Position numbers and translations under genes: made by a program. 64,000 nt of DNA from NCBI GenBank assembly GCA_026395915.1, contig JAPLXU010000012.1, forward strand, positions 8,996-72,995. The letters run 5' to 3'. This stretch comes from Candidatus Nomurabacteria bacterium. Its GTDB lineage: Bacteria > Patescibacteriota > Minisyncoccia > Phycocordibacterales > UBA9973. Shown piece after piece: positions 1 to 64,000 of the stretch (positions are counted from its first letter, which is position 1; the number at the start of each line of letters is the position of its first letter). The notes beneath the pieces were generated by a model. The model worked only from the letters and a program-made list of their open reading frames with translations. It made no database searches and was not told the DNA's origin.

Positions 1-415
1 GAGAAGTTGAATATATTCCTGCCAGAGCGGGGAATCGAGAATCTTCAGAATTAATGACGGCTAAAATAAAAGAACTGGGTTGGAAACAGGAAAGAAATAT
101 AAAAGATTACATATTGAACTTGAAAAATACAGCTTACAAATCGTAAAAATTTTTCTACGTTTCTCTTTACTTTTTTCAAAAAGCATGGTAATACTTCAAA
201 GGAAACAGATCTTTAAAAACATATTGATTCGTCTGAATGCTTCAATTTCAGCCTTATTTTGCTGGTCGGTATCCTTAAAGCCTTATACAATTATATGAGG
301 AGTTAGGGATACCGATCAGTCAGAAAGTTTGGCGTAAACTGCGCCTGCAAGTTTGTCAGGAATGGCAAGCTCAAGTAATTGCGGAGACTGAAAGGTTGAC
401 GAAAGAAAAAAGCCT

Positions 416-1621
416 ATGAAGAAACAGTATGAATTTCAAGCCTCGCTTGAATTACTAGTTGGTGGTTGGCACCTCCTGCATGGAACGATTCAGTTCGGTA
501 ACGAGGGAGCCGGCGGAGCTCAAACTGTGCAGGAATCGCTGGAACAAGTCCAGGGGTTGAATCAAGAACTCAAGCCCCTCGGGATCGGGTTCCGTGTTTC
601 TGCGCACTGGTGGCACGAGCTGGCTGTCAACTCCAAGCACCCGATTGTGGGTGGGTCGGCGCACTTGAACAAGCCCCGTTGTATCGAACTGCCAGAGTGG
701 ATCGAAGGCGCCAAGAGCGGCAAATACCCGAAACCTGGCCGCTTGATTCCGCCTGGCTTTGGCACTCCTGGAGCGGATCTCGGAGCGTTCATTCATCCCG
801 ATCCGACTCGCCGGAAGTTGTGTCACGACATGATGGTCTATACCATGGAGGAGTGCGAGAACACAATGACTGCCCTCAGCATTGATGACGTCAACGGCAT
901 TTATTGGACCGGACCGGATGGGATCCGGTGGCAACGCTTGTGCAACGGCGACGATCCGCTCCTCGGCTACAAATGCAACCAGAAACTGGAGGAATGGGGT
1001 TTGGTCGTTGGCGGGGTAGGTAGTGCGCTCAAAGAAGCGCGGGAACGTGGTTTTACCAAGCGCGCGAAATTGCTCATCGAGGGCAAACCCGCAGGCGACC
1101 CCTGTTGGATTGATGTCTTCACTGATGACGTGCTGTGTTGCGAGGGAATTCGCCAAATCAATGCCATTGCCGGCGGCGAGCTCGCTTTGTGGCAATCGGA
1201 ACTCCTCCATACTCACGGCTCCGGCATCCCGTTTGCCGAAGGAATGAGGATCGCCATCAGGAACAAAGTGTTCGGTGGGCACATTCACCTCAACGCCGGC
1301 CCGGTGAGCATTCAGAAGTATGGACCGATGCTGGCCAAGCGTGGTGGAACGAGGCTCAGCAAATTTCAACAGGCGACGGATCCGGATTTTCTTCCGGGCG
1401 AAGGACCCAAAGAATGGCTGAGACATCAAACTGACGCTCTCATGGTCGGGGCCAGATGGTCGGCCTTGACTGGCAAGGTGTTCAGGGTTGAGTTTGATGC
1501 TCGCTTCAGCAGGTACGCAGACATGATGGCGAGGCTCAAGAAGTCGGCCATGTTTACGCTGGATGGGTTCAAGGAAGCGTGCGGGAAGCTCGGTTGTGAG
1601 GCCAAAACGGTCACAGTCTAG
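416..1621 (+). CDS. hypothetical protein encoded in a GC-rich (~58% GC) segment that looks foreign to this genome; no family assignable by eye
   Basis: 401-aa intact ORF. Composition contrasts sharply with the AT-rich flanks. A long antisense ORF (455-1429) is the usual high-GC artefact. A rho-independent terminator follows. Confidence 0.45.
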   Translation: MKKQYEFQASLELLVGGWHLLHGTIQFGNEGAGGAQTVQESLEQVQGLNQELKPLGIGFRVSAHWWHELAVNSKHPIVGGSAHLNKPRCIELPEWIEGAKSGKYPKPGRLIPPGFGTPGADLGAFIHPDPTRRKLCHDMMVYTMEECENTMTALSIDDVNGIYWTGPDGIRWQRLCNGDDPLLGYKCNQKLEEWGLVVGGVGSALKEARERGFTKRAKLLIEGKPAGDPCWIDVFTDDVLCCEGIRQINAIAGGELALWQSELLHTHGSGIPFAEGMRIAIRNKVFGGHIHLNAGPVSIQKYGPMLAKRGGTRLSKFQQATDPDFLPGEGPKEWLRHQTDALMVGARWSALTGKVFRVEFDARFSRYADMMARLKKSAMFTLDGFKEACGKLGCEAKTVTV

Positions 1622-1694
1622 GCAGTTTTCAGGCCCTCCAGTCCACTCGGTTTCTGATTGGTTGAGCTTACAACAATATCGGTTTTTTCAAGGA

Positions 1695-1724
1695 GGGTCA
1701 GCCAAGATCGGCTGACCCTTTTTT
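1695..1724 (+). terminator. rho-independent terminator
   Basis: Perfect hairpin gggtcagcc-aagatc-ggctgaccc followed by TTTTTT, ~75 nt after the stop at 1621. Confidence 0.7.
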
Positions 1725-1811
1725 CGTACTTCTTCGTTAAGTCTTAATAATCATTTGATATGGTATAAGATATATAAGTCGGGTGGTTATTATTATTTTT
1801 AAAAATTATTT

Positions 1812-2429
1812 ATGAATTACAATACTTTAGCGAAAAAAGAGACAGTGGAGAAAGTTATAAAAGCGCTTGGCGCTATGGGAGTCGAAGCTATTTTTGTTGA
1901 AAATGGAAAAAGCGCTTTGGAAAAAATAAAAGAATTTATTCCAGAAAAGGTTTCGGTTATGAACGGAGCTTCTGTCACGCTTGAGCAGATCGGTTTCGTT
2001 GACTATTTGAAATCCGGAAAGCACGACTGGAACAATCTCCACGAGGCGATACTTCAAGAAAAAGATCCTGCAAAGCAAGCAATGCTCCGCAAGGAAGCTG
2101 TGCTGTCCGATTATTATTTGGGAAGCGTGCATGCGCTCGCCGAGACGGGAGAGTTTATCGTCGCTTCAAACACTGGCAGTCAATTACCGCACATAGTTTT
2201 CACTTCGCCGAATTTGATTTTTGTGGTTAGCACGAAAAAGATTGCTCCGACTTTGGCCGACGCGATGAATCGTTTGATGGACTACGTCATACCACTCGAA
2301 GATAAACACATGAGAGGGAAATATGGCGTAGGCACGGCGCCAAACAAAATTCTGACGTTCACCGGCGAGAATTCGATGATGAAAAGAAAAGTGAGAATGA
2401 TATTGGTAAATGAAGATCTTGGGTTTTAA
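1812..2429 (+). CDS. LUD-domain protein (lactate utilization LutC/YkgG-like, DUF162 family)
   Basis: 205 aa. The overall pattern, including the C-terminal 'IVFVVSTKKIAPTLADA' segment, resembles LUD-domain proteins. Confidence 0.5.
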   Translation: MNYNTLAKKETVEKVIKALGAMGVEAIFVENGKSALEKIKEFIPEKVSVMNGASVTLEQIGFVDYLKSGKHDWNNLHEAILQEKDPAKQAMLRKEAVLSDYYLGSVHALAETGEFIVASNTGSQLPHIVFTSPNLIFVVSTKKIAPTLADAMNRLMDYVIPLEDKHMRGKYGVGTAPNKILTFTGENSMMKRKVRMILVNEDLGF

Positions 2430-2497
2430 ATAAATTTTGGCAAAAAAACAGCGCTCCCGTGAGGGGAACGCCGGTTTTGTGATTCCTGATTCTAGGC

Positions 2498-3865
2498 TCA
2501 GGCTGCCTTTGCGAGGTCGCTCCCGAGAACGAGATCACTCGTCTCGGAGAACTTCGGGAGTTCCCATTTGAGGGCAACTTCGACGATATTGTCGAGGCCG
2601 ACGAGGTTCGATTCGTCCGTCGGATTCATCGCGTGCCAGGCCCACGTCTTGGGATGTTCAGGTGTATTGTTATCCGCCACGATCTTGGCGAGATCAACAT
2701 TGGACTGGGCGGCGATCTCGATTCCAGTCATGTAGCCGATCGAGCCAAGCAGAAGGCTTGTGACCACATCCCAATGTTGCTGTTGGCTGGAGAAGTGGCT
2801 GGGATTGCGGAACTGGCTCAGTTCGAACTCAATTGTGAATGTTGTCTCACAGGGGTTGAGTTTCAAATCGTTGCGGGCGCCGATTTGCGCGCCGAGCCAA
2901 TCGACTTGGTGCCCATTTGCCATCGCGAGAGAGTTATGCGCTTGAACACCGGGAGGCGGTTGGTCGCCATTCATGCGACTCCAGGGTTCTCCACCGATAC
3001 GTTGGCCGAGGTATCCACAACCGGCAATGCGGCCGAGCGTAGTATTCAAGCCTTTGCCATGGAACCGGCGAATAAACCACCCATACCCAGCCTTCCTCAG
3101 CACCTTGAACGACCACTCTGGGCGAAAGCCCTGTAGGACATCGTGAGATGCGTCGTGATTGAGGAAGCACCAGCCCTTCAGACCCGCGGCTTCGACCATG
3201 CGAGCGATAACGATCCAGTGTTGAGGGGTATTTGCAATGTTCTGAGTGAACGTATCTGCCGGTGTCCAACCGCACATTGGGCAATTCTCAATAAAGAGTT
3301 TTACCCCGTACTCTTTTGCGTAGCGGATGAGCGGAATGAGAACTTCGCCGACGAGTCGCATGTTCTCCTCAATCGGGAGTTTCAGATTGCGGCCGACGAA
3401 GATCGAAACACCTTCAGTTTTCGCCCCAGCTTTGTTCAACTTGGCGGCCGCGCGGATCGCACGACGGACATGCTCGATGTTCTGACGCCGGAACATTGGA
3501 TTCTCATGGAGCAGATTCTCGAACACACCAACGGTGCCGAGCGCAACTTTTCCTCCACAAGCATCGGCGAGTTCACGGGCATCTTCATCATCCAAGTCAA
3601 CGCCGGTGCAGTCTTTGCGCGTCAACATAGCGATGTGGTGTGCAACCGGATCCGCCATCGATTCCGGAGGCACATTGGCGTGAGAGGGCGCATGAGCACC
3701 ACCCATTTCCAAGGACTCAACGCCATTAGCCACGGCCCAGGCAATCCATTTCAAGGCGGCAGTGTTTGCCGCCTTGCGGGGATCGTGAATGAACATCTTT
3801 GAGTCTGTGCCCGGAGGCGTTTGTACGGCGGCCGTAAGGACGCCGATTTTCATTATGTTTCTCAT
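2498..3865 (-). CDS. sugar phosphate isomerase/epimerase (xylose-isomerase-like TIM barrel) encoded in a GC-rich segment
   Basis: Long minus-strand ORF. The likely start is ATG at 3865 (MRNIMKIGVL...), not the upstream in-frame Met. The TIM-barrel isomerase-like pattern includes 'KLFIENCP'. GC is ~58%, far above the genome. Confidence 0.5.
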   Translation of the reverse strand: MRNIMKIGVLTAAVQTPPGTDSKMFIHDPRKAANTAALKWIAWAVANGVESLEMGGAHAPSHANVPPESMADPVAHHIAMLTRKDCTGVDLDDEDARELADACGGKVALGTVGVFENLLHENPMFRRQNIEHVRRAIRAAAKLNKAGAKTEGVSIFVGRNLKLPIEENMRLVGEVLIPLIRYAKEYGVKLFIENCPMCGWTPADTFTQNIANTPQHWIVIARMVEAAGLKGWCFLNHDASHDVLQGFRPEWSFKVLRKAGYGWFIRRFHGKGLNTTLGRIAGCGYLGQRIGGEPWSRMNGDQPPPGVQAHNSLAMANGHQVDWLGAQIGARNDLKLNPCETTFTIEFELSQFRNPSHFSSQQQHWDVVTSLLLGSIGYMTGIEIAAQSNVDLAKIVADNNTPEHPKTWAWHAMNPTDESNLVGLDNIVEVALKWELPKFSETSDLVLGSDLAKAA

Positions 3866-4097
3866 AGTCTTGGTTTGTATTTTTCCGTTGTATACCGAAA
3901 GATGCACACACATGCACCCTGTACCGCCAAAACACACTACGTGCGTTCGGCAGTAACCTTGTAAATACTATAAATATCCACAAGGCTACTGCCGAAATAT
4001 ACAGAAAAAACAAGCAAAAGAGCTCTGTTTTCAAGGTTCTAATTCATCTAATCTTCATGAGTATTACCACGAAATTGCTTTTTTCGCAAGGGCTTTA

Positions 4098-4664
4098 TTA
4101 TAAAACCGAGGAAAGCTTTTCAAAACCATTTTCATCAAAAAGAATAGTTTTTAGGTTTGGACATTTTGTCATATCAAGATCTTCAAAAAATTTAATTTTA
4201 TCATCAACGAAAATAATTTGTTCGCCTTTGTTTTCTTTGCATATTTTTTCGATAATTCCTTTTTTACTATGTGGTGCTACAAGAATTTCACAAAAATAGT
4301 CGTCAATATTGCTTCTTCTTATTTTATCCAATTGAAATTCTTCATCGCCACTTGTTACGATATAACAATTTTTTTTTCCAAGTTTTTTAATTATTTTGAG
4401 CAATTCGGTATTCGCTAAATTTAACGATAAACTCATTATCTTTTCGTAAATATCTTCTGTAGTATCTTTTTTTTTATTTTCACGCGTGAGAAGTGAAGAT
4501 AAAAACTCTTTCAAAGAGAAAGGGGTTCCCATACTTTTAAATTCTTCATAATATTTTTCTTCTGTATTTTTTGATATACTGATTTCTCCCAAACATCTAA
4601 AAATATTTTCTTTTAGTTTTTTCGTATCAAACAGCACATCGTCAAAATCAAAAATGAATTTCAT
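4098..4664 (-). CDS. HAD-superfamily hydrolase
   Basis: N-terminal 'FDFDDVLFDT' DxD motif of HAD phosphatases. 188 aa. Confidence 0.6.
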   Translation of the reverse strand: MKFIFDFDDVLFDTKKLKENIFRCLGEISISKNTEEKYYEEFKSMGTPFSLKEFLSSLLTRENKKKDTTEDIYEKIMSLSLNLANTELLKIIKKLGKKNCYIVTSGDEEFQLDKIRRSNIDDYFCEILVAPHSKKGIIEKICKENKGEQIIFVDDKIKFFEDLDMTKCPNLKTILFDENGFEKLSSVL

Positions 4665-4665
4665 A

Positions 4666-5640
4666 CTATTTGTCTATTATTTTTTTAATGCACTCTGACA
4701 GTTTTTCAGAATCATGGCGGATGAATCCTCTTGTCGCTTTCATTTGCTTGTCATACTTGGGTTTGAATAAGATTGTCGATAAGAGCTTTGCGCGAATGAC
4801 TCTCTCGTCATCAAAATCATCTTCGATCAGAACTCCAGTGCCTTCTTCCAATTCATAATGCTTCGTCTGTTCAGCGCTTGGCTTTTGATTGTTCACTAAA
4901 ATATAGTCAACTTTTTTTCCCAAGTATTTTTCAATATCTGCCACGTAGTCGCTAACTTTCCAACCTGAAGTGTGTTTGAGCTTGTTTGTAAGGTTCACAG
5001 GGAAAATTATTTTTGCCTTACTTTTTTTAATGGTCTCTTTAAAACCGTTCACGATAAGGTTCGGCAAGACGGAACAATAATAGTTGCCGGGTCCGAGAAT
5101 AATAACGTCAGCATTGAGTATCGATTTCTTCGCGCGCTTATTCAAAGAAACTTTTGTTTCGTAAGATATTTTTTTCAGGCCATATTTTTGCAAGTCGGCA
5201 TTTTGGATATTGTCTTCGCCAATAATTTTTCCATTTGAAAGCTCAATAGAAAGATTTGCGGAATTGTCGGTAATCGGTATTACTTTGCCTTTGATTTTTA
5301 AAATCTCTGAAGCGATTTCAACGCCCTTTCCGAAATTCCCAGTGACTTTTTCGAGCGCTGCGAGAAAGATATTGCCAAAACTGTGTCCAGAAAGACCGCC
5401 ATTTTCGAAATGGTAATTCATAAGTTCACGCACCACATCGCTGTGTTCGGAAAGAGCGACGAGGCATTGTCTCACGTCTCCGGGAGGCAAAACGCCGAGC
5501 TCGTCTCGCAACATCCCCGTAGAGCCCCCATCATCTGCCATAGAAACAAGCGCGGTGAGAGAAACATCAGGAAGATTCTTCAATCCCGACAAAACAGTAT
5601 AGCTCCCTGTGCCTCCGCCCACGGTGACAATATTTTTCAT
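4666..5640 (-). CDS. yvcK: YvcK/UPF0052 (CofD-like) gluconeogenesis-factor family protein
   Basis: N-terminal 'VVTVGGGTGS' motif. 'SMADDGGSTG' and the family-typical ~320-aa length also fit. Confidence 0.8.
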   Translation of the reverse strand: MKNIVTVGGGTGSYTVLSGLKNLPDVSLTALVSMADDGGSTGMLRDELGVLPPGDVRQCLVALSEHSDVVRELMNYHFENGGLSGHSFGNIFLAALEKVTGNFGKGVEIASEILKIKGKVIPITDNSANLSIELSNGKIIGEDNIQNADLQKYGLKKISYETKVSLNKRAKKSILNADVIILGPGNYYCSVLPNLIVNGFKETIKKSKAKIIFPVNLTNKLKHTSGWKVSDYVADIEKYLGKKVDYILVNNQKPSAEQTKHYELEEGTGVLIEDDFDDERVIRAKLLSTILFKPKYDKQMKATRGFIRHDSEKLSECIKKIIDK

Positions 5641-5685
5641 TGCTAAATAATAGCCTAAATTTTAAAATTTTGCTATCATTTTGGC

Positions 5686-7548
5686 ATGTGTGGCATTGTT
5701 GGATACATTGGCAAAAAAGAAGCGTGGCCTGTTTTGATCAAAGGATTGGAACGGCTGGAATATCGCGGTTATGATTCCGCGGGAATTGCTTTGCTTCGCG
5801 AGGGAGCTTTTTCAGTTTATAAAAAAAAGGGCAGAGTCTCGGAATTATCTAAACTTGTAAAAAATAAAAATGAGAACGAACTTTCTGGCGGAGTTGGTAT
5901 CGCGCATACTCGTTGGGCGACGCACGGTGTACCTTCGGACGTAAATGCGCATCCTCATTTGTCAAACGGGGGAGACATTGTGATAGTTCATAATGGTATT
6001 ATCGAAAATTATCTTTCTATTAAAAAAATATTAATCAGTAAAGGATATAAATTTAAGAGCGACACTGATACAGAAGTTTTGGCAAATTTGATTGAAGACG
6101 TAAAAAATAATGCAAAGGTGAATATAGAAGAAGCAGTGCGTCTCGCTTTGACAGAAGTCGTCGGCGCGTATGCGATCATAGTTTTGTCTAAAGATGAGCC
6201 TGACACAATGGTTGTAGCCAAAGTAGGCAGTCCGGCTGTTATTGGAGTGGGGAAAAATGAATTTTTTGTGGCTTCTGACGCCACGCCGATCGTCGAGCAT
6301 ACAAAAAAAGTAATTTATTTGGAAGACGGAGAGATAGCAACAATAAAAAGAAACCCAAAGAACAAGAAACTTATTTTAAAAATCAAAACTATCGATAATA
6401 AGGTAAAAAATCTTTACGTTCATACTTTAAAAACAAAAATCAACGAACTAGAAAAAGGTGGATTCCCGCATTTTATGCTCAAAGAAATCTTCGACCAGCC
6501 GGAATCTCTGCGCAATACCATCCGAGGACGTATCGTTTTGGAAAAAGGCAATGTAAAATTCGGCGGACTTGAGAAATTTAAAGATGAATTAAAAAGATTG
6601 AATCGTCTTACAATCGTGGGAATGGGCACGGCTCGTTTTACAGGCCTCATAGGCGAATATGCTTTTGAGGAATTGGCTCGCATTCCGACAAAAGTTGAGT
6701 ATGGTTCAGAATTCACATATAGAGACATTGCTGAGCCTTCCCATACTGGCCTCATTGCTATTTCTCAATCTGGAGAAACTGCTGACACATTAAACTCAAT
6801 CAAGAAAGCTAAAAAAGAAAAGATGCTGACCTTCGGGATTGTTAATGTGATTGGTTCAAGCATAGCGAGAGAAGTGGATGCTGGAATTTATAACCATGTC
6901 GGGCCAGAAACGGCGGTGGCTTCCACCAAAGCTTCTTCTTCTCAAGTTTTGCTACAAATCATGCTAGCGATTTACTTGGGGCGAATGCGCGGTCTTTCGA
7001 AAGCGAAAGGCCAAGAAATATTGAAAGAAATAGAAAAGCTTCCAGCTCTAGTAGAAATAATTTTAAAAAATGCAAAGCAAATCGAGAAAATTGCGAAAAA
7101 ATATAAAAATAGTGATAATTTCTTTTTTCTTGGACGTAAATATAATGCCGGCACAGCTATGGAAGGAGCTCTCAAATTAAAAGAATGTTCTTATATTCAT
7201 GCCGAAGGTTGCAACTCTACAGAACTAAAACACGGCCCTATTTCCTTGATTGAAAAAAGTTTCCCGTCTCTCGTCATAGCGCCAAAAGACAGCTTGTATG
7301 AAAAAAACAAAAGTTCAATAGAGGAAATCAAAGCACGCGGAGGTCCTGTAATAGCGCTCACGACTTTTGGCAATAAAGAATTAGAAAATATCGCTGACGA
7401 TGTGATTTATATCCCCGAGACTCTTGAAATTCTGACACCGATTTTAGCTTTTGTGCCGATGCAACTTTTGGCATATTACATATCTGTCGAGCGTGGTAAC
7501 GATGTCGACAAACCGCGCAATCTCGCAAAAAGCGTGACTGTGGAATAA
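5686..7548 (+). CDS. glmS: glutamine--fructose-6-phosphate aminotransferase (glucosamine-6-P synthase)
   Basis: Starts MCGIVGY, the Ntn amidotransferase nucleophile Cys. Two SIS domains. 620 aa, ending ...KSVTVE. Confidence 0.95.
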   Translation: MCGIVGYIGKKEAWPVLIKGLERLEYRGYDSAGIALLREGAFSVYKKKGRVSELSKLVKNKNENELSGGVGIAHTRWATHGVPSDVNAHPHLSNGGDIVIVHNGIIENYLSIKKILISKGYKFKSDTDTEVLANLIEDVKNNAKVNIEEAVRLALTEVVGAYAIIVLSKDEPDTMVVAKVGSPAVIGVGKNEFFVASDATPIVEHTKKVIYLEDGEIATIKRNPKNKKLILKIKTIDNKVKNLYVHTLKTKINELEKGGFPHFMLKEIFDQPESLRNTIRGRIVLEKGNVKFGGLEKFKDELKRLNRLTIVGMGTARFTGLIGEYAFEELARIPTKVEYGSEFTYRDIAEPSHTGLIAISQSGETADTLNSIKKAKKEKMLTFGIVNVIGSSIAREVDAGIYNHVGPETAVASTKASSSQVLLQIMLAIYLGRMRGLSKAKGQEILKEIEKLPALVEIILKNAKQIEKIAKKYKNSDNFFFLGRKYNAGTAMEGALKLKECSYIHAEGCNSTELKHGPISLIEKSFPSLVIAPKDSLYEKNKSSIEEIKARGGPVIALTTFGNKELENIADDVIYIPETLEILTPILAFVPMQLLAYYISVERGNDVDKPRNLAKSVTVE

Positions 7549-7563
7549 AAATTTTTCTATTAA

Positions 7564-9390
7564 ATGATAACTAAAAAACAATTTCAGAAAATTTACATTG
7601 AATCTATTCAAAACCCAGAAAAATTTTGGGCGGACGTAGCGGAAACGTCCATAGAATGGTTCAAAAAATGGGACAAGGTTTTTGAATGGAAGTTTCCGAG
7701 TTATAAATGGTTTGTGGGCGGAAAACTAAATGTGGCTTACAATTGTTTGGATCGTCACGTCAAAGCTGGATTGAGAGAAAAAACTGCTTTAATATATTTA
7801 AATGAAAATAACGACAGGATAACTATCAACTATAATAATTTATTAAAACAAGTTAATAAGTTTGCCAACGGATTGAAATCACTAGGTGTAAAAAAGGGTG
7901 ATCGAGTTTTAATTTATATGCCACTTGTTATCGAGCAAGTCGTGGCTATGCTTGCTTGTGCGCGAATCGGCGCGATTCATAGCGTGGTGTTTGCTGGGTT
8001 CAGCGCCAACGCTTTACGTGAAAGAGCCGAAGACCTAAAAGCAAAAGTCGTCATAACTGCTTCATGGACAATGCGACGTGGTGAAAAGAAAATATTAAAA
8101 TCGACCGTTAGAGAAGCGGTAAAAAATTTGGAGTTTGTTAAAAATATTATCGTATTAAATCGAGACAAAAAAGAAATTAATTCTGCCGAGAAAATGGAAA
8201 TTGATTTTTATGATTTATTAAATAACGAAAGCGAAATTTGCGAGCCAGAAATAATGAACAGCGAAGATCCATTGTTTGTTCTTTACACTTCTGGTTCTAC
8301 TGGCAAACCTAAAGGCGTTGTTCATACTGCTGGCGGATTTTTAGTCTACGCGCATTATACTTTAAAAACTGTTTTTGATATCAAACCTGACGATGTGTTT
8401 TGGTGCACTGCAGATCCTGGGTGGATTACAGGTCACAGTTATGTGACGTACGGACCGTTGTCTAATGGTTTAACTGTCGTGATTATGGAAGGCGTTCCTG
8501 ATTATCCCAAGCCGGATAATTGGTACAGAATTATTGAACAAGAAAAAGTTAATATTTTTTATACTTCGCCGACTGCTATAAGAATGTTTAGAAAATACGG
8601 TGAAGGATATTGCAAACAACACGACCTTTCGTCGCTTAAAATTTTGGGCACAGTTGGTGAGCCTATTAATCCGGAAGTTTGGAAATGGTATCACGAATTT
8701 ATCGGCAATAAAAAATGCCCGATTGTTGATACTTGGTGGCAAACTGAAACTGGAGGACACATGATTGTGACTCTGCCTGGATTATTAGAAAAACCGGGTG
8801 TCGCAGGGCTACCTTTTTACGGGATTGAAGCGGTGGTAGTGAATAAAAGCGGACAAGAAGTCCCTACCAACGAAAAAGGATTTTTGGTTATAAAAAAGCC
8901 CTGGCCGGGAGCCTTGCTTGATTGCTGGAACACTCCGGATCGTTTTGCAAAATACTGGAATGAGATTGGTAAAATGTTTTTTACTGGAGATTTTGCTATT
9001 AAAGACAAGGATGGGTATATTCAAATTTTAGGTCGCAGTGATGACGTAATCAATGTGTCAGGACATCGCATAGGTACCGCGGAAGTTGAGAATGCTTTGG
9101 TTTCTTTTGCCGGAGTAGTCGAAGCAGGAGTTATTTCCAAACCAGATGAACTAAAAGGTGAACGACTCAAAGCATTTTTGGTATTGAAATCAGGCGTAAA
9201 GGGTGATAATGCTTTAATATCCAATATCAAAAAACATGTTAAAACGAAAATAGCTACTATTGCCGTGCCAGACGAGATAGAATTTGTGCTTAGTCTGCCG
9301 AAAACACGCAGTGGAAAAATCATGCGCCGGGTGCTTAAAGCAAAAGAACTTGGTCAAAGTATCAGCGATCTAACAACTTTGGAAGATTAA
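7564..9390 (+). CDS. acs: acetyl-CoA synthetase-like AMP-forming acyl-CoA ligase
   Basis: 'YTSGSTGKPKGV' AMP-binding motif. 'WWQTETGG' is typical of acetyl-CoA synthetase. C-terminal 'PKTRSGKIMRR' is also present. Confidence 0.85.
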   Translation: MITKKQFQKIYIESIQNPEKFWADVAETSIEWFKKWDKVFEWKFPSYKWFVGGKLNVAYNCLDRHVKAGLREKTALIYLNENNDRITINYNNLLKQVNKFANGLKSLGVKKGDRVLIYMPLVIEQVVAMLACARIGAIHSVVFAGFSANALRERAEDLKAKVVITASWTMRRGEKKILKSTVREAVKNLEFVKNIIVLNRDKKEINSAEKMEIDFYDLLNNESEICEPEIMNSEDPLFVLYTSGSTGKPKGVVHTAGGFLVYAHYTLKTVFDIKPDDVFWCTADPGWITGHSYVTYGPLSNGLTVVIMEGVPDYPKPDNWYRIIEQEKVNIFYTSPTAIRMFRKYGEGYCKQHDLSSLKILGTVGEPINPEVWKWYHEFIGNKKCPIVDTWWQTETGGHMIVTLPGLLEKPGVAGLPFYGIEAVVVNKSGQEVPTNEKGFLVIKKPWPGALLDCWNTPDRFAKYWNEIGKMFFTGDFAIKDKDGYIQILGRSDDVINVSGHRIGTAEVENALVSFAGVVEAGVISKPDELKGERLKAFLVLKSGVKGDNALISNIKKHVKTKIATIAVPDEIEFVLSLPKTRSGKIMRRVLKAKELGQSISDLTTLED

Positions 9391-9416
9391 ATTATAAAGA
9401 TTGTAGATAAAAATTA

Positions 9417-9986
9417 ATGCAAATCATTACAAAAAAAAGTCTTGAAAAGTTCTCTCTTTCGCTACCTATTTATAGCGATATTAAGATTGCAGATGCCACA
9501 AGCAAGGAAGGAGATAATTTTTATATTTTTGCTGGGTTAGACAAAGAAAAAGTTTTGCAATTAAAGACGCTGTCACTAGACGAGAGCGATAAAGAAATTC
9601 AAAAAAATACTTCTGACAGAAAACGTTTCGGGCTTGGATTATACGAAGATTGGTATAAAAAAGGCAGAACGCCTTTTGCGCTTATTCATAAAAATACAAA
9701 TAAACTTGCTGCTTTGATTTGGTTTGGCGCAGAAACATTGGAAGGAGAGAAAGGTAATTTTCATACATCTGCATGGCGTTCTTATCCTGGTTTCCGCGGC
9801 AAAGGTTTAATGAAAGAATTTGCCAATTTCGCGATGAATTTTTATGCAGAAAAAATACCTGATGTAAAATTTTGGGCTAAAATAAGAAAAGAAAATATTG
9901 GAAGCATTGGATTTGCGCAGGCCATTGGTTTTAAAAAAATGCAAGAAAATCCTGATGGTGATTTTATAGTTATGGTCAAACGTTAA
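9417..9986 (+). CDS. GNAT-family N-acetyltransferase (putative)
   Basis: 'FRGKGLMKEF' matches GNAT motif A (R/Q-x-x-G-x-G/A). 189 aa. Sits immediately downstream of acs. Confidence 0.45.
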   Translation: MQIITKKSLEKFSLSLPIYSDIKIADATSKEGDNFYIFAGLDKEKVLQLKTLSLDESDKEIQKNTSDRKRFGLGLYEDWYKKGRTPFALIHKNTNKLAALIWFGAETLEGEKGNFHTSAWRSYPGFRGKGLMKEFANFAMNFYAEKIPDVKFWAKIRKENIGSIGFAQAIGFKKMQENPDGDFIVMVKR

Positions 9987-10007
9987 AAATTATTATAGTA
10001 TACAGAT

Positions 10008-12905
10008 ATGATATCCCGGATATATGTGATGCCTAAGAAGATTGAGAATAAGGCAGATTCGTATCTTATCGACTCGAAATTATCCAAAAAAGAGCTTCAA
10101 AAACTCGCTGAGGCTCTCGCGAATCCCATTTTAGAAAATTATTATATCGATAGCTTTCCGACAAAAGAACTTTCTTTGAAATTTTCTTATGCGATTGAGA
10201 TAGGATTTTTACCAGGTGTCACAGACAATGTCGGCCAAACAGTCAAAGAAATTGCGACCGATCTTTTTCACTTGAAAAAAAGTTCTGATTTTCACGTTTA
10301 CACTTCTAAAATTCTGTTTGTTGAGTCAAACAAACTTGCTGATGCTCAAAAAATAGCTATGACTCTACATAATCCGCTTATCGAGAGAGCTTTTATCGCG
10401 AAAGTAGAAAATAAAAGTATGAGTTTGCCTATGAAAGCTCCAAAAGTGGTTCTCGAAAAAAAGAAGCCGGTCATAAATGTATTGTTTGAAGTCGAAGACG
10501 AAGAACTCATAAAAATCGGCAGGGAAGGAATAATGGACGAAAACGGCGGACGCAGAGGGCCACTCGCGCTTGATCTAGACTCGATGAAAGTTATCAAAAC
10601 GCATTTTGAAAAATTAAAAAGAAATCCGACGGATATCGAATTGGAATCTCTAGCGCAAACTTGGTCTGAACATTGCAAACACACGATTTTTGCTAATCCG
10701 ATAGACGATATTAAAGATGGTTTGTATAAAACTTATATAAAGGGAGCGACAAATTTGATACGTGAGAAAAAAGGAAAAAAAGATTTTTGTGTCTCTGTTT
10801 TCAGCGATAATTCTGGCGGAATAGTTTTTGATGACGATTATCTAATCACTCACAAAGTCGAGACGCACAATAGTCCTTCGGCCCTTGATCCCTTCGGCGG
10901 AGCGATCACAGGAATCGTCGGAGTCAATCGCGACACGATCGGTTTCGGTTTGGGCGCCAAGCCTGTGGCAAATGTTTACGGATTTTGTTTTGGTTTTCCC
11001 GATGATGAAAGAAAATTTTTTAGAGATAAAAATTTAACACAGCCTATGCTTTCGTCGAGAAGAATTATTGACGGGGTGATAAAAGGCATCAACGTCGGAG
11101 GCAATTGTTCCGGTATACCGACCCTCTCCGGTTTTGTAAAATTTGATGATCGTTATCGGGGAAAGCCTTTGGTATTTGCCGGAACTGTTGGTTTGATCCC
11201 AAGAAAATTAAATGGGAGAGAAATGCACGAAAAAAGAGCTCGAGCGGGGGATTACATTGTCGTCGTAGGCGGTAGAGTCGGCAAAGATGGCATTCATGGA
11301 GCAACTTTTTCTTCTGTTGTTATGGATTCGAATTCTCCGGCGACCGCAGTGCAAATAGGCGACCCGATCACTCAGAAAAAATTAAGCGATGCCATAGTCA
11401 AAGAGGCGCGCGATTTAGATTTGTATAACAGCATCACGGACAACGGCGCAGGTGGACTTTCTTGTTCCGTGGCGGAAATGGCAAAAGAATGCGGTGGCGC
11501 GAAAGTTTTTTTGGATAAAGCTCCACTCAAATATCCCGGCCTTCAGCCATGGGAAATTTGGATTTCAGAATCCCAAGAGCGGATGACCTTATCAGTTCCG
11601 AAAGGAAAATGGGGAAAGTTTCAAAAATTGATGGAAAGCCGAGGCGTAGAAGCGACTGTGATTGGAGAATTCACAAATTCAGGAAAATGTATTGTCGAGT
11701 GGAAAGGCAAAGTTATAATGAATATTGACCTTGAATTTTTGCATAATGGTTTGCCGAAACACAATTTAATTACTAGTTCTGTCATGCAGACCCCTCCCAA
11801 CCCTCCCCTTATCAAGGGGAGGGCGAAGGGTGAGATGTACACAAAAATTTTTGAAAATTTACTTGCAGACAAAAATATCAGCGGATTTTCTTTCATCTCT
11901 GAGCAATATGATCATGAAGTACAAGGGTCTTCAGTATTAAAACCACTCTCTGGTCCTGGCAAGATAAACACCGACGCGCAAGTCTTTTGTCCTGTTCTTA
12001 ATTCTAAAAAAGGAGTCGTTCTTTCATCTGGAATTTGTCCTTCGTATGGAGACGTCAGTACGTACCACATGGCAACTTGCGCGCTCGATACTGCCGTACG
12101 AAATGCTATTGCTTGCGGTGGGACTCTTTCTCATTTAGCAATTTTGGATAATTTTTGTTGGTGTTCATCTAATGATCAAAAGCGTTTGGCTCAACTTGTA
12201 GAATCTGTGAAAGCTTGTTACGACGGAGCCGTAAGTTATGGTACTCCGTTTATTTCGGGCAAGGATAGCATGTTCAACGACTTCAAGGGTTATGACGAGA
12301 AAGGTAATCCTGTTGCTATTTCTATTCCGCCAACTTTACTTATTTCCGCTATTAGCGTTATGCCTGATATCTATAAAACTGTTTCACCTGAATTTAAAAA
12401 TAGCGGAGACGCGATTTATCTGTTGGGAGAAACGCACGACGAGCTCGGTGTTCCAAAAGTTGATTTTGAAAAAAATTTAAAAACATATTTAGCTCTTGAG
12501 AAGGCGATTCAGAAAGAATTAGTAGCTTCTTCGATTTCTATAACTTCAGGAGGATTTGCTGTAGCGCTTGCTAAAGCATGTGTTGGGGGAATGTTAGGCT
12601 GTAAAGTTTCCTTAAACCAGATAGCGCTTAAAGCGCTATCTGTGGAAACTAAACTTTTTTCTGAAAGTCAGGGCAGAATCTTAGTATCGGTGTCCCTGAA
12701 AAAGACTAAACAATTCGAAAAACTTTGCGCAAGTGTTGCTTTTACGAAACTGGGAAAAACTAATAAAAGTCCTGCCCGCAATGCTTTGCATAACAATGCA
12801 GGCGGGGGTAGAATCACAATAATGGATGGCAAAGATAAAATAGTCGAAACGAACGTCAAAAAACTTCATAAAATTTATCACAATTTTTCGGACGAAATGA
12901 AATAA
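10008..12905 (+). CDS. purL: phosphoribosylformylglycinamidine synthase, PurS-PurL fusion (FGAM synthase II with N-terminal tandem PurS-like domains)
   Basis: N-terminal PurS-like signatures ('LANPILENYYI' and 'LHNPLIERAFI'), then the PurL core with 'HNSPSALDPFGGAITGIVGVNRD'. 965 aa. Carries two in-frame GC-rich inserts (11788-11836 and 12771-12808). Confidence 0.85.
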   Translation: MISRIYVMPKKIENKADSYLIDSKLSKKELQKLAEALANPILENYYIDSFPTKELSLKFSYAIEIGFLPGVTDNVGQTVKEIATDLFHLKKSSDFHVYTSKILFVESNKLADAQKIAMTLHNPLIERAFIAKVENKSMSLPMKAPKVVLEKKKPVINVLFEVEDEELIKIGREGIMDENGGRRGPLALDLDSMKVIKTHFEKLKRNPTDIELESLAQTWSEHCKHTIFANPIDDIKDGLYKTYIKGATNLIREKKGKKDFCVSVFSDNSGGIVFDDDYLITHKVETHNSPSALDPFGGAITGIVGVNRDTIGFGLGAKPVANVYGFCFGFPDDERKFFRDKNLTQPMLSSRRIIDGVIKGINVGGNCSGIPTLSGFVKFDDRYRGKPLVFAGTVGLIPRKLNGREMHEKRARAGDYIVVVGGRVGKDGIHGATFSSVVMDSNSPATAVQIGDPITQKKLSDAIVKEARDLDLYNSITDNGAGGLSCSVAEMAKECGGAKVFLDKAPLKYPGLQPWEIWISESQERMTLSVPKGKWGKFQKLMESRGVEATVIGEFTNSGKCIVEWKGKVIMNIDLEFLHNGLPKHNLITSSVMQTPPNPPLIKGRAKGEMYTKIFENLLADKNISGFSFISEQYDHEVQGSSVLKPLSGPGKINTDAQVFCPVLNSKKGVVLSSGICPSYGDVSTYHMATCALDTAVRNAIACGGTLSHLAILDNFCWCSSNDQKRLAQLVESVKACYDGAVSYGTPFISGKDSMFNDFKGYDEKGNPVAISIPPTLLISAISVMPDIYKTVSPEFKNSGDAIYLLGETHDELGVPKVDFEKNLKTYLALEKAIQKELVASSISITSGGFAVALAKACVGGMLGCKVSLNQIALKALSVETKLFSESQGRILVSVSLKKTKQFEKLCASVAFTKLGKTNKSPARNALHNNAGGGRITIMDGKDKIVETNVKKLHKIYHNFSDEMK

Positions 12906-12960
12906 TAAATAAAACAATACTCAAACTTAGCGATAGCAGAATTTGAGTATAGATAATAAA

Positions 12961-14625
12961 ATGGATCAAGAAATAAAAAATTGTAAACAATGTAAAAAAG
13001 ATTTCGTCATTGAGCCGGACGATTTTGGATTCTATGAAAAAATGAAGGTGCCTCCTCCTGTTTTTTGTCCTGAATGCCGACAACAACAGAGAATACTTCA
13101 TCGAAATTTCAAAACTTTATACAAAAGACCTTCGAGCAAGTCCGGTGAAATGATTATTTCAATGTACAATCCCGACGTTCCTTTTCCTGTCTATGACATT
13201 TCCGAGTGGTGGGGAGACGATTGGGAAGCCTCGTCATACGCGATGGATTTGGATTTATCCATTCCTTTCGTAAAACAAATGGATGAGCTTTTCAAAAAAG
13301 TTCCCCATTTCTCCTTGATGAACACCAAAAGCACGAATTGCGAATATTCAAACATGACTTTGCGTTCAAATAATTGCTATCTGATCTTTGGATGCATTGA
13401 CGATGAAAACTGCGATTACGGCCATATCGTCTGGAGTTCTACCGATTGCACCGACAACTTATATGTTTATAAATGCGAGCTTTGTTACGAATGCATGGAT
13501 TGCATTGGATCTAATAGATTGATTTATTCTGAGGAATGCGAAGCATGTGTCGACTCTATCGGTCTTTTTGATTGTCGTGGTTGTACTAATTGCATAGGTT
13601 GTGTCGGTTTGCGACAGCAGTCTCACAAAATTTTCAATCAACCTGTCACAAAAGAAGAATATCAAGAATTTCTACGCAACTATCCGCTCAATAAAAAAGA
13701 AAGCATAGAATATATTTTGGAAAAAAGGGAGGAACTCAGAAAAAAAATTCCGACTCGCGCGGTTTACGGTTCGCATAATACAAATGTTTCCGGAGATCAT
13801 ATATACAATGCTCACAATGTTCATTATTCTTTTGATATAAAAGGCGGAGAGAATAGTAAATTTTGTTTCACGGCAAAAGAAAATAACGAAGTTTATGATG
13901 GGTCTTTTACTATTGAAAATGAATTCAGTTATCAAATTTTAACTTGCGCCAATAGTCATAACGTGTTTTTTTCACATCTTTTAACTGATTGTAATGAGGG
14001 ATACTATTCCCAATTCTGCTTTAATTCAAAAAATATTTTCGGCTGTATGGGCTTGAGAAATAAGCAATATTGCATTTTGAATAAACAGTACACAAAAGAA
14101 GAATATGAAAAACTTATGCCACAAATCATTGAAAATATGAAAAAAACCGGAGACTGGGGCAATTTCTTTCCGATTTGGATGAGTCCATTCGCGTACAACG
14201 AATCAATCACAAATGAATATATGCCATTAACAAAAAAACAGGCGTTGGATCAAGGTTTTTCTTGGCGAGACGATATTCCAAGTACGACAGGAAAAGAAAA
14301 CTGCGCTTATGAAGACTTACCAAAAGATCCGAAAGAATACAGTGATGAAAAACTTTTGGATAAAATTTTGAAATGCGAGTCTTGCGGGAAAAATTACCGC
14401 TTCATATCTAGGGAAATTGGTTTCTATAAGAGAATGGGCTTGGCGCTTCCGTCGAAATGTTCCAATTGTCGCCATCAGAGACGAATGGATACTCGTAATA
14501 AAAGGGAATTGAATGATTCAACTTGCGCGTCGTGTGGTATTGAAATCGAGACTACTTTTTCAAAAGAAAAGCAAGAAGTATATAAAATTTACTGCGAGAA
14601 ATGTTATCAAAGAGAAATATACTAA
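12961..14625 (+). CDS. cysteine-rich protein, paralogue 1 of a 4-member family (duplicated N/C-terminal zinc-ribbon-like modules plus internal CxxCxxCxxC repeats)
   Basis: The ATG at 12961 is preferred over the TTG at 12943 because it aligns with the paralogue N-termini (..C-x2-C-KKDF-I-E-DDF-FYEK-VP-P-FCP-CR..). Ends ..YCEKCYQREIY. Confidence 0.7.
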   Translation: MDQEIKNCKQCKKDFVIEPDDFGFYEKMKVPPPVFCPECRQQQRILHRNFKTLYKRPSSKSGEMIISMYNPDVPFPVYDISEWWGDDWEASSYAMDLDLSIPFVKQMDELFKKVPHFSLMNTKSTNCEYSNMTLRSNNCYLIFGCIDDENCDYGHIVWSSTDCTDNLYVYKCELCYECMDCIGSNRLIYSEECEACVDSIGLFDCRGCTNCIGCVGLRQQSHKIFNQPVTKEEYQEFLRNYPLNKKESIEYILEKREELRKKIPTRAVYGSHNTNVSGDHIYNAHNVHYSFDIKGGENSKFCFTAKENNEVYDGSFTIENEFSYQILTCANSHNVFFSHLLTDCNEGYYSQFCFNSKNIFGCMGLRNKQYCILNKQYTKEEYEKLMPQIIENMKKTGDWGNFFPIWMSPFAYNESITNEYMPLTKKQALDQGFSWRDDIPSTTGKENCAYEDLPKDPKEYSDEKLLDKILKCESCGKNYRFISREIGFYKRMGLALPSKCSNCRHQRRMDTRNKRELNDSTCASCGIEIETTFSKEKQEVYKIYCEKCYQREIY

Positions 14626-14664
14626 AACATATTTCAGCTATAGCGTAAATGTGTAAATCGGAAA

Positions 14665-16410
14665 ATGAAAGAAGAAAATGAAAACAGAATATGCCAGAAC
14701 TGTAAAAAAGACTTTATCATTGAGTCGGATGATTTTCGATTTTATGAAAAGATTAAAATGCCTGCGCCGACTTTTTGTCCCAATTGTAGATTTCAAAGAC
14801 GGCTGCTTTTTAGAAATAACAGAGTTTTTTACAGACGAGAATGTGCTTTGTGTAGAAAGTCGCTATTAAGTGTTTATAATACAGAAAGGCCGTACATAAT
14901 TTATTGTCGTGATTGTTGGTTTTCAGATAAATGGGATCCAATGAGTTACGGACGTGAATATGATTTTTCTGTTCCATTTTTAAACCAATTTCGATCCTTA
15001 CAGTCAAAAGTTCCGAAGGCTAATCTTAATCAAACCAATTTTATTTCAAGTGATTATTGTAACTATGGTTACGATTTTAGAGAATGTTATTTATTGTTTG
15101 GAGGAAAAAATAATGAAAGAGTCTATTTTGGTAACCAAATTTTAGATTCTCGTGATTCGTTGGATATGTCTTTTTCTGAAAAAATAGAATTGAGCTATGA
15201 AAATTTAGAATGCCAAAGAGTAAATAAACTATTATTCGGCTTTTATTCCACAGACTGTGTTGAAAGCTCTTATTTAATTGATTGTAAAAATTGCATGAAC
15301 TGTTTCGGTTGCGTTGGGCTAGTAAATAAACAATATTGTATTTTTAATGAACAATACACGAAAGAAGAATATAAAAAATTTATAAATTCGAATGATGCTG
15401 GCAGTTTTAAAAATCATCAGAAATTTCTTGGAAAATTGCAAGAGCTAAAGTTAACTATGCCACATCGTTATGCTCGTATTTATAAATCAGTCAATTCTGA
15501 TGGAGACGATCTGTCGGAAGTCAGAAACACACATAATTCTTTTAGTTCCCATAAAGTAGAAAATTCAAAATATTTATTTTTTTGCAGAAATGGAACGAAA
15601 GATTGTTATGATACTTCGTTTCAAGGTTATAATGCTGAACTTCTTTATGAAATTGCCCACGGTTTTGGTGGATCAAATGGAGCTTTTGGTGTCAGAAACT
15701 TTAATAATCAAAATACATGTTACGTTGATGAATGCCAAAATTGCCTAAATGTTTTTGGCTGTGAAGGTCTCACAAAAAAACAATACTGCATTTTAAACAA
15801 ACAATACACGAAAGAGGAATATGAAGAACTTGTCCCGAAAATTATAAAACACATGAGCGATATGCCTTATATTGATCAAAAAGGCAGAGTTTATAAATAT
15901 GGAGAATTTTTCCCGAACGATCTGTCTCCATTTGCTTATAACGAAAGTATAGTGCAAGAATATTTTCCATTAACTAAAGAAGAAGCTTTGAAACATGGGT
16001 ATATGTGGAAAGATAGTGCGACAAGAAATTATAAAATAGATATTGAAAATGAGGATATACCAGATAATATTAAAGATGTTGAAGATGGTATAATAAACAA
16101 AGTGATTGCTTGTGAACATCATGGTAAATGTAAAGATCAGTGTACCGAAGCATTCAAAATCATTCCAGAAGAATTTAAATTTTACAAGAGAATGAATCTG
16201 CCCTTGCCGAGATTATGCCCAAATTGTCGACATTATCAGCGTTTAAAGTTTAGAAACCCTCTCAATCTCTGGCATAGAAAATGTATGTGTGACAGAAATA
16301 ACCATTTTCACGGACAGGATAAATGCGAAGTGGAATTTGAAACAAGTTATGCGCCGGATCGCCCAGAGATAGTTTACTGTGAAAAATGTTATCAGCAAGA
16401 AATTTATTAA
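14665..16410 (+). CDS. cysteine-rich protein, paralogue 2 (tandem with paralogue 1)
   Basis: 581 aa. Same architecture and the same C-terminus (..YCEKCYQQEIY). Contains the 'QYCILNKQYTKEEY' repeats. Confidence 0.7.
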   Translation: MKEENENRICQNCKKDFIIESDDFRFYEKIKMPAPTFCPNCRFQRRLLFRNNRVFYRRECALCRKSLLSVYNTERPYIIYCRDCWFSDKWDPMSYGREYDFSVPFLNQFRSLQSKVPKANLNQTNFISSDYCNYGYDFRECYLLFGGKNNERVYFGNQILDSRDSLDMSFSEKIELSYENLECQRVNKLLFGFYSTDCVESSYLIDCKNCMNCFGCVGLVNKQYCIFNEQYTKEEYKKFINSNDAGSFKNHQKFLGKLQELKLTMPHRYARIYKSVNSDGDDLSEVRNTHNSFSSHKVENSKYLFFCRNGTKDCYDTSFQGYNAELLYEIAHGFGGSNGAFGVRNFNNQNTCYVDECQNCLNVFGCEGLTKKQYCILNKQYTKEEYEELVPKIIKHMSDMPYIDQKGRVYKYGEFFPNDLSPFAYNESIVQEYFPLTKEEALKHGYMWKDSATRNYKIDIENEDIPDNIKDVEDGIINKVIACEHHGKCKDQCTEAFKIIPEEFKFYKRMNLPLPRLCPNCRHYQRLKFRNPLNLWHRKCMCDRNNHFHGQDKCEVEFETSYAPDRPEIVYCEKCYQQEIY

Positions 16411-16422
16411 GTAATTTAAAAA

Positions 16423-17199
16423 ATGAAAAGCAAAAAACCAAAAATCATAATTTTATCCGGCTATGGACTAAATTGCGAAGAAGAAACGAAGTTCGCTTTT
16501 GAATCGGCGGGAGGGGAAGCAGACATCGTGCATATCAATGATCTCATCGCCAAACCGAAAATGCTCTCCAAATATCAAATCTTGGTTTTTCCGGGTGGGT
16601 TTTCTTATGGCGACGATACGGGTAGCGGAAAAGCTTACGCTAATAAACTAAAAAATCACTTATCAAAAGAGCTCGCAGAATTTTTGTCACGCGACACTCT
16701 CGCGATAGGCATTTGCAATGGATTTCAAATAATGACTAATCTCGGAATTCTGCCCAGAGCGTTAGCCCACAACAAGAACGGAAAGTACATTGATAGGTGG
16801 GTGGATTTAGAAACCCATTCTGCAAGGCAAGACCTTGCAGAAAGTCCATGGTTAAAAGGTATTGAGAAGATATCTCTTCCGATAGCGCATGGCGAAGGGC
16901 ACTACGTCGCTTCTAAAAAAGATTATGAGAATTTGAAAAAGAATAATCAAATAGCTTTCACTTATGCAAAAGGGGAGATTTACAAATTTCAAAATCTGGA
17001 ATACAATCCAAATGGTTCTGACTATGACATCGCAGGAGTTTTGGCATATAATGGGAGAGTCCTCGGAATGATGCCTCATCCGGAGCGAGCAATGTTTTCG
17101 CATCAGAGTCCTTTGTGGTATAAAAACAAAAAAGTATCGAAGGAAGGCGCAGGTTTGCAGATTTTTAAAAACGCAGTTAATTATTTTTTGAAAAAATAA
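16423..17199 (+). CDS. purQ: phosphoribosylformylglycinamidine synthase I, glutaminase subunit
   Basis: Class-I glutamine amidotransferase with 'AIGICNGFQ' catalytic Cys. Placed between purL and purF. Confidence 0.8.
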   Translation: MKSKKPKIIILSGYGLNCEEETKFAFESAGGEADIVHINDLIAKPKMLSKYQILVFPGGFSYGDDTGSGKAYANKLKNHLSKELAEFLSRDTLAIGICNGFQIMTNLGILPRALAHNKNGKYIDRWVDLETHSARQDLAESPWLKGIEKISLPIAHGEGHYVASKKDYENLKKNNQIAFTYAKGEIYKFQNLEYNPNGSDYDIAGVLAYNGRVLGMMPHPERAMFSHQSPLWYKNKKVSKEGAGLQIFKNAVNYFLKK

Positions 17200-18597
17200 A
17201 TGAGCGAGTTGAGAGAAAAATGCGGAATAGTCGGCATATACGGAAAAAATTTGCCAGTATCAAAGCTAGCCTTTTTTAGTCTTTTCGCTTTGCAACACAG
17301 AGGACAGGAAGCTTCTGGTATAACAACTAGCGACGGAAAAAAGCTTCACAGCCATAAAGGCGTGGGGCTTGTGTCTCAAGTTTATGAAAAAAAAGACATG
17401 GAGAATTTAATAGGACACATAGGAATTGGACATAACAGATATTCGACTTCGGGCGGAGGAGCTCTCGATCATGCTCAACCGATTGTGAATATGGAAAACA
17501 CTTTTGCTTTGGCTCACAACGGCAACCTACCGAGCGTAAAGTCTCTCGAAAAATTTCTTTGCTCAAAAAAAGCTTTGAAAAAAAATCGCATGGATTCAGA
17601 ACTCATTACTGACGCTGTCGATTATTATATGAAAGAAGGCAACTCGCTCGCGAAATCAGTGGAAAAAGCTTTTCCTTTGATCACCGGAGCTTTTTCGCTG
17701 GTAATGATGAATAAGGACACCTTAGTCGCTGTTCGTGACTCTTTCGGAATGCGCCCGCTTGCGCTCGGCAGAATCGGCAAAGGCTATGTCGTTGCTTCGG
17801 AAACATGCGCTCTTAAAACTATTGGCGCGACATTTTCACGAGAAATAAAACCAGGTGAAATGATAGTTATAAACGAAAAAGGGATCAAAAGTATACAACT
17901 GGCAAAAAGCACTCCAAATCATGATATTTTCGAATATGTTTATTTTGCTCGTCCTGACAGTGTATTGAATGGCAAACTAATTTATGAAGTTAGAAAAAAT
18001 TTCGGTAAAATGCTTGCAAATGAATTCAAAACAAAAGTTGATATCATTGTGCCCGTACCAGATACAGCTACTCCAGTCGCGCTCGGCTACAGTGAGGCCA
18101 CCGGCATCCCGATTGAAATGGCTTTGGTAAAAAATCGTTATGTGCATAGGACTTTCATCGAGCCTGATCAAAAGTCTCGCCGACACAGCGTCGCTTTAAA
18201 GCTCATACCACTTCCGCAAATTTTGAAAGGTAAAAAGATTGCGGTTTTAGACGATTCGATTGTGAGGGGGAACACTTGTAAAAGATTAGTGGAAACATTT
18301 TTCAAAGCTGGCGCTAAAGAAGTGCATCTTTTAATTTCCTCTCCACCTATTCGTTTTCCGGATTTTTACGGTATGGATACGCCAAATCAAAATGAACTGA
18401 TAGCATCACATATGACCGTAGAGGAAATCCGCAAGTTTCTCGGCGCCACGTCGCTAAATTATCTTTCACTTGACGGATTAATAAAATCTATCGGCTTGCC
18501 AAAGGAACATCTGTCTACGTCTTGTTTTACCGGTGTTTATCCTATTCCTTTGAAAGAACGTAAAGACGAAGTGAACTATGATGTCCCAAAAGAATAA
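17200..18597 (+). CDS. purF: amidophosphoribosyltransferase
   Basis: N-terminal 'CGIVGIYG' Ntn Cys, plus the PRTase domain 'VLDDSIVRGNT'. The start abuts the purQ stop. Confidence 0.9.
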   Translation: MSELREKCGIVGIYGKNLPVSKLAFFSLFALQHRGQEASGITTSDGKKLHSHKGVGLVSQVYEKKDMENLIGHIGIGHNRYSTSGGGALDHAQPIVNMENTFALAHNGNLPSVKSLEKFLCSKKALKKNRMDSELITDAVDYYMKEGNSLAKSVEKAFPLITGAFSLVMMNKDTLVAVRDSFGMRPLALGRIGKGYVVASETCALKTIGATFSREIKPGEMIVINEKGIKSIQLAKSTPNHDIFEYVYFARPDSVLNGKLIYEVRKNFGKMLANEFKTKVDIIVPVPDTATPVALGYSEATGIPIEMALVKNRYVHRTFIEPDQKSRRHSVALKLIPLPQILKGKKIAVLDDSIVRGNTCKRLVETFFKAGAKEVHLLISSPPIRFPDFYGMDTPNQNELIASHMTVEEIRKFLGATSLNYLSLDGLIKSIGLPKEHLSTSCFTGVYPIPLKERKDEVNYDVPKE

Positions 18598-20626
18598 CTC
18601 AAAAGAAAAATTAAAATTGGCAGTTCTTATTTCCAACGCAGGCACTGGCACAAACCTTCAGGCCATCATTGATGGAATCGAGAAAGACAAAATCAAGATG
18701 GAAATTTGCGCAGTAGTTTCTGATGTTTCCGATGCGGCTGGTTTGGATCGAGCGCGAAAACATAATTTAAAAATCGAAATCTGTCCGACGAAAGAAGCCC
18801 TGCTTCCGCTTTTGCAAAGATTAAATCCGGACTTTGTAGCTCTCGCCGGCTGGAAGCAGATTATTTTAGACGAAGTGATTCTCGCTTTTCCGAATAAAAT
18901 TTTGAATTTGCATCCTGGCTTGATTCCAGATAGCATTGACGGCATAGTAAAAAATCCTGATGGCACTGAAGCGCTTTGGAACAAGGGCAAGTTGACAAAT
19001 AAAGCTATTCAAAATTTCTTGGACAAAAAAGCTACTTTTGCCGGTTCAAGTATTCATTTCTTGACACTTAATTTTGATTTTGGACCGGTTTTAGGTAGAA
19101 CTTTTGAAAAAATTCAAGCCGGAGACACAGTGGATTCTCTATATGCTAGATTAAAAAATAAGGAGAACGAGCTTTATGAAGAAGTTTTAGAAAAATTAAC
19201 CTCACCCCAGCCCTCTCCTGAGAGGAGAGGGGGAATAAATAGACAAAAAATTTTAATAATTGGAAGCGGGGGACGAGAACATGCTATCGGCTGGAAAGTA
19301 GCGCAGTCACCTAGAGCAGGGCAGATTTTTTTTGCACCCGGAAATGCTGGAACGGCGGAACTGGGAACGAATGTAGCAATAGATGCGAAAGATATTTCTA
19401 AACTTTTAGAATTTGCGAAAAATGGAAAAATTAATCTGACTTTGGCTTTACCAGACGATCCGCTCGCTCTCGGCATTGTGGACGAATTTCAAAAAGCTGG
19501 TTTGCGAATCTGGGGTCCTACAAAAAGAGCCGCGCAGATCGAATGGTCAAAGGCGTTTTCAAAAGATTTCATGCGTCGACACAATTTGCCGACTGCGAAA
19601 TTTGAGATATTCAGCGATTTTGAAAAGGCGAAAAATTACGTAAAAAATCAATCATTGCCTATTGTCATCAAAGCAAGCGGGCTCGCTTTAGGAAAAGGCG
19701 TGATTATTTGTGAAACTATAAAAGAAGCGAACGAAACGCTTGAAAATATACTTGTTAAAAAAATATTTGGAGACGCGGGAAACGAAGTTGTGATAGAGGA
19801 GTTTCTTGTCGGACCAGAGATTTCCATTCATGCGTTTTCTGACGGAAAAGATTACAAAATGTTTCCGCCATCACAAGATCATAAAAAAGTCGGAGAAGGG
19901 AACACTGGACCGAATACGGGAGGCATGGGGACGATCAGCCCTTTACCGTTCGTGGATGAAAAACTTTTGAAAACTATCGAGGACACGATCGTTGCGCCGA
20001 CTTTGAAAGCTCTAGCCAAGGACAACGCGCCTTTTGTCGGAGTGCTCTATCCCGGGTTAATACTTACCAAAGATGGGCCGAAAATTTTAGAATACAACGC
20101 GCGCTTCGGTGATCCGGAAACGCAGACATACATGCGACTCTTGGAAACTGACTTACTAGATATTTTCGACGCATGCATTGATGGCACGCTGAAAAATTTA
20201 GAAATCAAATGGAGACCAAAGTCAGCCTGCACGATAGTGCTAGCTTCGGGAGGTTATCCGGGAAAATATGAAAAGGGAAAAGAAATTTTGGGAATTTCTC
20301 CCCTCCTTGTGGAGGAGGGGGTAGGGGGTGGTGATTCAGACCCCCTCTCAAATCTCCCCCTTAGCAAGGGGAGAGGTTCTCAACCACCTCGCCTTTCAGG
20401 CTCTCCTCCTTCGAAAGGAGGAGAGGACGTCGTCATCTTCCACGCTGGCACAAAGATGGAAAATAAAAATTTAGTAACGAATGGCGGAAGAGTGCTCGGA
20501 GTTTCGGCTGTGGGTAAAAATTTGCAAGAAGCGCTCAAAAAAGCCTATAAAGCAATAGAAAAAATTTCTTTTGAAGGAATGCAGTATAGAAAAGATATAG
20601 GCAAATCGGCGTTGGAATTGAAATAA
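18578..20626 (+). CDS. purD: bifunctional GAR transformylase / GAR synthetase (PurN-PurD fusion)
   Basis: N-terminal PurN pattern ('LAVLISNAGTGTNLQAII', 'NLHPGLIP'), then PurD ('ILIIGSGGREHAIGWK', ATP-grasp). Overlaps purF by 20 nt. Contains two in-frame GC-rich hairpin inserts (19199-19235 and ~20293-20430). Confidence 0.8.
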   Translation: MMSQKNNSKEKLKLAVLISNAGTGTNLQAIIDGIEKDKIKMEICAVVSDVSDAAGLDRARKHNLKIEICPTKEALLPLLQRLNPDFVALAGWKQIILDEVILAFPNKILNLHPGLIPDSIDGIVKNPDGTEALWNKGKLTNKAIQNFLDKKATFAGSSIHFLTLNFDFGPVLGRTFEKIQAGDTVDSLYARLKNKENELYEEVLEKLTSPQPSPERRGGINRQKILIIGSGGREHAIGWKVAQSPRAGQIFFAPGNAGTAELGTNVAIDAKDISKLLEFAKNGKINLTLALPDDPLALGIVDEFQKAGLRIWGPTKRAAQIEWSKAFSKDFMRRHNLPTAKFEIFSDFEKAKNYVKNQSLPIVIKASGLALGKGVIICETIKEANETLENILVKKIFGDAGNEVVIEEFLVGPEISIHAFSDGKDYKMFPPSQDHKKVGEGNTGPNTGGMGTISPLPFVDEKLLKTIEDTIVAPTLKALAKDNAPFVGVLYPGLILTKDGPKILEYNARFGDPETQTYMRLLETDLLDIFDACIDGTLKNLEIKWRPKSACTIVLASGGYPGKYEKGKEILGISPLLVEEGVGGGDSDPLSNLPLSKGRGSQPPRLSGSPPSKGGEDVVIFHAGTKMENKNLVTNGGRVLGVSAVGKNLQEALKKAYKAIEKISFEGMQYRKDIGKSALELK

Positions 20627-20647
20627 TTATAAAAAAAAGCAAAAAGA

Positions 20648-20682
20648 AAACCCGTGGCGTTTTTCAGGCGCGCACGGGGTTT
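20648..20682. terminator. bidirectional hairpin terminator between convergent genes
   Basis: Stem aaacccgtg / cacgggttt with a ~16-nt loop. T-rich on both strands. Lies between the purD stop (20626) and the stop of the minus-strand gene (20722). Confidence 0.45.
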
Positions 20683-20721
20683 CGTGATTGGTTTGGCCCG
20701 AAGGCCGATATAGAGAGGGAT

Positions 20722-22455
20722 TTACGGAGTACGTATCGACGACGATGATGGCAAACCCTCGATGCCCTCAGCGTTTTTCCAGTCTGGGTCAGCTAGACTT
20801 GATATTCCAAAACTATTTGGCGACCAAATAAGTGCTCCACCGCCACATTGTTCAACGTTGTTGGCAGTGTCTATTAGTCCGCCACACCCATTACAACAGT
20901 CACCAAGGAGCTGACTTCCCATCCAAGCGAACTGGTTGGTGACTTGAACTTCACCTCTCAATTCGAAAAAGTAGGTTGCCCCCGCCGAAATAACGATTGG
21001 TGTTTGGGCGTACATGTTTAGTACTCCCGGCGAACCGTTGAAGTTCGTAGCCGAGAATTTTTCGCCGGTGGCCAGATTGTAAAGGTTTATGTTTTGAATT
21101 GTCGCCCCTTGAAAGTTAATCCAAAGAGCAATCATGTGAATGCTTATTGAGCCACTCACATTTGCAGAAACCTTGAATTGAAGCAACCGGCCATCCATCA
21201 TTCCAGTCGACGGCAGGGTTTCCAGTGTGAATGTCGGAAATGACTTGAACACCCAAGCTCCTCCGGGCGTACGTCCATCTCCGCAGGCTTGAATTACTCG
21301 GCCTGAGTCCATTCCAATGCCAACTGTGCGGTCAGGATTGGAATCGTCAATTGCAACACCAACTTGGTGTCCGGAAACGGTTAAAGCTTCGCTGATACCG
21401 ATCGATGAAAGGTCTGCCTTGATTGTCAAGGTTTTACTTGCATTCTTCGGAATAGTGAAATGAGTTAATGGGACAAACATGTTCGTGCTCGCTGGAAAGT
21501 AACCATATCCAATTTGGGTGTTGCCATCCCAAAGGCTCAGTCTTTCGATGCAGGCCGGATCGCCGTTTATATGCAACCCAACACTTGTGAGCGACATATC
21601 CTCGTAAGACGCGCTGAACTTGAACACGCTCAATGTCACGTTAGCGCTTCCCGCTGCCACCATCTGAACATAAGGGGTCGAAGCATCGGCCTCGAATGTC
21701 AATTGGCAAGGCAAAGATTCGCGAAAGCGATAAAACGCGTGAGCATTTGTGCCGACAGGCAACCAAAGAGCAGTGTTTGTTGATGCCGCCGTAACCATGT
21801 CGCCTAACACATGCCAGTTGATGAGGTCATAGGATTCCTCGATTTGATATCGATAGCCAGTTGTCCCGTGGATAACAAAGCTTCCCATACCGCTTGTAAT
21901 CGTGAAATCTAGTTTCCCCCGATTGATCGAGGGCAACCCAAGGATTTGGATAAACGCCAGAGTCGTTGCCACCGGGGTGACTTCAACAGCGTTTCCGCTT
22001 GTTATGCCCACACATGTGATCGGGCTACCCAAATTCACCGCAAATTCCCCATGAGCATCGGACAAAATGTCGCACTTGAGTACGAGCGTTTTCACTGTAC
22101 CTTGAGTGATTATCAACATATTGCCGAAGTTGTAGGTGTATGGGAGTGTCGCTGCCATCGTGCTCAGTTGTCCAACTTCCGGATCAAACAAAGACCAGTT
22201 GACCATGAAGTCAGGCTGGCATCCGTTTTGCACTCGCAGGCCAAGCGGCATGGAAGTCACTTTGACATCCTCGTCTGACCCCATCGCGTCAAACGTGATG
22301 AGGTAAACCGTCTGCCCAGGCGCTGAGCCCGGAATCATCGGTTCGAGATTTGGTTGGTTGTTAATTGCCACATTGAGAGTTCCAGCCCCGAGGCTGGTCA
22401 ACATGGAACAAACGAGCACGAAGCTCGCGGTGAGACTGATAAGCATTTTCTTCAT
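20722..22455 (-). CDS. secreted hypothetical protein with N-terminal signal peptide; GC ~50% (higher than genome)
   Basis: 'MKKMLISLTASFVLVCSMLTSLGAG' looks like a signal peptide. 577 aa, Cys-rich C-terminal tail. No recognisable family. Confidence 0.5.
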   Translation of the reverse strand: MKKMLISLTASFVLVCSMLTSLGAGTLNVAINNQPNLEPMIPGSAPGQTVYLITFDAMGSDEDVKVTSMPLGLRVQNGCQPDFMVNWSLFDPEVGQLSTMAATLPYTYNFGNMLIITQGTVKTLVLKCDILSDAHGEFAVNLGSPITCVGITSGNAVEVTPVATTLAFIQILGLPSINRGKLDFTITSGMGSFVIHGTTGYRYQIEESYDLINWHVLGDMVTAASTNTALWLPVGTNAHAFYRFRESLPCQLTFEADASTPYVQMVAAGSANVTLSVFKFSASYEDMSLTSVGLHINGDPACIERLSLWDGNTQIGYGYFPASTNMFVPLTHFTIPKNASKTLTIKADLSSIGISEALTVSGHQVGVAIDDSNPDRTVGIGMDSGRVIQACGDGRTPGGAWVFKSFPTFTLETLPSTGMMDGRLLQFKVSANVSGSISIHMIALWINFQGATIQNINLYNLATGEKFSATNFNGSPGVLNMYAQTPIVISAGATYFFELRGEVQVTNQFAWMGSQLLGDCCNGCGGLIDTANNVEQCGGGALIWSPNSFGISSLADPDWKNAEGIEGLPSSSSIRTP

Positions 22456-22574
22456 ATTTTACTGTATCTTCTGGTTGTTTCTGTATTCTTTTGACAAAGA
22501 GGAACCTGCGCCACTCAGCGAGGCTCTCTGCCTATGATACTAGCATGACTAGGCTAAAAAGTCAAGGTTTTTCT

Positions 22575-23924
22575 CTATTTCTCCCAATTAAAGAAGTGAT
22601 TCCTGTCTGGACCGGTGCCGACGGATATTATTTTGACATCAAGGTCGGAAAGTTTGGTTTTTATATATTTTAGATACGATGCGAGCTCTTTCGAGATTTT
22701 TTTCTTGTCATTGACTCCAAAGTTAGTTTTTCCCCAACCCGGGATTTCTTCTGTTACGACACTCGAGACTTGACTCAAATAAAGTGGAAATTCTTTCCCG
22801 ATTTTTCCATTACACTTGTATCCCGTCACGACTTTAATTTTATCGCTCATGCAAATATCTGCTTTGTTTATGAAAATTTTATTCGCTCCGGAGAGACCTA
22901 TCGCGTAACGAAGCGCAAACAAATCAAGCCAACCGCACATTCTCGGACGTCCGGTGGTCGCGCCGAATTCATTTCCTGCGTCTTGGAAAAGTTTTTCGAT
23001 GGCTGGATCAGCGATTCTAGCAGGGAAGTTTCCTCCACCCACTTTCGTCGTGTAAGCTTTTATCACGCCATACACATCTCGCAAATACTTGTGAGACACG
23101 CCGAGGCCCAAGCAGACGTTTGCAGGTAGGGTATTACTGCTTGTAACATTCGGATAATCTCCAAAATCAATATCGAGCATAATGGCTTGAGCGCCTTCAG
23201 CTAAAATATTCTTTCCTTCAGCTAATCTTTTTTGGATCAAAGATGATAAATCACAAATTTGTAATTTTTTGAGTTCCTTCAAGGCATTCTGCCACTTCTC
23301 TTTTGCTTCTTTTATTTTTCCATAATCAATTTCAAATCCGTACTTTTCTTTATACATGGAAAGGAGATTCGTATGAAATTCCGAAAGGGCTGACTCTCTT
23401 TGTTCAAAGTCCGGCAACAACATATCGCCAACTAAAAGCCCCCTCCTCGCTCGGGCGTCACTGTAGGCTGGCCCGATGCCTCTCGAAGTTGTGCCTATTT
23501 TTGTTCCTGATTTATTTCTGCGATATTCGTCTGCTTGGTCCAAAAATGGATGGAAATATGAAACTAATTTTGCGCGGTTTGAAATGAAAAGTCGGGGAGC
23601 GACGTCAAAGCCTAAATTTTTTAATTGAGAAATTTCTGCGATCAAAGACACAGCATCCACTACCACGCCATTGCCAATATACAATTCTATCTTTTTTCGA
23701 AGACAACCGGAGGGGACTATATGCCCGATAAAAGTTTTGTCTCCAAATTTGATAGTGTGCCCGGCGTTCGCTCCTCCATGAAAACGCGCGACCGCGCTAT
23801 ATTTTCCACTCGAAAGAAGCTCATCTATGTTTTTGCCTTTTCCCTCATCGCCCCATTGTAGACCAACAACCGCATCAATAAATCCGTGTTTAACTTTTTT
23901 GTTTTTTAAAATTTTATTTGCCAT
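22575..23924 (-). CDS. purA: adenylosuccinate synthetase
   Basis: 'GLQWGDEGKGK' P-loop. 'GGANAGHT' and 'TTKVGGGNFP' are also present. Confidence 0.9.
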   Translation of the reverse strand: MANKILKNKKVKHGFIDAVVGLQWGDEGKGKNIDELLSSGKYSAVARFHGGANAGHTIKFGDKTFIGHIVPSGCLRKKIELYIGNGVVVDAVSLIAEISQLKNLGFDVAPRLFISNRAKLVSYFHPFLDQADEYRRNKSGTKIGTTSRGIGPAYSDARARRGLLVGDMLLPDFEQRESALSEFHTNLLSMYKEKYGFEIDYGKIKEAKEKWQNALKELKKLQICDLSSLIQKRLAEGKNILAEGAQAIMLDIDFGDYPNVTSSNTLPANVCLGLGVSHKYLRDVYGVIKAYTTKVGGGNFPARIADPAIEKLFQDAGNEFGATTGRPRMCGWLDLFALRYAIGLSGANKIFINKADICMSDKIKVVTGYKCNGKIGKEFPLYLSQVSSVVTEEIPGWGKTNFGVNDKKKISKELASYLKYIKTKLSDLDVKIISVGTGPDRNHFFNWEK

Positions 23925-23930
23925 ATAATT

Positions 23931-25421
23931 TTAATTCCCCAAACTGTAATTTGGAGCTTCTTTGGTAATAACTATGTCATGCGGATGACTTTCTTCGAGA
24001 CCTGACTGCGTAATTCTGACAAACTTCGCTTTCTTCTGTAAAGTTTTAATATCTTTCGCTCCGCAATATCCCATACCGGCACGCAATCCTCCGACTAGCT
24101 GATAAACAACTTCAGCCAAACTGCCTTTGAAAGAAACTCTGCCTACGATTCCTTCTGGCACAAGTTTTTTAATATCGTCTTCTGTATCTTGGAAATATCT
24201 GTCTTTCGAACCTTGCTCCATGGCTTCGATCGAACCCATACCACGATAAGTTTTATATTTTCTGCTTTCAAAAATTATTGTTTCGCCCGGCGATTCTTCA
24301 ACTCCAGCAAAAATAGAACCCATCATGACCGAGCTCGCTCCAGCCGCTATAGCCTTCGAAATGTCTCCCGTCTGCCTGATTCCTCCGTCAGCGATAATTG
24401 GCACGCCAGAATTTTTTACCGCCTTTGCGACTTCATAAACTGCTGAAAATTGAGGGAAACCAACACCGGTGATTATTCTTGTGGTGCAAATTGAGCCCGG
24501 CCCGATGCCAACTTTTATAGCGTCCGCTCCAGCTTTTATTAAATCTCGCGCGGCTTCCGCTGTGGCGATATTTCCGACAATGACTTCTAATTTTGGAAAT
24601 TCTTTTTTTATTTTCTTCAACATTTCAATCACACCTTTCGAATGGCCATGAGCCGTATCTATGACTATCACATCAACTCCGTTTTGTTCCAGCGCCCTGA
24701 CTCTCTCCAATGTGTCAGCTGTAACGCCTACCGCAGCGCCTGTTCGGAGACGGCCAAAACTGTCTCGAGAAGATTGCGGACGAGACTTCACTTTCATGAT
24801 GTCTTTGTATGTGATGAGACCGACGAGTTTGTTTTGTTTGTCCACCAATGGCAATTTTTCCACTTTATGTTTTGTCAGAATCTTTTCAGCTTCGATTAAA
24901 TCTGTGCCTAGAGCGCCGGTTATCAAATTTTCTTTTGTCATTATTTTACTGACAGTAAGCTCAAAATTCTTTTGGAATCTCATGTCGCGGTTTGTCAAAA
25001 TTCCCTTAAGCTTCATATTTTTATCAACGATCGGTATTCCTCCGATTTTATTTTCTTTCATTATCTTTGAAGCTTCTTTTATCAGGGCGTCTTCTCTCAA
25101 AGTGAAAGGATCTTGAATCATTCCGCTTTCGGAACGTTTAACCTTACGGACTTCCTCCGCTTGTTTTTGAATGCTCATATTTTTGTGGATAATTCCTATT
25201 CCACCTTCTTGCGCCATAGCTATCGCTAGAGGAGCTTCAGTGACCGTATCCATGGCGGCGGAAATGATAGGCACATTCAACTTTATTTTTTTGGTGAGAT
25301 GAGAGGAAATATCGACATCGCGAGGTAAGACTTCCGAATATTGAGGGACTAATAAAACATCGTCATAAGTGAGACCTTCTTGAAAATTTTTATCGTTATT
25401 TTTTGTCGCTTTCGAAGGCAT
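23931..25421 (-). CDS. guaB: IMP dehydrogenase
   Basis: '[11 protein letters not shown]' N-terminus. CBS pair. '[11 protein letters not shown]' catalytic Cys loop. Confidence 0.9.
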
Positions 25422-25448
25422 ATGATATTGTGTATACTAGCATATATC

Positions 25449-27026
25449 ATGAACAACATTCAAATTCTTATCGTAGATTATGGCTCACAATATACGCTCG
25501 TCATCGGGAGAATCTTGCGCGAACTTGGTGTGCGAAGTCTAATACTACCTCCAAAAAAAGTCGATGAATGGCTAAAAAATAATACTCCAAAAGCAGTTAT
25601 ACTTTCTGGCAGTAATTTTAGTGTGCATCAAAAAGGAGCGCCGGAGCTTCCAAAGTTACTCGGTATCGCTCTTCACAAAAGTCATGAAGTAAAAAGTAAA
25701 TATCAAATTTTAGGAATTTGTTATGGCATGCAACTTCTCGCTCATAAACTCGGAGGAAAAGTTGCGCGTCCACTCGCTCATCGCGAATATGGTCCGTCCA
25801 TCGTTACTTTAGATACTAAACATCCGCTTTTTGCCGGCGTAACGAAAAAAACAGAAGTCTGGGCTAGTCATGGTGATACTGTGATAAAACTTCCCAAAGG
25901 TTTTGCTTCTATTGCCACTTCAGAAGGTATCGCAGCCATGAGCAACAAAGATAATCGTGTGCTGGGAATTCAATTTCATCCCGAAGTTGTCGACACAAAG
26001 GAGGGGAGAAAAATTTTGCAAAACTTTTTAGAACTTTCAAAATGCGAGAAAGATTGGAACCCGACAGATTTAATTCACCAGATTCAAAAAGAAGTTCTCG
26101 ATATCGTAAATAAAGATGGAAATAAAAAAAATGTTGTTCTCGGCGTTTCTGGCGGGGTTGATTCCACAACTCTCTCTGCTATTCTCGCTCCCGTTTTGGG
26201 TAAAAGGCTTTTTTGCGTGGCTATAGACACAGGCGGACTTCGAGAAGGCGAACTTTCAGAACTGAAAGCGAATATGAAAAGCGTCCTTTCGCAAGAACGG
26301 TTTTTGCGAAAGGCAAATCTCGTTGTGATTGATGCCAGCGAAGAATTTGTAAAAAATATCGGTAAAACGATTGACGGTGAAGAAAAACGCGCAAAGTTTC
26401 GTGAAATCTATCAAAAAATATTTGAAGAGCAAATAAAAAAACACAATGCCGGTTTCATCGCGCAGGGAACTCTCGCGACGGATATTATTGAAAGTGGCAA
26501 AGCAGGGAAGTCGGCAATGATCAAAACTCACCACAACGTCGGCCTGAAATGGAAAGTGGAAGATTTGCATCCACTTAGAAATTTATTCAAGTACGAAGTT
26601 CGAGAACTTGCTCGCGTGTTACGTCTTCCATCTGCTATTTCCGAACGAAATCCATTTCCGGGTCCGGGTCTCTATCTGCGGGTTGTTGGCGCGCCAGTAT
26701 CAAAAGAAAATATCGAATTAGTGAGAGAAGCGGACAAAACCGTCGCTGATATTCTTAAAAAACACAATTTGAATAAAAATATTTCCCAACTCATTGTTGC
26801 TCTCCTCGGCGTGAATTCTGTCGGCGTGAAAGGGGACGAGAGAGTGTATGGGCATTCGCTAGCCGTGCGAGCTGTGCAAACTTCCGACTTTATGACAGCT
26901 AAAGGCTATTATTTTCCGGAAGAAGTCATGAATGAAATCACCAGCGCGCTCACAAAGCATAAAAATATTGTAAGAGTATTTTTTGATATGACTCCAAAAC
27001 CCCCCGCCACGACAGAATTTGAATAA
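25449..27026 (+). CDS. guaA: GMP synthase (glutamine-hydrolysing)
   Basis: Start chosen at the internal Met (MNNIQILIVDYGSQYT..). GATase domain, then 'VSGGVDS' ATP-PPase motif. Divergent from guaB with only a ~27-bp spacer. Confidence 0.9.
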   Translation: MNNIQILIVDYGSQYTLVIGRILRELGVRSLILPPKKVDEWLKNNTPKAVILSGSNFSVHQKGAPELPKLLGIALHKSHEVKSKYQILGICYGMQLLAHKLGGKVARPLAHREYGPSIVTLDTKHPLFAGVTKKTEVWASHGDTVIKLPKGFASIATSEGIAAMSNKDNRVLGIQFHPEVVDTKEGRKILQNFLELSKCEKDWNPTDLIHQIQKEVLDIVNKDGNKKNVVLGVSGGVDSTTLSAILAPVLGKRLFCVAIDTGGLREGELSELKANMKSVLSQERFLRKANLVVIDASEEFVKNIGKTIDGEEKRAKFREIYQKIFEEQIKKHNAGFIAQGTLATDIIESGKAGKSAMIKTHHNVGLKWKVEDLHPLRNLFKYEVRELARVLRLPSAISERNPFPGPGLYLRVVGAPVSKENIELVREADKTVADILKKHNLNKNISQLIVALLGVNSVGVKGDERVYGHSLAVRAVQTSDFMTAKGYYFPEEVMNEITSALTKHKNIVRVFFDMTPKPPATTEFE

Positions 27027-27046
27027 TGTGATATCATTTCTTGTAA

Positions 27047-27131
27047 CTCCTCCTGAAACAATTTTTGAAAATACGCCCTCGAGGTCAACAGGACAGGGAA
27101 CCCACTTTTCTTAAAATTGTTTCAGGAGGAG
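27047..27131 (+). ncRNA. conserved structured intergenic element, copy 1 (19-bp perfect closing stem around a conserved 47-nt core)
   Basis: ctcctcctgaaacaatttt ... aaaattgtttcaggaggag encloses GAAAATACGCCCTCGAGGTC-N16-CACTTTTCTT. The 3' arm contains the purH Shine-Dalgarno AGGAGG. Copies 2 and 3 are listed below. Confidence 0.5.
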
Positions 27132-27138
27132 AAATAAT

Positions 27139-28623
27139 ATGGCAAAAATAAATTCGGCTCTCGTTTCGGTTTTTAATAAAGATGGACTTGATGAAATCAT
27201 CAAGCTTCTTCATAAACATAAAATAAAAATAATTTCAACGGGTGGCACAGCGGAATTCATTCGCAAAATGAAAATTCCTGTCACCGAAGTTGAAACCATC
27301 ACAAATTATCCGTCTCTTTTTGGAGGTAGGGTAAAAACGCTCCAACCGCAAATTTTCGGCGGTATTTTAAATCGCCGGGACAAAGTCGAAGATCAGAAAG
27401 AAAAAAAACAATACAAAATAAGCGACATTGATTTGGTGATCGTTGATCTCTATCCGTTTGAAGAGACGCTTGCAAGTGGAGCAAATGAAGAAGAGATCAT
27501 CGAAAAGATAGACATAGGAGGAGTAGCACTCATTCGCGCGGCGGCAAAAAATTTCAAGGATGTTGTTGTGATTTCTTCAAAAAATCAATATGAAAATTTG
27601 CGTGATATTTTAAAAACTAGAAATGAAACCACTTTAGAAGAACGCAAGAAATTTGCTGGGCAAGCGTTTGAAATGACGAGCCATTACGACAGCGCCATCC
27701 GCGGATATTTTCAGAGCATTTCATTGCGGTACGGAGAGAACCCGCATCAAAAAGGAGAATTCATTGGCAACTTAGAAGAGAGTTTCACTCAGCTTCACGG
27801 CAAGGAACTTTCTTATAATAATTTTATAGACACCGAAGCAGCAATAGCAACAGTTTATGATTTTAAAAAACCTGCCTTCGCTATCATCAAACACATGAAT
27901 GCCTGTGGTTTAGCTGTGAGAGAGGAGGGACATTTGTTTGAAGCATATAAAGCGGCTTATAACGCAGATCCGGTTTCTGCTTTTGGAGGAATACTGGCGG
28001 CGAACAGGATTATAAGTGAAGACATCGCTGAGCTCATTAAGAAACAGAAACTTTTTGCGGAAGTAATCATTGCGCCGGATTTTTCTAAAAAAGCTCTAGA
28101 TATATTTATGGAGAAAAAAGATTGTCGAATTCTAAAATGGAATAATCCTAAAATTCCTGCAAAACAATCACGCACATGTTTCACCGGAATTCTCGTGCAA
28201 GATAGGGATACTCACGTTGAAAGCAAAGTGGATTTGAAAGTGACGACAAAACGAAAGCCGACAAAAAAAGAAATAAACGATTTACTTGTAGCATCCGTCG
28301 CAGCAAAACATCTGAAATCAAATTCTGTCGCTTTGGTAAAAAACGGCTCGCTTATTTCCATGGGTTGTGGACAGACATCGCGCATTGACGCCTTGAAACA
28401 AGCAATAGACAAAGCAGAAAAATTTGGTTTTTCTTTGAAAGGTGCGGTTCTTTCTTCCGAAGCGTTTTTTCCATTTCCTGATTGCGTAGAACTCGCTGCC
28501 AAGAAGGGCGTCAAAGCTGTCATCCATCCCGGAGGTTCGAAAAACGATCAAGCATCGATTAATGTGGCAAATAAATACAAAATGGCAATGGTGACGACCG
28601 GATTTCGTCATTTCAAGCACTAA
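27139..28623 (+). CDS. purH: bifunctional AICAR transformylase / IMP cyclohydrolase
   Basis: N-terminal MGS-like domain ('ALVSVFNKDGL', 'IISTGGTA'), then the AICARFT domain. 494 aa. Confidence 0.9.
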   Translation: MAKINSALVSVFNKDGLDEIIKLLHKHKIKIISTGGTAEFIRKMKIPVTEVETITNYPSLFGGRVKTLQPQIFGGILNRRDKVEDQKEKKQYKISDIDLVIVDLYPFEETLASGANEEEIIEKIDIGGVALIRAAAKNFKDVVVISSKNQYENLRDILKTRNETTLEERKKFAGQAFEMTSHYDSAIRGYFQSISLRYGENPHQKGEFIGNLEESFTQLHGKELSYNNFIDTEAAIATVYDFKKPAFAIIKHMNACGLAVREEGHLFEAYKAAYNADPVSAFGGILAANRIISEDIAELIKKQKLFAEVIIAPDFSKKALDIFMEKKDCRILKWNNPKIPAKQSRTCFTGILVQDRDTHVESKVDLKVTTKRKPTKKEINDLLVASVAAKHLKSNSVALVKNGSLISMGCGQTSRIDALKQAIDKAEKFGFSLKGAVLSSEAFFPFPDCVELAAKKGVKAVIHPGGSKNDQASINVANKYKMAMVTTGFRHFKH

Positions 28624-28672
28624 TTGGACAAAAAAGTAGATTCATGTTAATATCAGGATAGAACATTCTTTT

Positions 28673-29023
28673 ATGCCAAAATTAGTTTTTTTCGCGGGTA
28701 CTAGACCAACAAGAGAAGCAATTGTAGTACTCCTCCGTCGTGAGAGTCAAGAACATAAGTTTGAATTTTGTTCTTCTCTCGGAGAGGCAGACTTAGCTTT
28801 TATTGAACTCGACTTAGGTTTAGCAAGATTTTCCACTATCGAAAAAGCTGTTGAACTCAGTGTTCCTGCTTTGGTTTTTGTAGATAGAAAGGACAATTCA
28901 AAGTTGGTGGCTAAACTTAGAGTCAAATTCATGGACATTTCAGAGCTAATTTGTCCTAACGAATTTCGAAGCATTCTCCACAAGCTCATTAAACGTGGAG
29001 AAGAATGGGCGCTGACAGCTTAA
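28673..29023 (+). CDS. hypothetical small protein
   Basis: 116-aa ORF between purH and purE, no recognisable motifs. Followed by a hairpin (ggagcg..cgctcc, ~29053-29082) with a T-rich tail. Confidence 0.35.
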   Translation: MPKLVFFAGTRPTREAIVVLLRRESQEHKFEFCSSLGEADLAFIELDLGLARFSTIEKAVELSVPALVFVDRKDNSKLVAKLRVKFMDISELICPNEFRSILHKLIKRGEEWALTA

Positions 29024-29111
29024 ATGCTACGCGCAAAAACATATCGATTTCGGGAGCGTTTCATCTTTCATGGTGGCGCTCCTTTGTATTTATACTGAAA
29101 AATGATAATAT

Positions 29112-29675
29112 ATGGAAATGGCAAAGGATCTGAAAGTTGGCATAATAATGGGTTCGGATTCTGATTTGGAAGTAATGTCGGAAGCGGCAAAAGTGCTTGA
29201 AGAATTTGGTGTCTCCTATGAAATTACCGTTGTTTCAGCGCATCGAAGCCCAAATCTTGCGCACAAATACGCAACCAGCGCAAAAGATAAAGGAATCAAA
29301 ATTATCATCGCTGGAGCAGGCGGAGCAGCGCATCTCGCTGGAGTAGTGGCATCGCTCACGAGCTTGCCCGTCATCGGTGTGCCTATTAAAACAAAAAATC
29401 TAGACGGACTGGATTCACTTCTTTCAACAGTCGGAATGCCTCCCGGAGTGCCCGTCGCAACTGTCGGAATAAATTCTGCAAAAAATGCTGGGTTGCTAGC
29501 TATCCAGATGCTTGCGCTTTCAGATAAAAATCTCGATGACAAATTGGTGGCATATAAAAATAAACTTGAAAAAGACACAAAAATAAAAAGCGAAAAACTT
29601 CTGAAAGTCGGATATAAAAAATATTTACCTGCCCGCAATGCTTCAGGCATAGCTGATGCAGGCGGGAAGAAATAA
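29112..29675 (+). CDS. purE: N5-CAIR mutase / AIR carboxylase catalytic subunit, with a C-terminal extension carrying a GC-rich repeat
   Basis: 'GIIMGSDSD' is the PurE pattern, together with 'IIAGAGGAAHLAG'. The C-terminal 13 codons (29628-29666) are a copy of the 'PARNA..AGG' GC-rich element. Confidence 0.85.
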   Translation: MEMAKDLKVGIIMGSDSDLEVMSEAAKVLEEFGVSYEITVVSAHRSPNLAHKYATSAKDKGIKIIIAGAGGAAHLAGVVASLTSLPVIGVPIKTKNLDGLDSLLSTVGMPPGVPVATVGINSAKNAGLLAIQMLALSDKNLDDKLVAYKNKLEKDTKIKSEKLLKVGYKKYLPARNASGIADAGGKK

Positions 29676-29677
29676 AA

Positions 29678-30835
29678 ATGAGCAAATTGACTAAAAAAAA
29701 GATTTATTCACAGGATGGGGTAGATGTCGAAGAAGAATCTTTGTTTAGTAGTTTTGCAGGATCTGTCTGCAAGGCTAGTTACAATAATTCACCTTTTGTT
29801 GAAATTCATGATTTATCGAATGGCAATTTTCGTGGCCCTCGACCTTTCACTTTTAAAAATCTTCCAGAAGGATATTTTATTGAAGCTTCAACTGACGGTA
29901 TAGGAACCAAAGGCATTATAATTGATGCCGCGAAAACTCATCATTTGGCAGCTTATGATTTGATAGCTATGACAGCGAGCGATATCACTCGTTACGGAGG
30001 TATCCCTTTGATCTGTGTGAATGTCTTTGACACTTCTTCTATAGGTAACAAAGGAGATCTCGTCAGTAAAACATACAAAAACGCAATTTCAGGTTTAGGA
30101 AAAGTTGCAAAAGAAGAAAAAATTGTTGTGCTAAAAGGGGAGACAGCTCAAATGGGAGACGCTCTCGGTTCGGAAATTGTTGATTCAAAAACTAAATTAA
30201 ATTGGTCGGGGACAATGATCGGCGCTTATCACAAAGATAAGATGATTACTGGTGACAAACTGGTTCCCGGGCAAATAATTATCGGACTGAAAGAAGATGG
30301 CTTTCGTTGCAACGGCATTAGTTCTGTCAGAAAAGCATTGAGAGAAAAATTCGGCAAAAAATGGTGGAAGAATCCGAAAGCTCAAAAGAGCATAAAAGAA
30401 GCAGCGACTCCGTCAGTACTCTATGATACTTTTGTAAACACGCTTCACGGCTGGTTCAACAAAGATTTTAAACCGGAAATCGCTATTCATTCTGTCGTTC
30501 ATCTTTCAGGTGGAGCCTTCAAAGAAAAACTTGCAAAAGACATTCTTTTCCCTAAAAAACTTTCTGCTGAACTTTTTGATTTATGGGAACCACCGCAGAT
30601 CATGAAAAATTGCGCCATGTGGCGTGATATCACTGACGAAGAATTTTATGAAGTCTGGCACGGAGGACAAGGCATGTTGTTAGTTGTTGACGAAAAAGAC
30701 GCAGCTTATTGCGTAAAAAGAGCAAAGAATTTTAAAATTAAAGCAAAGATCGTAGGTCGAATTACAAAAGAGGAAAAACCTCGAGTTTCAATAGTTTCTA
30801 AATTAAACGAGGGAAAAATTATTATTTATAAATAA
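29678..30835 (+). CDS. purM: phosphoribosylformylglycinamidine cyclo-ligase (AIR synthetase)-like
   Basis: N-terminal 'YSQDGVDVEEE' resembles the PurM 'Y..AGVDID' pattern. Two-domain PurM-like length. Placed within the pur cluster. Confidence 0.7.
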   Translation: MSKLTKKKIYSQDGVDVEEESLFSSFAGSVCKASYNNSPFVEIHDLSNGNFRGPRPFTFKNLPEGYFIEASTDGIGTKGIIIDAAKTHHLAAYDLIAMTASDITRYGGIPLICVNVFDTSSIGNKGDLVSKTYKNAISGLGKVAKEEKIVVLKGETAQMGDALGSEIVDSKTKLNWSGTMIGAYHKDKMITGDKLVPGQIIIGLKEDGFRCNGISSVRKALREKFGKKWWKNPKAQKSIKEAATPSVLYDTFVNTLHGWFNKDFKPEIAIHSVVHLSGGAFKEKLAKDILFPKKLSAELFDLWEPPQIMKNCAMWRDITDEEFYEVWHGGQGMLLVVDEKDAAYCVKRAKNFKIKAKIVGRITKEEKPRVSIVSKLNEGKIIIYK

Positions 30836-30841
30836 AACACA

Positions 30842-31774
30842 ATGAATATTTTAGAAAAAACAGATTTTAAAAATTTAGGTGAAAAATATGTTGGAAAAGT
30901 TAGAGATGTTTACAGTCAAAAAGACAAGGTGGTTTTGATTTCCACGGACAGATACTCAGCTTTCGATCGTAACTTGGCGTTAATACCTTGCAAAGGGCAA
31001 GTGTTGACTCAAGTTAGTCGTTTTTGGTTTGAAAATACAAAAGATATTGTGAAAAATCATGTTATAGATTATCCAGATCCGAATGTTATTGTTGGCAAAA
31101 AGTGCAAAGTCTTGCCAGTGGAAGTAGTGCCAAGAGCATATATCACTGGCGTAACTGGAACTTCTTTATGGACTCTGTATCAGAAAGGCGAGAGAAATTT
31201 TGGAGACTTTGTTTTACCAAACGGCATGCGTAAAAATCAGAAATTGGATAAGGTTGTACTGACACCTACCACCAAGCGCGAAGAACACGACAGGCCACTT
31301 TCAACAAAAGAAATAATTGAAGGCGGTTTTATGACAAAGGAACAGTGGGAAAAAGTCAAAGATGTTTCTTTAAAATTATTTAAACGCGGACAAGAAATTG
31401 CTTTACAAAAAGGATTGATCCTCGTAGATTGCAAATACGAATTTGGCTTAGATGAAAACGACGAAGTGATCTTGGTTGATGAAATTCATACTCCAGATTC
31501 TTCAAGATATTGGCAAGCGAAGACATATGAAGGCCGCATCAAGAAAGGTATGGAGCCGGAAAATTTCGATAAAGAATTCTTGCGTTTATGGTTTAAAGAA
31601 AATTGCGATCCATATAAAGACAAAGTTATGCCGAAAGCTCCAGTCGAGATGATAGAAGAATTATCTCGCAGATATATACAAATTTTTGAACAGATTACGG
31701 GAACAGCTTTCAAGGTTGAAACAGGAGACATTGAAAAAAGGATTAAAAATAATCTTAAAAAATATCAAATATAA
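30842..31774 (+). CDS. purC: SAICAR synthetase
   Basis: 'GKVRDVY', 'LISTDRYSAFD' and 'LVDCKYEFG' motifs. 310 aa, the long form. Confidence 0.85.
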   Translation: MNILEKTDFKNLGEKYVGKVRDVYSQKDKVVLISTDRYSAFDRNLALIPCKGQVLTQVSRFWFENTKDIVKNHVIDYPDPNVIVGKKCKVLPVEVVPRAYITGVTGTSLWTLYQKGERNFGDFVLPNGMRKNQKLDKVVLTPTTKREEHDRPLSTKEIIEGGFMTKEQWEKVKDVSLKLFKRGQEIALQKGLILVDCKYEFGLDENDEVILVDEIHTPDSSRYWQAKTYEGRIKKGMEPENFDKEFLRLWFKENCDPYKDKVMPKAPVEMIEELSRRYIQIFEQITGTAFKVETGDIEKRIKNNLKKYQI

Positions 31775-31775
31775 C

Positions 31776-33164
31776 ATGCCATTAAATTCAATTTCACCGA
31801 TAGACGGACGATATGAAAAATACACTGAATCATTGGTGCCTTATTTCAGTGAATCTGCTTCCATGAAATATAAAATTCTTACAGAATGTGAGTATTTAAT
31901 TGCCTTATCAGAAACAAAAAATATCGGGACAAGAAAATTTAGCGAAAAAGAAAAAGTTTTGCTAAGAAATTTATATCAAAAATTTTCATCAAAAGATGCT
32001 GAATTAATTAGTGATTTTGAATTAAGAGGTTATAAAAACATCAAAGCTACTAACCACGACTTCAAAGCAATAGAGTATTATCTTAAAGAAAAATTAGTAA
32101 ATACAAGCTTAAATGACATACTAGAATTTGTGCACTTTGGATTAACTAGTGAAGATGCAAGCAATATTGCCTATGCTTTAATGATCAGCGAGAGTGTAAA
32201 AAATGTATATCTACCAGCCATAGAAAATGTTTTAAATAAAATTGTAAAACTTGCGAGAGAAAATAAGAATATTCCTATGCTTTCTAGAACTCATGGGCAA
32301 CCAGCTTCACCTACCACTTTTGGTAAGGAATTTAAAATATTTGAGGAAAGATTAAAACGTCAGATAAATCAATTAAAAAATCAAAAAATATCAGCAAAAT
32401 TGAACGGAGCAACGGGAAATTATAATGCATTATATATTGCTTATCCAGATATTGACTGGATGGAATTTTCCAAAAAGCTTATAAAAAAAATTGGATCCCA
32501 AAGAAATATAAACCTAGAGGTGAACTTATATACAACTCAAATTGAACCACATGATAGTTATATTGAGCTTTTTGATATATTAAAACGAATAAATTACATC
32601 GTAATAAATTTTAATCAAGATTTGTGGCGTTATATAAGCGATGGATGGATTGGTCAAAGACCAGTAGAGGGAGAGATAGGATCTTCAACGATGCCTCACA
32701 AAATAAATCCTTGGTTTTTAGAAAACAGCGAAGGTAATTTAGGAATGGCAAATGCCCTATTTGAATTTTTTGCAAGGAAATTTCCCATTTCACGTCTACA
32801 AAGAGATTTGTCGGATTCTACTGTCTTAAGAAATATCGGCACTACTTTCGCTCATAGCTTGATAGGTTTTTCGTATCTTAATAATCAGTTAGGCAGGATC
32901 ATTGTTAATAAAGAAGAAACTCTTAAGGATTTAAATGATCATCCGGAAGTGATTACCGAAGCCATTCAAACTATTCTGCGACGTGAGGGTGTCAAAATGC
33001 CGTATGAAAAATTGAAAGAATTAACTCGAGGCAAAGTTGTAACGCTTTCTGATATTCATAAATTTATTGAAACATTAGAGATAAGCGAAAAGGTAAAAAA
33101 GGAATTGTTAAAAATTACGCCAGAAAATTACACAGGACTAGCGTCCAAACTTGCTTCGAGGTAA
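31776..33164 (+). CDS. purB: adenylosuccinate lyase
   Basis: Start at the internal Met directly after the purC stop (MPLNSISPIDGRYEK..). 'SSTMPHKINP' fumarate-lyase signature. Confidence 0.9.
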   Translation: MPLNSISPIDGRYEKYTESLVPYFSESASMKYKILTECEYLIALSETKNIGTRKFSEKEKVLLRNLYQKFSSKDAELISDFELRGYKNIKATNHDFKAIEYYLKEKLVNTSLNDILEFVHFGLTSEDASNIAYALMISESVKNVYLPAIENVLNKIVKLARENKNIPMLSRTHGQPASPTTFGKEFKIFEERLKRQINQLKNQKISAKLNGATGNYNALYIAYPDIDWMEFSKKLIKKIGSQRNINLEVNLYTTQIEPHDSYIELFDILKRINYIVINFNQDLWRYISDGWIGQRPVEGEIGSSTMPHKINPWFLENSEGNLGMANALFEFFARKFPISRLQRDLSDSTVLRNIGTTFAHSLIGFSYLNNQLGRIIVNKEETLKDLNDHPEVITEAIQTILRREGVKMPYEKLKELTRGKVVTLSDIHKFIETLEISEKVKKELLKITPENYTGLASKLASR

Positions 33165-33441
33165 TATAGAGTGCATGTTACTTCGAATTTTAGCTTCCGT
33201 AATACTTCTTTTTTCTGTACTTTTTGCGCCTTTTTGGGTGACGGTTATTTTAGCATTGATTTGCATGGCATATTTTCCTTTTTTTCTTGAAGCTGTTTTT
33301 TTGCTTCTTCTGTCAGACTTGCTCTATGGAGCGCCGGAAATGAGACTTTTCAACACAACCTATGTTTCTTTCATTTTAACGCTGATTTTTTTCATAATTT
33401 TTGAATTATTAAAAAAGAAAATAAGATATAATCAAAAATAA
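33151..33441 (+). CDS. small hydrophobic membrane protein (MreD-like by position, unverified)
   Basis: ~96 aa, predicted multiple TM helices. Immediately upstream of PBP2. Confidence 0.3.
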   Translation: MLRGNIECMLLRILASVILLFSVLFAPFWVTVILALICMAYFPFFLEAVFLLLLSDLLYGAPEMRLFNTTYVSFILTLIFFIIFELLKKKIRYNQK

Positions 33442-33446
33442 AACGT

Positions 33447-35204
33447 ATGACTTTTAGAAATTTTTTAAAATTCGCCAATCGACATAAAAATAATGGGCAT
33501 GATTTTGTTGAACCGGACGAAATTTTTCTCGATTCAAAAAACTTACAAAACTTTGACCGCCAGCAATTTGAGGGCAGAATAGAAAAACCTATTTCAAAGA
33601 GAACTATTGTTTTTCTTGGTGCCTTCTTTTTTCTTATGATAATTATTTTTGGAACTCGGCTAATAGATCTCCAGGTGAAAAATGGAGACAGCTATAGGCA
33701 AAGAAGTGAAAACAATATTTTGCAAAAAGTGAATATTTTCGCCGAAAGGGGAGCCATCTATGATCGAAACAAAAAAGAACTGGTTTGGAATGAAAAAAGC
33801 GACAATGAGACAGGGGATCTATCTGAATTGTCATATACTCGCGCCTACCTATCTCCAGGATTTTCTCATGTGCTTGGTTATGTGAGTTATCCAACGAAGG
33901 ATCATGCTGGGAACTATTGGCAAGATGAATTCATTGGAAAGGACGGTCTCGAAAAAAAATATAATGACAAGATAAATGGCGAAAACGGTTCAAAGATAAT
34001 TGAAACTGACGCCAGAGGAAATATTCATTCTGAAAATATTGTTAATATGCCGAATCGTGGAAGCGATCTAGTAACGAGCATTGACTCTCGAATTCAGACT
34101 GAATTGTTTACTCTTATTAGAAACCTATCCGAAAGTAATAATTTTACAGGCGGTGCAGGAGTTATGATGAACGCGCAGAATGGAGAGATATTAGCTTCTA
34201 CTAGCTTTCCCGAGTATGACTCTGGGGTCCTTTCTTTAGGCAAAGATTCAAAAAAAATTAGCACATATGTGACTGACAAAAGAAAATTTTTTTTAGATAG
34301 AACTATTTCAGGGCTTTATACCCCTGGCTCTATCGTTAAACCTTTTTTTGCTCTAGGCGCTTTGACAGAAGGTGTAATTGATCAAAATAAAAAAATTCTT
34401 TCGACAGGTTCTATTTCCATTCCGAATCCATATTTTCCTGATCAAAAAACAGTTTTCAAGGACTGGCGAGTAAACGGCTGGACGAATATGGCTGAAGCGT
34501 TGGCTGTCTCTTCGGACGTCTATTTTTATGAAATTGGAGGAGGTTTTGAAGACCAAAAAGGACTTGGTATCACAAATATTGAAAAATACGCGAATCTTTT
34601 TGGCTTTGGTGATAGGACAGGAGTTGATCTTCCGGACGAAACAAAAGGCACGATTCCTAGTCCAGGATGGAAGGCGTTGAACTTCAAAGGAGATGCTTGG
34701 CGCATCGGAGACACTTATCATACAGCGATAGGCCAGTATGGATTTCAAGTTACTCCGATGGAAATGGCGCGAGCCGTCTCTGCTATCGCTAACTATGGCA
34801 AACTTCTGACTCCACATTTCCTACTGAATGACACCGAAATGCCTGCCCGCAATGCTTCGCATAGCGATGCAGGCGGGGAAAATCAAGTTACTCAAATAAA
34901 CATACCAAAAGAGTACTTTGATGTAGTTCACGAAGGAATGAGGCAAGCAGTAACAGACGGAACAGCAACTTCACTTAACGTGCCTTATGTAAAAGTTGCA
35001 GTTAAAACTGGTACAGCTCAAATCGGAGTAGCAAATAATAAAGTAAACTCCTGGGTTATCGGTTTCTTTCCGTATGAAAATCCAAAATACGCGTTTGCGG
35101 TAATGATGGAAGCCGGTCCGACAACAAATAGCGCAAACGCATCTACCATAATGCGTGAACTTTTAGACTGGATGTCCACCAACACTCCAGAGTATTTTCA
35201 ATAG
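33447..35204 (+). CDS. mrdA: class B penicillin-binding protein (PBP2-like peptidoglycan transpeptidase)
   Basis: 'SIVKPF' (SxxK), 'KTGTAQ' (KTG) and an N-terminal TM. Contains an in-frame GC-rich 'PARNASHSDAGGE' insert (34842-34877). Confidence 0.8.
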   Translation: MTFRNFLKFANRHKNNGHDFVEPDEIFLDSKNLQNFDRQQFEGRIEKPISKRTIVFLGAFFFLMIIIFGTRLIDLQVKNGDSYRQRSENNILQKVNIFAERGAIYDRNKKELVWNEKSDNETGDLSELSYTRAYLSPGFSHVLGYVSYPTKDHAGNYWQDEFIGKDGLEKKYNDKINGENGSKIIETDARGNIHSENIVNMPNRGSDLVTSIDSRIQTELFTLIRNLSESNNFTGGAGVMMNAQNGEILASTSFPEYDSGVLSLGKDSKKISTYVTDKRKFFLDRTISGLYTPGSIVKPFFALGALTEGVIDQNKKILSTGSISIPNPYFPDQKTVFKDWRVNGWTNMAEALAVSSDVYFYEIGGGFEDQKGLGITNIEKYANLFGFGDRTGVDLPDETKGTIPSPGWKALNFKGDAWRIGDTYHTAIGQYGFQVTPMEMARAVSAIANYGKLLTPHFLLNDTEMPARNASHSDAGGENQVTQINIPKEYFDVVHEGMRQAVTDGTATSLNVPYVKVAVKTGTAQIGVANNKVNSWVIGFFPYENPKYAFAVMMEAGPTTNSANASTIMRELLDWMSTNTPEYFQ

Positions 35205-35269
35205 TAACTTTTTTAGCCTTAATATATACTCGGTTGCATATTGAAGCCTTTTTGCGGTATAATACTCCA

Positions 35270-35485
35270 ATGCGTAAAATATATTTGCTTTTGATTTTAG
35301 GTATATGGATAGCAATTTTGCCATATCTTGGCTTCCCAGATTCTTGGAAAAATGTCTTAGCGACTCTTTCTGGACTTGGGCTGATGATTATAAGTTATAT
35401 CTTTTATAAAGAAAACAAGGCGAGAGAAACAAAGAAAGAAACTTTTGATAATTTCTCAGAAAATAATGCAAATATCTTCAAATAG
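35270..35485 (+). CDS. small membrane protein (hypothetical)
   Basis: Two predicted TM helices. The start could also be further upstream at 35234. Low information. Confidence 0.25.
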   Translation: MRKIYLLLILGIWIAILPYLGFPDSWKNVLATLSGLGLMIISYIFYKENKARETKKETFDNFSENNANIFK

Positions 35486-36680
35486 TAGTATAAAAAATGC
35501 AACAATAACTCTAGCGATTTTAGGCGCTTTTTTTTTGGGCGCATATGTAGACAACCATAACCGTCCAGCGATAGACAAAGTATTTCTCGCCAACAAGGAA
35601 ATGGCTGTAAAGACTGAAGCCGATTTCTCTCCATTCTGGAAAGTTTGGAACACCATTAATGAAAAATACCCAAAAGCTGACAAAATAACCGACCAAGAGA
35701 GGGTTTATGGAGCCATTTCCGGCCTTATGGGCTCTCTTAATGATCCGTACAGCGTATTCTTTAGCCCTGACGACGCAAAATCCTTTGAAGACGAAATAGC
35801 TGGCAATTTTACTGGAATTGGTATGGAAGTCGGGATAAAGGATAAAATACTCACGGTTATTGCTCCGCTCAAAGATACGCCAGCCTACAGAGCGAACATT
35901 AAGCCCGGTGATAAGATTCTTAAAATCGACAAGACCGTTACTTCTTCTTTGGGCATCGAAGATGCAATAAAATTGATTCGAGGAGAAAAAGGTACACCGG
36001 TTACTCTCACAATTTTTAGAGAAGGAAACAAAGATCCGATTGAAGTTAGAATCGTGAGAGATACCATCAATGTACCAACTTTAGACACTGAGCTCCGACC
36101 TGATGGCATTTTCGTCATAAAACTTTACAGTTTCTCTGCTAACTCGGCTGATCTTTTCCGAAATGCTATGAAAAGTTTTGTTGAATCTAAAACTGACAAA
36201 TTGATTTTAGATTTACGAGGAAACCCAGGTGGATATTTGGATTCAGCCGTTGATATCTCAAGTTGGTTCTTGCCGAGCGGAAAGACAGTCGTGACTGAAG
36301 ACTATGGCAACAATCAAAAACCTGAAATATTTAGAAGTAAAGGTTATAACATCTTCAACGATAAGCTGAAATTTGTCATTTTAATAAATGGCGGTTCGGC
36401 CTCAGCGTCTGAGATCGTAGCTGGCGCCATGCAAGACAATGGGCGAGCGAAACTCGTAGGTAGCCAAAGTTATGGGAAAGGTTCTGTGCAAGAGGCCATA
36501 AAAATCACTCCGGACACTTTCTTAAAAATTACTGTCGCGAAATGGCTCACGCCGAATGGAACTTCTATTTCTGAGAAAGGCCTGACTCCAGATTATCCCG
36601 TAGAAATTACGCAAAAAGATTTGGATGCCAAAAAAGATCCGCAATTAGATAAAGCAGTGGAAGTATTATTAGGCAAATAA
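35445..36680 (+). CDS. ctpA: carboxyl-terminal processing protease (S41 family)
   Basis: PDZ domain. 'ILDLRGNPGG' S41 motif. Possible alternative start at 35466. Confidence 0.85.
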   Translation: MIISQKIMQISSNSSIKNATITLAILGAFFLGAYVDNHNRPAIDKVFLANKEMAVKTEADFSPFWKVWNTINEKYPKADKITDQERVYGAISGLMGSLNDPYSVFFSPDDAKSFEDEIAGNFTGIGMEVGIKDKILTVIAPLKDTPAYRANIKPGDKILKIDKTVTSSLGIEDAIKLIRGEKGTPVTLTIFREGNKDPIEVRIVRDTINVPTLDTELRPDGIFVIKLYSFSANSADLFRNAMKSFVESKTDKLILDLRGNPGGYLDSAVDISSWFLPSGKTVVTEDYGNNQKPEIFRSKGYNIFNDKLKFVILINGGSASASEIVAGAMQDNGRAKLVGSQSYGKGSVQEAIKITPDTFLKITVAKWLTPNGTSISEKGLTPDYPVEITQKDLDAKKDPQLDKAVEVLLGK

Positions 36681-36686
36681 TTTTTT

Positions 36687-36761
36687 CAGCAAACAATTTT
36701 CGAAAATACGCCCTCGAGGTCATAAGGATAAGGAACTCACTTTTCTTAAAATTGTTTACTG
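36687..36761 (+). ncRNA. conserved structured intergenic element, copy 2
   Basis: cagcaaacaatttt ... aaaattgtttactg stem (14 bp, 1 mismatch) around the core CGAAAATACGCCCTCGAGGTCATAAGGATAAGGAACTCACTTTTCTT. Lies 18 nt upstream of the rplI ATG. Confidence 0.5.
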
Positions 36762-36778
36762 AAAAATATAAAATAGAT

Positions 36779-37222
36779 ATGAAAGTAATATTTTTAAGCG
36801 ATGTGCCAAGAGTTGGGAAAAAATATGACGTAAAAGAAGTTAATGATGGTTACGCCATGAATTTTTTGTTGCCGAGAAAATTAGCAACTATGGCTACGCC
36901 AAAGGCTCTTGCAGAACTTGAAACAAGGAAGAAAGAGATCTCAATCGAGAGGGAAGTGCAAGAAGAACTTTTAATGAAAAATCTGGAAGAAATCAAAGGC
37001 AAGACTATCACAATCAAAGGCAAAACAAACGACAAAGGGCATCTCTTTTCCGCGATTCACAAAAAAGAAATTACTGAAGCGATGAAAGAGCAGAATCGCG
37101 CAGAAATTAGCGAAGAATTTATTATTCTAGAAAAACCAATTAAAGAAGTAGGGGAACACGAAATCCAAGTCTCAATAAAAGGCAAAAAGTCCTCGTTTAA
37201 GCTTCTCGTAGAGAAAATATAA
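36779..37222 (+). CDS. rplI: ribosomal protein L9
   Basis: 'MKVIFLSDVPRVGKKYDVKEV' N-terminus (start at the internal Met of the listed ORF). ~148 aa. Confidence 0.85.
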   Translation: MKVIFLSDVPRVGKKYDVKEVNDGYAMNFLLPRKLATMATPKALAELETRKKEISIEREVQEELLMKNLEEIKGKTITIKGKTNDKGHLFSAIHKKEITEAMKEQNRAEISEEFIILEKPIKEVGEHEIQVSIKGKKSSFKLLVEKI

Positions 37223-37283
37223 AAGTTGTTTCTGTTTAACTACTTTACTTAACTAAAGTGAACAGAAAAAACATATCAAATAT

Positions 37284-38279
37284 ATGAAATTAGAGGAACA
37301 ACTCAAATCAAAAATTACTTTTCTTAATAAACCTAAACTGTCTGCACATGAAGCAGATAGCAAGTTCAATGCAAGAAGGCTTGAACTTATTCCTCACGTT
37401 AAGAATTATATTTCTAAACATGAAAAGTTTAAAGGAAAAGAAGTTAGAGTTACTATTGCAGAAAAGGGAGTTTCATCTCTGGTATGTATAATTGAAACTA
37501 GTAAAGAAAAAATTGTTTTAAAAATCCATTTAAGCATTACTGACGCTAATGGCGAAGCTCAATTTTTGGAAACATGGGAACGAGCGGGAGTAAAAGTTCC
37601 TCATGTAATTGAAGAAGGCTTGATAAATGGACACGAATACACTTTAATGGAATTTATTGATGCAAGGCCATTAAATGAGGTTTATAAGAAAGGAGAAATA
37701 GTTAAAAGAGAAATCTATGTGGAACTTGGAAGTATTCTTCGCGCGATGCACGAACCGAAGGTAGAGGGCTATGGCAGAGTTGTTAATGGTAAAGCAGAAT
37801 TTTTAAAATTTGATGATTGGATTCACGATGAAGATGTGCAGAAAAAATTCAGATATGTTCAAGAACATAAACTTTTGGGAGATGAACACGGATCACTAGA
37901 TGTTGCATTAAGAGTATTAACTGAATATGCTGATAGAGAAAACAGAAGCAGTTATTGTCATAACGATTTTGGAACTGCAAATATTTTTGCAACGGATCCA
38001 CTGACTATTTTTGATCCTCGTCCAAGATTTAATAATGCGTATTTTGATCTTGGGACTAGTATAATGATGACTATAGCCAATGATAACGGACTGTTAAGAG
38101 CTAAAGAACAATTAGTTAAAGGATACTTCAAAGGTGAACCTTATGATGAAAAGGTTCTGCATGCTTCTATTTTATTAAATGCTTACATGAAATTCCCATA
38201 TTCACATAAAATTAAAAACCTTGAACGAATGAGAAACGTTCAAGAGTACCTCATCAAAAATAAACAAATACTAGATTAG
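37284..38279 (+). CDS. kinase-like phosphotransferase (aminoglycoside/choline-kinase APH family)
   Basis: '[11 protein letters not shown]' fits the HxDxxxxN catalytic loop of the APH/ChoK family. 331 aa. Confidence 0.5.
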
Positions 38280-38548
38280 ATGACGTTCACCGTTTTCTTT
38301 ACTGCGGTTTTGCCATTGAAAGAGATTTTACGTCTTGAGCCAAATTTTACAGTGCCGTCTTTGAGGGCAAAGAGGGTATGATCCTTGCCTAAACCGACAT
38401 TGTTGCCAGCCATGATGACTGTGCCACGCTGACGTACAATAATAGAACCAGATTGAGCCTTTTCACCATCGTAAAGCTTAACCCCAAGGTATTGTGGATT
38501 TGAGTCTCTTAAATTTTTGGCGGTACCGCCGGCTTTCCTATGTGCCAT
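38276..38548 (-). CDS. rpmA: ribosomal protein L27
   Basis: '[29 protein letters not shown]' is the canonical L27 N-terminus. There is a C-terminal extension. Confidence 0.9.
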
Positions 38549-38596
38549 ATGATTTTAATGATATAATTTAATAACGAATTCAGTATAAACAATTCT

Positions 38597-38965
38597 ATGG
38601 AAAAAATCAAGCTTTTTATTGAGAGTGAAAAAGGGAAGGACATTATGATAGTTGTTATCGTTATTTTGGTCGGCTTGGCCTCATTTGAGCTAGGTAGACT
38701 ATCAAAGGAAGACACCAACGCAGGCATAAAGATAGAATATCCGAGTCAAACTGCAAATCAAACTACAGATTCGGTTTCGACAACTTCAGCAAATCAAAAT
38801 ACGATTTCTGTTGGAAAAACTTTTTTTGCTTCAAGCAAGGGAGGTAAATACTACACGATCAGTTGCTCGGCAGGCAAAACTATCAAACAAGAAAATAGAA
38901 TCTATTTCGCGACAGGGGAAGAGGCGCAAAAGGCAGGCTATACGCTTTCTAGCTCGTGCAATTAA
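38597..38965 (+). CDS. membrane-anchored hypothetical protein
   Basis: N-terminal TM (IMIVVIVILVGLASF). C-terminal 'KGGKYYTISCSAGKTI...YTLSSSC' small Cys-containing domain. Confidence 0.35.
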   Translation: MEKIKLFIESEKGKDIMIVVIVILVGLASFELGRLSKEDTNAGIKIEYPSQTANQTTDSVSTTSANQNTISVGKTFFASSKGGKYYTISCSAGKTIKQENRIYFATGEEAQKAGYTLSSSCN

Positions 38966-39061
38966 AATAGTACCGTGTCGCACAATATATGTTGCGGTCT
39001 CACTAAGACCGCAAACATTGCGCACATTGTACGCACATAAAAATGTCGCACAATGTGCTTT

Positions 39062-39262
39062 CTACTTCACACTATTAAATAGATCCTTAAACCAATTCAG
39101 AGCTTGTTGAAACCAATTCATGATATCAGTCCAAGTGAGATGGAAATAATTAAGAATTCCAGTAATCGTCACGTGAAAATATTTCATTAATAGAAGAGCA
39201 ATAATAATGACTATTATTAATTTTATGAAACCATCCTGCTTATTTTTTATTATATTTTTCAT
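39062..39262 (-). CDS. small membrane protein (hypothetical)
   Basis: 66-aa hydrophobic ORF overlapping the next gene by 4 nt. Weak support. Confidence 0.2.
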   Translation of the reverse strand: MKNIIKNKQDGFIKLIIVIIIALLLMKYFHVTITGILNYFHLTWTDIMNWFQQALNWFKDLFNSVK

Positions 39263-39972
39263 AGTTCTATTTTATCACTTTTTCTAATAATTACAAAAGG
39301 TGTAAGTTCATCATTTTGACCCATCGGATTATCAAGCAATATGAGTCTGAGCTCCTTCTTATTCAATAAAACCTTATTGCTTTTGCCAAGAATTTTCACG
39401 TTTATATTGTTTCCGTCTATAATTACCGAAGGAAAATGAAGCTTATCTTCAATTTCTTGACATATCTTTACAGGATTAGCTGGCGGTAGAACGGCATGTT
39501 CTTTATACATATCCATTGCATCAGGATTAAAACCGTCAATTTCTGACACCCTCTTCCCTGCCACTATCCAAAAAATTCCTCTAATACCAAAAATTTTTCC
39601 TACGGCTCCTAATATGATCGCAAAAATCATTCTTGTTTTTCCTGAAATATCCACCGCAACTTGCATTTTTTCTGCCCGAGAAAAACCTACGTCATTGGGA
39701 TATTTTTTTACTCCTTTGACGATAAACCTTGCCAACCAACCGACTTTGACTGTCGATATGTGACGAACATTTTTTTGGCAGACAGAAATCACTTTCTCTG
39801 AGATAGCAATACAATCGTCATTTTTAAACTCTGGAGTAACGTATTTTTTGATAATCGAAATAAGGTCTTCCCCAAAATTTATGACATGAGTTTGGACAGG
39901 AATTCGAGCGTATTTTTGTCCACCTAATTCCATTATTAATTTTTTTTCTTTATGTTGTGAATTTTTTTTCAT
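39259..39972 (-). CDS. hypothetical protein, possibly CofE/F420-0:gamma-glutamyl-ligase-like
   Basis: 237 aa. 'ISEKVIS' and the overall size resemble the CofE-like family. Assignment is tentative. Confidence 0.3.
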   Translation of the reverse strand: MKKNSQHKEKKLIMELGGQKYARIPVQTHVINFGEDLISIIKKYVTPEFKNDDCIAISEKVISVCQKNVRHISTVKVGWLARFIVKGVKKYPNDVGFSRAEKMQVAVDISGKTRMIFAIILGAVGKIFGIRGIFWIVAGKRVSEIDGFNPDAMDMYKEHAVLPPANPVKICQEIEDKLHFPSVIIDGNNINVKILGKSNKVLLNKKELRLILLDNPMGQNDELTPFVIIRKSDKIEL

Positions 39973-39991
39973 ATAAAATATTGATAAATAA

Positions 39992-41278
39992 TTAAGGCAG
40001 TTTTGGTAAATAAAAAAGTGGGTCGAGATATGCGCCTATTGGAGCTATAGGCATCGTGTATATTTTGCCTCCGCAGGTAGTGCTTGGTCTTTTTTGGACA
40101 CTTACAGCACTACTGACATAAACTGCTACATGCAGATGGGGTCCTGTCGTATGCCCTGTATTGCCACTATAGCCAACTATTTCACCGCGTTTTACTTGTT
40201 GTCCTTCGGATACTTTGATAAGCGATAAATGCCCATAAGCGCTGGCTAAGCCATCATTATATTTTATAAATATCCATTTGCCAAATGATGTGCCGACGCA
40301 GGTATCGTCAGTATTACCAAAACCCAAGACGGTTCCATCGGCCATTGCTTTAACTGGAGTGCCAATGGAAGCTCTGAAATCAACTCCACTATGGCTTCCC
40401 GAAGCATAGAGTCTTACTGAATCAACGGTCTTTCCAAACATTTGCGTAATGTGTATGCTATCAAGTGGCCAACTCAAAACCCCACCTCCGGGTAATTTTG
40501 AAGGGTCTAAGGTGAATTGTAATTGCGATTCATAATCTCGCAATTCTTTTTCAAACGCATCTTTTTTTGCGAGCCTATCTTTAAGTAATTTTTGATAATT
40601 TGTTTCACTATTTTTTGTTTGAGCAAGAAGTTTATTCTTTTCATTGGCATTCTGAATCACAATTTTTTGCTGATCGGAAAGTTCTGACTTGAGCGCGGTA
40701 AGTTCATTTTTTGCGTTGATCGTTTCTTTCCTTGTATCCTCCAAATCGTTTTTTGTTTGTTTCAAAAGATTTGTGTTTTTCGTAATGCTTTCCCGCACGG
40801 TTATGATGTTGTCTATGTCATTCCAAATTAATGTAAAATTATCGAGTGATAAAAGGGTCTCCGTTATACCGCTTCGTTCATATTCATCTGTTTGTTTTAT
40901 TACGGCTTTAATTGATTCTAGATTGTTTGTAATAACGTTTTCTTTAATATTTATGTCAGAGCTCAAGCTTTCAATCGTGAGATTTGTTTTGTCGATTTTT
41001 TTTTGAGTGACATTAATATCAGCTACTAATTTTTTTCTGGTTAGATCCAACTCTTTGATTGATTTGCTCAAAGAGCTTTTTTGATTTCCTAAAGTATCAA
41101 GCTGAGACTGATAAGAAGCTATTTCTTGTTCCAAACTGCTTATGTCGGCACTCTTTTTATCTATCTGATTCTTTAAATCAGTAGCAGTTTGAGCATCTGA
41201 AAAAGCGATTGGAATCAAAAGTATCGTTACCGTTAAAATTATCTTAAACAACTTTTTGTAAGCGAGATAAAGTTTCAT
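39992..41278 (-). CDS. M23-family peptidoglycan metalloendopeptidase with N-terminal coiled coil (EnvC-like)
   Basis: Long coiled-coil region. C-terminal 'GHTTGPHLHVAVY' M23 LytM motif. Signal/TM at the N-terminus. Confidence 0.8.
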   Translation of the reverse strand: MKLYLAYKKLFKIILTVTILLIPIAFSDAQTATDLKNQIDKKSADISSLEQEIASYQSQLDTLGNQKSSLSKSIKELDLTRKKLVADINVTQKKIDKTNLTIESLSSDINIKENVITNNLESIKAVIKQTDEYERSGITETLLSLDNFTLIWNDIDNIITVRESITKNTNLLKQTKNDLEDTRKETINAKNELTALKSELSDQQKIVIQNANEKNKLLAQTKNSETNYQKLLKDRLAKKDAFEKELRDYESQLQFTLDPSKLPGGGVLSWPLDSIHITQMFGKTVDSVRLYASGSHSGVDFRASIGTPVKAMADGTVLGFGNTDDTCVGTSFGKWIFIKYNDGLASAYGHLSLIKVSEGQQVKRGEIVGYSGNTGHTTGPHLHVAVYVSSAVSVQKRPSTTCGGKIYTMPIAPIGAYLDPLFYLPKLP

Positions 41279-42662
41279 TTTTTCCTAAGATTTCAGCAAT
41301 AATAAATGGATCGGGAGATCGATCGAGTCCGGACAAAGCAAAACGAACAGGGTGAAGCACTTCTCCCCTGCTCTCTAATTTTTCTGCTACTGCCATCAGC
41401 GCAGTTTTGATATTTTCTTTATCAAATTTTTCTTCAGCTACTTTTTCTAGAGTTTCGATTGCTAATTTAATATTGCTGATAATTTTTTCTTGTGAAATAT
41501 TTTTATAAACAAGTTTTGTTTTGTCTATGTCAGGCACCTTGTAAAAGAAATCGAGCTCCCCTCTCTCGATCATTTCTTTTACATCACACCACTTTGAAAT
41601 TCGCTCAAAAATAATCGGGACGAGTTTCTTATTCTTCATTGAGTCAGGCAGGTACTCCAAAATGTTTTTCTCAACTTCTTCTTTTGGAAGCAATTTCATG
41701 TGCTCTTTGTTCATCCAGTCCAGCTTGTCATCGCTCCATTTGGCTCCAGAACGCTGAATTTTGCCCAAATCAAAGGCTTTTATTAATTCCTCTCTCGTGT
41801 ATACCTCTTTTTCTCCACCGGGGTTAAAACCGAGAAAAGCGAGATAATTTAACATTGCTTCTGGCAAGTATCCTTCTTTTTCGTAGTCCAAAATATCTTT
41901 CGCGCCATCGCGTTTGCTTAATTTTTTTGTCCCAGTAGCTCCCATGATTGGAGGCGTCGTCACAAAAAAAGGTGGCTTGACACCTAACGCTTCATACACA
42001 GACAAAAATTTCGGCGTAGAAGAAATAAATTCCTGTCCTCGCACGACGTGAGTGACACCCATTTCAATGTCATCCACAATGTGCGCAAAGTTATATGTCG
42101 GGTATCCGTCACCTTTGATTAAAATAAAATCATCCAAGGCTTCCGGTCCAGCGGAAAGTCCTCCCCAGACAATATCATTCCAAACTGTTTTTTTTAATTC
42201 AGACACTTTGAATCGAAGCGGTTTTGTTCCGTCCCACGTGGGAGGATTTTCTGGTCTATGCTCGCGATAAAGGAAAGGCTTTTTTTCTGAATCAGCTTTT
42301 TGTCTGAATTTTTCAATTTCTTCTTCAGTATATGGATCAGCATAAGCAAAACCTTTTTTAACCAAGATTTCGGCGTATTTTTTATAAATATCTAACCTTT
42401 GTGACTGAATATAAGGAGCATTTGGTCCATCTTTTTCCGGCCCAAAATCCCAATCAAGCCCAAGCCAACGCAAGGATTTCATAATGTGTTCAATCGAACC
42501 TGCGACTTCTCTTTCCTTGTCGGTATCTTCGATACGCAAAATAAATGCCCCGTTATTTTTTCGAGCCCAAAGCCAAGCATATAAAGCTGTACGTATATTC
42601 CCTACGTGTATAAAACCAGTAGGCGAAGGCGCGAATCTTGTTGTGATTTTGTTGTCTGACAT
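41244..42662 (-). CDS. gltX: glutamate--tRNA ligase
   Basis: Start at the internal Met (MSDNKITTRFAPSPTGFIHVGN..). 'HIGN' and 'KLSKR' class-I motifs. Overlaps the M23 gene by ~35 nt. Confidence 0.9.
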   Translation of the reverse strand: MSDNKITTRFAPSPTGFIHVGNIRTALYAWLWARKNNGAFILRIEDTDKEREVAGSIEHIMKSLRWLGLDWDFGPEKDGPNAPYIQSQRLDIYKKYAEILVKKGFAYADPYTEEEIEKFRQKADSEKKPFLYREHRPENPPTWDGTKPLRFKVSELKKTVWNDIVWGGLSAGPEALDDFILIKGDGYPTYNFAHIVDDIEMGVTHVVRGQEFISSTPKFLSVYEALGVKPPFFVTTPPIMGATGTKKLSKRDGAKDILDYEKEGYLPEAMLNYLAFLGFNPGGEKEVYTREELIKAFDLGKIQRSGAKWSDDKLDWMNKEHMKLLPKEEVEKNILEYLPDSMKNKKLVPIIFERISKWCDVKEMIERGELDFFYKVPDIDKTKLVYKNISQEKIISNIKLAIETLEKVAEEKFDKENIKTALMAVAEKLESRGEVLHPVRFALSGLDRSPDPFIIAEILGKNETLSRLQKVV

Positions 42663-42690
42663 GATTATATAATAGCATAAAAATGAAAAC

Positions 42691-42850
42691 TCGCTAAAAT
42701 ACAATTCAAATACAACCCCTTATAAAATACCTTCAAGAACAATTCAGATGCAACCCCCTATTTCCCCCTTATCAGGGGGACTAAAATACCGAATACTGTG
42801 CTTTCGTATTTTCCCTCCCCTGATAAGGGGAGGATTAAGGAGGGGTTGAA
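42691..42850. repeat. composite GC-rich palindromic repeat, left copy (plus a partial upstream duplication) flanking the DUF559 gene
   Basis: ctaaaat-caattc..CAACCCC-(ccccc ttatca ggggg hairpin)-spacer-(cctcccc tgataa ggggagg hairpin)-GGGGTTG. The 7-bp terminal inverted repeat is CAACCCC/GGGGTTG. Confidence 0.7.
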
Positions 42851-43227
42851 TTCATGCATTTAATTTTTCCAATCAAATCCTCAGCAACACTCTCCGTGTC
42901 TGCCAGAATTTCTTCATTCGTGTATCTTATTATTTTTAATCCAAATTTCTGTTTTAATAAGTTATCTCTTTCTTCATCTCTTGTCTTTTGAAAAGTATGT
43001 ATTTTTCCATCAATTTCTATTGCAAGACCAAGTTTTGAGCAGTAAAAATCTACAACAAAGTGATCTATCGGTTTTTGTCTGGTAAATTTTAAGTTCGCTA
43101 GTTTTTTATTTTTTAAAATTTTACCCCAAAAAACCTTTTCAGCTTCAGTCGTTTTTTTTCGTAACTCTCTAGCGCGAGAAACTAAATTTTTATCATATGG
43201 AATATATGGGATATTGTATTTTTGCAT
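42835..43227 (-). CDS. DUF559 endonuclease-domain protein (Vsr-like fold family)
   Basis: 130 aa with the 'ARELRKKTTEAEKVFW' N-terminal motif typical of DUF559. The C-terminus (..KCMNSTPP) reads into the left repeat. Confidence 0.6.
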   Translation of the reverse strand: MQKYNIPYIPYDKNLVSRARELRKKTTEAEKVFWGKILKNKKLANLKFTRQKPIDHFVVDFYCSKLGLAIEIDGKIHTFQKTRDEERDNLLKQKFGLKIIRYTNEEILADTESVAEDLIGKIKCMNSTPP

Positions 43228-43242
43228 GAAGTTAATTATAAC

Positions 43243-43406
43243 CTAAAATGCAATTCGGTAGATAACTCAAACGCAACCCCCTTTTATCCCCCTTATCAGG
43301 GGGGGCTAAATACCGTTTCGTGCCTTTCGCAAGAACCGTTCTTGCAAAAACTTGCGAAAACGATCGCATTTTATTCCTCCCTGATAAGGGAGGTTAGGAG
43401 GGTTGA
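43243..43406. repeat. composite GC-rich palindromic repeat, right copy (direct orientation relative to the left copy)
   Basis: Same architecture as 42691-42850, with an extra internal palindrome gcaagaac-c-gttcttgc. Confidence 0.7.
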
Positions 43407-43454
43407 ATTTAGTTTTTTAGCACAATGATGGTTCTTGGGGAAATTTTAATTTGG

Positions 43455-44457
43455 TCAGCGGACGCAACGGAAGTAGCAACTAGTGATCTTATTGAAGCCA
43501 CCACTTGCGTTGCCACTGCTGAAACCTACGTACATAGCGCTCGTGGAACTAGCAGGTCGAGAAGTAGATGACCAGTAGTTGCTACTCGATGCAAAAGTGG
43601 GAAAATAGGTTACATTGGTAAATGGCACACTCGCGACTCCAAAGTCAACCAGACTGTAAAGCTCATATATATTCGGCAGGCGCCAACCGCTTCCGGGAAG
43701 CGCATCAGTATTAGCGTTGCAGTAGGTAAGCGCGTTTGCCCAAGTTACTGTCACGGCTGAACCAATCTCACAGTTAGTACCACTCAAACCAGCGGAGCAT
43801 TTTTGCCAGACAAGACCGGTAGAATTGTCTGTAATAGTGCCATCATTGTTGTCAGTGTAAGAGCGAGCTGTACCTTTTAATAACTCTCCATCTTGACCGG
43901 TGCCGGAGCAAGTTACGACAAAGCCTCCCGTGTCATAACAAATTGTTTGATTAGTTTTTAATAATCCGGCAGATCTGGCGTTTCCCGTCACTCCAAAAAT
44001 AGAAACATTATTTTTGATATCCCGTCACTCCAAAAATAGAAACATTATTTTTGATATTCCCAGCCTGAAGATTTGTATCTCCGGCAGTAGCAGTTTTAGA
44101 TCCAGAATAGATCCCATTTGGAATAGTAAAGGTAAGTAAGCCATTGCCTCCTGTGACATTAGAGCCAGCGCTTGGGATAGAGTTGTATATATCATCTAAT
44201 GTGTGCATTGTGGAACCGGGAGCTCCTGAAGGAGAATTGAATGAAGTGTTCTTTGTGGCAGAGGTGCCATTTGCTAGTTTTTGATAGATTTGTTCTAACG
44301 TATACATTCTGCCTGAAGTTGATGGAGAGCCTGGGGAATCTATGTTGCCTGCGTGGACGAAGACGTAGACTAGAGTGACAGAGAGGACTATGCTACAGAT
44401 TCCTGTTGTGAGCTTGTAGAGAAAGGAATTTGATTTTGGGTTGGGTTTATTAGTCAT
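43455..44457 (-). pseudogene. DUF1566-domain surface protein split by a 37-bp tandem duplication
   Basis: Two adjacent ORFs (44008-44457 and 43455-43991). Removing one copy of the 37-nt unit (43984-44020 = 44021-44057) joins them in frame (..SIFGVTG|NARSAGLLK..). 'GWRLPNIYEL' is DUF1566-like. Confidence 0.6.
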
Positions 44458-44506
44458 AAGTTTTTATTATTTTAAGTATAACAAATACTAATAAATATTC
44501 AAAATT

Positions 44507-45637
44507 TTATTTCTCATGACTCAAAGCTATATCAACCAAGGCTTGAGCTATCTTCATCGCCGGATCAGGCTTCGCAAAAGCTTTGGCATTTTGCGCCATA
44601 ACTTTATACCCTTCTTTATCCTCAGTTATCCTTTCTATTTCTGAGCTCAAAATATTTGCAGTCATATTCATTTCTTCGACAACGCTACATGCTCCCGCTC
44701 GAGCGTAATTGAAAGCGTTTTTCTTTTGGTGATCGCCATTTGTATTTGTAATAGGTATCAAAATAGATGGCACGCCCCAAGACGCTATCTCGAACAGCAT
44801 CGAACCAGCCCGAGAAATAATAATTGTTGCTGCGCCAGCTGCCATTTTCATAGCCAAAGGATTCAAAAAAGATTTAGACAAATATCTGACTTTGTATTGA
44901 TTATCAACTAGTACCACTTCGGCTCTTTCCGTAGCCATTTCAAAATTCTTAACTCCTGTTTGATGAATAATTTGATAATTATTCACGAGTCTCGGCAAAG
45001 CGTCCAAGATAGTATTGTTGATAAGTTCTGCGCCTTGAGAACCCCCCAAAACCAAAATCACCGGAATTTCTTCTTCAAGTTTAAAATAGTCGAGCGCGTC
45101 CTTGCGAGAAGCAGGATTTTCTATCTCGGTTCTTATTGGCTGACCCGTCCAAGCAACCCGTTTAGGAGGAAAATATTCTGTCGCTTCTTCGAAAGAAACA
45201 GCTATTTTCTTTGCAAAATGTCCAGCCCATTTGTTGACTCTACCAGGCGCAGAATCAGACTCATGAATGACGACAGGGATTCGTAAAATTCTAGCGGCAA
45301 GAATTGTCGGAAACGACGCGTATCCCCCTTTACCGAAAACAACGTCAGGATATATTGAGAAAATCTTATAAACCGCGTTCAAAACACCGAAAAAAGTTTT
45401 GAACACATCGAGAAAATTTTTAAAGGAAAAATAAGTGCGCATTTTGCCGGCATTTATTTCTTCATATAAAAGCCCATTTTCAAAAAGCATTTCCTTGTCG
45501 TAAGGACTATCGGAAATATAATAAAGCTTAGCTCCTAATATATTTTCCTCATCAATTATTTTATTTACTTTTTGGGCGATAGCGATGATTGGATAAAAAT
45601 GTCCGCCTGTCCCTCCGCCTGTAAAAACTATTTTCAT
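44507..45637 (-). CDS. murG: UDP-N-acetylglucosamine--N-acetylmuramyl-(pentapeptide)-PP-undecaprenol GlcNAc transferase
   Basis: 'MKIVFTGGGTGGHFYP' N-terminus. GT28 architecture. Confidence 0.9.
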   Translation of the reverse strand: MKIVFTGGGTGGHFYPIIAIAQKVNKIIDEENILGAKLYYISDSPYDKEMLFENGLLYEEINAGKMRTYFSFKNFLDVFKTFFGVLNAVYKIFSIYPDVVFGKGGYASFPTILAARILRIPVVIHESDSAPGRVNKWAGHFAKKIAVSFEEATEYFPPKRVAWTGQPIRTEIENPASRKDALDYFKLEEEIPVILVLGGSQGAELINNTILDALPRLVNNYQIIHQTGVKNFEMATERAEVVLVDNQYKVRYLSKSFLNPLAMKMAAGAATIIISRAGSMLFEIASWGVPSILIPITNTNGDHQKKNAFNYARAGACSVVEEMNMTANILSSEIERITEDKEGYKVMAQNAKAFAKPDPAMKIAQALVDIALSHEK

Positions 45638-45648
45638 ATAATTTAAAA

Positions 45649-46758
45649 TTATTTACTCCCACCTTTCCCGGAAAACTTCGACACATTCAGCACAATGCCC
45701 ACAGCTATAAGATAAATCATGAGAGAAGTGCCTCCTTGGCTCATAAAAGGAAGAGGCACTCCTGTAAGCGGAAAAACTCCAGTGACAGAAGCTATGTGCA
45801 TAAACGATTGCACAGTGATAAGTATAACAATTCCGAAGACCAAAAGTCTACTAAAAAGATCGGGAGAATTATTTGCTATGCGAAAACCGCGCAAAGTGAA
45901 AAGCAAATAAAGAAGAATCACCCCCATTGTTCCGACAAAACCCAATTCTTCGCCTAAAACAGCAAAAATGGAGTCGCCTTGAGGTTCCGGTAAATAACTA
46001 AATTTTTGAATGCTTTGGCCAAATCCTCGCCCGAAAATTCCACCTGATCCCATGGCGATGAGCGATTGTTGGATTTGATAAGAAGACCCCTGCGGATCGG
46101 CTGAGGGATCAATGAAAGTCTTCACGCGTTCTTGAAGGTAAGGAGTAAAAAAAACAAGCGAGCCTAAAAGTAAAGCAACTCCTAAACTGGCGCCTAAAAT
46201 ATATTTTACAGGAACGCCGGAAATAAAAAGCATAGATGCTCCCGTTGCAACGATTAAAATAAAACTCTTTGTGTCAGGCTGTTTAAATAAAACTACACTG
46301 ATGATTGCTAACATCACGATGAATGGCAAAACTCCAAATCTGAAATCTTGGACTTTATTTTTAAAAGACGCGAACCATGACGCAAAATAAATGACAAATC
46401 CAAACTTCAAAAACTCAACTGGCTGGAAAGAAATGCCGGCAATCTGTATCCATCTTTGCGCTCCGCCATGACTCCAGCCAAAGTGAGGTATGAAGACAGC
46501 GGCAGTAAAAAGTATTGACCCCAAGAAAATTAAAAAAGAATATCTGCGCCAAAATTTATAATTTATTTTTGAACTGAAATACATTCCGACAAGTCCGCAA
46601 CCTAGCCCCAGAACAAGCTGACTGAAAAGTACTGAAAGAAAAAGTTTTTCATTTTTAACTAGAATCCCAAGAGAAGCCGAAATAAAAATAGCGACTCCTA
46701 CAGTAAGCAAGAGGCCGATAATTATCAAGAAAAATCTATCTACTTTCTTTTCTCTCAT
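45649..46758 (-). CDS. ftsW: SEDS-family peptidoglycan glycosyltransferase (FtsW/RodA)
   Basis: ~10 TM helices. 'PEPQGDSIFA' and 'SQGGTSLM' are SEDS signatures. Lies between mraY and murG. Confidence 0.85.
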   Translation of the reverse strand: MREKKVDRFFLIIIGLLLTVGVAIFISASLGILVKNEKLFLSVLFSQLVLGLGCGLVGMYFSSKINYKFWRRYSFLIFLGSILFTAAVFIPHFGWSHGGAQRWIQIAGISFQPVEFLKFGFVIYFASWFASFKNKVQDFRFGVLPFIVMLAIISVVLFKQPDTKSFILIVATGASMLFISGVPVKYILGASLGVALLLGSLVFFTPYLQERVKTFIDPSADPQGSSYQIQQSLIAMGSGGIFGRGFGQSIQKFSYLPEPQGDSIFAVLGEELGFVGTMGVILLYLLFTLRGFRIANNSPDLFSRLLVFGIVILITVQSFMHIASVTGVFPLTGVPLPFMSQGGTSLMIYLIAVGIVLNVSKFSGKGGSK

Positions 46759-46776
46759 GGTTTATTAAAACTCTCC

Positions 46777-46808
46777 AAGGCAAGACCTAACATGTTAGGT
46801 CTTGCCTT
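46777..46808 (-). promoter_or_regulatory. perfect 14-bp-stem hairpin in the mraY-ftsW spacer (attenuator/terminator or processing site)
   Basis: aaggcaagacctaac-atg-ttaggtcttgcctt. On the minus strand the closest T-run (ttttaat) follows it only after ~8 nt. Confidence 0.4.
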
Positions 46809-46812
46809 TATT

Positions 46813-47868
46813 CTACCTGCTAATAATCGCTAAAATTACGCCAATAATCGCAAAAACAATTGAAAAAACCCAAAAACGCATAGTAACTTTGTAAGATGGC
46901 CAGCCTATCGCTTCAAAATGATGATGTAGTGGAGCAAGTCTGAATAATCTTTTTCCGTTTCTGAATTTTTTCGAAGCCATTTGTAAAATAACGGAAAGAG
47001 ATGTCAGTACCAACGGCAATGCGACAACCGGGAGAATGAAGACAGAATCAGTTAAAAATGCGAGCGTCGCAAGAGTGATAGTGAGACCCATAATACCTGT
47101 TTCCCCCATGTAAAACCTAGCAGGCGGAATGTTGAACCATAGAAACGCCAAAGTTGCGCCGGTAACAACTGCGGAAAAAGCTGAGAGATCCATTTGGTTG
47201 TTCGCATAAGCGATTGCAGAATACGCCGCAAAAATAGATGCAAGCACACCTCCGGAAAGACCATCTATCCCGTCAATCACTCCTCCGGAAAAAGTCGCTA
47301 GCGAGACAACAATAAAAAATGGAATGATTAATACACCGAAATAAACGTCTCCCAAAAATGGAACATGAAGAAATGCCATCCCCAATTTATAATAAAACCA
47401 AATTCCGATTAAAAGAGAAATAACAATAATTAAAAATACTTTCCACATACGCCAAGATTTATCATCGCGCGCAAATTTGCCAGTGCCATAGATTTGAATG
47501 AAATCGTCCCAAAGTCCAATGAGTGACCCCAAGAGAAGAGTAAAAATCGGTATCAAAGTTTGACCACGACTCAAGAAATTAATCTCAAAAACATTCTCAA
47601 AAGAAAACAAGACCGATACTAAATAAAAAACAAGAGCTGTTGTTAAAACAGAAATCCAGATTATCACTCCGCCCACACGTGGAGTCTTTAATTCATCTTC
47701 TTCATTATGAATTTTGGAAAAATCGGAAGCGGTGGTGACCACATTTCTGGAATATCTTTTCCACATTTTATATTTATAAAAAAAGTGAGTAGCTATCGGC
47801 GTGAAAAGTAACCCGAAAAAGAATGCAAATGTCGTTGGCACAAAGATTTTCACTAAGTTTAAATACAT
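46813..47868 (-). CDS. mraY: phospho-N-acetylmuramoyl-pentapeptide transferase
   Basis: Polytopic membrane protein with MraY patterns, e.g. 'GLWDDF' and 'GIDGLSGG'. Confidence 0.85.
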   Translation of the reverse strand: MYLNLVKIFVPTTFAFFFGLLFTPIATHFFYKYKMWKRYSRNVVTTASDFSKIHNEEDELKTPRVGGVIIWISVLTTALVFYLVSVLFSFENVFEINFLSRGQTLIPIFTLLLGSLIGLWDDFIQIYGTGKFARDDKSWRMWKVFLIIVISLLIGIWFYYKLGMAFLHVPFLGDVYFGVLIIPFFIVVSLATFSGGVIDGIDGLSGGVLASIFAAYSAIAYANNQMDLSAFSAVVTGATLAFLWFNIPPARFYMGETGIMGLTITLATLAFLTDSVFILPVVALPLVLTSLSVILQMASKKFRNGKRLFRLAPLHHHFEAIGWPSYKVTMRFWVFSIVFAIIGVILAIISR

Positions 47869-47922
47869 AGATTTAGTATAGCATTTTTTGATTAAAATAC
47901 ATCAATGTGATATTGTTCAAAA

Positions 47923-48747
47923 GTGAATAAAAAATTTTTTATATATATATTGTCGCTTTTTGTATTATTCCTTTTTTTAATACCAGCAATTAGTTCTTTC
48001 TTCCTGAATTTAGAACAAAAAAGAGCTGATAAATTGCTTTTAGAGCAAGGGCGCATTTTTGAAAAAATTAAAAAAGATAAACAAGACAAAATTTATTTAA
48101 CCGGCAAATTTGATCCATCACAAAGAAATGATTTTTCCCCTGTTCCCGCGGAATTAAACATTGGCGGATATAAAATGTATTTGAGAAAAGAAACTTTAGA
48201 CGCTTTTTTGAAAATGGAAGAAGCTGCGGAGAAAGACAACGTGGATTTGAAGATAGCTTCTGCCACCAGAAATTTTGATTATCAAAAAAAACTTTGGAAT
48301 GATAAATGGACTGGAGTAAAGATCGTGGACGGAAAAAGTTTGTTAAAAAGTATTCCAGATGAGCTTGAAAGATTTAAAAAAATACTTGAATATAGCGCCG
48401 TCCCCGGCGCTTCGAGACACCATTGGGGCACAGATTTCGATATTAATGACGCAACTCCTGAATATTTCGAAACCGAAAAAGGAGAGAAAGTATATGACTG
48501 GCTCGTTGAAAACGCTCCCTCATTTGGCTTTTGCCAGCCGTATAATGTGAAAGAAAGCGAAAGAGCAACTGGCTACAACGAAGAAAAATGGCATTGGTCA
48601 TACGCGCTTTTATCAAAAAATTTTACGGAAGAATACAGAAATTTAATAAAAAATGCAGATATAAAAGGATTTGATGGGGATGAATATGTTCCCTCTTTTG
48701 ATTTAATTAATGATTATGTTTTAGCTATCAATCCAGATTGCCTCTAA
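47923..48747 (+). CDS. M15-family D-Ala-D-Ala carboxypeptidase (VanY-like)
   Basis: N-terminal TM. 'SRHHWGTDFDI' is the zinc-binding motif of M15B/VanY peptidases. Confidence 0.7.
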   Translation: MNKKFFIYILSLFVLFLFLIPAISSFFLNLEQKRADKLLLEQGRIFEKIKKDKQDKIYLTGKFDPSQRNDFSPVPAELNIGGYKMYLRKETLDAFLKMEEAAEKDNVDLKIASATRNFDYQKKLWNDKWTGVKIVDGKSLLKSIPDELERFKKILEYSAVPGASRHHWGTDFDINDATPEYFETEKGEKVYDWLVENAPSFGFCQPYNVKESERATGYNEEKWHWSYALLSKNFTEEYRNLIKNADIKGFDGDEYVPSFDLINDYVLAINPDCL

Positions 48748-48780
48748 TTACATATTTACGCCATGGCTTAAATGTGTAAA

Positions 48781-50553
48781 TCAATATACTTCCTGTTGAT
48801 AACATTTTTCACAGTAAACAATCTCAGGCCTGTCTGGAGAATAAGAAGTATCAAATTCGACTTCACATCTTTCTGTTCCATGAAAATGTTGACCGGTCGC
48901 TTGTGGTGAGCCTGCCAAACCACACATGCACGTTCTTTTCCATAATTTTAACGCAGGCATAGCTTTATATCTTTCGTAATAACGGCAGTTTGGACACAAA
49001 ATCGGAAGCGGTATGTTATGTTTTTTGTAAAAAAGAAGTTCGTAATTAGTTAAACGAAAAGCGACGTTGCATTGTTGATCGCACTTCCCTTCGTGCGCAC
49101 AACCCAAAACTTCGTTCAAAATTCCGTCATTCACTTCGCCTATGTTGTCTGGAATTTTTTCTGCAGAAACTGTAACATTAAATTTCTTTGCTTCAGACTC
49201 ATGCCAAGGATAACTTTTTTCTTCCGCCGTCTCTTTTGAGAGAGGAAAAAATTCTTGCGCCAAAGTTTCATTGTATGCCCAAGGTGAAAGTTCAATCGGG
49301 AAAAATTCTCCATATTTATAGATTCTCCCCTTTTTATCTTTGAAAGGAATATCGTTCATCTGCCTTATTATTTCTTCGCGTAATTTAGCAAATTCTTTTT
49401 TCGAATAAACTTTATTAAAAATTGCGTTCTCAGCGTTCCTGAGTGAAATACAGCCGAGAATATTCGTACAATCCTTACAAGACTCAGTATAGTCCGCATT
49501 TCTCACCGATTCCAACGCAGAATAAGAAAACTTAACATTGTAATCATTCATAGCGCCAGTAGCATATTCATAAAGTAATTCTGATTTACCAACATGATCA
49601 AGATCCATGCAATCTTTGAAATCAAATGCTCGGTAACAATATTTCGCATTCTCTACATTATATATTTCAAAACAATTTTTGGCATTTTTAACATTTAGAA
49701 GATTATTGCCCGTCACATTGACGCATTTGTTAATGTTGGCAAATCTAAAAATTGCTTTCTCCTTAATTTTTTTAAATTCTTCAGCCAAGATCTGACGCGA
49801 AGCTCTGCTTTTTAGATTGAATTTTTCAAATTCTTTTAAATACTCTTCCCTAGAATATTGTTCGTTACGAATGCAAAACTTTTTATTGCGCAGATTGCTT
49901 GATAAAAAACAATTGCTGCAATTCACACAGTCAACAAGATAATATGAGTCTAAACAACCTCTGCAAAGCAAAAGATACTGGGAATTATAATTCCCCTGCC
50001 CTTCAACATTCTCATATAAACTTTCCGATCCATTTATAACATTAAGACAATCAACAATATCTCTTGATTTATCTATAGACTTTGAATAAAAAATATTTTC
50101 CGATTCCTTTACAACTGAAACAGATAAATAAACATTTCTTGATTCTCCAACCAAATTAGCATAATCGCAATTGATTGCATTCCTCTGCCACAAAGCCAAA
50201 CGCGGAACAGTTTTCGAAAATTCTCTATACTGCTCAAAAAATGGCTTGGAAAAATCGTAATCTCGCCCATAAGATTCTGCATCCCATTTATCTCCATACC
50301 AACATTCTCGACAATAAACCGGAAAAGGTGCAGATTCGTGATGTATAGAAATTATATTCTTTCCACAAAGATTGCAAATACGACGATACAAAGATCTTTC
50401 GTTACGCCAAGCAAAACGTCGTATCTGTCGACACTCTGGGCAAAAAGTCGGTGGTGGAACTTTTATTTTTTCATAAAACGAAAAATCATCTGACTCAATC
50501 GTAAAGTCTTTTTTGCAGTTTTGACAGATTTTGTTTTCGATTTTTTGTTCCAT
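48781..50553 (-). CDS. cysteine-rich protein, paralogue 3
   Basis: 590 aa. N-terminus 'ICQNCKKDFTIESDDFSFYEKIKVPPPTFCPECR'. C-terminus '..IVYCEKCYQQEVY'. Confidence 0.7.
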   Translation of the reverse strand: MEQKIENKICQNCKKDFTIESDDFSFYEKIKVPPPTFCPECRQIRRFAWRNERSLYRRICNLCGKNIISIHHESAPFPVYCRECWYGDKWDAESYGRDYDFSKPFFEQYREFSKTVPRLALWQRNAINCDYANLVGESRNVYLSVSVVKESENIFYSKSIDKSRDIVDCLNVINGSESLYENVEGQGNYNSQYLLLCRGCLDSYYLVDCVNCSNCFLSSNLRNKKFCIRNEQYSREEYLKEFEKFNLKSRASRQILAEEFKKIKEKAIFRFANINKCVNVTGNNLLNVKNAKNCFEIYNVENAKYCYRAFDFKDCMDLDHVGKSELLYEYATGAMNDYNVKFSYSALESVRNADYTESCKDCTNILGCISLRNAENAIFNKVYSKKEFAKLREEIIRQMNDIPFKDKKGRIYKYGEFFPIELSPWAYNETLAQEFFPLSKETAEEKSYPWHESEAKKFNVTVSAEKIPDNIGEVNDGILNEVLGCAHEGKCDQQCNVAFRLTNYELLFYKKHNIPLPILCPNCRYYERYKAMPALKLWKRTCMCGLAGSPQATGQHFHGTERCEVEFDTSYSPDRPEIVYCEKCYQQEVY

Positions 50554-50601
50554 AACTTTTTCACTTTAGTTTAGTAAAGTCTGAGCAAGGACTCCCCTTG
50601 C

Positions 50602-52302
50602 TCAATACACCTCTTGCTGATAACACTTCTCACAATAAACTATCTCAGGTCTATCAGAAGCATAACTGGTTTCGAATTCCACCTCGCAACGTCCTTCGTG
50701 ATGAATGTGTTTTTTGTCACACATGCATTGTCTATGCCAGAGTTTGTTTGGCCCGCGATTTTTTAGACGTGTTTCATGCCGACATTCAGGACAATTCCGC
50801 GGGATAGGTATTTTCATTCTTCTATAAAAGCTCAGCTCATCTGCAATAATTCTATAATTTTTATTGCATTCTTTACACACAAAAACTTCTTTGCTCACAT
50901 TAAAATCAGTAGGCAACTCTGAAATTGAATCAGGAAAATTTTTCCAAACTATAGTTTCTTTACCATAATTACCTCGCGGTGTATCTTCCCATTTGAAACC
51001 TTGAGCCAAAGCTTGTTCTTTTGTTAGTGGAAATTCATCCACAACAGAAGATTCGTTGTAACCATAAGGAGATAATTCTTTCGGAAAAAAGTTTCCGTAA
51101 ATCTCTTCTTGTTTCATTCGTTCAATAATTTCAGTACGTAATTTTATGTATTCCTCCTTACTGTATTGTTTATTCAAAATGCAATAAGATCCTTGAATTA
51201 AACCAGCACAACCAAAACAATTATTGGAATTCGGGCAGTTCAAACAATATTGCATAAAACTTGATTCCCAACAATAATAACTACATATTATATTTGAGCA
51301 TTGCATACCTATGTTCAAAGAATTATAGACAAGTTCCGCTGTTCTCCCTGATGTATTGCAATCCATGCAATTTTTTGCTACACGCCAAGCGTGTATACAA
51401 TATGCATTGTCTTCCGCGTCATAAGAATGGAAGCAATAACGATTATTTTTTACATTCGTCATGTAATTACCAGTAGAATTGACAACATTAAAAACTTCAG
51501 CGAATTTTCTTGGTTTATTTTTTATAAAATTTCTAAATTCTTTTTTAAAATTTTCTACTCCTGAATGTGTGTCTAGTTTAAATGATTTTAATTTTTCTTC
51601 GTATTCTTCTTTTGTGTAAGGTTCGTTGAAAATGTGATATTTTTGCTGACGTAAATTGATACATCCAAGACAATTGGTGCATCCTCGGCAATCAAACAAA
51701 AAGGCACTATTAAGACAACTGTAACAACCTTTACAAAAACGCAAGGAATGGCAATCATAACAATCATCAACTTCGTAAGAAAGTTCTACTTTATTTGTAA
51801 AAGAACAATCAACTAATTCTTTAGAGAGTTGTATCCAGTAACAATTTATGCAATTCTCATTATTTGAGCTCTCCATAATCATGTAGCAATTTTTTGTATC
51901 GGCAGTGTGATTAAGATATTCAGAATTGATACTATTCATATGGACCAGAGCTGGTTTTGGAACTTTCTGCCATAATTCATTAAATTGTTTAAAGAACGAT
52001 TTTTTAGGATCATATTCCATACCGTAATTTTTTCCTTTTAAATCATCGCTGCGCCAACACTCATGACACCATACAGGATAAGTTTTATTTGCACTAAACA
52101 TAGAAATAGTGCTTCTCTTGCAATTATCACAGTTGCGCTTATAAAGAAACCTTTCGTTTCTAAAAATTAGTCTTAGTTGCGAACGGCATTCCGGACAAAA
52201 AGTCGGCGGTGGAACTTTGATTTTTTCGTAGAACGAAAAATCATCTGGCTCTATGGTGAAGTCTTTTTTGCAGTTCTGACATTGTCTCGTTTCACTTTTC
52301 AT
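50602..52302 (-). CDS. cysteine-rich protein, paralogue 4 (tandem with paralogue 3)
   Basis: 566 aa. Same N- and C-terminal modules. The GC-rich hairpin tgagcaagg-actcc-ccttgctca overlaps its stop (50582-50604). Confidence 0.7.
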   Translation of the reverse strand: MKSETRQCQNCKKDFTIEPDDFSFYEKIKVPPPTFCPECRSQLRLIFRNERFLYKRNCDNCKRSTISMFSANKTYPVWCHECWRSDDLKGKNYGMEYDPKKSFFKQFNELWQKVPKPALVHMNSINSEYLNHTADTKNCYMIMESSNNENCINCYWIQLSKELVDCSFTNKVELSYEVDDCYDCHSLRFCKGCYSCLNSAFLFDCRGCTNCLGCINLRQQKYHIFNEPYTKEEYEEKLKSFKLDTHSGVENFKKEFRNFIKNKPRKFAEVFNVVNSTGNYMTNVKNNRYCFHSYDAEDNAYCIHAWRVAKNCMDCNTSGRTAELVYNSLNIGMQCSNIICSYYCWESSFMQYCLNCPNSNNCFGCAGLIQGSYCILNKQYSKEEYIKLRTEIIERMKQEEIYGNFFPKELSPYGYNESSVVDEFPLTKEQALAQGFKWEDTPRGNYGKETIVWKNFPDSISELPTDFNVSKEVFVCKECNKNYRIIADELSFYRRMKIPIPRNCPECRHETRLKNRGPNKLWHRQCMCDKKHIHHEGRCEVEFETSYASDRPEIVYCEKCYQQEVY

Positions 52303-52350
52303 GATTTTCTTATAAAAGGTAGCAAACTCTGCTATCGCAGAAACTGGTAC

Positions 52351-52902
52351 CTATTCTCCTATTTTATTTTCCTCTTCTAAACTTTCTGAGGCAACATTAA
52401 TAGAATTATTCACTTCACCATAATCCGGCAATTCATCTACAGATTTTATACCCATATACGATAACAATTCAAAGCTGGGTTTGTAAATATAACGCCTGCT
52501 ATCTTTTGGATCAAGTATTCTTTCTATCAATCCGCGAACAGATAATGCTCGCAAAGTGAAACTGGAATTGACTCCCCTTATATAATCGATCTCCGCTCGG
52601 TTCGCACCATTTTTATAAAGAATAATGGATAATGTTTCCAAACTTGCTTTTGAAAGTTCTTTGTTCAGTTCTTCTTTTTGCAATTCTTCAAACAAACTTG
52701 ATAATTCTGGCGCTGTGCCAAGCGCAATATCAGAATCTTTTTCAATCAATACTATTCCTCTCTCTTTTAAATTGTTTTTTAATCTAAGAACGCCTTCATT
52801 CATTTCCGCCTCCTCAACTTTTAAAATCTCTGCAAGTTTCTTTCGCGACATTGGTTCTCCTTTCCAAAACAGTATAGCTTCTATTTTTGATTCTAAATTC
52901 AT
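52351..52902 (-). CDS. scpB: segregation and condensation protein B
   Basis: 'IEAILFWKGEPMSRKKLAEIL' winged-helix pattern. 183 aa. Directly downstream of scpA. Confidence 0.85.
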   Translation of the reverse strand: MNLESKIEAILFWKGEPMSRKKLAEILKVEEAEMNEGVLRLKNNLKERGIVLIEKDSDIALGTAPELSSLFEELQKEELNKELSKASLETLSIILYKNGANRAEIDYIRGVNSSFTLRALSVRGLIERILDPKDSRRYIYKPSFELLSYMGIKSVDELPDYGEVNNSINVASESLEEENKIGE

Positions 52903-52916
52903 AATTATTGATCTAC

Positions 52917-52997
52917 GTTCTGTGAAGGATTTTAAGAAAAGTGGGTTCCCTGCCCTTAAGACCTCGAGGGCGTATTTTCAAAAATCCTTTACAGAAC
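52917..52997 (-). ncRNA. conserved structured intergenic element, copy 3 (minus strand, fills the scpA-scpB spacer)
   Basis: Minus strand: gttctgtaaaggatttt-GAAAATACGCCCTCGAGGTCTTAAGGGCAGGGAACCCACTTTTCTT-aaaatccttcacagaac. 15 nt upstream of the scpB ATG. Overlaps the scpA stop. Confidence 0.5.
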
Positions 52998-53729
52998 GTT
53001 TGTATTACTTTTTTCCTGCTTACTAATAATAATATCGGCGAAACCATTTTCTTGAATCGCGTCAAGTATCCCGTTTCTGACGAGCTCCAGCATCGCCAAG
53101 AACCCGACTATCACAAACAATTTCTCTTCTCGAGTTGTCGCTTTACCAGCAAAACTTTTGAAGCTTGTTTGAATGGAACTTTGTATTCTATCGGTCAGTT
53201 TACCAATCATTTCCTCAATGCTAATAACTTTTTTCACTTCCGCTTCCGGCAAGAATACTTTTTTGGGCATTCCTCCCAGAACATTCCGAGCAAAATTCAT
53301 CATGCTGTCTTTTGTAATTTGAGTATCCGGCAAAAAAACCAAAACATCATTTTTTCTTTCGAGAGGCGCGAAAATCATTTTCTCGCCAAACATATTTTTT
53401 ACATTTCCTCCGAGTTTCGTAAAAAGTTCATACAGTCGCAAGCGTTCTTCTAAACTCTTTATATCGCCCTCTTCCTCCGTCGTGAGACTCAAATTCGGCA
53501 AAAGCGATTTTGATTTAATGAGAATCAAAGTCGAAGCCACCAACACGAAGCTAGCAATCTCAGCCCTGCCCAGACCTCCGAGTTTGTTCATGTAGCCCAA
53601 GAAATCTTCAGTCACAGTCGCAAGCGACACATCGTTTATGAAAAGTTTTCGTTTTTCCACTAGTTCCAAAAGCAACCCAAAAGGGCCTTCGAAACCTGCT
53701 ATTTTTGCCGTATAACTTCCTGTTTCCAC
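52989..53729 (-). CDS. scpA: segregation and condensation protein A
   Basis: 'FEGPFGLLLELVEKRKL' ScpA N-terminal motif. 246 aa. Confidence 0.85.
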   Translation of the reverse strand: METGSYTAKIAGFEGPFGLLLELVEKRKLFINDVSLATVTEDFLGYMNKLGGLGRAEIASFVLVASTLILIKSKSLLPNLSLTTEEEGDIKSLEERLRLYELFTKLGGNVKNMFGEKMIFAPLERKNDVLVFLPDTQITKDSMMNFARNVLGGMPKKVFLPEAEVKKVISIEEMIGKLTDRIQSSIQTSFKSFAGKATTREEKLFVIVGFLAMLELVRNGILDAIQENGFADIIISKQEKSNTNVL

Positions 53730-53751
53730 CCTTATATGTTAACATTTCCTT

Positions 53752-56433
53752 GTGAAAAAGAAAAATGATAAAAAAAGCGTCCGCCTCTCCAAAAACGTCG
53801 TTCCTGTTGAATACGACATACAATTACAACCGGACTTGGACAATTTTACTTTTGAAGGCGTTGAAACTATCACCCTCTCTATTCTGAAACCGACTAAAAC
53901 ACTAACTCTCCATTCAAAAGAAATTGAAATAGAAACAGCTTCCATAAACAAAGATTCTCAAAAAATGTTCGCAAAAATTTCTTATGACGAGAAAAATGAA
54001 ACTGTGACTTTTGCTTTTCCTGAAACTATTCTTTCAGGAAAAACTAAACTGACCATAGTTTTCAGAGGAATTCTCAATGACAAAATGCGAGGGTTTTATA
54101 GGAGCAAATATACTATCAAAGAAAAAGACTACCATTTAGCGACCACACAATTTGAAGCTACCGATGCGCGAAGAGCTTTCCCTTGTTTTGATGAACCAGC
54201 GCAAAAAGCCATTTTTAATGTTTCTCTCATTGTCCAAAAAGGCAAGACGGCTATCTCAAATACTTTGCCAGTATCTGTCGCGGAACACGATGCTGAATAC
54301 GAAATAGTAAAATTTTCTCCAACGCCGAAAATGTCCACTTACTTGCTCGCATTTATTGTAGGAGACTTTGAATGTCTGGAATCAAAAACTACTCCCACCA
54401 CCTCGTCCTTCAGACACTCCCCCTCAGGCAGGGGGAGAAGTATACGAGTTCGTGTCTTTACCACTCCAGGAAAAAAACATCAAGCCAAATTCGCGCTTGA
54501 TTGCGCGATAAAAACTTTAGAATTTTACGAAAAATATTTCGACATCGCCTATCCTCTGCCCGTGCTCGACATGATAGCTATCCCAGACTTTACAGCCGGA
54601 GCAATGGAAAATTGGGGCGCAATCACGTATCGCGAAAGCGCTATCTTGGTCGATGATGATCATTCTTCGCTCTCAAACAAACAATGGGTGGCACTCATAA
54701 TTGCTCACGAAATATCGCATCAGTGGTTCGGTAATCTAGTGACAATGGAATGGTGGACTCATTTGTGGTTGAACGAGGGATTTGCTTCTTATCTTGAATA
54801 TTTGGCCGTCGATAAACTTTTTCCAAAATGGGATATTTGGACACAATTTATTACTAGCGAACTCTCCTCAGCTTTACGTTTAGATTCTCTCCTTAATACC
54901 CACCCGATAGAAATACCAGTGCATCATCCCGCAGAAATCGGCGAAATATTCGATGAAGTGTCTTATTCAAAAGGAGCGTCAATCATCAGAATGCTTGCGG
55001 ACTTTTTGGGAGAAAAAGATTTTCGAGACGGTTTAAGATTTTACTTAAAAAAGCATAGTTATAAAAATACGGAAACTATCCATCTCTGGCAAGCGTTTGA
55101 AAAAGTTTCAAAAAAGCCCAAAAAAAATGTGACAAAAATGATGCAAAATTGGACTTCAAAACCCGGCTATCCAATGATAAAAGCAGAGATTATAAATGAA
55201 AAATTAAATTTGTCGCAAGAGAGATTTTTTAGCAGTCCGATATCAAAGGCAAAAGCAAAAGAAAAAACCTTGTGGCAAATACCCGTTTCTATAAAAAATA
55301 GCAACACTGCGCGAAAATATCTTTTTAGCCGACTTTCGCAGGCTGTCGAGCCGAGAATGAGCGATTTTTCAGCAGAAAAATACGCGACGGCAAAAAAGAC
55401 ATTTTCGCGCAGTGACTATCAAAAAATAAATATTAGTGAAACAGGATTCTATCGAGTAAATTACTCAAAGGAACTTTTAGAAAAATTTAAAATACAAATT
55501 GAAAAAAAGTTATTACCAGCGCAAGACAGACTTGGAATCATCAGAGATCTTTTTGCCTTAGCTGAAGCTGGAATTGTTTCAACAAAAGATACGTTAGAGT
55601 TTTTAGCAAGCTATAAAAATGAAGACAATTACACAGTTTGGCTTGAACTTGCAACGGGTCTCGGACGAATTGAACAACTTTTTGCAAAAGAATCGGTTAA
55701 GAAAGAAGAGCTAAACAACCTTATCTTAAATTTATTTTCTCCTCTTGCAAACAAACTCGGTTGGGAAAAAAAGAAAGGAGAAACTCACACCGACGTGCTC
55801 TTGCGCTCACTCGTCATCACTCGAGCCGGACGTTCTGGTGATATAAAAATAATTGCTGAAGCGAAAAATAAATTCACGGCCATGCAAAAAGGTAAACACA
55901 TTGATCCAGACGTTCGTGGTGCTGTCTATGCGACTATCGCAAGAAACGGTGGAATGAAAGAATATCAAACTCTTCTCAAGCGATATAAAGAAGAAACCTT
56001 ACATGAAGAAAAAAACAGGATTGGAAACACTTTGGGAGATTTTCAAGAAACTAAAATTTTGAAACTTGTTTGCGAATTCGCTATGTCAAAATATGTCAGG
56101 GCCCAAAATACTATCGCCATCATTTCGGCTGTTGGAGCAAATCCGTTAGGCAGAGATATCTGGCTAAATTTTGTTCAAAAAAATTGGAAGACACTTGTCT
56201 CGCGTTATGGCGACGGTGGTCATACGCTAGCACGACTTGTGAAAGCCATAGGCGGAAGCGCAGAAGAAAAACACTTAAAATCATTCAAAAAATTCTTCAA
56301 AACTCATTTTGCGCCTGGAGCCGAGAGAGCGATAGAACAAGTATTGGAACGTCTTGAGAGCAATATCGCTTGGTTGAGAAGAGAAACGAAAAAGCGTCGC
56401 GGGAAACCCACGACGCTTGTGGCCAAAAATTGA
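53752..56433 (+). CDS. pepN: aminopeptidase N (M1 family)
   Basis: 'GAMENWG' exopeptidase motif. 'HEISHQWFGNLVTMEWW..NEGFA' zinc site. Contains an in-frame GC-rich hairpin insert at ~54400-54442. Confidence 0.9.
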   Translation: MKKKNDKKSVRLSKNVVPVEYDIQLQPDLDNFTFEGVETITLSILKPTKTLTLHSKEIEIETASINKDSQKMFAKISYDEKNETVTFAFPETILSGKTKLTIVFRGILNDKMRGFYRSKYTIKEKDYHLATTQFEATDARRAFPCFDEPAQKAIFNVSLIVQKGKTAISNTLPVSVAEHDAEYEIVKFSPTPKMSTYLLAFIVGDFECLESKTTPTTSSFRHSPSGRGRSIRVRVFTTPGKKHQAKFALDCAIKTLEFYEKYFDIAYPLPVLDMIAIPDFTAGAMENWGAITYRESAILVDDDHSSLSNKQWVALIIAHEISHQWFGNLVTMEWWTHLWLNEGFASYLEYLAVDKLFPKWDIWTQFITSELSSALRLDSLLNTHPIEIPVHHPAEIGEIFDEVSYSKGASIIRMLADFLGEKDFRDGLRFYLKKHSYKNTETIHLWQAFEKVSKKPKKNVTKMMQNWTSKPGYPMIKAEIINEKLNLSQERFFSSPISKAKAKEKTLWQIPVSIKNSNTARKYLFSRLSQAVEPRMSDFSAEKYATAKKTFSRSDYQKINISETGFYRVNYSKELLEKFKIQIEKKLLPAQDRLGIIRDLFALAEAGIVSTKDTLEFLASYKNEDNYTVWLELATGLGRIEQLFAKESVKKEELNNLILNLFSPLANKLGWEKKKGETHTDVLLRSLVITRAGRSGDIKIIAEAKNKFTAMQKGKHIDPDVRGAVYATIARNGGMKEYQTLLKRYKEETLHEEKNRIGNTLGDFQETKILKLVCEFAMSKYVRAQNTIAIISAVGANPLGRDIWLNFVQKNWKTLVSRYGDGGHTLARLVKAIGGSAEEKHLKSFKKFFKTHFAPGAERAIEQVLERLESNIAWLRRETKKRRGKPTTLVAKN

Positions 56434-56676
56434 TGCTTAGCCGAATTTGGTTAGCCTTGACCAAATCCGAGCGAAAAGAAGTGACAAAGAGTTGAAACAA
56501 CGACTAAAATCTAGCTCTTCAGTCCTTTTGCAAAACTTGTGTGAAAATCTATGATAATACATATTCGTTACCATCATAGCACAAATATATACCATATGTC
56601 AATCCCACTCAAGACGAACCGCAAAATCAAAGAGAAATTTGCATTGTAAAACTATTTCGTGTAATACTTAGCATTA

Positions 56677-58914
56677 ATGAAACTATTAATTGTCGAATCG
56701 CCTTCAAAGGCGAAAACAATTGAAAAATATTTGGAAGATCTTTCCACCTCTGCGATGGACAGGTTTACTGTGCGCGCTTCTGTCGGACACATTCGCGATT
56801 TACCGAAATCAAACAAGACAGCGATAGACATCGAGGCTGGTTTCGTTCCGCATTATGAAATTTCAAAAGGCAAAGAAAAAATTGTGCATGAATTACAAGG
56901 ACTTGCCGAAAAAGCAAATGAAATAATATTGGCGACTGACCCTGATCGTGAAGGAGAAGCTATTGCTTGGCATATTGAAACGCTCTTGAAGGAAGATAAA
57001 AAAATAAAAGCTCCCATAGATAGAGTGACCTTTCATGAGATCACCAAAGAGGCAGTGATAGAAGCCTTACAGCACCCCCGCCAGATCGACACAGCGTTAC
57101 GCAAAGCTCAAGAAGCGCGCAGAGTCCTAGATCGATTAGTCGGCTATGACCTTTCCGGAATAATTTGGAAAAAAGTTCGTTACGGACTTTCCGCCGGACG
57201 TGTTCAGTCCCCCGCCCTCCGCATCATCATGGAACGCGAACGAGAAATTCGCGCTTTTGTTCCAGAAAAGTTTTGGAAAATCCTCGGACTTTTTGAAACA
57301 AAAAAGGGCGACAAGCTCACTTTAGAATGCAGTGAAGAACCACGTGATGAAAAACTGGTTCAGAAAATAATGGAAGTCGGCAAAGATGGAAATTGGATCG
57401 TGAAAGATGTGAAAGAATCTGAGCAAAAACGTTCACCTCGCGCGCCTTTTACAACTTCAACTTTGCAACAGACCGCAAGTTCGCGTCTCGGCTATTCACC
57501 TTCACGTACAATGCAGATCGCGCAGAAACTTTATGAAGCTGGACACATCACATATATGCGAACCGACAGTACAAATTTGTCTTTAGTCGCGCAAGAGCAA
57601 ATCATCAATTTTGTAACAAAGAAATACGGCGCGGAATATGCTCAAGGCAGAGTTTATAAAACTAAATCAAAAAACGCGCAAGAAGCTCATGAAGCTATAC
57701 GTCCGACACACATTGACAAGATGATCGCAGGTAGCGAAGATCAAGACAAACTTTACAGATTGATTTGGGAACGCGCGATATCTTCTCAGATGTCAGACGC
57801 AAAACTGTTAAAAACAAAAATTACGGCAAAAATAGATGGTCATGAAGATCTGCCGGAATTCGGAGCAGTTGGTTCTCGTCTTCTCTTCCCCGGCTGGCTC
57901 AAAGTAGAAAGTGATGCGCGAGGTGACGATGTTGAATTGCCAAAATGCAATGCCGATGAAAAATTAAAACTACTGAATCTAATAAATGAAGAAAAATTCA
58001 CCGAACCGCCCAGCAGATACAGCGAAGCAGGACTCATTAAGGAACTCGAAGGAAGAGGCATCGGCAGACCATCCACTTACGCTTCCATCATGAAAACGAT
58101 TGAAGAAAGAGGTTATGTGAACAAGGAAGGCAAAACACTTTTTCCGACTGATGTCGGCGAGGTCGTGTCAGATTTTCTTGAAAAACATTTTGCAAATTAT
58201 ATTTCTGACACATTCACAGCTGAAATGGAAGATGAACTCGATGAAATTTCTCGAGGTGAGCGCGAATATGAAAAGACGCTTAAAGATTTTTATGGACCGT
58301 TTTTGAAAGATGTGAAATCAAAAGAAAAACTAGAGAAGGCTACAAATCTCGGCGACGCGCCGGAAAATATAAAATGTCCAAAATGTGGATCAAAAATGAT
58401 CTTGAAACTTTCGCGTGGAGGCAAATTTTACTCCTGTTCAAGATATCCAGACTGCGATGGAGCTTTGATGATGGATGGCACCGAATTGAAAGGACCAAAA
58501 GAAACCGGAGAAATGTGTCCAGAGTGCGGAGAAAAAAAAGGAAAAAGCGGTGGTGGAAAACTCGTCATTCGTGAACGTCGCGATGGCACCGGCACTTTCA
58601 TTTCTTGTTCGCGTTATCCCAAGTGCAAATTTATTAAAAAAGACGAAGCGGAAGAAGCAAAAAAAAGAACTGGAGTGATATGTCCCCTCTGTAAAAAAGG
58701 AGATATATCCGAGCGACGTGGAAGATTCGGGATTTTTTATTCTTGCTCAAATTATCCTGACTGTAAATTTGCCATCAAAGCGAAACCTACAGGCAAGATA
58801 TGCGAAAAATGCGGAAGTCTGATGATGGAAGGCACTAAAACTATACCAGAACGTTGCTCAAACAAAGCATGCATAATGCACAACCCTCACAAAATACCAA
58901 AGATTGAAGCTTAG
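56677..58914 (+). CDS. topA: DNA topoisomerase I
   Basis: TOPRIM 'LLIVESPSKAKTI'. Catalytic region 'TYMRTDS'. Three C-terminal C4 zinc ribbons. Confidence 0.95.
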   Translation: MKLLIVESPSKAKTIEKYLEDLSTSAMDRFTVRASVGHIRDLPKSNKTAIDIEAGFVPHYEISKGKEKIVHELQGLAEKANEIILATDPDREGEAIAWHIETLLKEDKKIKAPIDRVTFHEITKEAVIEALQHPRQIDTALRKAQEARRVLDRLVGYDLSGIIWKKVRYGLSAGRVQSPALRIIMEREREIRAFVPEKFWKILGLFETKKGDKLTLECSEEPRDEKLVQKIMEVGKDGNWIVKDVKESEQKRSPRAPFTTSTLQQTASSRLGYSPSRTMQIAQKLYEAGHITYMRTDSTNLSLVAQEQIINFVTKKYGAEYAQGRVYKTKSKNAQEAHEAIRPTHIDKMIAGSEDQDKLYRLIWERAISSQMSDAKLLKTKITAKIDGHEDLPEFGAVGSRLLFPGWLKVESDARGDDVELPKCNADEKLKLLNLINEEKFTEPPSRYSEAGLIKELEGRGIGRPSTYASIMKTIEERGYVNKEGKTLFPTDVGEVVSDFLEKHFANYISDTFTAEMEDELDEISRGEREYEKTLKDFYGPFLKDVKSKEKLEKATNLGDAPENIKCPKCGSKMILKLSRGGKFYSCSRYPDCDGALMMDGTELKGPKETGEMCPECGEKKGKSGGGKLVIRERRDGTGTFISCSRYPKCKFIKKDEAEEAKKRTGVICPLCKKGDISERRGRFGIFYSCSNYPDCKFAIKAKPTGKICEKCGSLMMEGTKTIPERCSNKACIMHNPHKIPKIEA

Positions 58915-58937
58915 ATAAAATAAGTTATAATGGTTTT

Positions 58938-60407
58938 ATGCCTAGTGTAAAAGAAATAACTGATCTAATAGTCGGAGGAGTCAGCCAGCAAGAACAAGAA
59001 CTTATAGAAAAAGCATACAAGCTTGCAGAAAAAGCGCACGAGGGTCAAACAAGAATTAACGGAGAACCCCATTTTATCCACCCATTTGAAACTGCAAAAA
59101 TTTTGGCTTCGCTTGGCATGGATATAGAAACCATAGTCAGCGGTCTTTTGCATGATATTTTGGAAGACAAAAAAATGACTGAAGCAGAATTGAAAAACGA
59201 ATTCGGCGGAGAAGTGCTTTTTTTAGTAAAGAGTGTTACGGGTTTGGGTAAATTAAAATATCTTGGGCACGAAAGATATGTGGAAAGTTTACGTAAACTT
59301 TTTATAGCTATGGCAAGTGATTTGCGTGTCGTTGTCATAAAGTTTGCCGATAGATTGCACTATTTACGAATATTGCAATATTTACGTGAAGATAAAAGAC
59401 GCAGAATAGCTGTGGAATCAATTGAAGTTTACGCTGCGCTCGCAAATCGCCTTGGGATGGGAAAACTCAAGGGCGATATTGAGGATGCCGCTTTTCCGTT
59501 CGCTTTTCCAAAAGAACACACATCAGTAGAAGAAATAATTGAAGTAAAAAAAGAATCGTATCAAAAACATTTGGCAGAAATAAAAAAAAGACTCGAAAAA
59601 GAATTAAATGAAAACAAAATTAATGTGTCCGAAATTAACTACAGAATAAAACACAAATTCAGCTTATGGAAAAAACTTTTACAGCATGATATGGATATAG
59701 ATAAAATATACGATGTGGTCGCCCTTCGTATCGTAGTAGAAAGTATTGAGGAATGTTACAGAGTCCTCGGAATTATACACTCAATTTGGAACCCATTGCC
59801 CGGCAGAATAAAAGACTATATCTCACTACCAAAACCTAACGGCTATCAATCTATTCACACTACCGTTTTCACTGGAGGAGGTGGAACGGCAGAAATTCAA
59901 ATAAGAACAGAAAAAATGCATGCGGAAGCGGCTTATGGTATTGCAGCTCATTTTGCTTACAAAGAACAAGGCAGTAAAAAAATTAATAAAGATAAATCAA
60001 AGTTCAAATGGATTGAAGAGTTAAAAAGCTTGAATTACGCTCCAAATAAACCAAAAGTTTTTTTGGAGCATCTTAAAATGGATTTTTTCAGCAATCATAT
60101 TTTCGTTTTCACACCAGAAGGAGACGTCGTCGATTTGCCGGAAAATTCTAGTCCAATTGATTTCGCCTATTCAATACATTCTGATATAGGAAACCATATC
60201 TCCGGCGCAAAAATCAACGGAAAAATGTCCCATATTTTTTCAAAATTAAAAAACAGAGATATTGTAGAAATAATAAAAAATAAGGATGCTCATCCATCTA
60301 ATAAATGGCTAGAATCTGCGAGAACAACTATCGCTAGAAAACACATAAGATCATATCTGGAAAAGCATAGCTTGTTAAATAGACTTAGATCATTCGGGCG
60401 AACTTAG
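58938..60407 (+). CDS. rel: (p)ppGpp synthetase/hydrolase Rel, short form (HD + synthetase + TGS, no ACT)
   Basis: HD motif 'HPFETAKIL..LLHDILED'. Synthetase 'YQSIHTTV'. TGS 'IFVFTPEGDVVDLP'. 489 aa. Confidence 0.85.
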   Translation: MPSVKEITDLIVGGVSQQEQELIEKAYKLAEKAHEGQTRINGEPHFIHPFETAKILASLGMDIETIVSGLLHDILEDKKMTEAELKNEFGGEVLFLVKSVTGLGKLKYLGHERYVESLRKLFIAMASDLRVVVIKFADRLHYLRILQYLREDKRRRIAVESIEVYAALANRLGMGKLKGDIEDAAFPFAFPKEHTSVEEIIEVKKESYQKHLAEIKKRLEKELNENKINVSEINYRIKHKFSLWKKLLQHDMDIDKIYDVVALRIVVESIEECYRVLGIIHSIWNPLPGRIKDYISLPKPNGYQSIHTTVFTGGGGTAEIQIRTEKMHAEAAYGIAAHFAYKEQGSKKINKDKSKFKWIEELKSLNYAPNKPKVFLEHLKMDFFSNHIFVFTPEGDVVDLPENSSPIDFAYSIHSDIGNHISGAKINGKMSHIFSKLKNRDIVEIIKNKDAHPSNKWLESARTTIARKHIRSYLEKHSLLNRLRSFGRT

Positions 60408-60413
60408 ATATCA

Positions 60414-61421
60414 TTAGATGCTAAAATTAGAAATGTTGTATAGGTCAGCATCGTCTGTCTTTATTTCTTCTTTGCTTCTATCATCGATAGGAGTTTCTGT
60501 GCTTGAAACTCCAGTCTCTTCTGTCTTGGATGCAACAGTGGACTCGCTTTTAGCAATATGATTTTCCATCATTTCGTCAGGCTTTCTCTCGACGTTTGAC
60601 TTATTTATTAAGTCTAAAATAGCGCGCAAATCGTCTGTGGAAAAATAATCTATTTTGATCTGTCCACCCAATTCTTTCCTGTCGATATGAACTCGAGTGC
60701 CTAGTTTTTCTTGAAATTCTTCTTCGAGTTCAGTTATTTCTGGGTCTGGCATAAATTCCTTCTTGCGAACTCTATCATAAGCTATTTTTCTAGCCAATTT
60801 TTCCGCTTCGCGCACAGTAATTTTTTTATAAACAATTTCTTTAAAAAGTACTAACTGCTCCTCAGGGTGATCAGCGAGCATCAATATCGGTCGAGTATGC
60901 CCTTCGGTAATCTTTCCTTCCGATAGACCATTTAAAATTTCTTCAGGTAAAGTCAGAATACGCAACGAATTAGAAACATATTCCCTGCTTCTGCCCATTT
61001 TTTTTGCAACTTCATTATGCGTGAATTTAAATTCATTTACTAATCTGAAAAAGGCTCTAGCGCGATCGACAGCATTCAGGTCCTCGCGTTGCAGATTTTC
61101 AATAATCGCAAGCTCGAGCTTCATAATGGCAGTATCGCCTGTGCGAATTATAACAGGCACTTGTGTTACATGAGCAATAATTGCCGCGCGAAGTCTTCGT
61201 TCGCCAGCGATAAGTTCGTATTCAGTAACCAGTCCATCTCCTCCTTCTTTTTCTCTTTCCACACGAGAAACAGTCAAAGGTTGAAGAACTCCGTATTGTT
61301 TTATCGAGTCCGCCAGATCTTGCAAACGAGCCTCGTCAAAATCTCGCCTCGGCTGATATGGGTTTGGTTTTATTTTATCCGTGTCGATCCAAAAAATTGA
61401 ATTTGAATATACGTTTGACAT
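60414..61421 (-). CDS. parB: ParB/Spo0J chromosome partitioning protein
   Basis: 'IKPNPYQPRRDFD' and 'ELIAGERRLRAA' ParB motifs. Acidic C-terminal tail. Convergent with rel across a 6-bp gap. Confidence 0.85.
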   Translation of the reverse strand: MSNVYSNSIFWIDTDKIKPNPYQPRRDFDEARLQDLADSIKQYGVLQPLTVSRVEREKEGGDGLVTEYELIAGERRLRAAIIAHVTQVPVIIRTGDTAIMKLELAIIENLQREDLNAVDRARAFFRLVNEFKFTHNEVAKKMGRSREYVSNSLRILTLPEEILNGLSEGKITEGHTRPILMLADHPEEQLVLFKEIVYKKITVREAEKLARKIAYDRVRKKEFMPDPEITELEEEFQEKLGTRVHIDRKELGGQIKIDYFSTDDLRAILDLINKSNVERKPDEMMENHIAKSESTVASKTEETGVSSTETPIDDRSKEEIKTDDADLYNISNFSI

Positions 61422-61470
61422 AGATTGATTTTAACATAAAAATTTAGTAAAGTGTAAATGTGTAAAACTT

Positions 61471-61554
61471 GCCGGAGTGGCGAAATTGGTAACCGCAATT
61501 GACTCAAAATCAATCGGGGGCAACCCCTTGGGAGTTCGAGTCTCCCCTCCGGCA
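61471..61554 (+). tRNA. tRNA-Leu (anticodon CAA), class II with long variable arm; no encoded CCA
   Basis: Acceptor GCCGGAG/CTCCGGC+A. Anticodon stem-loop attga-CTCAAAA-tcaat. T-arm GGGAG-TTCGAGT-CTCCC. Variable stem cgggg..cccc. Confidence 0.85.
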
Positions 61555-61578
61555 CAAAATATGTTTATATTTTTTAAT

Positions 61579-61607
61579 TTGACTAAAATCGTATAGTGTA
61601 TTATACT
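61579..61607 (+). promoter_or_regulatory. sigma70-like promoter (TTGACT-17-TATACT with TG extension)
   Basis: -35 TTGACT at 61579-61584. 17-bp spacer. -10 TATACT at 61602-61607. Upstream of the small ORF at 61690. Confidence 0.45.
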
Positions 61608-61689
61608 CGTAGTATTATCAGGACTTCAAACAACTGGTAATCTCAATCGTGATGATACGAACGAGAAATTTGTCCTTTGGGAGAAAAAT

Positions 61690-61935
61690 ATGCTAAACTT
61701 AGCAACGGTAAAGGGTAAAAAAATTGCCCTAGAAGCTCTGGAGCAACGACGAAAAGAAAACGCCAAAAGGAAGAAGATTGACAACAAAGATCTCCCTGCT
61801 GGCTCACCGATGTACTTCTATTGCTTAAGCTGCAACGGAATAGCTGATCAGCTTCCGGAGAGGTACTTTCTTTCCACACCAAAAAGAATTTGCGACGAAT
61901 GCTTTGCACTCAAGGAATTGGGTTGGTTGGAATAG
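61690..61935 (+). CDS. small zinc-ribbon protein (hypothetical)
   Basis: 81 aa with CxxC..CxxC ('YCLSCNG..ICDEC'). Followed by a strong terminator. Confidence 0.4.
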   Translation: MLNLATVKGKKIALEALEQRRKENAKRKKIDNKDLPAGSPMYFYCLSCNGIADQLPERYFLSTPKRICDECFALKELGWLE

Positions 61936-61962
61936 TAGTTACGTCGCACCGCCAATCAATCT

Positions 61963-62007
61963 GAACCCTCTTGTAGAATTCATTTCTGCTCGAGGGTTCT
62001 GTTTTTT
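61963..62007 (+). terminator. rho-independent terminator
   Basis: gaaccctc-N21-gagggttc hairpin followed by TGTTTTTT. Confidence 0.7.
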
Positions 62008-62032
62008 AAAAATTATACTATCTACTTGCAAT

Positions 62033-62050
62033 TATCTCATATATGAGATA
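62033..62050. promoter_or_regulatory. 18-bp perfect palindrome; candidate operator for the XRE HTH of the downstream gene
   Basis: TATCTCATATATGAGATA equals its own reverse complement. 12 nt upstream of the ATG at 62062. Confidence 0.45.
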
Positions 62051-62061
62051 TACTTCTTCTT

Positions 62062-63585
62062 ATGAAAATAAAGATGCAAAATGAGCAACAAAAGATAGGC
62101 TTTTTTATTAAAGAATTACGCGAACACCGCGGAATGACACAAGAAGAACTCGCAAAAGCTCTCAATACTTCTCAAAGCTCAATTCCAAGAATGGAAAAAG
62201 GTGAGCAAAATTTCACCACAGAATTACTCTCAAAAATAAGTAATGTTTTAGACCATCAAATAGTTTCAATAAATGATTCAATAGACTTTCAAGTGAACGG
62301 AGGTAAAAAATTGAGCGGGACAATTAAAACAAATTTTTCCAAAAACGGTTCGGTGGGTCTTCTTTGCGCGTCGCTTTTAAACAACGGAACAACGACCCTG
62401 CATGGTATTGCTCGAATTGAAGAGGTTTATAGAGTAATTGAAATTCTAGAAAGCATCGGCGTTATCGTAAGATGGCTCAATCAAAATACCTTGACTATCA
62501 CGCCTCCAAAAAAATTCAATTTAGAAAATATCAATACAGAATCAGCAATCAAAACTCGCTCTGTCGTGATGCTCATGGGACCTCTCGTCCATAAACTGTC
62601 TTCCTTCTCGATTCCCCACCCGCACGGATGCAATTTAGGCAAAAGAACAATTGCAGCTCATATTTACGCGCTTGAAAAACTTGGAATAAAAATTAAAACC
62701 ACTAGCGAAAAATATGAAATTACGGCTAAAAGAATGAAATCAGCAGAAATAGTAATGTACGAATCTGGAGATACTGCCTGCGAAAATGTTTTGACTGCCT
62801 CGGCACTTATCCAAGGCGAAACAAAAATAAATTTTGCCAGCGCAAATTACATGGTGCAAGAAGTTTGTTTCTTTCTCGAAGCTTTGGGTGTAAAGATCGA
62901 TGGTATAGGCACTGCCAGTCTAACTGTCTACGGGATAAAAGAAATCAACAAAGACATTGAATATTGGAACAGCGAGGACCCTATAGAATCAATGATGTTT
63001 ATTTCAGCTGGAATTATTACTGATTCAAAACTTACAATTACTCGAGCACCGATTGACTTCTTGGCGCTTGAATTGGAAAAATTAAAAAGAATGAATTTAA
63101 AATACAAAACTTCGAAAGTTTATTATTCATTTAACGGCAGAACAAAACTTGTCGATATAGAAATATTTCCAAGTAAATTAATTGCGCTGAATGACAAACT
63201 TCATTCAAATCCCTATCCGGGAATAAATATAGATAACCTGCCTTTTTTTGTGCCAGTTGCTATCAAAGCCAAAGGACAGACCATGATTCACGATTGGGTT
63301 TACGAAAATAGAGCTATATATCTTACAGAATTAAATCGTCTAGGCGCAGATATTACTCTCGCTGATCCGCATCGTCTATATATCAATGGTGGTACGCCTC
63401 TTCGAGGGGCCCAAGTAGTTTGCCCTCCGGCCTTGCGTCCATCAATGGTGATTCTCATCTCAATGCTTGGAGCAAGTGGCACTTCAATTTTGCGAAATGT
63501 CTATATGATAAATCGAGGTTATGAAGAAATCGCCGAAAGACTAAACTCCATCGGCGCAGATATTAAAATCATCAAAGGAAACTAA
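62062..63585 (+). CDS. murA: UDP-N-acetylglucosamine 1-carboxyvinyltransferase (MurA) with N-terminal XRE-type helix-turn-helix domain
   Basis: N-terminus 'LRELREHRGMTQEELAKALNTSQSSIPRMEKGE' is an XRE HTH. Then the EPT fold with the active-site loop 'HPHGCNLGKRT' (Cys present). 507 aa. Confidence 0.75.
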   Translation: MKIKMQNEQQKIGFFIKELREHRGMTQEELAKALNTSQSSIPRMEKGEQNFTTELLSKISNVLDHQIVSINDSIDFQVNGGKKLSGTIKTNFSKNGSVGLLCASLLNNGTTTLHGIARIEEVYRVIEILESIGVIVRWLNQNTLTITPPKKFNLENINTESAIKTRSVVMLMGPLVHKLSSFSIPHPHGCNLGKRTIAAHIYALEKLGIKIKTTSEKYEITAKRMKSAEIVMYESGDTACENVLTASALIQGETKINFASANYMVQEVCFFLEALGVKIDGIGTASLTVYGIKEINKDIEYWNSEDPIESMMFISAGIITDSKLTITRAPIDFLALELEKLKRMNLKYKTSKVYYSFNGRTKLVDIEIFPSKLIALNDKLHSNPYPGINIDNLPFFVPVAIKAKGQTMIHDWVYENRAIYLTELNRLGADITLADPHRLYINGGTPLRGAQVVCPPALRPSMVILISMLGASGTSILRNVYMINRGYEEIAERLNSIGADIKIIKGN

Positions 63586-63653
63586 TGCGCCTTTCGAGAA
63601 ATAACTTTTTGCGGGGTTTCGAGGCTGGCGAGCCGAAAACTTCAGGATTTTTT

Positions 63654-64000
63654 ATGCTTAAAAAAATCCGTACCAAAAAAAAGTTTATTTCTCGAAAGGC
63701 GCCGAGAGTTATTGTTATTCTTGGTCAAACTGCCACTGGCAAAAGTAATTTAGCAGTAAAAATCGCCCAAAAAATTAATGGCGAAATAATTTCAGCTGAT
63801 TCGAGACAAGTTTATAAGTGGCTTAACATTGGAACTGGAAAAATTACAAAAAAGGAAATGAGAGGAGTTCCTCATCATCTTCTCGACGTAGTAAAACCAA
63901 AAGAAAAATTCACTGTTGCTAAATACAAAGAATTAGCTGAAGAAAAAATTAAAGATATAATTTTTCGAGGAAAAACACCGATAATCTGTGGTGGCACAGG
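63654..64000 (+). CDS. miaA: tRNA dimethylallyltransferase (5' partial; continues past window end)
   Basis: 'VIVILGQTATGKS' P-loop. 'ISADSRQVYK..IGTGK' is also typical of MiaA. No stop within the window. Confidence 0.8.
   Translation, partial: MLKKIRTKKKFISRKAPRVIVILGQTATGKSNLAVKIAQKINGEIISADSRQVYKWLNIGTGKITKKEMRGVPHHLLDVVKPKEKFTVAKYKELAEEKIKDIIFRGKTPIICGGT

What the first reader, a model, noticed from the sequence alone, without database searches (positions are those of the whole stretch)
48781..52302. Second tandem pair of the same cysteine-rich family (paralogues 3 and 4) on the opposite strand
Four divergent paralogues in 64 kb, always in head-to-tail pairs, points to an old duplication of a two-gene unit maintained as a pair. 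A GC-rich perfect hairpin (tgagcaagg-actcc-ccttgctca, 50582-50604) overlaps the stop of paralogue 4 in the 48-bp spacer before paralogue 3. The pair sits next to an M15 carboxypeptidase and scpB.
Basis: seen in the sequence. Interest (0 to 1): 0.65.

Follow-up and report, generated by a model that had tools for sequence, protein, structure and literature searches.

The report
Tandem zinc-finger paralogues in Nomurabacteria

Summary
Observation confirmed: 50602-52302(-) (P4, 566 aa) and 48781-50553(-) (P3, 590 aa) are intact head-to-tail paralogues, 48 nt apart, between scpB and a VanY/M15 peptidase. The 9-bp hairpin at the P4 stop is exact. With P1/P2 (12961-16410,+) they belong to a family of at least 2,213 50%-identity clusters, seen here only in Paceibacteria-type CPR genomes and annotated "hypothetical".

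Architecture (AlphaFold pLDDT about 92): two zinc fingers, two homologous beta-solenoid-like modules, a conserved linker, two zinc fingers. The central ~380 aa match no Pfam family or PDB structure.

P1~P4 and P2~P3 do group (89/100 bootstraps, two shared indels), and both pairs run "short→long". However, the four are separate ancient orthogroups among about 30. Arrays range from 1 to 9 genes, with 61 different adjacencies in 74 junctions. In the closest relatives P4 is retained (88% identical, above MraY at 79%) while its partner is replaced, and P2 is retained without P1.

The hairpin and nearby palindromes are mostly general gene-boundary features of these genomes. The regions that differ between paralogues are the most conserved within an orthogroup, which suggests paralogue-specific recognition on a shared zinc-finger scaffold. 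Function remains unknown.

The parts
50602..52302 (-). P4: 566-aa family member, 'short' class, orthogroup B. It is the stable resident of the scpB-mraY interval.
   Evidence: Intact ORF. Orthologues are 56-88% identical in more than 120 90%-clusters. The scpA-scpB-P4 synteny recurs in L003, L005, L078 and L080. It is 88% identical in L078, where MraY and FtsW are 79%. AlphaFold pLDDT 92.4, pTM 0.92. NCBI MCX6752201.1 'hypothetical protein'.
48781..50553 (-). P3: 590-aa family member, 'long' class (two inserts), orthogroup J. It is the variable partner at this locus.
   Evidence: Intact ORF. Orthogroup J has only 5 of the 179 sampled members, in varied contexts: B→J in L064, A→J in L076, after grpE in L010. 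AlphaFold pLDDT 91.7, pTM 0.92, same architecture as P4. It is the only member of its 90% cluster.
50582..50604 (-). GC-rich perfect hairpin (9-bp stem, 5-nt loop) that starts at the TGA stop of P4.
   Evidence: Sequence and fold. No T-run follows, and the terminator scan does not call it. It is one of 13 such hairpins in the window. Unrelated hairpins sit at the same place after P4 orthologues in L004 and L005.
50563..50580 (.). Palindrome ACTTTA-N6-TAAAGT, 9 nt upstream of the P3 ATG.
   Evidence: 2 copies in the window against 0.02 expected. 30 copies overall: 28 intergenic, and 20 within 60 nt upstream of a start codon, 8 of these before family genes and 12 before other genes. It is a general start-proximal motif of this clade.
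52317..52352 (-). Hairpin with the invariant apex GCGATAGCAGA, between the scpB stop and the P4 start.
   Evidence: Covarying lower stem, with 6 of 7 pairs showing double changes. Covariance model: 11 copies in 1.3 Mb, 8 of them touching family genes. It is the top family-enriched intergenic k-mer. Its specificity has not been confirmed by a reciprocal search.
48755..48772 (.). Palindrome TTTA(A/C)GCCATGGCGTAAA, 8 nt after the P3 stop, in the convergent P3/VanY junction.
   Evidence: The reciprocal metagenome scan shows it is a general element: only about 8 of 84 copies touch a family gene.
12961..14625 (+). P1: family member, 'short' class, orthogroup O (rare). It has lost the four Cys of the second N-terminal finger.
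   Evidence: NCBI start at 12961, 554 aa, 'zinc-ribbon domain containing protein'. PF13451 scores 34 bits against a cut-off of 24.
14665..16410 (+). P2: family member, 'long' class, orthogroup A (the commonest). It is the stable resident between purL and purQ.
   Evidence: The same purL-[P2 orthologue, 70% identical]-purQ-purF synteny occurs in L053, without a P1-type gene.
12917..12950 (+). Second copy of the GCGATAGCAGA hairpin, between purL and P1.

Best explanation
P4 and P3 are two anciently diverged, individually conserved members of a very large family of cytoplasmic ~570-aa multi-zinc-finger proteins, found here only in Paceibacteria-type CPR genomes.

The architecture is: finger pair (CxxC-x24-CxxC treble clef plus CxxC-x17-CxxC), two homologous beta-solenoid-like modules, a strongly conserved linker (YGxFFP..SPFxYNE..FPLTK..G..W.D), then a second finger pair homologous to the first.

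The family lives in same-strand arrays of variable length and composition. These arrays sit inside housekeeping operons (scpAB-dcw, grpE-dnaK-dnaJ, purL-purQ) and evolve by birth, death and reshuffling. At this locus P4 is the stable resident and P3 is one of several interchangeable neighbours.

Inferred mechanism: the conserved fingers and linker provide a common activity, either zinc-dependent binding of nucleic acid or docking to a shared partner. The solenoid surfaces differ between paralogues but are highly conserved within each orthogroup, so they would give each paralogue its own fixed target. The pair would then be two differently specified adaptors, not an obligate heterodimer.

The hairpin at the P4 stop, followed by a start-proximal palindrome before P3, suggests partly separate expression. 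Family membership, architecture, evolution and selection are shown by the data. Zinc binding is inferred by homology. The adaptor mechanism and the expression model are inference.
For: Family size and taxonomy: at least 7,963 hits, all 'hypothetical', from Paceibacterota, Nomurabacteria and Staskawiczbacteria. 2,213 50%-clusters at E<=1e-30. None in 2.9 million viral contigs.

Architecture: N-terminal fingers match C-terminal fingers at E=5e-15, and R1 matches R2 at E=2e-12. Two confident models, pLDDT 92.4 and 91.7, both pTM 0.92. Only zf_Tbcl and zf_Tbcl_2 match in Pfam. The CxxC-x17-CxxC domain type binds zinc experimentally (PMC12704099).

No signal peptide or membrane segment is visible in the sequences.

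Purifying selection: P4's orthologue is 88% identical, against ScpA 83, MraY 79, FtsW 79, ScpB 75 and VanY 63 in the same genome pair. Synonymous sites in the conserved termini are diverged, so there is no gene conversion.

Specificity pattern: within orthogroup B, the segments that vary between paralogues (130-180, 290-345) score 0.76 and 0.68, above the fingers at 0.59-0.64. Across the family they score 0.32 and 0.26.

Arrays and turnover.
Confidence: 0.55

Rival explanations
1. One reading: an ancestral two-gene unit (short-class gene followed by long-class gene) was duplicated. It is kept as a pair because the two products work together, for example as a heterodimer.
For: Quartet (P1,P4 | P2,P3) in 89 of 100 bootstraps. 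Shared indels. Both window pairs run short→long. 12 of 22 two-gene arrays are short→long, and the overall bias is 23 vs 11 unique adjacencies, P=0.03. B→J occurs in two different genomic contexts, the window and L064.
Against: The partner of the P4 orthologue differs in every close relative: Ab, M, one-module C, C, A, or none. The P2 orthologue stands without a P1-type gene in the same pur operon position in L053. Singletons are equally short and long, 28 vs 26. There are 61 distinct adjacencies in 74 junctions. The inserts mark deep classes containing many orthogroups.
Confidence: 0.2
2. The family members are substrates or working partners of the TraG/VirD4-like (HerA/FtsK-type) ATPases and the DnaK system with which arrays are often interleaved. 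They might be cargo adaptors of a secretion or DNA-handling machine used in the epibiotic lifestyle.
For: TraG/TrwB-like genes are the commonest non-family neighbour: 26 genes in 17 of 78 loci, adjacent in 11 of those loci. Arrays often lie between a long and a short ATPase paralogue. The long ATPase form carries a CxxC-x17-CxxC finger of the same type. Arrays directly follow grpE in 7 of 7 loci that contain it.
Against: The window has four family genes and no such ATPase. In L030 the two ATPase genes are adjacent with no array between them, so the link may be shared synteny or an insertion hot spot. Secreted effectors rarely show 88% conservation, above that of MraY. The finger similarity is generic.
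Confidence: 0.1
3. The proteins are mainly metal- or redox-buffering cysteine-rich proteins, acting as zinc/copper stores or thiol buffers, and copy number sets capacity.
For: 34-42 Cys per protein. A CutA1 'divalent ion tolerance' gene is adjacent to family genes in 6 of 6 loci that contain it. Zinc binding has been shown for the finger type.
Against: A buffer would not need about 30 orthogroups, each with strongly conserved paralogue-specific non-cysteine surfaces. Many central cysteines are dispensable. The fold is elaborate and confidently predicted.
Confidence: 0.07
4. The arrays are mobile gene cassettes bounded by conserved palindromes and shuffled by site-specific recombination, in an integron-like way.
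For: Combinatorial arrays occupy a few hot spots inside conserved operons. The GCGATAGCAGA hairpin and the CATTTACGC-CATG-GCGTAAATG palindrome were the most family-enriched intergenic k-mers. The hairpin precedes the first gene of both window pairs.
Against: The reciprocal scan shows the second palindrome is mostly unrelated to family genes, with about 8 of 84 copies adjacent. Only 8 of about 190 family genes touch the hairpin, and its orientation is mixed. No integrase was seen among the annotated neighbours. Orthologues keep synteny across genomes that are about 75-88% identical.
Confidence: 0.05

Closest known systems
CxxC-x17-CxxC zinc-finger domain (TIGR04272 / Pfam PF23477 zf_Tbcl_2), e.g. 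Methanosarcina mazei small proteins
   Same: The second finger of each terminal pair has this exact spacing: P4 C58-x2-C61-x17-C79-x2-C82, and C539-x17-C557-x2-C560. 31 of 80 family members give weak HMM matches. The domain type binds zinc by ICP-MS (PMC12704099).
   Different: The known examples are small single-domain proteins. Here the finger is one of four in a 570-aa protein, and the P3/P4 scores are below the curated cut-offs (15 vs 27 bits).
Pfam PF13451 zf_Tbcl ('probable treble clef domain')
   Same: The first finger of each pair (CxxC-x24-CxxC with F.I..DDF.FY..K..P.P..CP.CR) matches. P1 scores above the gathering cut-off (34 vs 24 bits), and 31 of 80 members match at E<=0.1. Phage 'zinc-ribbon domain proteins' are the only fold hits in BFVD.
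   Different: PF13451 itself has no established function. It covers only about 45 of 570 residues.
Left-handed beta-helix proteins (LpxD/LpxA, GlmU C-terminal domain, gamma-carbonic anhydrase, spruce budworm antifreeze protein)
   Same: These are the only PDB structures that align at all to the central modules. The period-3 Cys/Ser/Leu ladder (for example C181...C214) resembles a solenoid core.
   Different: E>=0.01, TM<=0.23, rmsd 9-20 Å. No Hexapep Pfam match. No invariant His for catalysis or metal binding. The resemblance is generic, not homology.
Lineage-specific paralogous families in tandem arrays in reduced genomes (a general phenomenon)
   Same: Same-strand arrays of 1-9 diverged paralogues with birth-and-death turnover, taking up a sizeable share of a ~1-Mb genome. 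One 154-kb contig carries at least 16 copies.
   Different: Such families are usually fast-evolving surface or effector proteins. This one is cytoplasmic by sequence, and individual orthogroups are more conserved than MraY and FtsW.

Membership tests
Unnamed Paceibacteria ~570-aa family (fingers - R1 - R2 - linker - fingers) | Full-length match to the family profile | tested here: met
   P1-P4 score 936-986 bits against the profile. 192 members were found in 78 sources. 2,213 representatives at E<=1e-30, aligned end to end.
Unnamed Paceibacteria ~570-aa family (fingers - R1 - R2 - linker - fingers) | Internally duplicated architecture and shared fold | tested here: met
   N-terminal vs C-terminal fingers E=5e-15; R1 vs R2 E=2e-12. 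The P4 and P3 models both have pTM 0.92 and the same order of elements.
Pfam PF13451 zf_Tbcl | HMM score at or above the gathering cut-off (24 bits) | tested here: inconclusive
   P1 34 bits (met), P2 17.4 bits (below), P3 and P4 no hit. The fingers are clearly homologous among the four.
TIGR04272 / PF23477 CxxC-x17-CxxC | CxxC-x17-CxxC spacing and HMM score above the cut-off | tested here: inconclusive
   The spacing is met in P4 (C58/61-x17-C79/82). Scores are 15.3 bits (cut-off 27) and 13.8 bits (cut-off 36), so the HMM threshold is not met.
Zinc-binding protein | Bound zinc | not testable with these tools
   Inferred only, from conserved Cys4 sites and from ICP-MS on a related domain.
Left-handed beta-helix acyltransferase / gamma-carbonic anhydrase | Hexapeptide-repeat profile match, significant fold match, and a catalytic or metal-binding His | tested here: not met
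   No Hexapep hit in 80 members. Best Foldseek E=0.01, TM<=0.23. No invariant His.
   89 of 100 bootstraps; two shared indels.
   The partner of the P4 orthologue is replaced in L078, L080, L003, L005 and L008 and is absent in L001 and L006. The P2 orthologue has no P1-type gene beside it in L053.
   27 vs 13 junctions (permutation P=0.001, but the loci are not independent). 23 vs 11 unique adjacencies, P=0.03.
Intrinsic (Rho-independent) terminator, for the 50582-50604 hairpin | GC-rich stem followed by a T-run | tested here: not met
   The stem is present. The tail is GACTTTACTAAAC, and the terminator scan does not call it.
Known anti-phage defence systems | Match to a PADLOC model | tested here: not met
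   No meaningful hit for any of the four. No relatives in viral contigs.
Integron-like cassette array | Family-specific recombination palindromes at cassette boundaries | tested here: not met
   The palindrome after P3 is a general element, with about 8 of 84 motif-selected copies adjacent to family genes. The GCGATAGCAGA hairpin touches only 8 family genes.

The most novel reading that the evidence does not exclude
The family is a lineage-defining set of paralogue-specific recognition proteins built on a previously undescribed double beta-solenoid, four-zinc-finger fold, and it is essential to Paceibacteria. Each conserved orthogroup would read a different fixed nucleic-acid or protein target. 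The family would work together with the interleaved TraG/VirD4-like ATPases and the DnaK system, and the GCGATAGCAGA hairpin would be its own cis-acting recognition or regulatory element.
Probability: 0.12. Interest if true: 0.8.

Novelty: new variant of a known kind. Interest (0 to 1): 0.5.

Why it matters
Paceibacteria and their relatives have ~1-Mb genomes with little room to spare. Even so, they keep 4 to more than 16 copies of this 1.7-kb gene, and individual copies are more conserved than the essential cell-wall enzymes MraY and FtsW. A family of more than 2,000 50%-identity clusters, with a confidently predicted fold that matches nothing solved and with no annotation, is a sizeable piece of CPR "dark matter". 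Learning what the paralogue-specific surfaces recognise would probably reveal a core process specific to these organisms. For genome annotation, the practical points are that the pair is not an operon-level unit, and that the hairpins and palindromes around it are mostly general gene-boundary signals of these genomes.

Tried and rejected
1. Sequence searches of P4 and of a 144-sequence profile against PDB chains found nothing.
2. Foldseek of both models against PDB and of P4 against BFVD gave no hit at E<=1e-3. The only matches were generic beta-helix proteins and zinc-ribbon domains.
4. Pfam on 80 members, NCBIfam, PADLOC and PHROGs gave nothing for the central ~380 aa.
5. Gene conversion as the cause of the near-identical termini was rejected, because synonymous sites are diverged.
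6. The hairpin as a canonical terminator, or as a special feature of this pair, was rejected.
7. The palindrome after P3 looked family-specific within my loci (6 vs 0 spacers). A motif-first metagenome scan rejected that.
8. A phage or mobile origin found no support, with no relatives in IMG/VR.
9. The truncated gene after the P4 orthologue in L003 is not a decaying P3. It is an intact C-type member missing one module.
10. The 123-aa ORF before the P2 orthologue in L053 is not a family remnant.
11. Seven literature searches found no description of the family.
Full report
**Observation**

The two ORFs are exactly as described. P4 is 50602-52302(-), 566 aa. P3 is 48781-50553(-), 590 aa. They are head to tail, 48 nt apart, and contain 7.4% and 5.6% cysteine. 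The perfect 9-bp hairpin TGAGCAAGG-GGAGT-CCTTGCTCA begins with the TGA stop of P4. ScpB (52351-52902) lies upstream. A VanY/M15 peptidase (47923-48747) converges downstream, followed by mraY, ftsW and murG.

The first pair is P1 (12961-14625) and P2 (14665-16410). It is inserted between purL and purQ of a purine operon. All four are intact and full length. Exact-sequence look-up places the window in a Candidatus Nomurabacteria MAG, where the genes are annotated "hypothetical protein" or "zinc-ribbon domain containing protein".

**What the proteins are**

Pairwise identity among the four is 36-47%. Pfam and NCBIfam recognise only terminal zinc fingers: zf_Tbcl (PF13451) and zf_Tbcl_2 (PF23477/TIGR04272). 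These score mostly below the curated cut-offs, and the same holds across 80 diverse members.

The proteins are internally duplicated. The N-terminal finger pair matches the C-terminal pair (E=5e-15). A ~135-aa central module R1 matches R2 (E=2e-12).

AlphaFold models built with deep alignments are very confident: P4 pLDDT 92.4 and P3 pLDDT 91.7, both pTM 0.92. They show the same order of elements: fingers, beta-rich module plus helix, beta-rich module plus helix, a conserved linker, then fingers.

The CxxC-x17-CxxC domain type has been shown to bind zinc in Methanosarcina small proteins (PMC12704099). Zinc binding here is inferred from that, not shown.

**How big the family is and where it lives**

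A word-indexed search saturated at 7,963 hits, all "hypothetical" and from Paceibacterota, Nomurabacteria and related taxa. An exhaustive profile search found 2,213 50%-identity clusters at E<=1e-30. None was found in 2.9 million viral contigs.

In 75 loci from species-representative genomes plus the window, I found 192 members. They are always on one strand, in arrays of 1 to 9 genes. One 154-kb contig holds at least 16.

Arrays sit inside housekeeping neighbourhoods. These include the scpB-vanY-mraY interval (about 13 loci), the grpE-dnaK-dnaJ region, and, in the window and L053, purL-purQ. The arrays in the chaperone region are often interleaved with a long and a short TraG/TrwB-like ATPase gene.

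The proposed test comes out positive. The quartet (P1,P4 | P2,P3) appears in 89 of 100 NJ bootstraps, and P2 and P3 share two inserts absent from P1 and P4.

The wider sample changes what that means:

- Each of the four belongs to its own orthogroup, with orthologues at 57-88% identity, among about 30 orthogroups.
- The two inserts are deep class markers, "long" versus "short", shared by many orthogroups.
- Adjacent genes show a modest short→long bias: 27 vs 13 junctions, or 23 vs 11 unique adjacencies (P=0.03). There are nevertheless 61 different adjacencies in 74 junctions, and singletons are equally short and long.
- In the closest relative (L078; ScpA 83%, MraY 79%, FtsW 79% identical) the P4 orthologue is 88% identical, but the next gene is a different paralogue, 41% identical to P3.
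- Other close relatives carry M, C, a one-module C, A, or nothing after the P4 orthologue.
- In L053 the P2 orthologue (70% identical) lies between purL and purQ, preceded by an unrelated 123-aa ORF and not by a P1-type gene.

So each window pair consists of a syntenic resident (P4, P2) and a variable neighbour (P3, P1). The resident is upstream in one pair and downstream in the other. That fits independent assembly within a birth-and-death array system better than duplication of a maintained two-gene unit. The recurrence of B→J in L064, in a different context, keeps some pairing possible.

**Selection and a functional clue**

The near-identical termini are not due to gene conversion, because synonymous sites differ.

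P4's orthogroup evolves more slowly than MraY and FtsW. Within that orthogroup, the segments that differ most between paralogues (residues 130-180 and 290-345) are the most conserved, at 0.76 and 0.68 against 0.59-0.64 for the fingers. Across the family the same segments are the least conserved, at 0.32 and 0.26.

This is the pattern expected for a shared scaffold carrying paralogue-specific, fixed recognition surfaces. I therefore favour a family of differently specified zinc-finger adaptors. This is inference, and no ligand is known.

**Intergenic signals**

The hairpin at the P4 stop has no T-run and is not called as a terminator. It is one of 13 perfect hairpins with stems of at least 9 bp in the window. 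Similar stop-proximal hairpins follow 7% of non-family and 10% of family genes, against 1% in shuffles. It is a general gene-end feature.

The spacer also holds an ACTTTA-N6-TAAAGT palindrome 9 nt before the P3 start codon. This is a general start-proximal motif of the clade.

A hairpin with the invariant apex GCGATAGCAGA and a covarying stem precedes the first gene of both pairs. It is enriched next to family genes: 8 of 11 copies, and the top family-enriched k-mer in an unbiased survey.

A second palindrome after P3 looked equally family-specific within my loci, but it failed a motif-first metagenome test, with about 8 of 84 copies adjacent to family genes. I therefore treat the hairpin association as unconfirmed.

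**Verdict**

The genes are ordinary in the sense that they are intact tandem paralogues already deposited as hypothetical proteins. The family itself is a large, strongly conserved, structurally unmatched and unstudied component of Paceibacteria genomes.

Noticed in passing
window 37242-37259 and 50563-50580; L003, L023, L027, L033, L040, L045, L076 and others: The palindrome ACTTTA-N6-TAAAGT (gene-oriented form roughly ACTTTACTWAACTAAAGT) lies 2-60 nt upstream of start codons of family and non-family genes. It sometimes occurs as tandem 18-nt duplicates. There are 2 copies in the window against 0.02 expected. It may be a promoter, an operator or a 5'-leader element of this clade.
   Followed up: partly
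window 12917-12950 (+) and 52317-52352 (-); L014, L016, L028, L037, L058, L078: A hairpin with the invariant apex GCGATAGCAGA (CTGC-GATA-GCAG) and a covarying lower stem (6 of 7 pairs with compensatory changes). It is not in Rfam. 8 of 11 copies touch family genes, in mixed orientation. It precedes the first gene of both window pairs.
   Followed up: partly
window 48755-48772; L081-L160: The palindrome TTTACGCCATGGCGTAAA is widespread in metagenomes (117 exact hits), often 5-40 nt after a stop codon. In L085, L128, L149 and L158 two copies lie 420-440 nt apart, as if flanking a small element.
   Followed up: partly
window 11801-11823, 19211-19231, 20401-20425: GC-rich perfect hairpins of the CCCTCC...GGAGGG type lie inside the purL and purN/purD ORFs. 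Similar sequences follow family genes in L041, L048 and L074. The window has 13 perfect hairpins with stems of at least 9 bp, several-fold above a Markov expectation.
   Followed up: no
L002 2212-4353 and 10121-11569; L030, L037, L047, L064 and others: Paired TraG/TrwB/HerA-like ATPase genes sit between dnaK and dnaJ. The long form (660-770 aa) has a canonical CxxC-x17-CxxC finger (CSxCxKxTxVPFxPxxGRPVYCKDC) and a Pro/Lys/Glu-rich tail. The short form (480-520 aa) has neither. Family arrays are often inserted between the two.
   Followed up: partly
L003 11757-12935: An intact 392-aa C-type family member has lost one of the two central modules in frame, consistent with recombination between R1 and R2. 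It is a natural 'one-module' variant.
   Followed up: partly
L017, L035, L039, L064, L065, L069: A CutA1 (divalent ion tolerance, PF03091) gene is immediately adjacent to family genes in all 6 loci that contain it, next to different orthogroups.
   Followed up: no
L013 and L070 (same 154-kb contig, Patescibacteria bacterium AH-259-L05): At least 16 family genes lie in two arrays of 9 and 7, spanning about 28 kb of one contig. This is an extreme expansion for a reduced genome.
   Followed up: no
window 12961-14625 (P1): P1 has lost all four cysteines of the second N-terminal finger (PSSKSGEM...VYDISEWW). About half of the family lacks this site, so that finger is dispensable.
   Followed up: partly
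window 1-4000 and 20722-22455: The first 4 kb have 48-52% GC against about 37% elsewhere, with overlapping ORFs on both strands and no rRNA by Rfam. The ORF at 20722-22455(-) encodes a 577-aa protein with a signal-peptide-like N-terminus and no Pfam match, in a 43-48% GC patch.
   Followed up: no

What the first reader, a model, noticed from the sequence alone, without database searches (positions are those of the whole stretch)
52917..52997. Copy 3 of the conserved structured element (minus strand, scpA-scpB spacer)
It fills essentially the whole 86-bp spacer inside the scpAB operon and overlaps the scpA stop codon. Its orientation matches the operon. This argues for a transcript-level function such as processing, translation coupling or attenuation, rather than a promoter.
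Basis: seen in the sequence. Interest (0 to 1): 0.6.

Follow-up and report, generated by a model that had tools for sequence, protein, structure and literature searches.

The report
Mobile hairpin repeat between scpA and scpB
The 85-base hairpin between scpA and scpB is real, but it is one copy of a small repeated element that has been inserted at gene junctions in a few Candidatus Nomurabacteria genomes, not a built-in control element of the scpAB operon.

Summary
Window 52915-52999 (minus strand) is an 85-nt hairpin. It has a 19-bp outer stem, a 5-bp second stem and a 34-nt conserved centre. It fills the 86-nt scpA-scpB spacer, covers the scpA stop codon and points the same way as the operon. 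Two more copies lie at 27047-27131 and 36682-36766, and five more in three other Nomurabacteria assemblies. All eight copies are co-oriented with both flanking genes. The stems covary strongly: 18 of 24 pairs change on both sides. No Rfam family matches.

The element is an insertion. Relatives have scpA/scpB, ctpA/rplI, rpmE/prfA and myg1/obg abutting or overlapping with no element, so it is not needed for scpAB.

Across 192 stem pair cells the mRNA strand has no G·U pairs and four A·C mismatches. Those mismatches read as G·U on the other strand. This argues against a structure selected in the mRNA and for a DNA palindrome.

My best reading, at about 0.5, is a MITE-like, non-autonomous mobile hairpin repeat that rides in the transcript. 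Its centre is strongly constrained: 52 of 57 bases match across species whose synonymous sites are saturated. How the copy-specific outer 9 bp of the stem arise is unexplained. RNase III processing or translational coupling remain possible side effects, untested.

The parts
52915..52999 (-). Copy 3 of the hairpin element (the finding): P1, P2, conserved centre, P2', P1'
   Evidence: (covariance model, 105 bits).
52981..52999 (-). P1 5' arm (ACGUUCUGUAAAGGAUUUU). It contains the last three scpA codons and the stop codon TAA (52989-52991).
   Evidence: The same stop position is found in L011 and in the element-free L032.
52915..52933 (-). P1 3' arm (AAAAUCCUUCACAGAACGU). It ends 12 nt before the scpB ATG.
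   Evidence: There is an A·C mismatch at 52990/52924, which reads G·U on the plus strand.
52975..52979 (-). P2 5' strand GAAAA. It pairs with 52936-52940 (UUUUC).
   Evidence: P2 covaries: GAAAC/GUUUC in L048a and GCC/GGC in L048b.
52941..52974 (-). Conserved centre UACGCCCUCGAGGUCUUAAGGGCAGGGAACCCAC. It includes the 8-bp palindrome CCTCGAGG (52962-52969).
   Evidence: Together with the conserved stem base, 52 of 57 positions are identical to the L011 copy.
52951..52982 (+). On the opposite strand: inner hairpin UGCCCUU-8 nt-GAGGGCG followed by UAUUUUCAAA. It is terminator-like.
   Evidence: flagged only for this copy.
52989..53729 (-). scpA (PF02616), the upstream gene
52351..52902 (-). scpB (PF04079), the downstream gene
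27047..27131 (+). Copy 1, between guaA (25422-27026) and purH (27139-28623). P1 is a perfect 19 bp.
36682..36766 (+). Copy 2, between ctpA (35466-36680) and rplI (36779-37222). P1 is 19 bp with one C·A mismatch.
   Evidence: Empty sites in relatives.

Best explanation
Copy 3 belongs to a lineage-restricted family of roughly 85-90-nt interspersed hairpin repeats. I read it as a MITE-like, non-autonomous mobile or duplicative element of Candidatus Nomurabacteria.

Shown:
- The unit has a strongly conserved 57-67-nt centre. This comprises 34 nt of core, P2 and the inner 10 bp of P1 (AAANRATTTT...AAAATYNTTT). It is flanked by 9 further stem base pairs that differ in every copy yet are almost perfectly Watson-Crick.
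- The element, both arms included, is an insertion into the 0-23 nt between co-directional genes.
- It is polymorphic among related genomes.
- One junction (rpmE|prfA) carries different subfamilies in different genomes.
- It is always co-oriented with transcription.

Inferred:
- The long stem is kept as a DNA inverted repeat, with one arm corrected against the other by intrastrand template switching. It is not kept by selection on the mRNA fold. That would explain near-neutral sequence turnover of the arms together with perfect complementarity and no G·U pairs.
- The conserved centre is the part recognised by whatever copies the element.
- Only insertions at gene junctions, and only in the orientation that does not place the terminator-like inner hairpin plus U tract in the mRNA, survive in this compact genome.
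- In the scpAB mRNA the element is a passenger. It folds into a roughly 24-bp hairpin that begins at the scpA stop codon. A terminating ribosome should melt it, so the insertion is tolerated between two genes that are otherwise abutting or overlapping.
For: Family and structure.
- Eight copies were found.
- In P1/P2, 95.8% of cells are paired, 18 of 24 pairs change on both sides, and 0 of 500 shuffles reach this.
- The conserved base pairs also covary in L048a and L048b.

Insertion polymorphism. Empty sites in relatives are:
- scpA/scpB 2 nt apart or overlapping by 4 nt;
- ctpA/rplI 4-5 nt;
- rpmE/prfA overlapping as TAATG;
- myg1/obg 18 nt.
Neither arm is present at the empty ctpA/rplI and rpmE/prfA sites.

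Narrow distribution.
- One real hit among 185,579 species-representative genomes.
- One hit in the JGI metagenomes and none in viral contigs.
- No hit in about 200 kb from at least 9 related genomes.
- Where present it is dense: 3 copies in 64 kb, 2 in 15 kb and 2 in 18 kb.

Subfamilies shared across genomes. The inner P1 is identical in c1 and c2, and near-identical in L011a, L048a and c3, while the outer 9 bp are unrelated.

DNA-type stems.
- Of 192 P1/P2 pair cells, 184 are Watson-Crick and none is G·U on the mRNA strand. Four are A·C or C·A, which read G·U on the other strand.
- The opposite strand folds as well or better in all 8 copies.
- Most other co-directional spacers of the window fold as well or better in sense.
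- The DNA hairpins are stable, -14 to -23 kcal/mol.

Orientation tracks transcription. c1 and c2 are on the plus strand and c3 on the minus strand, each matching the local genes. All 6 independent loci are in sense.

A second family has the same architecture. One copy is an in-frame insertion inside pepN, which no intercistronic function could explain.

Published MITEs. They are AT-rich, sit in intergenic regions and give stem-loop transcripts (PMC10969869).
Against: - No transposase, RAYT or reverse transcriptase lies in the window or in any fetched locus, and no parent IS is known.
- There is no direct target-site duplication. The outermost inverted repeats are not conserved, unlike MITE terminal inverted repeats.
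- The centre of the scpA-scpB copy is 52/57 identical between the window and L011, although 4-fold-type sites are only 44% identical. A resident selfish copy should have decayed. This needs purifying selection, gene conversion or independent site-specific insertion.
- The constant 19-bp stem length looks like a functional or mechanistic constraint that I cannot explain.
- A 3-bp inner helix shows an RNA-type path on the mRNA strand, U-A / U·G / C-G.
- Template-switch correction is inferred, not shown.
Confidence: 0.5

Rival explanations
1. Host-beneficial cis-acting RNA module inside polycistronic mRNAs. In this reading the roughly 24-bp helix is an RNase III-type processing or stabilising site, or a gate for translational coupling: the ribosome stopping at scpA melts the 5' arm and frees the scpB start region. 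The conserved centre would bind a protein.
For: - All 8 copies are in sense, at 6 independent loci.
- The 5' arm starts at or within 5 nt of the upstream stop codon in 7 of 8 copies. The 3' arm ends 7-18 nt before the start codon (same calls).
- The genome almost lacks Shine-Dalgarno sites, 4 of 48 starts, so start-site structure should matter.
- The centre is under strong constraint, 52/57 identical against 44% at 4-fold-type sites.
- Stem length is constant.
- An inner 3-bp helix follows a U-A / U·G / C-G path in sense.
- Correia elements are cut by RNase III at their inverted repeats (PMC2649163, PMC10969869).
Against: - No G·U pairs and four A·C mismatches in the stems on the mRNA strand.
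- The flanking gene pairs are unrelated in function.
- Close relatives do without it.
- A processing or coupling hairpin does not need about 44 invariant nucleotides.
- The geometry relative to stop and start codons follows automatically from insertion into near-zero spacers.
Confidence: 0.2
2. The functional fold is on the strand complementary to the mRNA. Either it acts as an RNA that terminates or insulates antisense transcription running into operons, or it is the single-stranded DNA form used during transposition.
For: - All informative non-Watson-Crick pairs in P1/P2 are G·U on that strand: 4 against 0, plus one more in the second family.
- The consensus fold is better on that strand: -39.3 against -34.9 kcal/mol, and -7.5 against -3.5 for the centre alone.
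- The inner hairpin followed by UAUUUUC is terminator-like only on that strand.
Against: - No conserved promoter could make an antisense RNA that contains the whole hairpin. The flanks are unrelated coding sequence.
- The terminator motif is weak and was flagged in only one of three window copies.
- Four to five observations give p of about 0.06-0.1.
- One inner pair favours the mRNA strand instead.
Confidence: 0.12
3. A new small catalytic RNA (self-cleaving) or a ligand- or protein-binding RNA, whose variable stems enclose a conserved core.
For: - The architecture, covarying stems around a nearly invariant 34-nt centre with conserved unpaired bases, is typical of small ribozymes.
- Multiple copies sit between genes.
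- No Rfam family explains it.
Against: - A 19-bp perfect outer stem is far longer than ribozymes need.
- No supported tertiary or pseudoknot pairing was found in the centre. Two incompatible inner folds fit about equally.
- Phylogenetic range is extremely narrow, and the element is dispensable in relatives.
- No hits to hammerhead, twister, pistol, hatchet or HDV models even at E<=10.
Confidence: 0.07
4. A double-stranded DNA site: a promoter, or an operator for a dimeric regulator recognising CCTCGAGG.
For: - CCTCGAGG occurs 3 times in the window, only in the elements.
- TAAAAT is invariant in most copies.
Against: - No conserved -35 partner. Promoter scans differ between copies and are at shuffle level.
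- The palindrome is broken in L048a (CCTCGGAG) although the rest is kept.
- Covariation of 24 pairs is not explained by a duplex binding site.
Confidence: 0.03

Closest known systems
Bacterial MITEs, especially Correia repeat-enclosed elements of Neisseria
   Same: - Short, non-coding and AT-rich, in multiple copies, with presence or absence differing between related genomes.
- Inserted in intergenic DNA and co-transcribed.
- Inverted repeats around a conserved core give a long RNA hairpin that could be an RNase III substrate (PMC2649163, PMC10969869).
   Different: - The outermost 9 bp of the inverted repeat differ in every copy instead of being the conserved transposase-binding ends.
- No direct target-site duplication.
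- No parent IS or transposase seen.
- Much smaller (85 nt).
- Strict co-orientation with transcription.
REPINs / REP elements mobilised by RAYT transposases
   Same: - Extragenic hairpin-forming repeats.
- Compensatory changes across the hairpin.
- Proposed single-strand DNA hairpin intermediate.
- The replicative unit is the whole hairpin (PMC3116915).
   Different: - The topology is reversed. REPINs have conserved outer arms (REP 16-mers) and a variable middle. Here the middle is conserved and the outer arms are variable.
- No GTAG-type REP motif.
- A RAYT gene was not found in the sequence available.
Rickettsia palindromic elements (RPE)
   Same: - Palindromic repeats spread in a small, reduced genome.
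- The second family in this window (55305-55414) is inserted in frame inside a housekeeping gene, as RPEs are (PMC10969869).
   Different: - The family of the finding is found only at gene junctions.
- RPE copies share their whole sequence.
- There is no sequence similarity.
MIRU and ERIC intercistronic repeats (from my own knowledge of Supply et al. 1997 for MIRU; ERIC as in PMC10969869)
   Same: - They lie inside operons between co-directional genes, in the orientation of the genes.
- They touch the stop and start codons of the neighbours.
- Conservation across species is unexplained.
   Different: - MIRUs carry small ORFs that keep translational coupling. This element has no ORF.
- ERIC is 127 bp with conserved arms.
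Phage T7 intercistronic RNase III sites (my own knowledge)
   Same: Related hairpins repeated between cistrons of polycistronic mRNAs. The stem is long enough for RNase III.
   Different: T7 sites are conserved parts of one operon, not insertion-polymorphic. Cleavage is untested here.

Membership tests
Any Rfam 15 family (including hammerhead, twister, twister-sister, pistol, hatchet, HDV-like, riboswitches) | Covariance-model score at or above the family's gathering threshold | tested here: not met
   the only hit in the window is a tRNA; at E<=10 only generic long-hairpin (miRNA precursor) models at 12-24 bits. The weak freshwater-1 hit (14.5 bits against a threshold of 72) did not recur at other copies.
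MITE | Short, non-coding, multi-copy, presence/absence polymorphism at orthologous sites | tested here: met
   Eight copies of 85-91 nt. Empty sites at four junctions in relatives.
MITE | Terminal inverted repeats conserved between copies (the transposase binding sites) | tested here: inconclusive
   The inner 10 bp of P1 plus P2 are conserved or semi-conserved. The outermost 9 bp are different in every copy.
MITE | Direct target-site duplication flanking the element | tested here: not met
   The flanks of all eight copies were read. No direct repeat is present. The variable flanking 9-mers are inverted, not direct. The review notes that direct repeats fade with age (PMC10969869).
MITE | A parent IS or transposase with matching ends in the same genome | not testable with these tools
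   Only 64 kb of the genome and short loci were available. No transposase was found in the window.
REP / REPIN | Conserved REP arms (GTAG-type motif) in inverted pairs, with a variable spacer | tested here: not met
   The arms are variable and the centre is conserved. Compare PMC3116915.
REP / REPIN | A RAYT gene in genomes that carry the repeats | not testable with these tools
Intrinsic (rho-independent) terminator | GC-rich hairpin followed directly by a U tract on the transcribed strand | tested here: not met
   On the mRNA strand, P1 is followed by mixed A/U sequence and the inner hairpin is 11 nt from UUUUC. Only the opposite strand of copy 3 is flagged, and nothing is flagged at copies 1 and 2.
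Integron attC site | R''/R' core sites (RYYYAAC ... GTTRRRY) at the outer ends, gene-cassette array, neighbouring intI | tested here: not met
   The outer ends are unrelated between copies. The flanking genes are housekeeping genes. The bottom-strand preference is the only resemblance.
RNase III processing site | About two turns of uninterrupted dsRNA in the transcript | tested here: met
   19-bp P1 stacked on 5-bp P2, with RNA fold energies of -18 to -39 kcal/mol.
RNase III processing site | Cleavage by RNase III | not testable with these tools
   This needs an enzyme assay or RNA end mapping.
MIRU-type intercistronic repeat | An internal small ORF whose ends overlap the neighbours' stop and start codons | tested here: not met
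   No start codon or ORF spans the element.

The most novel reading that the evidence does not exclude
These hairpins represent a new kind of mobile element in ultra-small Patescibacteria. A conserved structured centre is copied to gene junctions, and for the second family into ORFs. Each new copy acquires its own perfectly complementary 9-bp (or longer) outer stem by a fold-back or templated step. This would be a transposition chemistry that makes inverted instead of direct flanking repeats. The strand complementary to the mRNA would be the active folded strand.
Probability: 0.2. Interest if true: 0.8.

Novelty: new variant of a known kind. Interest (0 to 1): 0.55.

Why it matters
Patescibacteria (CPR) genomes are tiny and tightly packed, and they are not known for interspersed repeats. 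My paper searches found no description of MITE- or REP-like elements in them (PMC10969869 does not mention the group).

A repeat that wedges itself between overlapping genes and stays nearly unchanged in its centre raises two practical questions. How are such insertions tolerated in a genome that almost lacks Shine-Dalgarno sites? What enzyme copies them?

Its architecture, with a conserved middle and copy-specific perfect outer stems, is the reverse of MITEs and REPINs. It recurs in a second family in the same window, so it may point to an undescribed insertion mechanism.

For annotation, the finding also warns against reading such hairpins as operon-specific regulators.

Tried and rejected
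- **Known RNA family.** Rfam was searched at gathering and at E<=10 on three regions and two loci. Nothing beyond generic hairpin models appeared.
- **ZTP or other purine riboswitch** upstream of purH. Rejected, because the same element precedes rplI, scpB, prfA, obg and an EamA gene.
- **Promoter.** No shared -35/-10 pair.
- **Restriction-site signal.** CTCGAG occurs 16 times in the window, so it is not avoided.
- **Core inserted into a pre-existing host hairpin.** Rejected for ctpA/rplI and rpmE/prfA. The empty sites are 0-5 nt long and contain neither arm.
- **Outer arms acting as guides matching another locus.** No second match within 2 mismatches in about 100 kb.
- **Replication-strand explanation of the orientation.** GC skew simply follows gene strand. 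Copies on opposite strands each match local transcription.
- **Base composition as the cause of better antisense folding.** Rejected, because most other co-directional spacers fold as well or better in sense.
- **More copies.** One genome scan, one metagenome scan and three viral scans gave only L011 and L022. The pattern was mistyped and was repeated correctly. Twelve contig look-ups through ScpB, RplI and LTA-synthase homologues added L048 (2 copies) and a truncated variant in L049.
- **Inner fold of the centre.** Two incompatible folds (CCCU/AGGG plus GUC/GAC, or GCCCU/AGGGC) fit about equally, and I could not decide between them.
- **Elhai et al. 2008** on small cyanobacterial repeats could not be read.

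Full report
**1. What is there**

On the minus strand, window 52999-52915 reads ACGTTCTGTAAAGGATTTT-T-GAAAA-TACGCCCTCGAGGTCTTAAGGGCAGGGAACCCAC-TTTTC-TT-AAAATCCTTCACAGAACGT.
- The first and last 19 nt pair (P1) with one A·C mismatch. GAAAA pairs with TTTTC (P2).
- scpA (PF02616) ends with TAA at 52989-52991, inside the 5' arm.
- scpB (PF04079) starts at 52902, 12 nt after the 3' arm. The spacer is 86 nt.
- The RNA fold is -32.8 kcal/mol, with z = -5.0 against shuffles.
Otherwise the description is correct.

**2. It is a family**

- The window has three copies: 27047-27131 (+), 36682-36766 (+) and 52915-52999 (-).
- A scan of 185,579 species-representative genomes with an 18-mer of the centre gave 21 hits. 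My own estimate is that about 17 would occur by chance. Only one hit carried the rest of the element: Candidatus Nomurabacteria Baikal-deep-G186, locus L011/L038, with two copies.
- The metagenome scan gave one 3-kb contig, L022. Viral contigs gave none.
- Homologues of neighbouring proteins led to two more diverged copies in GCA_040960315.1 (L048, 77.5 and 52.3 bits). They also led to a truncated variant at a contig end (L049).
- The window organism is itself a Candidatus Nomurabacteria MAG.
- About 200 kb from at least nine related genomes had no copy.
- No Rfam family matches.

**3. Anatomy from eight copies**

- P1 is 19 bp in six copies, 20 bp in one and 22 bp in one.
- The inner 10 bp (AAANRATTTT / AAAATYNTTT) are semi-conserved. 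They are shared between copies of different genomes: c1 equals c2, and L011a, L048a and c3 are near-identical.
- The outer 9 bp are unrelated between copies but complementary within each copy.
- On the model-based alignment, 95.8% of P1/P2 cells pair and 18 of 24 pairs change on both sides. No shuffle and no slid register comes close.
- The conserved pairs also covary in the diverged copies. P2 is GAAAC/GUUUC in L048a and GCC/GGC in L048b. The stem base AUUUU/AAAAU becomes AAUUC/GAAUU in L048b.
- The 34-nt centre is nearly invariant. Variation is confined to about a dozen positions.
- Two incompatible inner folds fit about equally well.

**4. It is an insertion, not part of the operon's design**

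Each occupied junction has an empty counterpart in relatives.

| Junction | State in relatives |
|---|---|
| scpA/scpB | 2 nt apart (L033); overlapping by 4 nt (L035); other hairpins in L031 and L032 |
| ctpA/rplI | 4-5 nt (L040, L041, L042); 23 nt (L043) |
| rpmE/prfA | overlapping as TAATG (L045) |
| myg1/obg | 18 nt (L045) |

- At the ctpA/rplI and rpmE/prfA empty sites neither arm exists, so the whole hairpin came in.
- By ScpA+ScpB identity, the window, L011 and L032 form a group with L011 and L032 closest to each other. The scpA-scpB copy therefore needs either one gain plus one loss or replacement in L032, or two gains.
- The rpmE|prfA junction carries one subfamily in L022 and L049 and another in L048. 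This suggests repeated hits at the same junction.
- The flanking gene pairs have nothing in common: guaA/purH, ctpA/rplI, scpA/scpB, flavokinase/EamA, rpmE/prfA and myg1/obg.

**5. Constraint**

- Between the window and L011, third codon positions of scpA and scpB are 51-58% identical. Four-fold-type sites are 75/170 = 44% identical, which is essentially saturated.
- The centre plus conserved stem base of the two scpA-scpB copies is 52/57 identical.
- Four stem pairs differ on both sides and still pair.
- So either the centre is under strong purifying selection, or copies are homogenised, or the two are recent independent insertions at the same spot.

**6. Which strand?**

All eight copies, at six independent loci, point the same way as both neighbouring genes (two-sided binomial p of about 0.03).
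- Copies 1 and 2 are on the plus strand and copy 3 on the minus strand. Each matches its local gene block.
- GC skew merely follows gene strand. Orientation is therefore tied to transcription.

The stems nevertheless do not look like an mRNA structure.
- In 192 P1/P2 cells there are 184 Watson-Crick pairs and no G·U.
- The informative exceptions are C·A (c2, L048b), A·C (c3) and A·C (L011a P2). All of these read G·U on the other strand.
- The opposite strand folds as well or better in all eight copies and in the consensus, -39.3 against -34.9 kcal/mol.
- This is not a composition effect, because most other co-directional spacers in the window fold as well or better in sense.
- On the opposite strand the centre forms a GC-rich hairpin followed by UAUUUUC, which is terminator-like (flagged for copy 3 only).
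- One 3-bp inner helix shows the reverse, a U-A / U·G / C-G series on the mRNA strand.
- The numbers are small, so I treat the strand evidence as suggestive.

**7. Interpretation**

The combination points to a small mobile or duplicative repeat of the MITE/REPIN kind. The relevant features are:
- multi-copy with insertion polymorphism;
- narrow host range;
- subfamilies shared between genomes;
- the same junction hit twice;
- perfect Watson-Crick arms that turn over at about the neutral rate.

The absence of wobble pairs, together with fast arm turnover, is best explained by DNA-level correction of one arm against the other, that is, template switching in a quasi-palindrome. This is established in principle, from my own knowledge, but it is inferred here.

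Co-orientation with genes can be explained by survival. Insertions are viable only at junctions, and perhaps only when the terminator-like strand is not the one transcribed.

In the mRNA the element would form a roughly 24-bp helix starting at the upstream stop codon.
- The genome almost lacks Shine-Dalgarno sequences, 4 of 48 starts. A terminating ribosome melting the 5' arm would therefore re-expose the downstream start.
- This is a plausible reason why the insertion is tolerated between genes that normally overlap. It is inference.

What I cannot explain:
- the constant 19-bp length;
- the origin of the copy-specific outer 9 bp;
- the strong conservation of the centre at an apparently orthologous site.

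**8. Rivals**

- **Host RNA element** (RNase III site, stabiliser or coupling gate). It remains possible at about 0.2. It fits position, orientation and core constraint. It does not fit the mismatch pattern or the dispensability in relatives.
- **Function on the complementary strand** (antisense terminator or single-strand DNA intermediate). About 0.12.
- **New ribozyme or aptamer.** About 0.07.
- **Promoter or operator.** Unlikely.

**9. Comparison with known systems**

- The closest are Correia elements. They have inverted repeats plus a conserved core, are co-transcribed and are cut by RNase III (PMC2649163, PMC10969869).
- REPINs are also close. They have hairpin replicative units with compensatory changes (PMC3116915).
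- RPEs, MIRUs and ERICs share single features.
- The element fails the defining MITE features of conserved termini and direct target duplications. It has the reverse topology of REPINs.
- I therefore class it as a new variant of the known kind 'interspersed palindromic repeat'. It is not a member of any named family.

**10. A second family**

The window holds two copies of another element with the same design, a copy-specific 24-27-bp outer stem around a conserved centre that folds as a three-way junction.
- The copies are at 55305-55414 and 63587-63702.
- The first is an in-frame insertion of about 36-40 codons inside the peptidase M1 gene. It is absent from three orthologues.
- The second reaches into the start of the miaA-like ORF.
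- Its one stem transition mismatch is again A·C on the gene strand.
- This strengthens the view that the genome hosts a class of hairpin insertions and not operon-specific regulators.

Noticed in passing
window 55305-55414 (+): A 110-nt hairpin with 27-bp arms and a 56-nt structured centre lies inside the peptidase M1 (pepN-like) ORF 53752-56433. It is an in-frame, window-only insertion of about 36-40 codons relative to the orthologues in L038, L035 and L033. In this it resembles a Rickettsia palindromic element.
   Followed up: partly
window 63587-63702 (+): Second copy of that second family (shared centre TTTCG.AGGCTG.CGAGCCGA.AA plus a covarying AU hairpin; 24-bp outer stem). Its 5' arm follows the stop of ORF 62062-63585. 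Its centre contains the only in-frame ATG (63655) for the miaA-like ORF, and its 3' arm encodes part of that N-terminus.
   Followed up: partly
window 42754-43390: A DUF559 (Vsr-like endonuclease fold) gene at 42835-43227 (-) is bracketed by related hairpin repeats containing CCCCTTATCAGGGGG (42754-42830 and 43278-43390). A similar motif occurs at 11784-11818. This may be a small mobile cassette.
   Followed up: no
window 43228-44007: A 780-nt stretch without a long ORF folds strongly (-245 kcal/mol). At its end it holds two exact tandem copies of a 37-nt unit (43983-44056). There is no Rfam hit.
   Followed up: no
window 12961-16410 (+) and 48781-52302 (-): Four paralogous cysteine-rich ORFs of 554-590 aa lie in two tandem pairs on opposite strands, 70-80% identical in DNA patches. 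The only Pfam match among the two scanned is a treble-clef zinc-finger domain in one of them (12961-14625); the other (48781-50553) had none. One pair sits directly downstream of scpB.
   Followed up: no
whole window: Only 4 of 48 predicted gene starts have a Shine-Dalgarno-like motif, and one of the four is the 3' arm of element copy 1. The organism seems to initiate translation largely without SD pairing.
   Followed up: partly
L031 1267-1325; L032 1175-1222; L041 25-75: Relatives carry unrelated hairpins at the same junctions.
- L031 has an 11-bp stem around an AACTTTTGC...GCAAAAGTT / GCCCTAAGGC centre in its scpA-scpB spacer.
- L032 has a 7-bp GC stem whose 5' arm is again the last scpA codons.
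- L041 has a terminator-like hairpin upstream of purH.
   Followed up: no
L049 4339-4379: Directly after rpmE the contig ends inside what looks like a diverged relative of the element (CTCGTCGCAGGTGTACTTTT-T-AGAAA-GCCTTGCGCAGG...). Assemblies may tend to break at these hairpins.
   Followed up: no
window 12723-12807, 26285-26315, 29603-29643, 34837-34878, 43321-43349: Further short repeat families occur in several copies: CCTTTCGCAAGAACNGTTNTTGCGAAAGG hairpins and CCTGCCCGCAATGCTT...ATGCAGGCGGGG. One copy (26285-26315) lies inside the guaA ORF.
   Followed up: no

What the first reader, a model, noticed from the sequence alone, without database searches (positions are those of the whole stretch)
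62033..63585. MurA fused to an N-terminal XRE helix-turn-helix, with an 18-bp perfect palindrome at its own promoter
MurA enzymes normally lack DNA-binding domains. Here ~70 aa of a canonical XRE HTH precede the EPT fold, and the catalytic Cys loop (HPHGCNLGKRT) is intact.

TATCTCATATATGAGATA (62033-62050) is a perfect palindrome 12 nt upstream of the ATG. It is the size of a typical operator for a dimeric XRE repressor. Together they suggest direct autoregulation of the first committed peptidoglycan step by the enzyme itself.
Basis: partly seen in the sequence, partly recalled or inferred. Interest (0 to 1): 0.65.

Follow-up and report, generated by a model that had tools for sequence, protein, structure and literature searches.

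The report
MurA enzyme fused to its own repressor
In a group of tiny uncultured bacteria, the enzyme for the first committed step of cell-wall synthesis carries a built-in DNA-binding domain, and a matching DNA palindrome is conserved in its own promoter, so the enzyme most likely switches off its own gene.

Summary
ORF 62062-63585 (507 aa) is one uninterrupted XRE-HTH (aa 16-64) + full-length MurA (aa 76-504) protein with the catalytic residues intact. The perfect 18-bp palindrome 62033-62050 fills the spacer of a TTGCAA-17-TATACT promoter whose -10 ends 7 nt before the ATG, implying a leaderless mRNA.

The fusion is not an artefact. All 120 best database homologs and 62 of 80 related species-representative genomes (Nomurabacteria/Paceibacteria, Patescibacteria) carry it.

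A perfect 18-bp palindrome alone is not rare in this window. What matters is conservation:
- 61 of 62 fused loci keep TAT[A/C]TCATATATGA[G/T]ATA at the promoter while the flanks diverge. None of 18 HTH-less MurA orthologs has it.
- It persists upstream of fusions only 32-60% identical, including a 64%-GC contig.
- Operator variants covary with the recognition helix.
- In 27 loci it also abuts a divergent murB.

Distant fused relatives have lost the catalytic Cys and sit beside a separate MurA in mur clusters.

Best reading: a bifunctional enzyme-repressor that autoregulates murA. DNA binding is not experimentally shown. No paper describing it was found.

The parts
62062..63585 (+). HTH-MurA gene: one ORF of 507 aa (stop codon included) encoding an XRE helix-turn-helix fused to UDP-GlcNAc 1-carboxyvinyltransferase
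   Evidence: ORF listing. Pfam and NCBIfam hits. Identical protein P0001, and 119 further homologs of 501-521 aa at 80-90% identity with both domains.
62107..62253 (+). XRE/Cro-C1-type HTH domain (aa 16-64). The recognition-helix region TSQSSIPRMEKG is aa 36-47, nt 62167-62202.
   Evidence: PF01381 E 4e-14. Residues 36-56 are invariant among 80-89% identical orthologs. AF2 pLDDT is 72-82 with four helices. The closest solved relatives are the dimeric, autoregulating restriction-modification controller proteins 3clc and 2b5a.
62287..63573 (+). MurA (enolpyruvyl transferase fold) domain, aa 76-504. Catalytic Cys190 is at nt 62629-62631.
   Evidence: Full-length alignment to solved MurA structures, best E 1.7e-54. 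The equivalents of K22, N23, R91, C115, R120, D305, R331, L370, R371 and R397 are all conserved. D369 is Ala across the whole clade, fused or not.
62033..62050 (.). 18-bp perfect palindrome TATCTCATATATGAGATA: the predicted operator of the HTH-MurA dimer
   Evidence: Unique in the window. 16 of 18 positions are 92-100% conserved across 62 loci while the flanks fall to 37-60%. Present in 61 of 62 fused loci and 0 of 18 unfused loci. Present upstream of 32-60% identical fusions. Covaries with the recognition helix.
62026..62031 (+). -35 hexamer TTGCAA of the HTH-murA promoter
   Evidence: Promoter scan. TTGCAA, or TTGCA shifted by one base, is conserved in most orthologous loci.
62049..62054 (+). 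-10 hexamer TATACT, overlapping the last two bases of the palindrome. The ATG follows 7 nt later, predicting a leaderless mRNA.
   Evidence: Promoter scan. The distance from the -10 to the in-frame ATG is 5-9 nt in 41 of 58 loci and exactly 7 nt in 25.
61963..62007 (+). Intrinsic terminator (hairpin 61963-61999 plus U-run) of the upstream 81-aa ORF. It isolates HTH-murA as its own transcription unit.
   Evidence: RNA fold -21.7 kcal/mol, z = -4.0 against shuffles, followed by UGUUUUUU.

Best explanation
**What it is.** The gene encodes a bifunctional protein. The C-terminal 430 residues are the cell's MurA, the first committed enzyme of peptidoglycan precursor synthesis. The N-terminal 70 residues are an XRE-type DNA-binding domain.

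**How it most likely works.**
1. Two copies bind the 18-bp palindrome. The palindrome fills the spacer between the -35 (TTGCAA) and the -10 (TATACT) of the gene's own promoter.
2. Bound protein excludes RNA polymerase, so the gene is negatively autoregulated and MurA is held at a set level.
3. The promoter produces a leaderless mRNA, because the ATG lies 7 nt after the -10.
4. In many related genomes the same site lies 8-12 nt from the start codon of a divergent murB. One bound dimer would then control the first two pathway steps.

**Less certain step (inferred).** The ligand state of the MurA domain (UDP-GlcNAc, PEP, or the pathway product UDP-MurNAc) probably tunes DNA affinity. That would let the enzyme report pathway flux directly to its promoter.

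**Shown here:** the domain architecture, intact catalytic residues, the promoter/operator anatomy, and the conservation and co-occurrence of HTH and palindrome.

**Inferred:** physical binding, dimerisation, repression rather than activation, and ligand control.
For: 1. **Real, conserved single ORF.** All 120 best homologs are 501-521 aa with both domains. 62 of 80 species-representative loci are fused.
2. **Catalytic residues intact.** The protein aligns full-length to solved MurA. HTH-less orthologs 81-91% identical in the enzyme part are interspersed among the fused ones. So the fused gene is the orthologue of an ordinary murA.
3. **Operator footprint.** The palindrome is 92-100% conserved at 16 of 18 positions, while the surrounding intergenic DNA is at background.
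4. **Co-occurrence.** 61 of 62 fused loci have the site at the head of the gene or operon. 0 of 18 unfused loci have it anywhere in about 7 kb. There are almost no other copies per locus.
5. **Deep conservation.**
   - The same site precedes fusions of 49-87% identity in metagenomes, one of them in a 64%-GC contig.
   - It also precedes 32-43% identical, catalytically dead fusions, always once per 9-13 kb locus and at the operon head.
6. **The HTH is under strong constraint.** The recognition helix is invariant in close orthologs. In distant forms the HTH is 47-60% identical, against 29-42% for the enzyme-like domain.
7. **Covariation.** SQSS[IV]PR helices occur only with C4/G15-containing operators (34 of 47). 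Operators with A/T at both positions pair with SQSA..R helices in 39 of 39 cases. Fisher p = 1.5e-13, not corrected for phylogeny.
8. **Independent pairing.** A stand-alone XRE gene with a nearly identical recognition helix sits behind the same palindrome in an unrelated context, L126.
9. **Functional coherence of targets.** These are divergent murB in 27 of 61 loci, and mur ligases, ddl, murA-murB and a NUDIX/nucleotidyltransferase operon in distant lineages.
10. **Closest solved HTH relatives are dimeric autoregulators.** They are R-M controller proteins. That these bind palindromes in their own promoters is established knowledge, not tested here.
Against: - No binding or expression data exist. 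All the evidence is comparative.
- The palindrome overlaps promoter elements. Part of its conservation could therefore be promoter function.
- The 0-of-18 result is not 18 independent events. HTH, promoter and palindrome could be removed by a single deletion between the tRNA-Leu gene and the enzyme domain, and only about 2-3 or more independent losses are supported.
- MurA is generally described as a monomer (own knowledge). The dimerisation needed for a palindromic site is therefore unexplained.
- The AF2 model was too poor to address how the domains are arranged.
- Whether this genome has a second MurA outside the 64-kb window could not be checked.
- The TIGR01072 equivalog cut-off is not reached: 307.5 against 392.7 bits.
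Confidence: 0.72

Rival explanations
1. The palindrome is promoter architecture only. It would be two back-to-back (extended) -10 elements of a bidirectional, leaderless promoter for murB and murA. Its symmetry would then say nothing about HTH binding, and the HTH would act elsewhere.
For: - In 26 of 27 loci with a divergent murB, its ATG lies 8-12 nt from the left arm. That mirrors the murA ATG about 11 nt from the right arm.
- The TATATCATATATGATATA(AT) variant reads TGnTATAAT outward on both strands.
- The outer arm bases contribute to the -10.
Against: - In the 23 loci without any divergent ORF, the left arm is as conserved as it is next to murB: 0.13 against 0.08 mismatches per arm.
- In the window's own variant, the -35 and -10 account for only 2 of the 18 palindrome bases. 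The rest lies in the spacer, which promoters do not normally conserve.
- The variable operator positions covary with the recognition helix.
- A strongly conserved HTH needs a DNA target, and no other conserved non-coding element was seen in these loci.
Confidence: 0.1
2. The palindrome is the site of a different, unlinked transcription factor. The HTH on MurA would serve another role, such as binding other DNA, nucleoid tethering or protein contacts.
For: No direct binding evidence links this HTH to this site. Only 7-13 kb around each gene was available, so other sites or factors cannot be excluded.
Against: - HTH and palindrome are present and absent together, across about 32-90% identity and across changes of gene neighbourhood.
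- A stand-alone XRE with the same recognition helix sits behind the same site.
- Helix and operator covary.
Confidence: 0.08
3. In this genome the protein is mainly a MurA-derived regulator or sensor, and another gene supplies MurA activity. That is the situation in distant lineages, where Cys-less fusions sit beside a separate 438-aa MurA.
For: - Distant fused forms lack the equivalents of C115, R91 and R120, and lie next to a stand-alone EPT protein with an intact PGGC.LG.R loop.
- The window covers only 64 kb.
- The TIGR01072 equivalog cut-off is not met.
Against: - All the main catalytic residues are retained in the window protein and in every close ortholog. Only D369 differs (Ala, clade-wide).
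- HTH-less orthologs 85-91% identical in the enzyme part are interspersed with the fused ones. They look like ordinary sole murA genes.
- No second EPT gene lies within +/-3 kb in any of the 80 loci, nor in the window.
- Asp369 substitutions occur in viable E. coli MurA (PMC10352792).
Confidence: 0.08
4. The fusion is an assembly or gene-calling artefact, meaning two adjacent genes joined by a sequencing error.
For: None found.
Against: The same continuous ORF recurs in over 100 protein clusters and in 62 species-representative genomes from many independent projects and assemblers. An SD-like GGAGGT at the junction is not conserved, so an internal start is not supported either.
Confidence: 0.01

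Closest known systems
BzdR of Azoarcus sp. CIB (XRE-type HTH fused to a shikimate-kinase-derived effector domain; PMC3602430)
   Same: Both have an N-terminal XRE-family DNA-binding domain, a short linker, and a C-terminal domain derived from a metabolic enzyme. Both are thought to have arisen when an enzyme recruited a DNA-binding domain. The Cys-less fused relatives found here (P0128, P0130, P0138 and others) match the BzdR state, an enzyme-derived sensor without catalysis.
   Different: - The enzyme fold is different (EPT/MurA, not shikimate kinase), and so is the pathway (cell wall, not benzoate catabolism).
- The window protein still has its main catalytic residues. It therefore corresponds to the bifunctional 'missing link', which in the BzdR work had to be built synthetically.
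- No effector is known here.
Bifunctional enzyme-repressors ('trigger enzymes' with their own DNA-binding domain): BirA, PutA, NadR (own knowledge)
   Same: One polypeptide combines a catalytic domain with a DNA-binding domain. It represses the genes of its own pathway, or its own gene, at a palindromic operator overlapping the promoter.
   Different: - The folds are unrelated, and so are the DNA-binding domains (winged HTH in BirA, ribbon-helix-helix in PutA).
- In those systems, substrate- or intermediate-dependent DNA binding is shown experimentally. Here it is only inferred.
- No such arrangement has been described for MurA or any peptidoglycan precursor enzyme in the literature searched.
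Restriction-modification controller (C) proteins such as C.Esp1396I (PDB 3clc) and C.BclI (2b5a)
   Same: They are the closest solved sequence relatives of the HTH domain (E about 1e-5). They are small XRE-family dimers that bind palindromic boxes in their own promoter and autoregulate (own knowledge).
   Different: They are stand-alone proteins of about 80 aa in R-M operons, with no enzyme domain and different operator sequences. Sequence similarity is limited to the generic XRE fold.
Canonical MurA (E. coli or Enterobacter cloacae MurA; PDB 1uae, 1naw)
   Same: Full-length EPT fold and the same catalytic residue set, including the fosfomycin-target Cys. The gene is linked to murB in related genomes.
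   Different: - A 75-aa N-terminal HTH extension is present.
- Identity is only about 30-35%.
- The D369 equivalent is Ala.
- It falls below the TIGR01072 equivalog cut-off.
- Known control of MurA in model bacteria is post-translational, by ClpCP proteolysis via ReoM in Firmicutes and by UDP-MurNAc inhibition (own knowledge). It is not transcriptional control by the enzyme itself.

Membership tests
MurA (UDP-N-acetylglucosamine 1-carboxyvinyltransferase, EPT fold) | Full-length EPSP-synthase/EPT fold | tested here: met
   PF00275 covers profile positions 1-417 of 417, E 4e-42. End-to-end alignment to 32 solved MurA sequences, best E 1.7e-54.
MurA (UDP-N-acetylglucosamine 1-carboxyvinyltransferase, EPT fold) | Curated family score cut-offs | tested here: inconclusive
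   NCBIfam subfamily PRK09369 scores 318 bits, above its 297 cut-off. The equivalog TIGR01072 scores 307.5, below its 392.7 cut-off.
MurA (UDP-N-acetylglucosamine 1-carboxyvinyltransferase, EPT fold) | Catalytic and substrate-binding residues (E. coli K22, N23, R91, C115, R120, D305, R331, R371, R397) | tested here: met
The Cys loop is also aligned to PDB sequences.
MurA (UDP-N-acetylglucosamine 1-carboxyvinyltransferase, EPT fold) | Conserved Asp369 | tested here: not met
   Ala at this position in the whole clade, fused and unfused. Asp369Asn occurs in viable fosfomycin-resistant E. coli (PMC10352792), so this need not abolish activity.
MurA (UDP-N-acetylglucosamine 1-carboxyvinyltransferase, EPT fold) | Enolpyruvyl transfer from PEP to UDP-GlcNAc | not testable with these tools
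   Needs an enzyme assay or complementation. Indirect support comes from the divergent murB neighbour in 27 of 61 related loci.
XRE / Cro-C1 helix-turn-helix (PF01381) | Sequence match above the Pfam gathering score | tested here: met
   HTH_3 scores 52.8 bits against a 23 cut-off. HTH_31, HTH_19 and HTH_26 also pass.
XRE / Cro-C1 helix-turn-helix (PF01381) | Compact all-helical DNA-binding fold | tested here: met
   The AF2 model gives helices at aa 8-22, 27-34, 40-45 and 53-62 with pLDDT 72-82. The rest of the model is unreliable.
XRE / Cro-C1 helix-turn-helix (PF01381) | Binds a palindromic operator as a dimer | not testable with these tools
   Only indirect evidence: a conserved 18-bp palindrome that co-occurs and covaries with the HTH. 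Oligomeric state is unknown.
Bifunctional enzyme-repressors (BirA / PutA / NadR type) | Catalytic domain and DNA-binding domain in one polypeptide | tested here: met
Bifunctional enzyme-repressors (BirA / PutA / NadR type) | Binds an operator at its own or its pathway's promoter | tested here: inconclusive
   Comparative evidence is strong, but there is no binding experiment.
Bifunctional enzyme-repressors (BirA / PutA / NadR type) | DNA binding controlled by substrate, intermediate or product | not testable with these tools
   Inferred only. Catalytically dead fused relatives mostly keep the K22/N23/D305/R331 equivalents, which is consistent with retained ligand binding.
BzdR-like regulators (XRE HTH + enzyme-derived effector domain) | N-terminal XRE HTH, linker, C-terminal enzyme-like domain | tested here: met
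   The architecture is as described for BzdR in PMC3602430, although the enzyme fold differs.
BzdR-like regulators (XRE HTH + enzyme-derived effector domain) | Enzyme-derived domain has lost catalysis | tested here: not met
   The window protein keeps its catalytic residues. The feature is met only by the distant relatives P0128, P0130, P0138, P0139, P0145, P0190 and P0217.

The most novel reading that the evidence does not exclude
Patescibacteria may hold a complete natural series of an enzyme turning into a transcription factor.

- **Stage 1:** plain MurA.
- **Stage 2:** HTH-MurA that is still the housekeeping enzyme and represses its own leaderless promoter, and murB where that gene is adjacent.
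- **Stage 3:** HTH-EPT pseudo-enzymes that have lost the Cys115, R91 and R120 equivalents. They sit beside a separate MurA and head mur/ddl operons from the same operator.

In this reading the EPT domain is a UDP-sugar sensor. The well-known open/closed transition of MurA on binding UDP-GlcNAc, or the tight UDP-MurNAc 'dormant' complex, would be converted directly into promoter occupancy. That would be a one-protein flux sensor for the first committed step of cell-wall synthesis, in organisms with very few regulators.
Probability: 0.4. Interest if true: 0.82.

Novelty: new variant of a known kind. Interest (0 to 1): 0.7.

Why it matters
**Cell-wall regulation.** MurA is essential, is the fosfomycin target and is the entry point of peptidoglycan synthesis. 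How cells set its level is understood only in a few model organisms, and there the control is post-translational. An enzyme that carries its own repressor domain and operator would be a new and very compact solution. It occurs in ultra-small Patescibacteria, whose gene regulation is almost unexplored and which cannot easily be cultured.

**Evolution of regulators.** The family also shows, in nature, the intermediate stages of the idea that enzymes recruit a DNA-binding domain and become regulators. In the BzdR work that intermediate could only be rebuilt with synthetic chimeras (PMC3602430).

**Testability.** The system is small and can be tested in vitro: one protein, one 18-bp site and commercially available ligands.

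**Leaderless transcription.** The strictly conserved 7-nt spacing between the -10 and the ATG adds evidence for leaderless transcription in this lineage.

Tried and rejected
- **Structure prediction.** AF2 on a 15-sequence alignment gave mean pLDDT 45. Only the HTH was confident, so no fold search was run and nothing is claimed about domain packing or dimerisation.
- **Regulon search in the window.** No second operator copy was found, even with a relaxed 12-mer core. No second MurA and no murB, alr, ddl or mur-ligase genes are present in the 64 kb.
- **Regulon search in metagenomes.**
  - Of the 80 palindrome-bearing loci read, 18 lie directly upstream of HTH-MurA genes and 4 lie near stand-alone XRE genes.
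  - The rest are the low-complexity TATATCATATATGATATA variant in AT repeats or longer unrelated hairpins.
  - These were judged to be chance background, not regulon members.
- **Internal translation start.** The GGAGGT-N6-TTG at the HTH/MurA junction was considered as a way to make free MurA. It was rejected because the Gly-Gly codons vary freely among orthologs.
- **Palindrome as an RNA hairpin.** Rejected, because it lies upstream of the predicted transcription start, between the -35 and the -10.
- **Bidirectional-promoter symmetry as the sole cause.** Rejected, because the left arm is equally conserved where there is no divergent gene.
- **DnaA-box or origin idea.** This arose from TTATCCACA motifs seen in relatives. 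The window has no DnaA-box cluster near the gene, so it was not pursued.
- **Single-deletion explanation for the 0-of-18 result.** Partly addressed. Unfused forms are interspersed among fused ones, but the tree is a rough NJ without support values.
- **Literature.** Six searches for any description of an HTH-MurA fusion found nothing relevant. The library lacks most subscription-journal papers.
Full report
**1. What is in the sequence**

ORF 62062..63585 on the + strand encodes 507 aa.
- Pfam places an XRE-type HTH (HTH_3) at residues 16-64 (E 4e-14). It places a complete EPSP-synthase/EPT fold at residues 78-494, covering profile positions 1-417 of 417 (E 4e-42).
- NCBIfam identifies the enzyme part as MurA. 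The PRK09369 subfamily scores 318 bits, above its cut-off of 297. The stricter TIGR01072 equivalog cut-off is missed, at 307.5 against 392.7 bits.
- The enzyme part aligns end to end with 32 distinct solved MurA sequences, best E 1.7e-54.
- In a MAFFT alignment the equivalents of E. coli K22, N23, R91, C115, R120, D305, R331, L370, R371 and R397 are all present.
- Only D369 differs. It is Ala in the whole clade, with or without the HTH. Asp369 substitutions occur in viable clinical E. coli MurA (PMC10352792).
Cys190 is at nt 62629-62631.

**2. The promoter and the palindrome**

- TATCTCATATATGAGATA is at 62033-62050, exactly as reported. It is unique in the window even with three mismatches allowed.
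- The consensus scan finds TTGCAA (62026-62031), a 17-nt spacer, then TATACT (62049-62054).
- So 16 of the 18 palindrome bases lie in the spacer and two lie in the -10.
- The ATG follows the -10 by 7 nt, which is the usual distance to a transcription start. This predicts a leaderless mRNA.
- Upstream lie a tRNA-Leu(CAA) gene (61471-61555) and an 81-aa ORF with no Pfam match.
- A strong hairpin with a U-run follows that ORF (61963-62007; -21.7 kcal/mol; z = -4.0). The gene therefore needs its own promoter.
- A caveat applies. A perfect palindrome of this size is not rare in DNA of this composition. The window has three, against 0.54 expected, and 42% of Markov simulations contain at least one. 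The argument rests on conservation, not on the palindrome alone.

**3. The fusion is real and common in one lineage**

- All 120 best hits among 5.8 billion proteins are 501-521 aa, 80-100% identical, and carry both domains.
- They come from Candidatus Nomurabacteria, Paceibacterota and Parcubacteria assemblies of many projects. They are annotated either as MurA or as 'XRE family regulator'.
- Among one genome per GTDB species, 540 or more loci encode relatives. Of the best 80, 62 are fused and 18 encode a MurA of 441-447 aa without the HTH.
- A search of 1.8 billion cluster representatives shows full-length fusions down to 32-38% identity.
- A frameshift or assembly artefact is excluded.

**4. 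The palindrome travels with the HTH**

- In the 62 fused loci, 61 have TAT[A/C]TCATATATGA[G/T]ATA upstream with 3 or fewer substitutions. The exception starts at a contig edge.
- 57 of these sites lie within 300 nt of the start. Four lie further upstream, at the head of an operon with intervening genes. Those genes are an AAA_33 kinase-like gene, a histidine phosphatase, and a NUDIX plus nucleotidyltransferase pair.
- There are almost no other copies in the roughly 7.5-kb loci.
- None of the 18 HTH-less loci has a copy anywhere.
- Anchored on the site, 16 of 18 palindrome positions are 92-100% conserved. The -35 and -10 are also conserved, and everything else is at 37-60%.
- The distance from the -10 to the in-frame ATG is 5-9 nt in 41 of 58 loci, and exactly 7 nt in 25. 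This supports both the promoter assignment and ATG 62062 as the true start.
- HTH-less genes mostly begin 0-10 nt after the tRNA-Leu gene. A single deletion could therefore remove promoter, operator and HTH together.
- The HTH-less forms are nevertheless interspersed among fused ones. For example, L042 is 87.9% identical to a fused protein of the window's subgroup but 84.8% to its nearest unfused relative. This suggests at least two or three independent losses, although the tree is only a rough NJ.

**5. Deep conservation**

- An exact-match scan of metagenome contigs returned 80 readable loci. Eighteen have the site directly upstream of HTH-MurA genes of 49-87% identity, one of them on a 64%-GC contig.
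- The other hits are mainly the low-complexity A/T variant in unrelated repeats, which I regard as background.
- For the most divergent fused representatives I fetched genomic context, with these results:
  - **P0128 (43% identity):** TTGACA...CATATCATATATGATATA immediately before its ATG.
  - **P0130 (38%):** TTGACA, then a 17-nt spacer containing the palindrome core (18-mer TATATCATATATGATATT), then TTAAAT, then 7 nt, then ATG. This is the same geometry as in the window.
  - **P0138 (36%):** the site heads a NUDIX, nucleotidyltransferase, HTH-EPT operon.
  - **P0190 (32%):** AATATCAGATATGATATAAT lies at its start.
  - In each case there is one site per 9-13 kb locus.

**6. A series from enzyme to regulator**

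- These distant fused proteins have lost the Cys115, R91 and R120 equivalents, and often R371 or R397. Most keep the K22, N23, D305 and R331 equivalents.
- Their HTH is better conserved than the enzyme-like body, at 47-60% against 29-42% identity to the window protein.
- They lie in mur clusters that also contain a separate 438-aa EPT protein with an intact PGGC.LG.R loop. MurB, Ddl and Mur ligases are also present.
- So the HTH-EPT architecture persists as a regulator of cell-wall precursor genes even after catalysis is gone. This argues that the architecture is regulatory in the window protein too.

**7. Is the site the HTH's target?**

Four observations link the two.
- The recognition-helix region TSQSSIPRMEKGEQNFTTELL is invariant among 80-89% identical orthologs.
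- Helix and operator variants covary.
  - SQSS[IV]PR helices occur only with operators that have C4 and/or G15 (34 of 47).
  - All 39 operators with A/T at both positions go with SQSA..R helices. Fisher p = 1.5e-13.
  - This is not corrected for phylogeny, so it is supportive only.
- A stand-alone 103-aa XRE gene (L126) with the helix TSQSAVARMESGKQNMT sits directly behind the same palindrome in an unrelated neighbourhood.
- The closest solved relatives of the HTH are restriction-modification controller proteins (3clc, 2b5a). These are dimeric autoregulators acting at palindromes in their own promoters (own knowledge).

**8. The main rival**

- In 27 of 61 loci a divergent murB (MurB_C plus FAD_binding_4) starts next to the site. 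In 26 of the 27 the ATG lies 8-12 nt from the left arm.
- The A/T variant reads as an outward-facing TGnTATAAT on both strands. The symmetry could therefore be two back-to-back -10 elements.
- This fails as a sole explanation.
  - In the 23 loci with no divergent ORF, the left arm is as conserved as it is next to murB, at 0.13 against 0.08 mismatches per arm.
  - In the window's own variant, promoter elements account for only 2 of the 18 palindrome bases.
- The two readings are compatible. An operator that overlaps two divergent core promoters is the classical way for one repressor dimer to shut both.

**9. Mechanism proposed**

- Shown: the architecture, intact catalytic residues, the promoter/operator anatomy, and the conservation, co-occurrence and covariation.
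- Inferred:
  - A dimer of HTH-MurA binds 62033-62050 and occludes RNA polymerase, giving negative autoregulation.
  - Where murB is adjacent, the first two pathway genes are co-regulated.
  - Less certainly, ligand-induced closure of the EPT domain modulates DNA binding.
- Open points:
  - How a normally monomeric enzyme dimerises.
  - Whether this genome has another MurA outside the window.
  - The AF2 model was too poor to help, with mean pLDDT 45.

**10. Comparison and novelty**

- Functionally it resembles bifunctional enzyme-repressors such as BirA, PutA and NadR (own knowledge).
- Architecturally it resembles BzdR, an XRE HTH joined to a shikimate-kinase-derived effector domain. For BzdR the still-catalytic intermediate had to be built synthetically (PMC3602430).
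- The window protein would be a natural example of that intermediate, for a different fold and for an essential cell-wall enzyme.
- Six literature searches found no description of an HTH-MurA fusion or of MurA autoregulating its own gene. The library lacks most subscription-journal papers.
- The proteins are in public databases under routine names.
- I rate it a new variant of a known kind, with interest 0.70 and confidence 0.72 in the autoregulation model.

Noticed in passing
L001, L003, L004, L006-L010, L012, L014-L016, L072, L077 (about 5-30 nt upstream of the -35); metagenome loci L117, L130; window equivalent about 62017-62025: Many relatives with the tRNA-Leu context carry a perfect DnaA-box-like motif, (A)GTTATCCACA, just upstream of the HTH-murA -35. 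A ParB-like gene is adjacent. In the window the motif is degenerate (ctATCTACt) and there is no DnaA-box cluster nearby. This could mean DnaA input into this promoter or proximity to the origin in some genomes.
   Followed up: partly
window 46777-46808: A 32-bp perfect palindrome, AAGGCAAGACCTAACATGTTAGGTCTTGCCTT, lies in the 54-nt gap between two minus-strand ORFs (45649..46758 and 46813..47868). It is the longest perfect palindrome in the window and could be a terminator or a protein-binding site.
   Followed up: no
window 59284-59301: An 18-bp perfect palindrome, AAAGTTTACGTAAACTTT, lies inside the RelA/SpoT-like ORF 58938..60407.
   Followed up: no
window 61690-61935 (+): An 81-aa ORF with two CxxC pairs (YCLSCNG ... 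ICDECF) suggests a zinc ribbon. It has no Pfam match and is followed by a strong intrinsic terminator. It sits between the tRNA-Leu gene and the HTH-murA promoter.
   Followed up: partly
L042, L058, L061, L063, L065-L067, L069, L070, L073-L075, L079: In HTH-less relatives murA starts 0-10 nt after the 3' end of the tRNA-Leu gene, with no room for a promoter. This implies co-transcription with the tRNA. The synteny RelA/SpoT-like, ParB-like, tRNA-Leu, (HTH-)murA is widely conserved.
   Followed up: partly
L126 5865-6176 (-); L082 3406-3783 (+); also L139, L154: Stand-alone short XRE genes lie next to the same palindrome. L126 has a recognition helix nearly identical to the fused one. These may be relatives of the ancestral autoregulated HTH module that was fused to MurA.
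   Followed up: partly
L060 1730-2992; L205 4735-5996: In two distant lineages the operator heads a NUDIX, sugar-nucleotidyltransferase, HTH-EPT operon. The nucleotidyltransferase may act in UDP-sugar supply, which would extend the regulated pathway upstream of MurA.
   Followed up: no
L019 (700 aa), L080 (964 aa); P0261 (1204 aa, MurA-like part at residues 756-1199): Some relatives have much longer ORFs containing the MurA part. These are either further fusions or missing stop codons.
   Followed up: no
L201 95-1411 (-); L202 4624-5940 (-): The stand-alone 438-aa EPT proteins beside the Cys-less fusions keep the K22, N23, R91, C115, R120, D305 and R397 equivalents. They have Gly, Ile and Gln at the R331, D369 and R371 positions. 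This is an unusual MurA variant, or possibly an alignment artefact.
   Followed up: no
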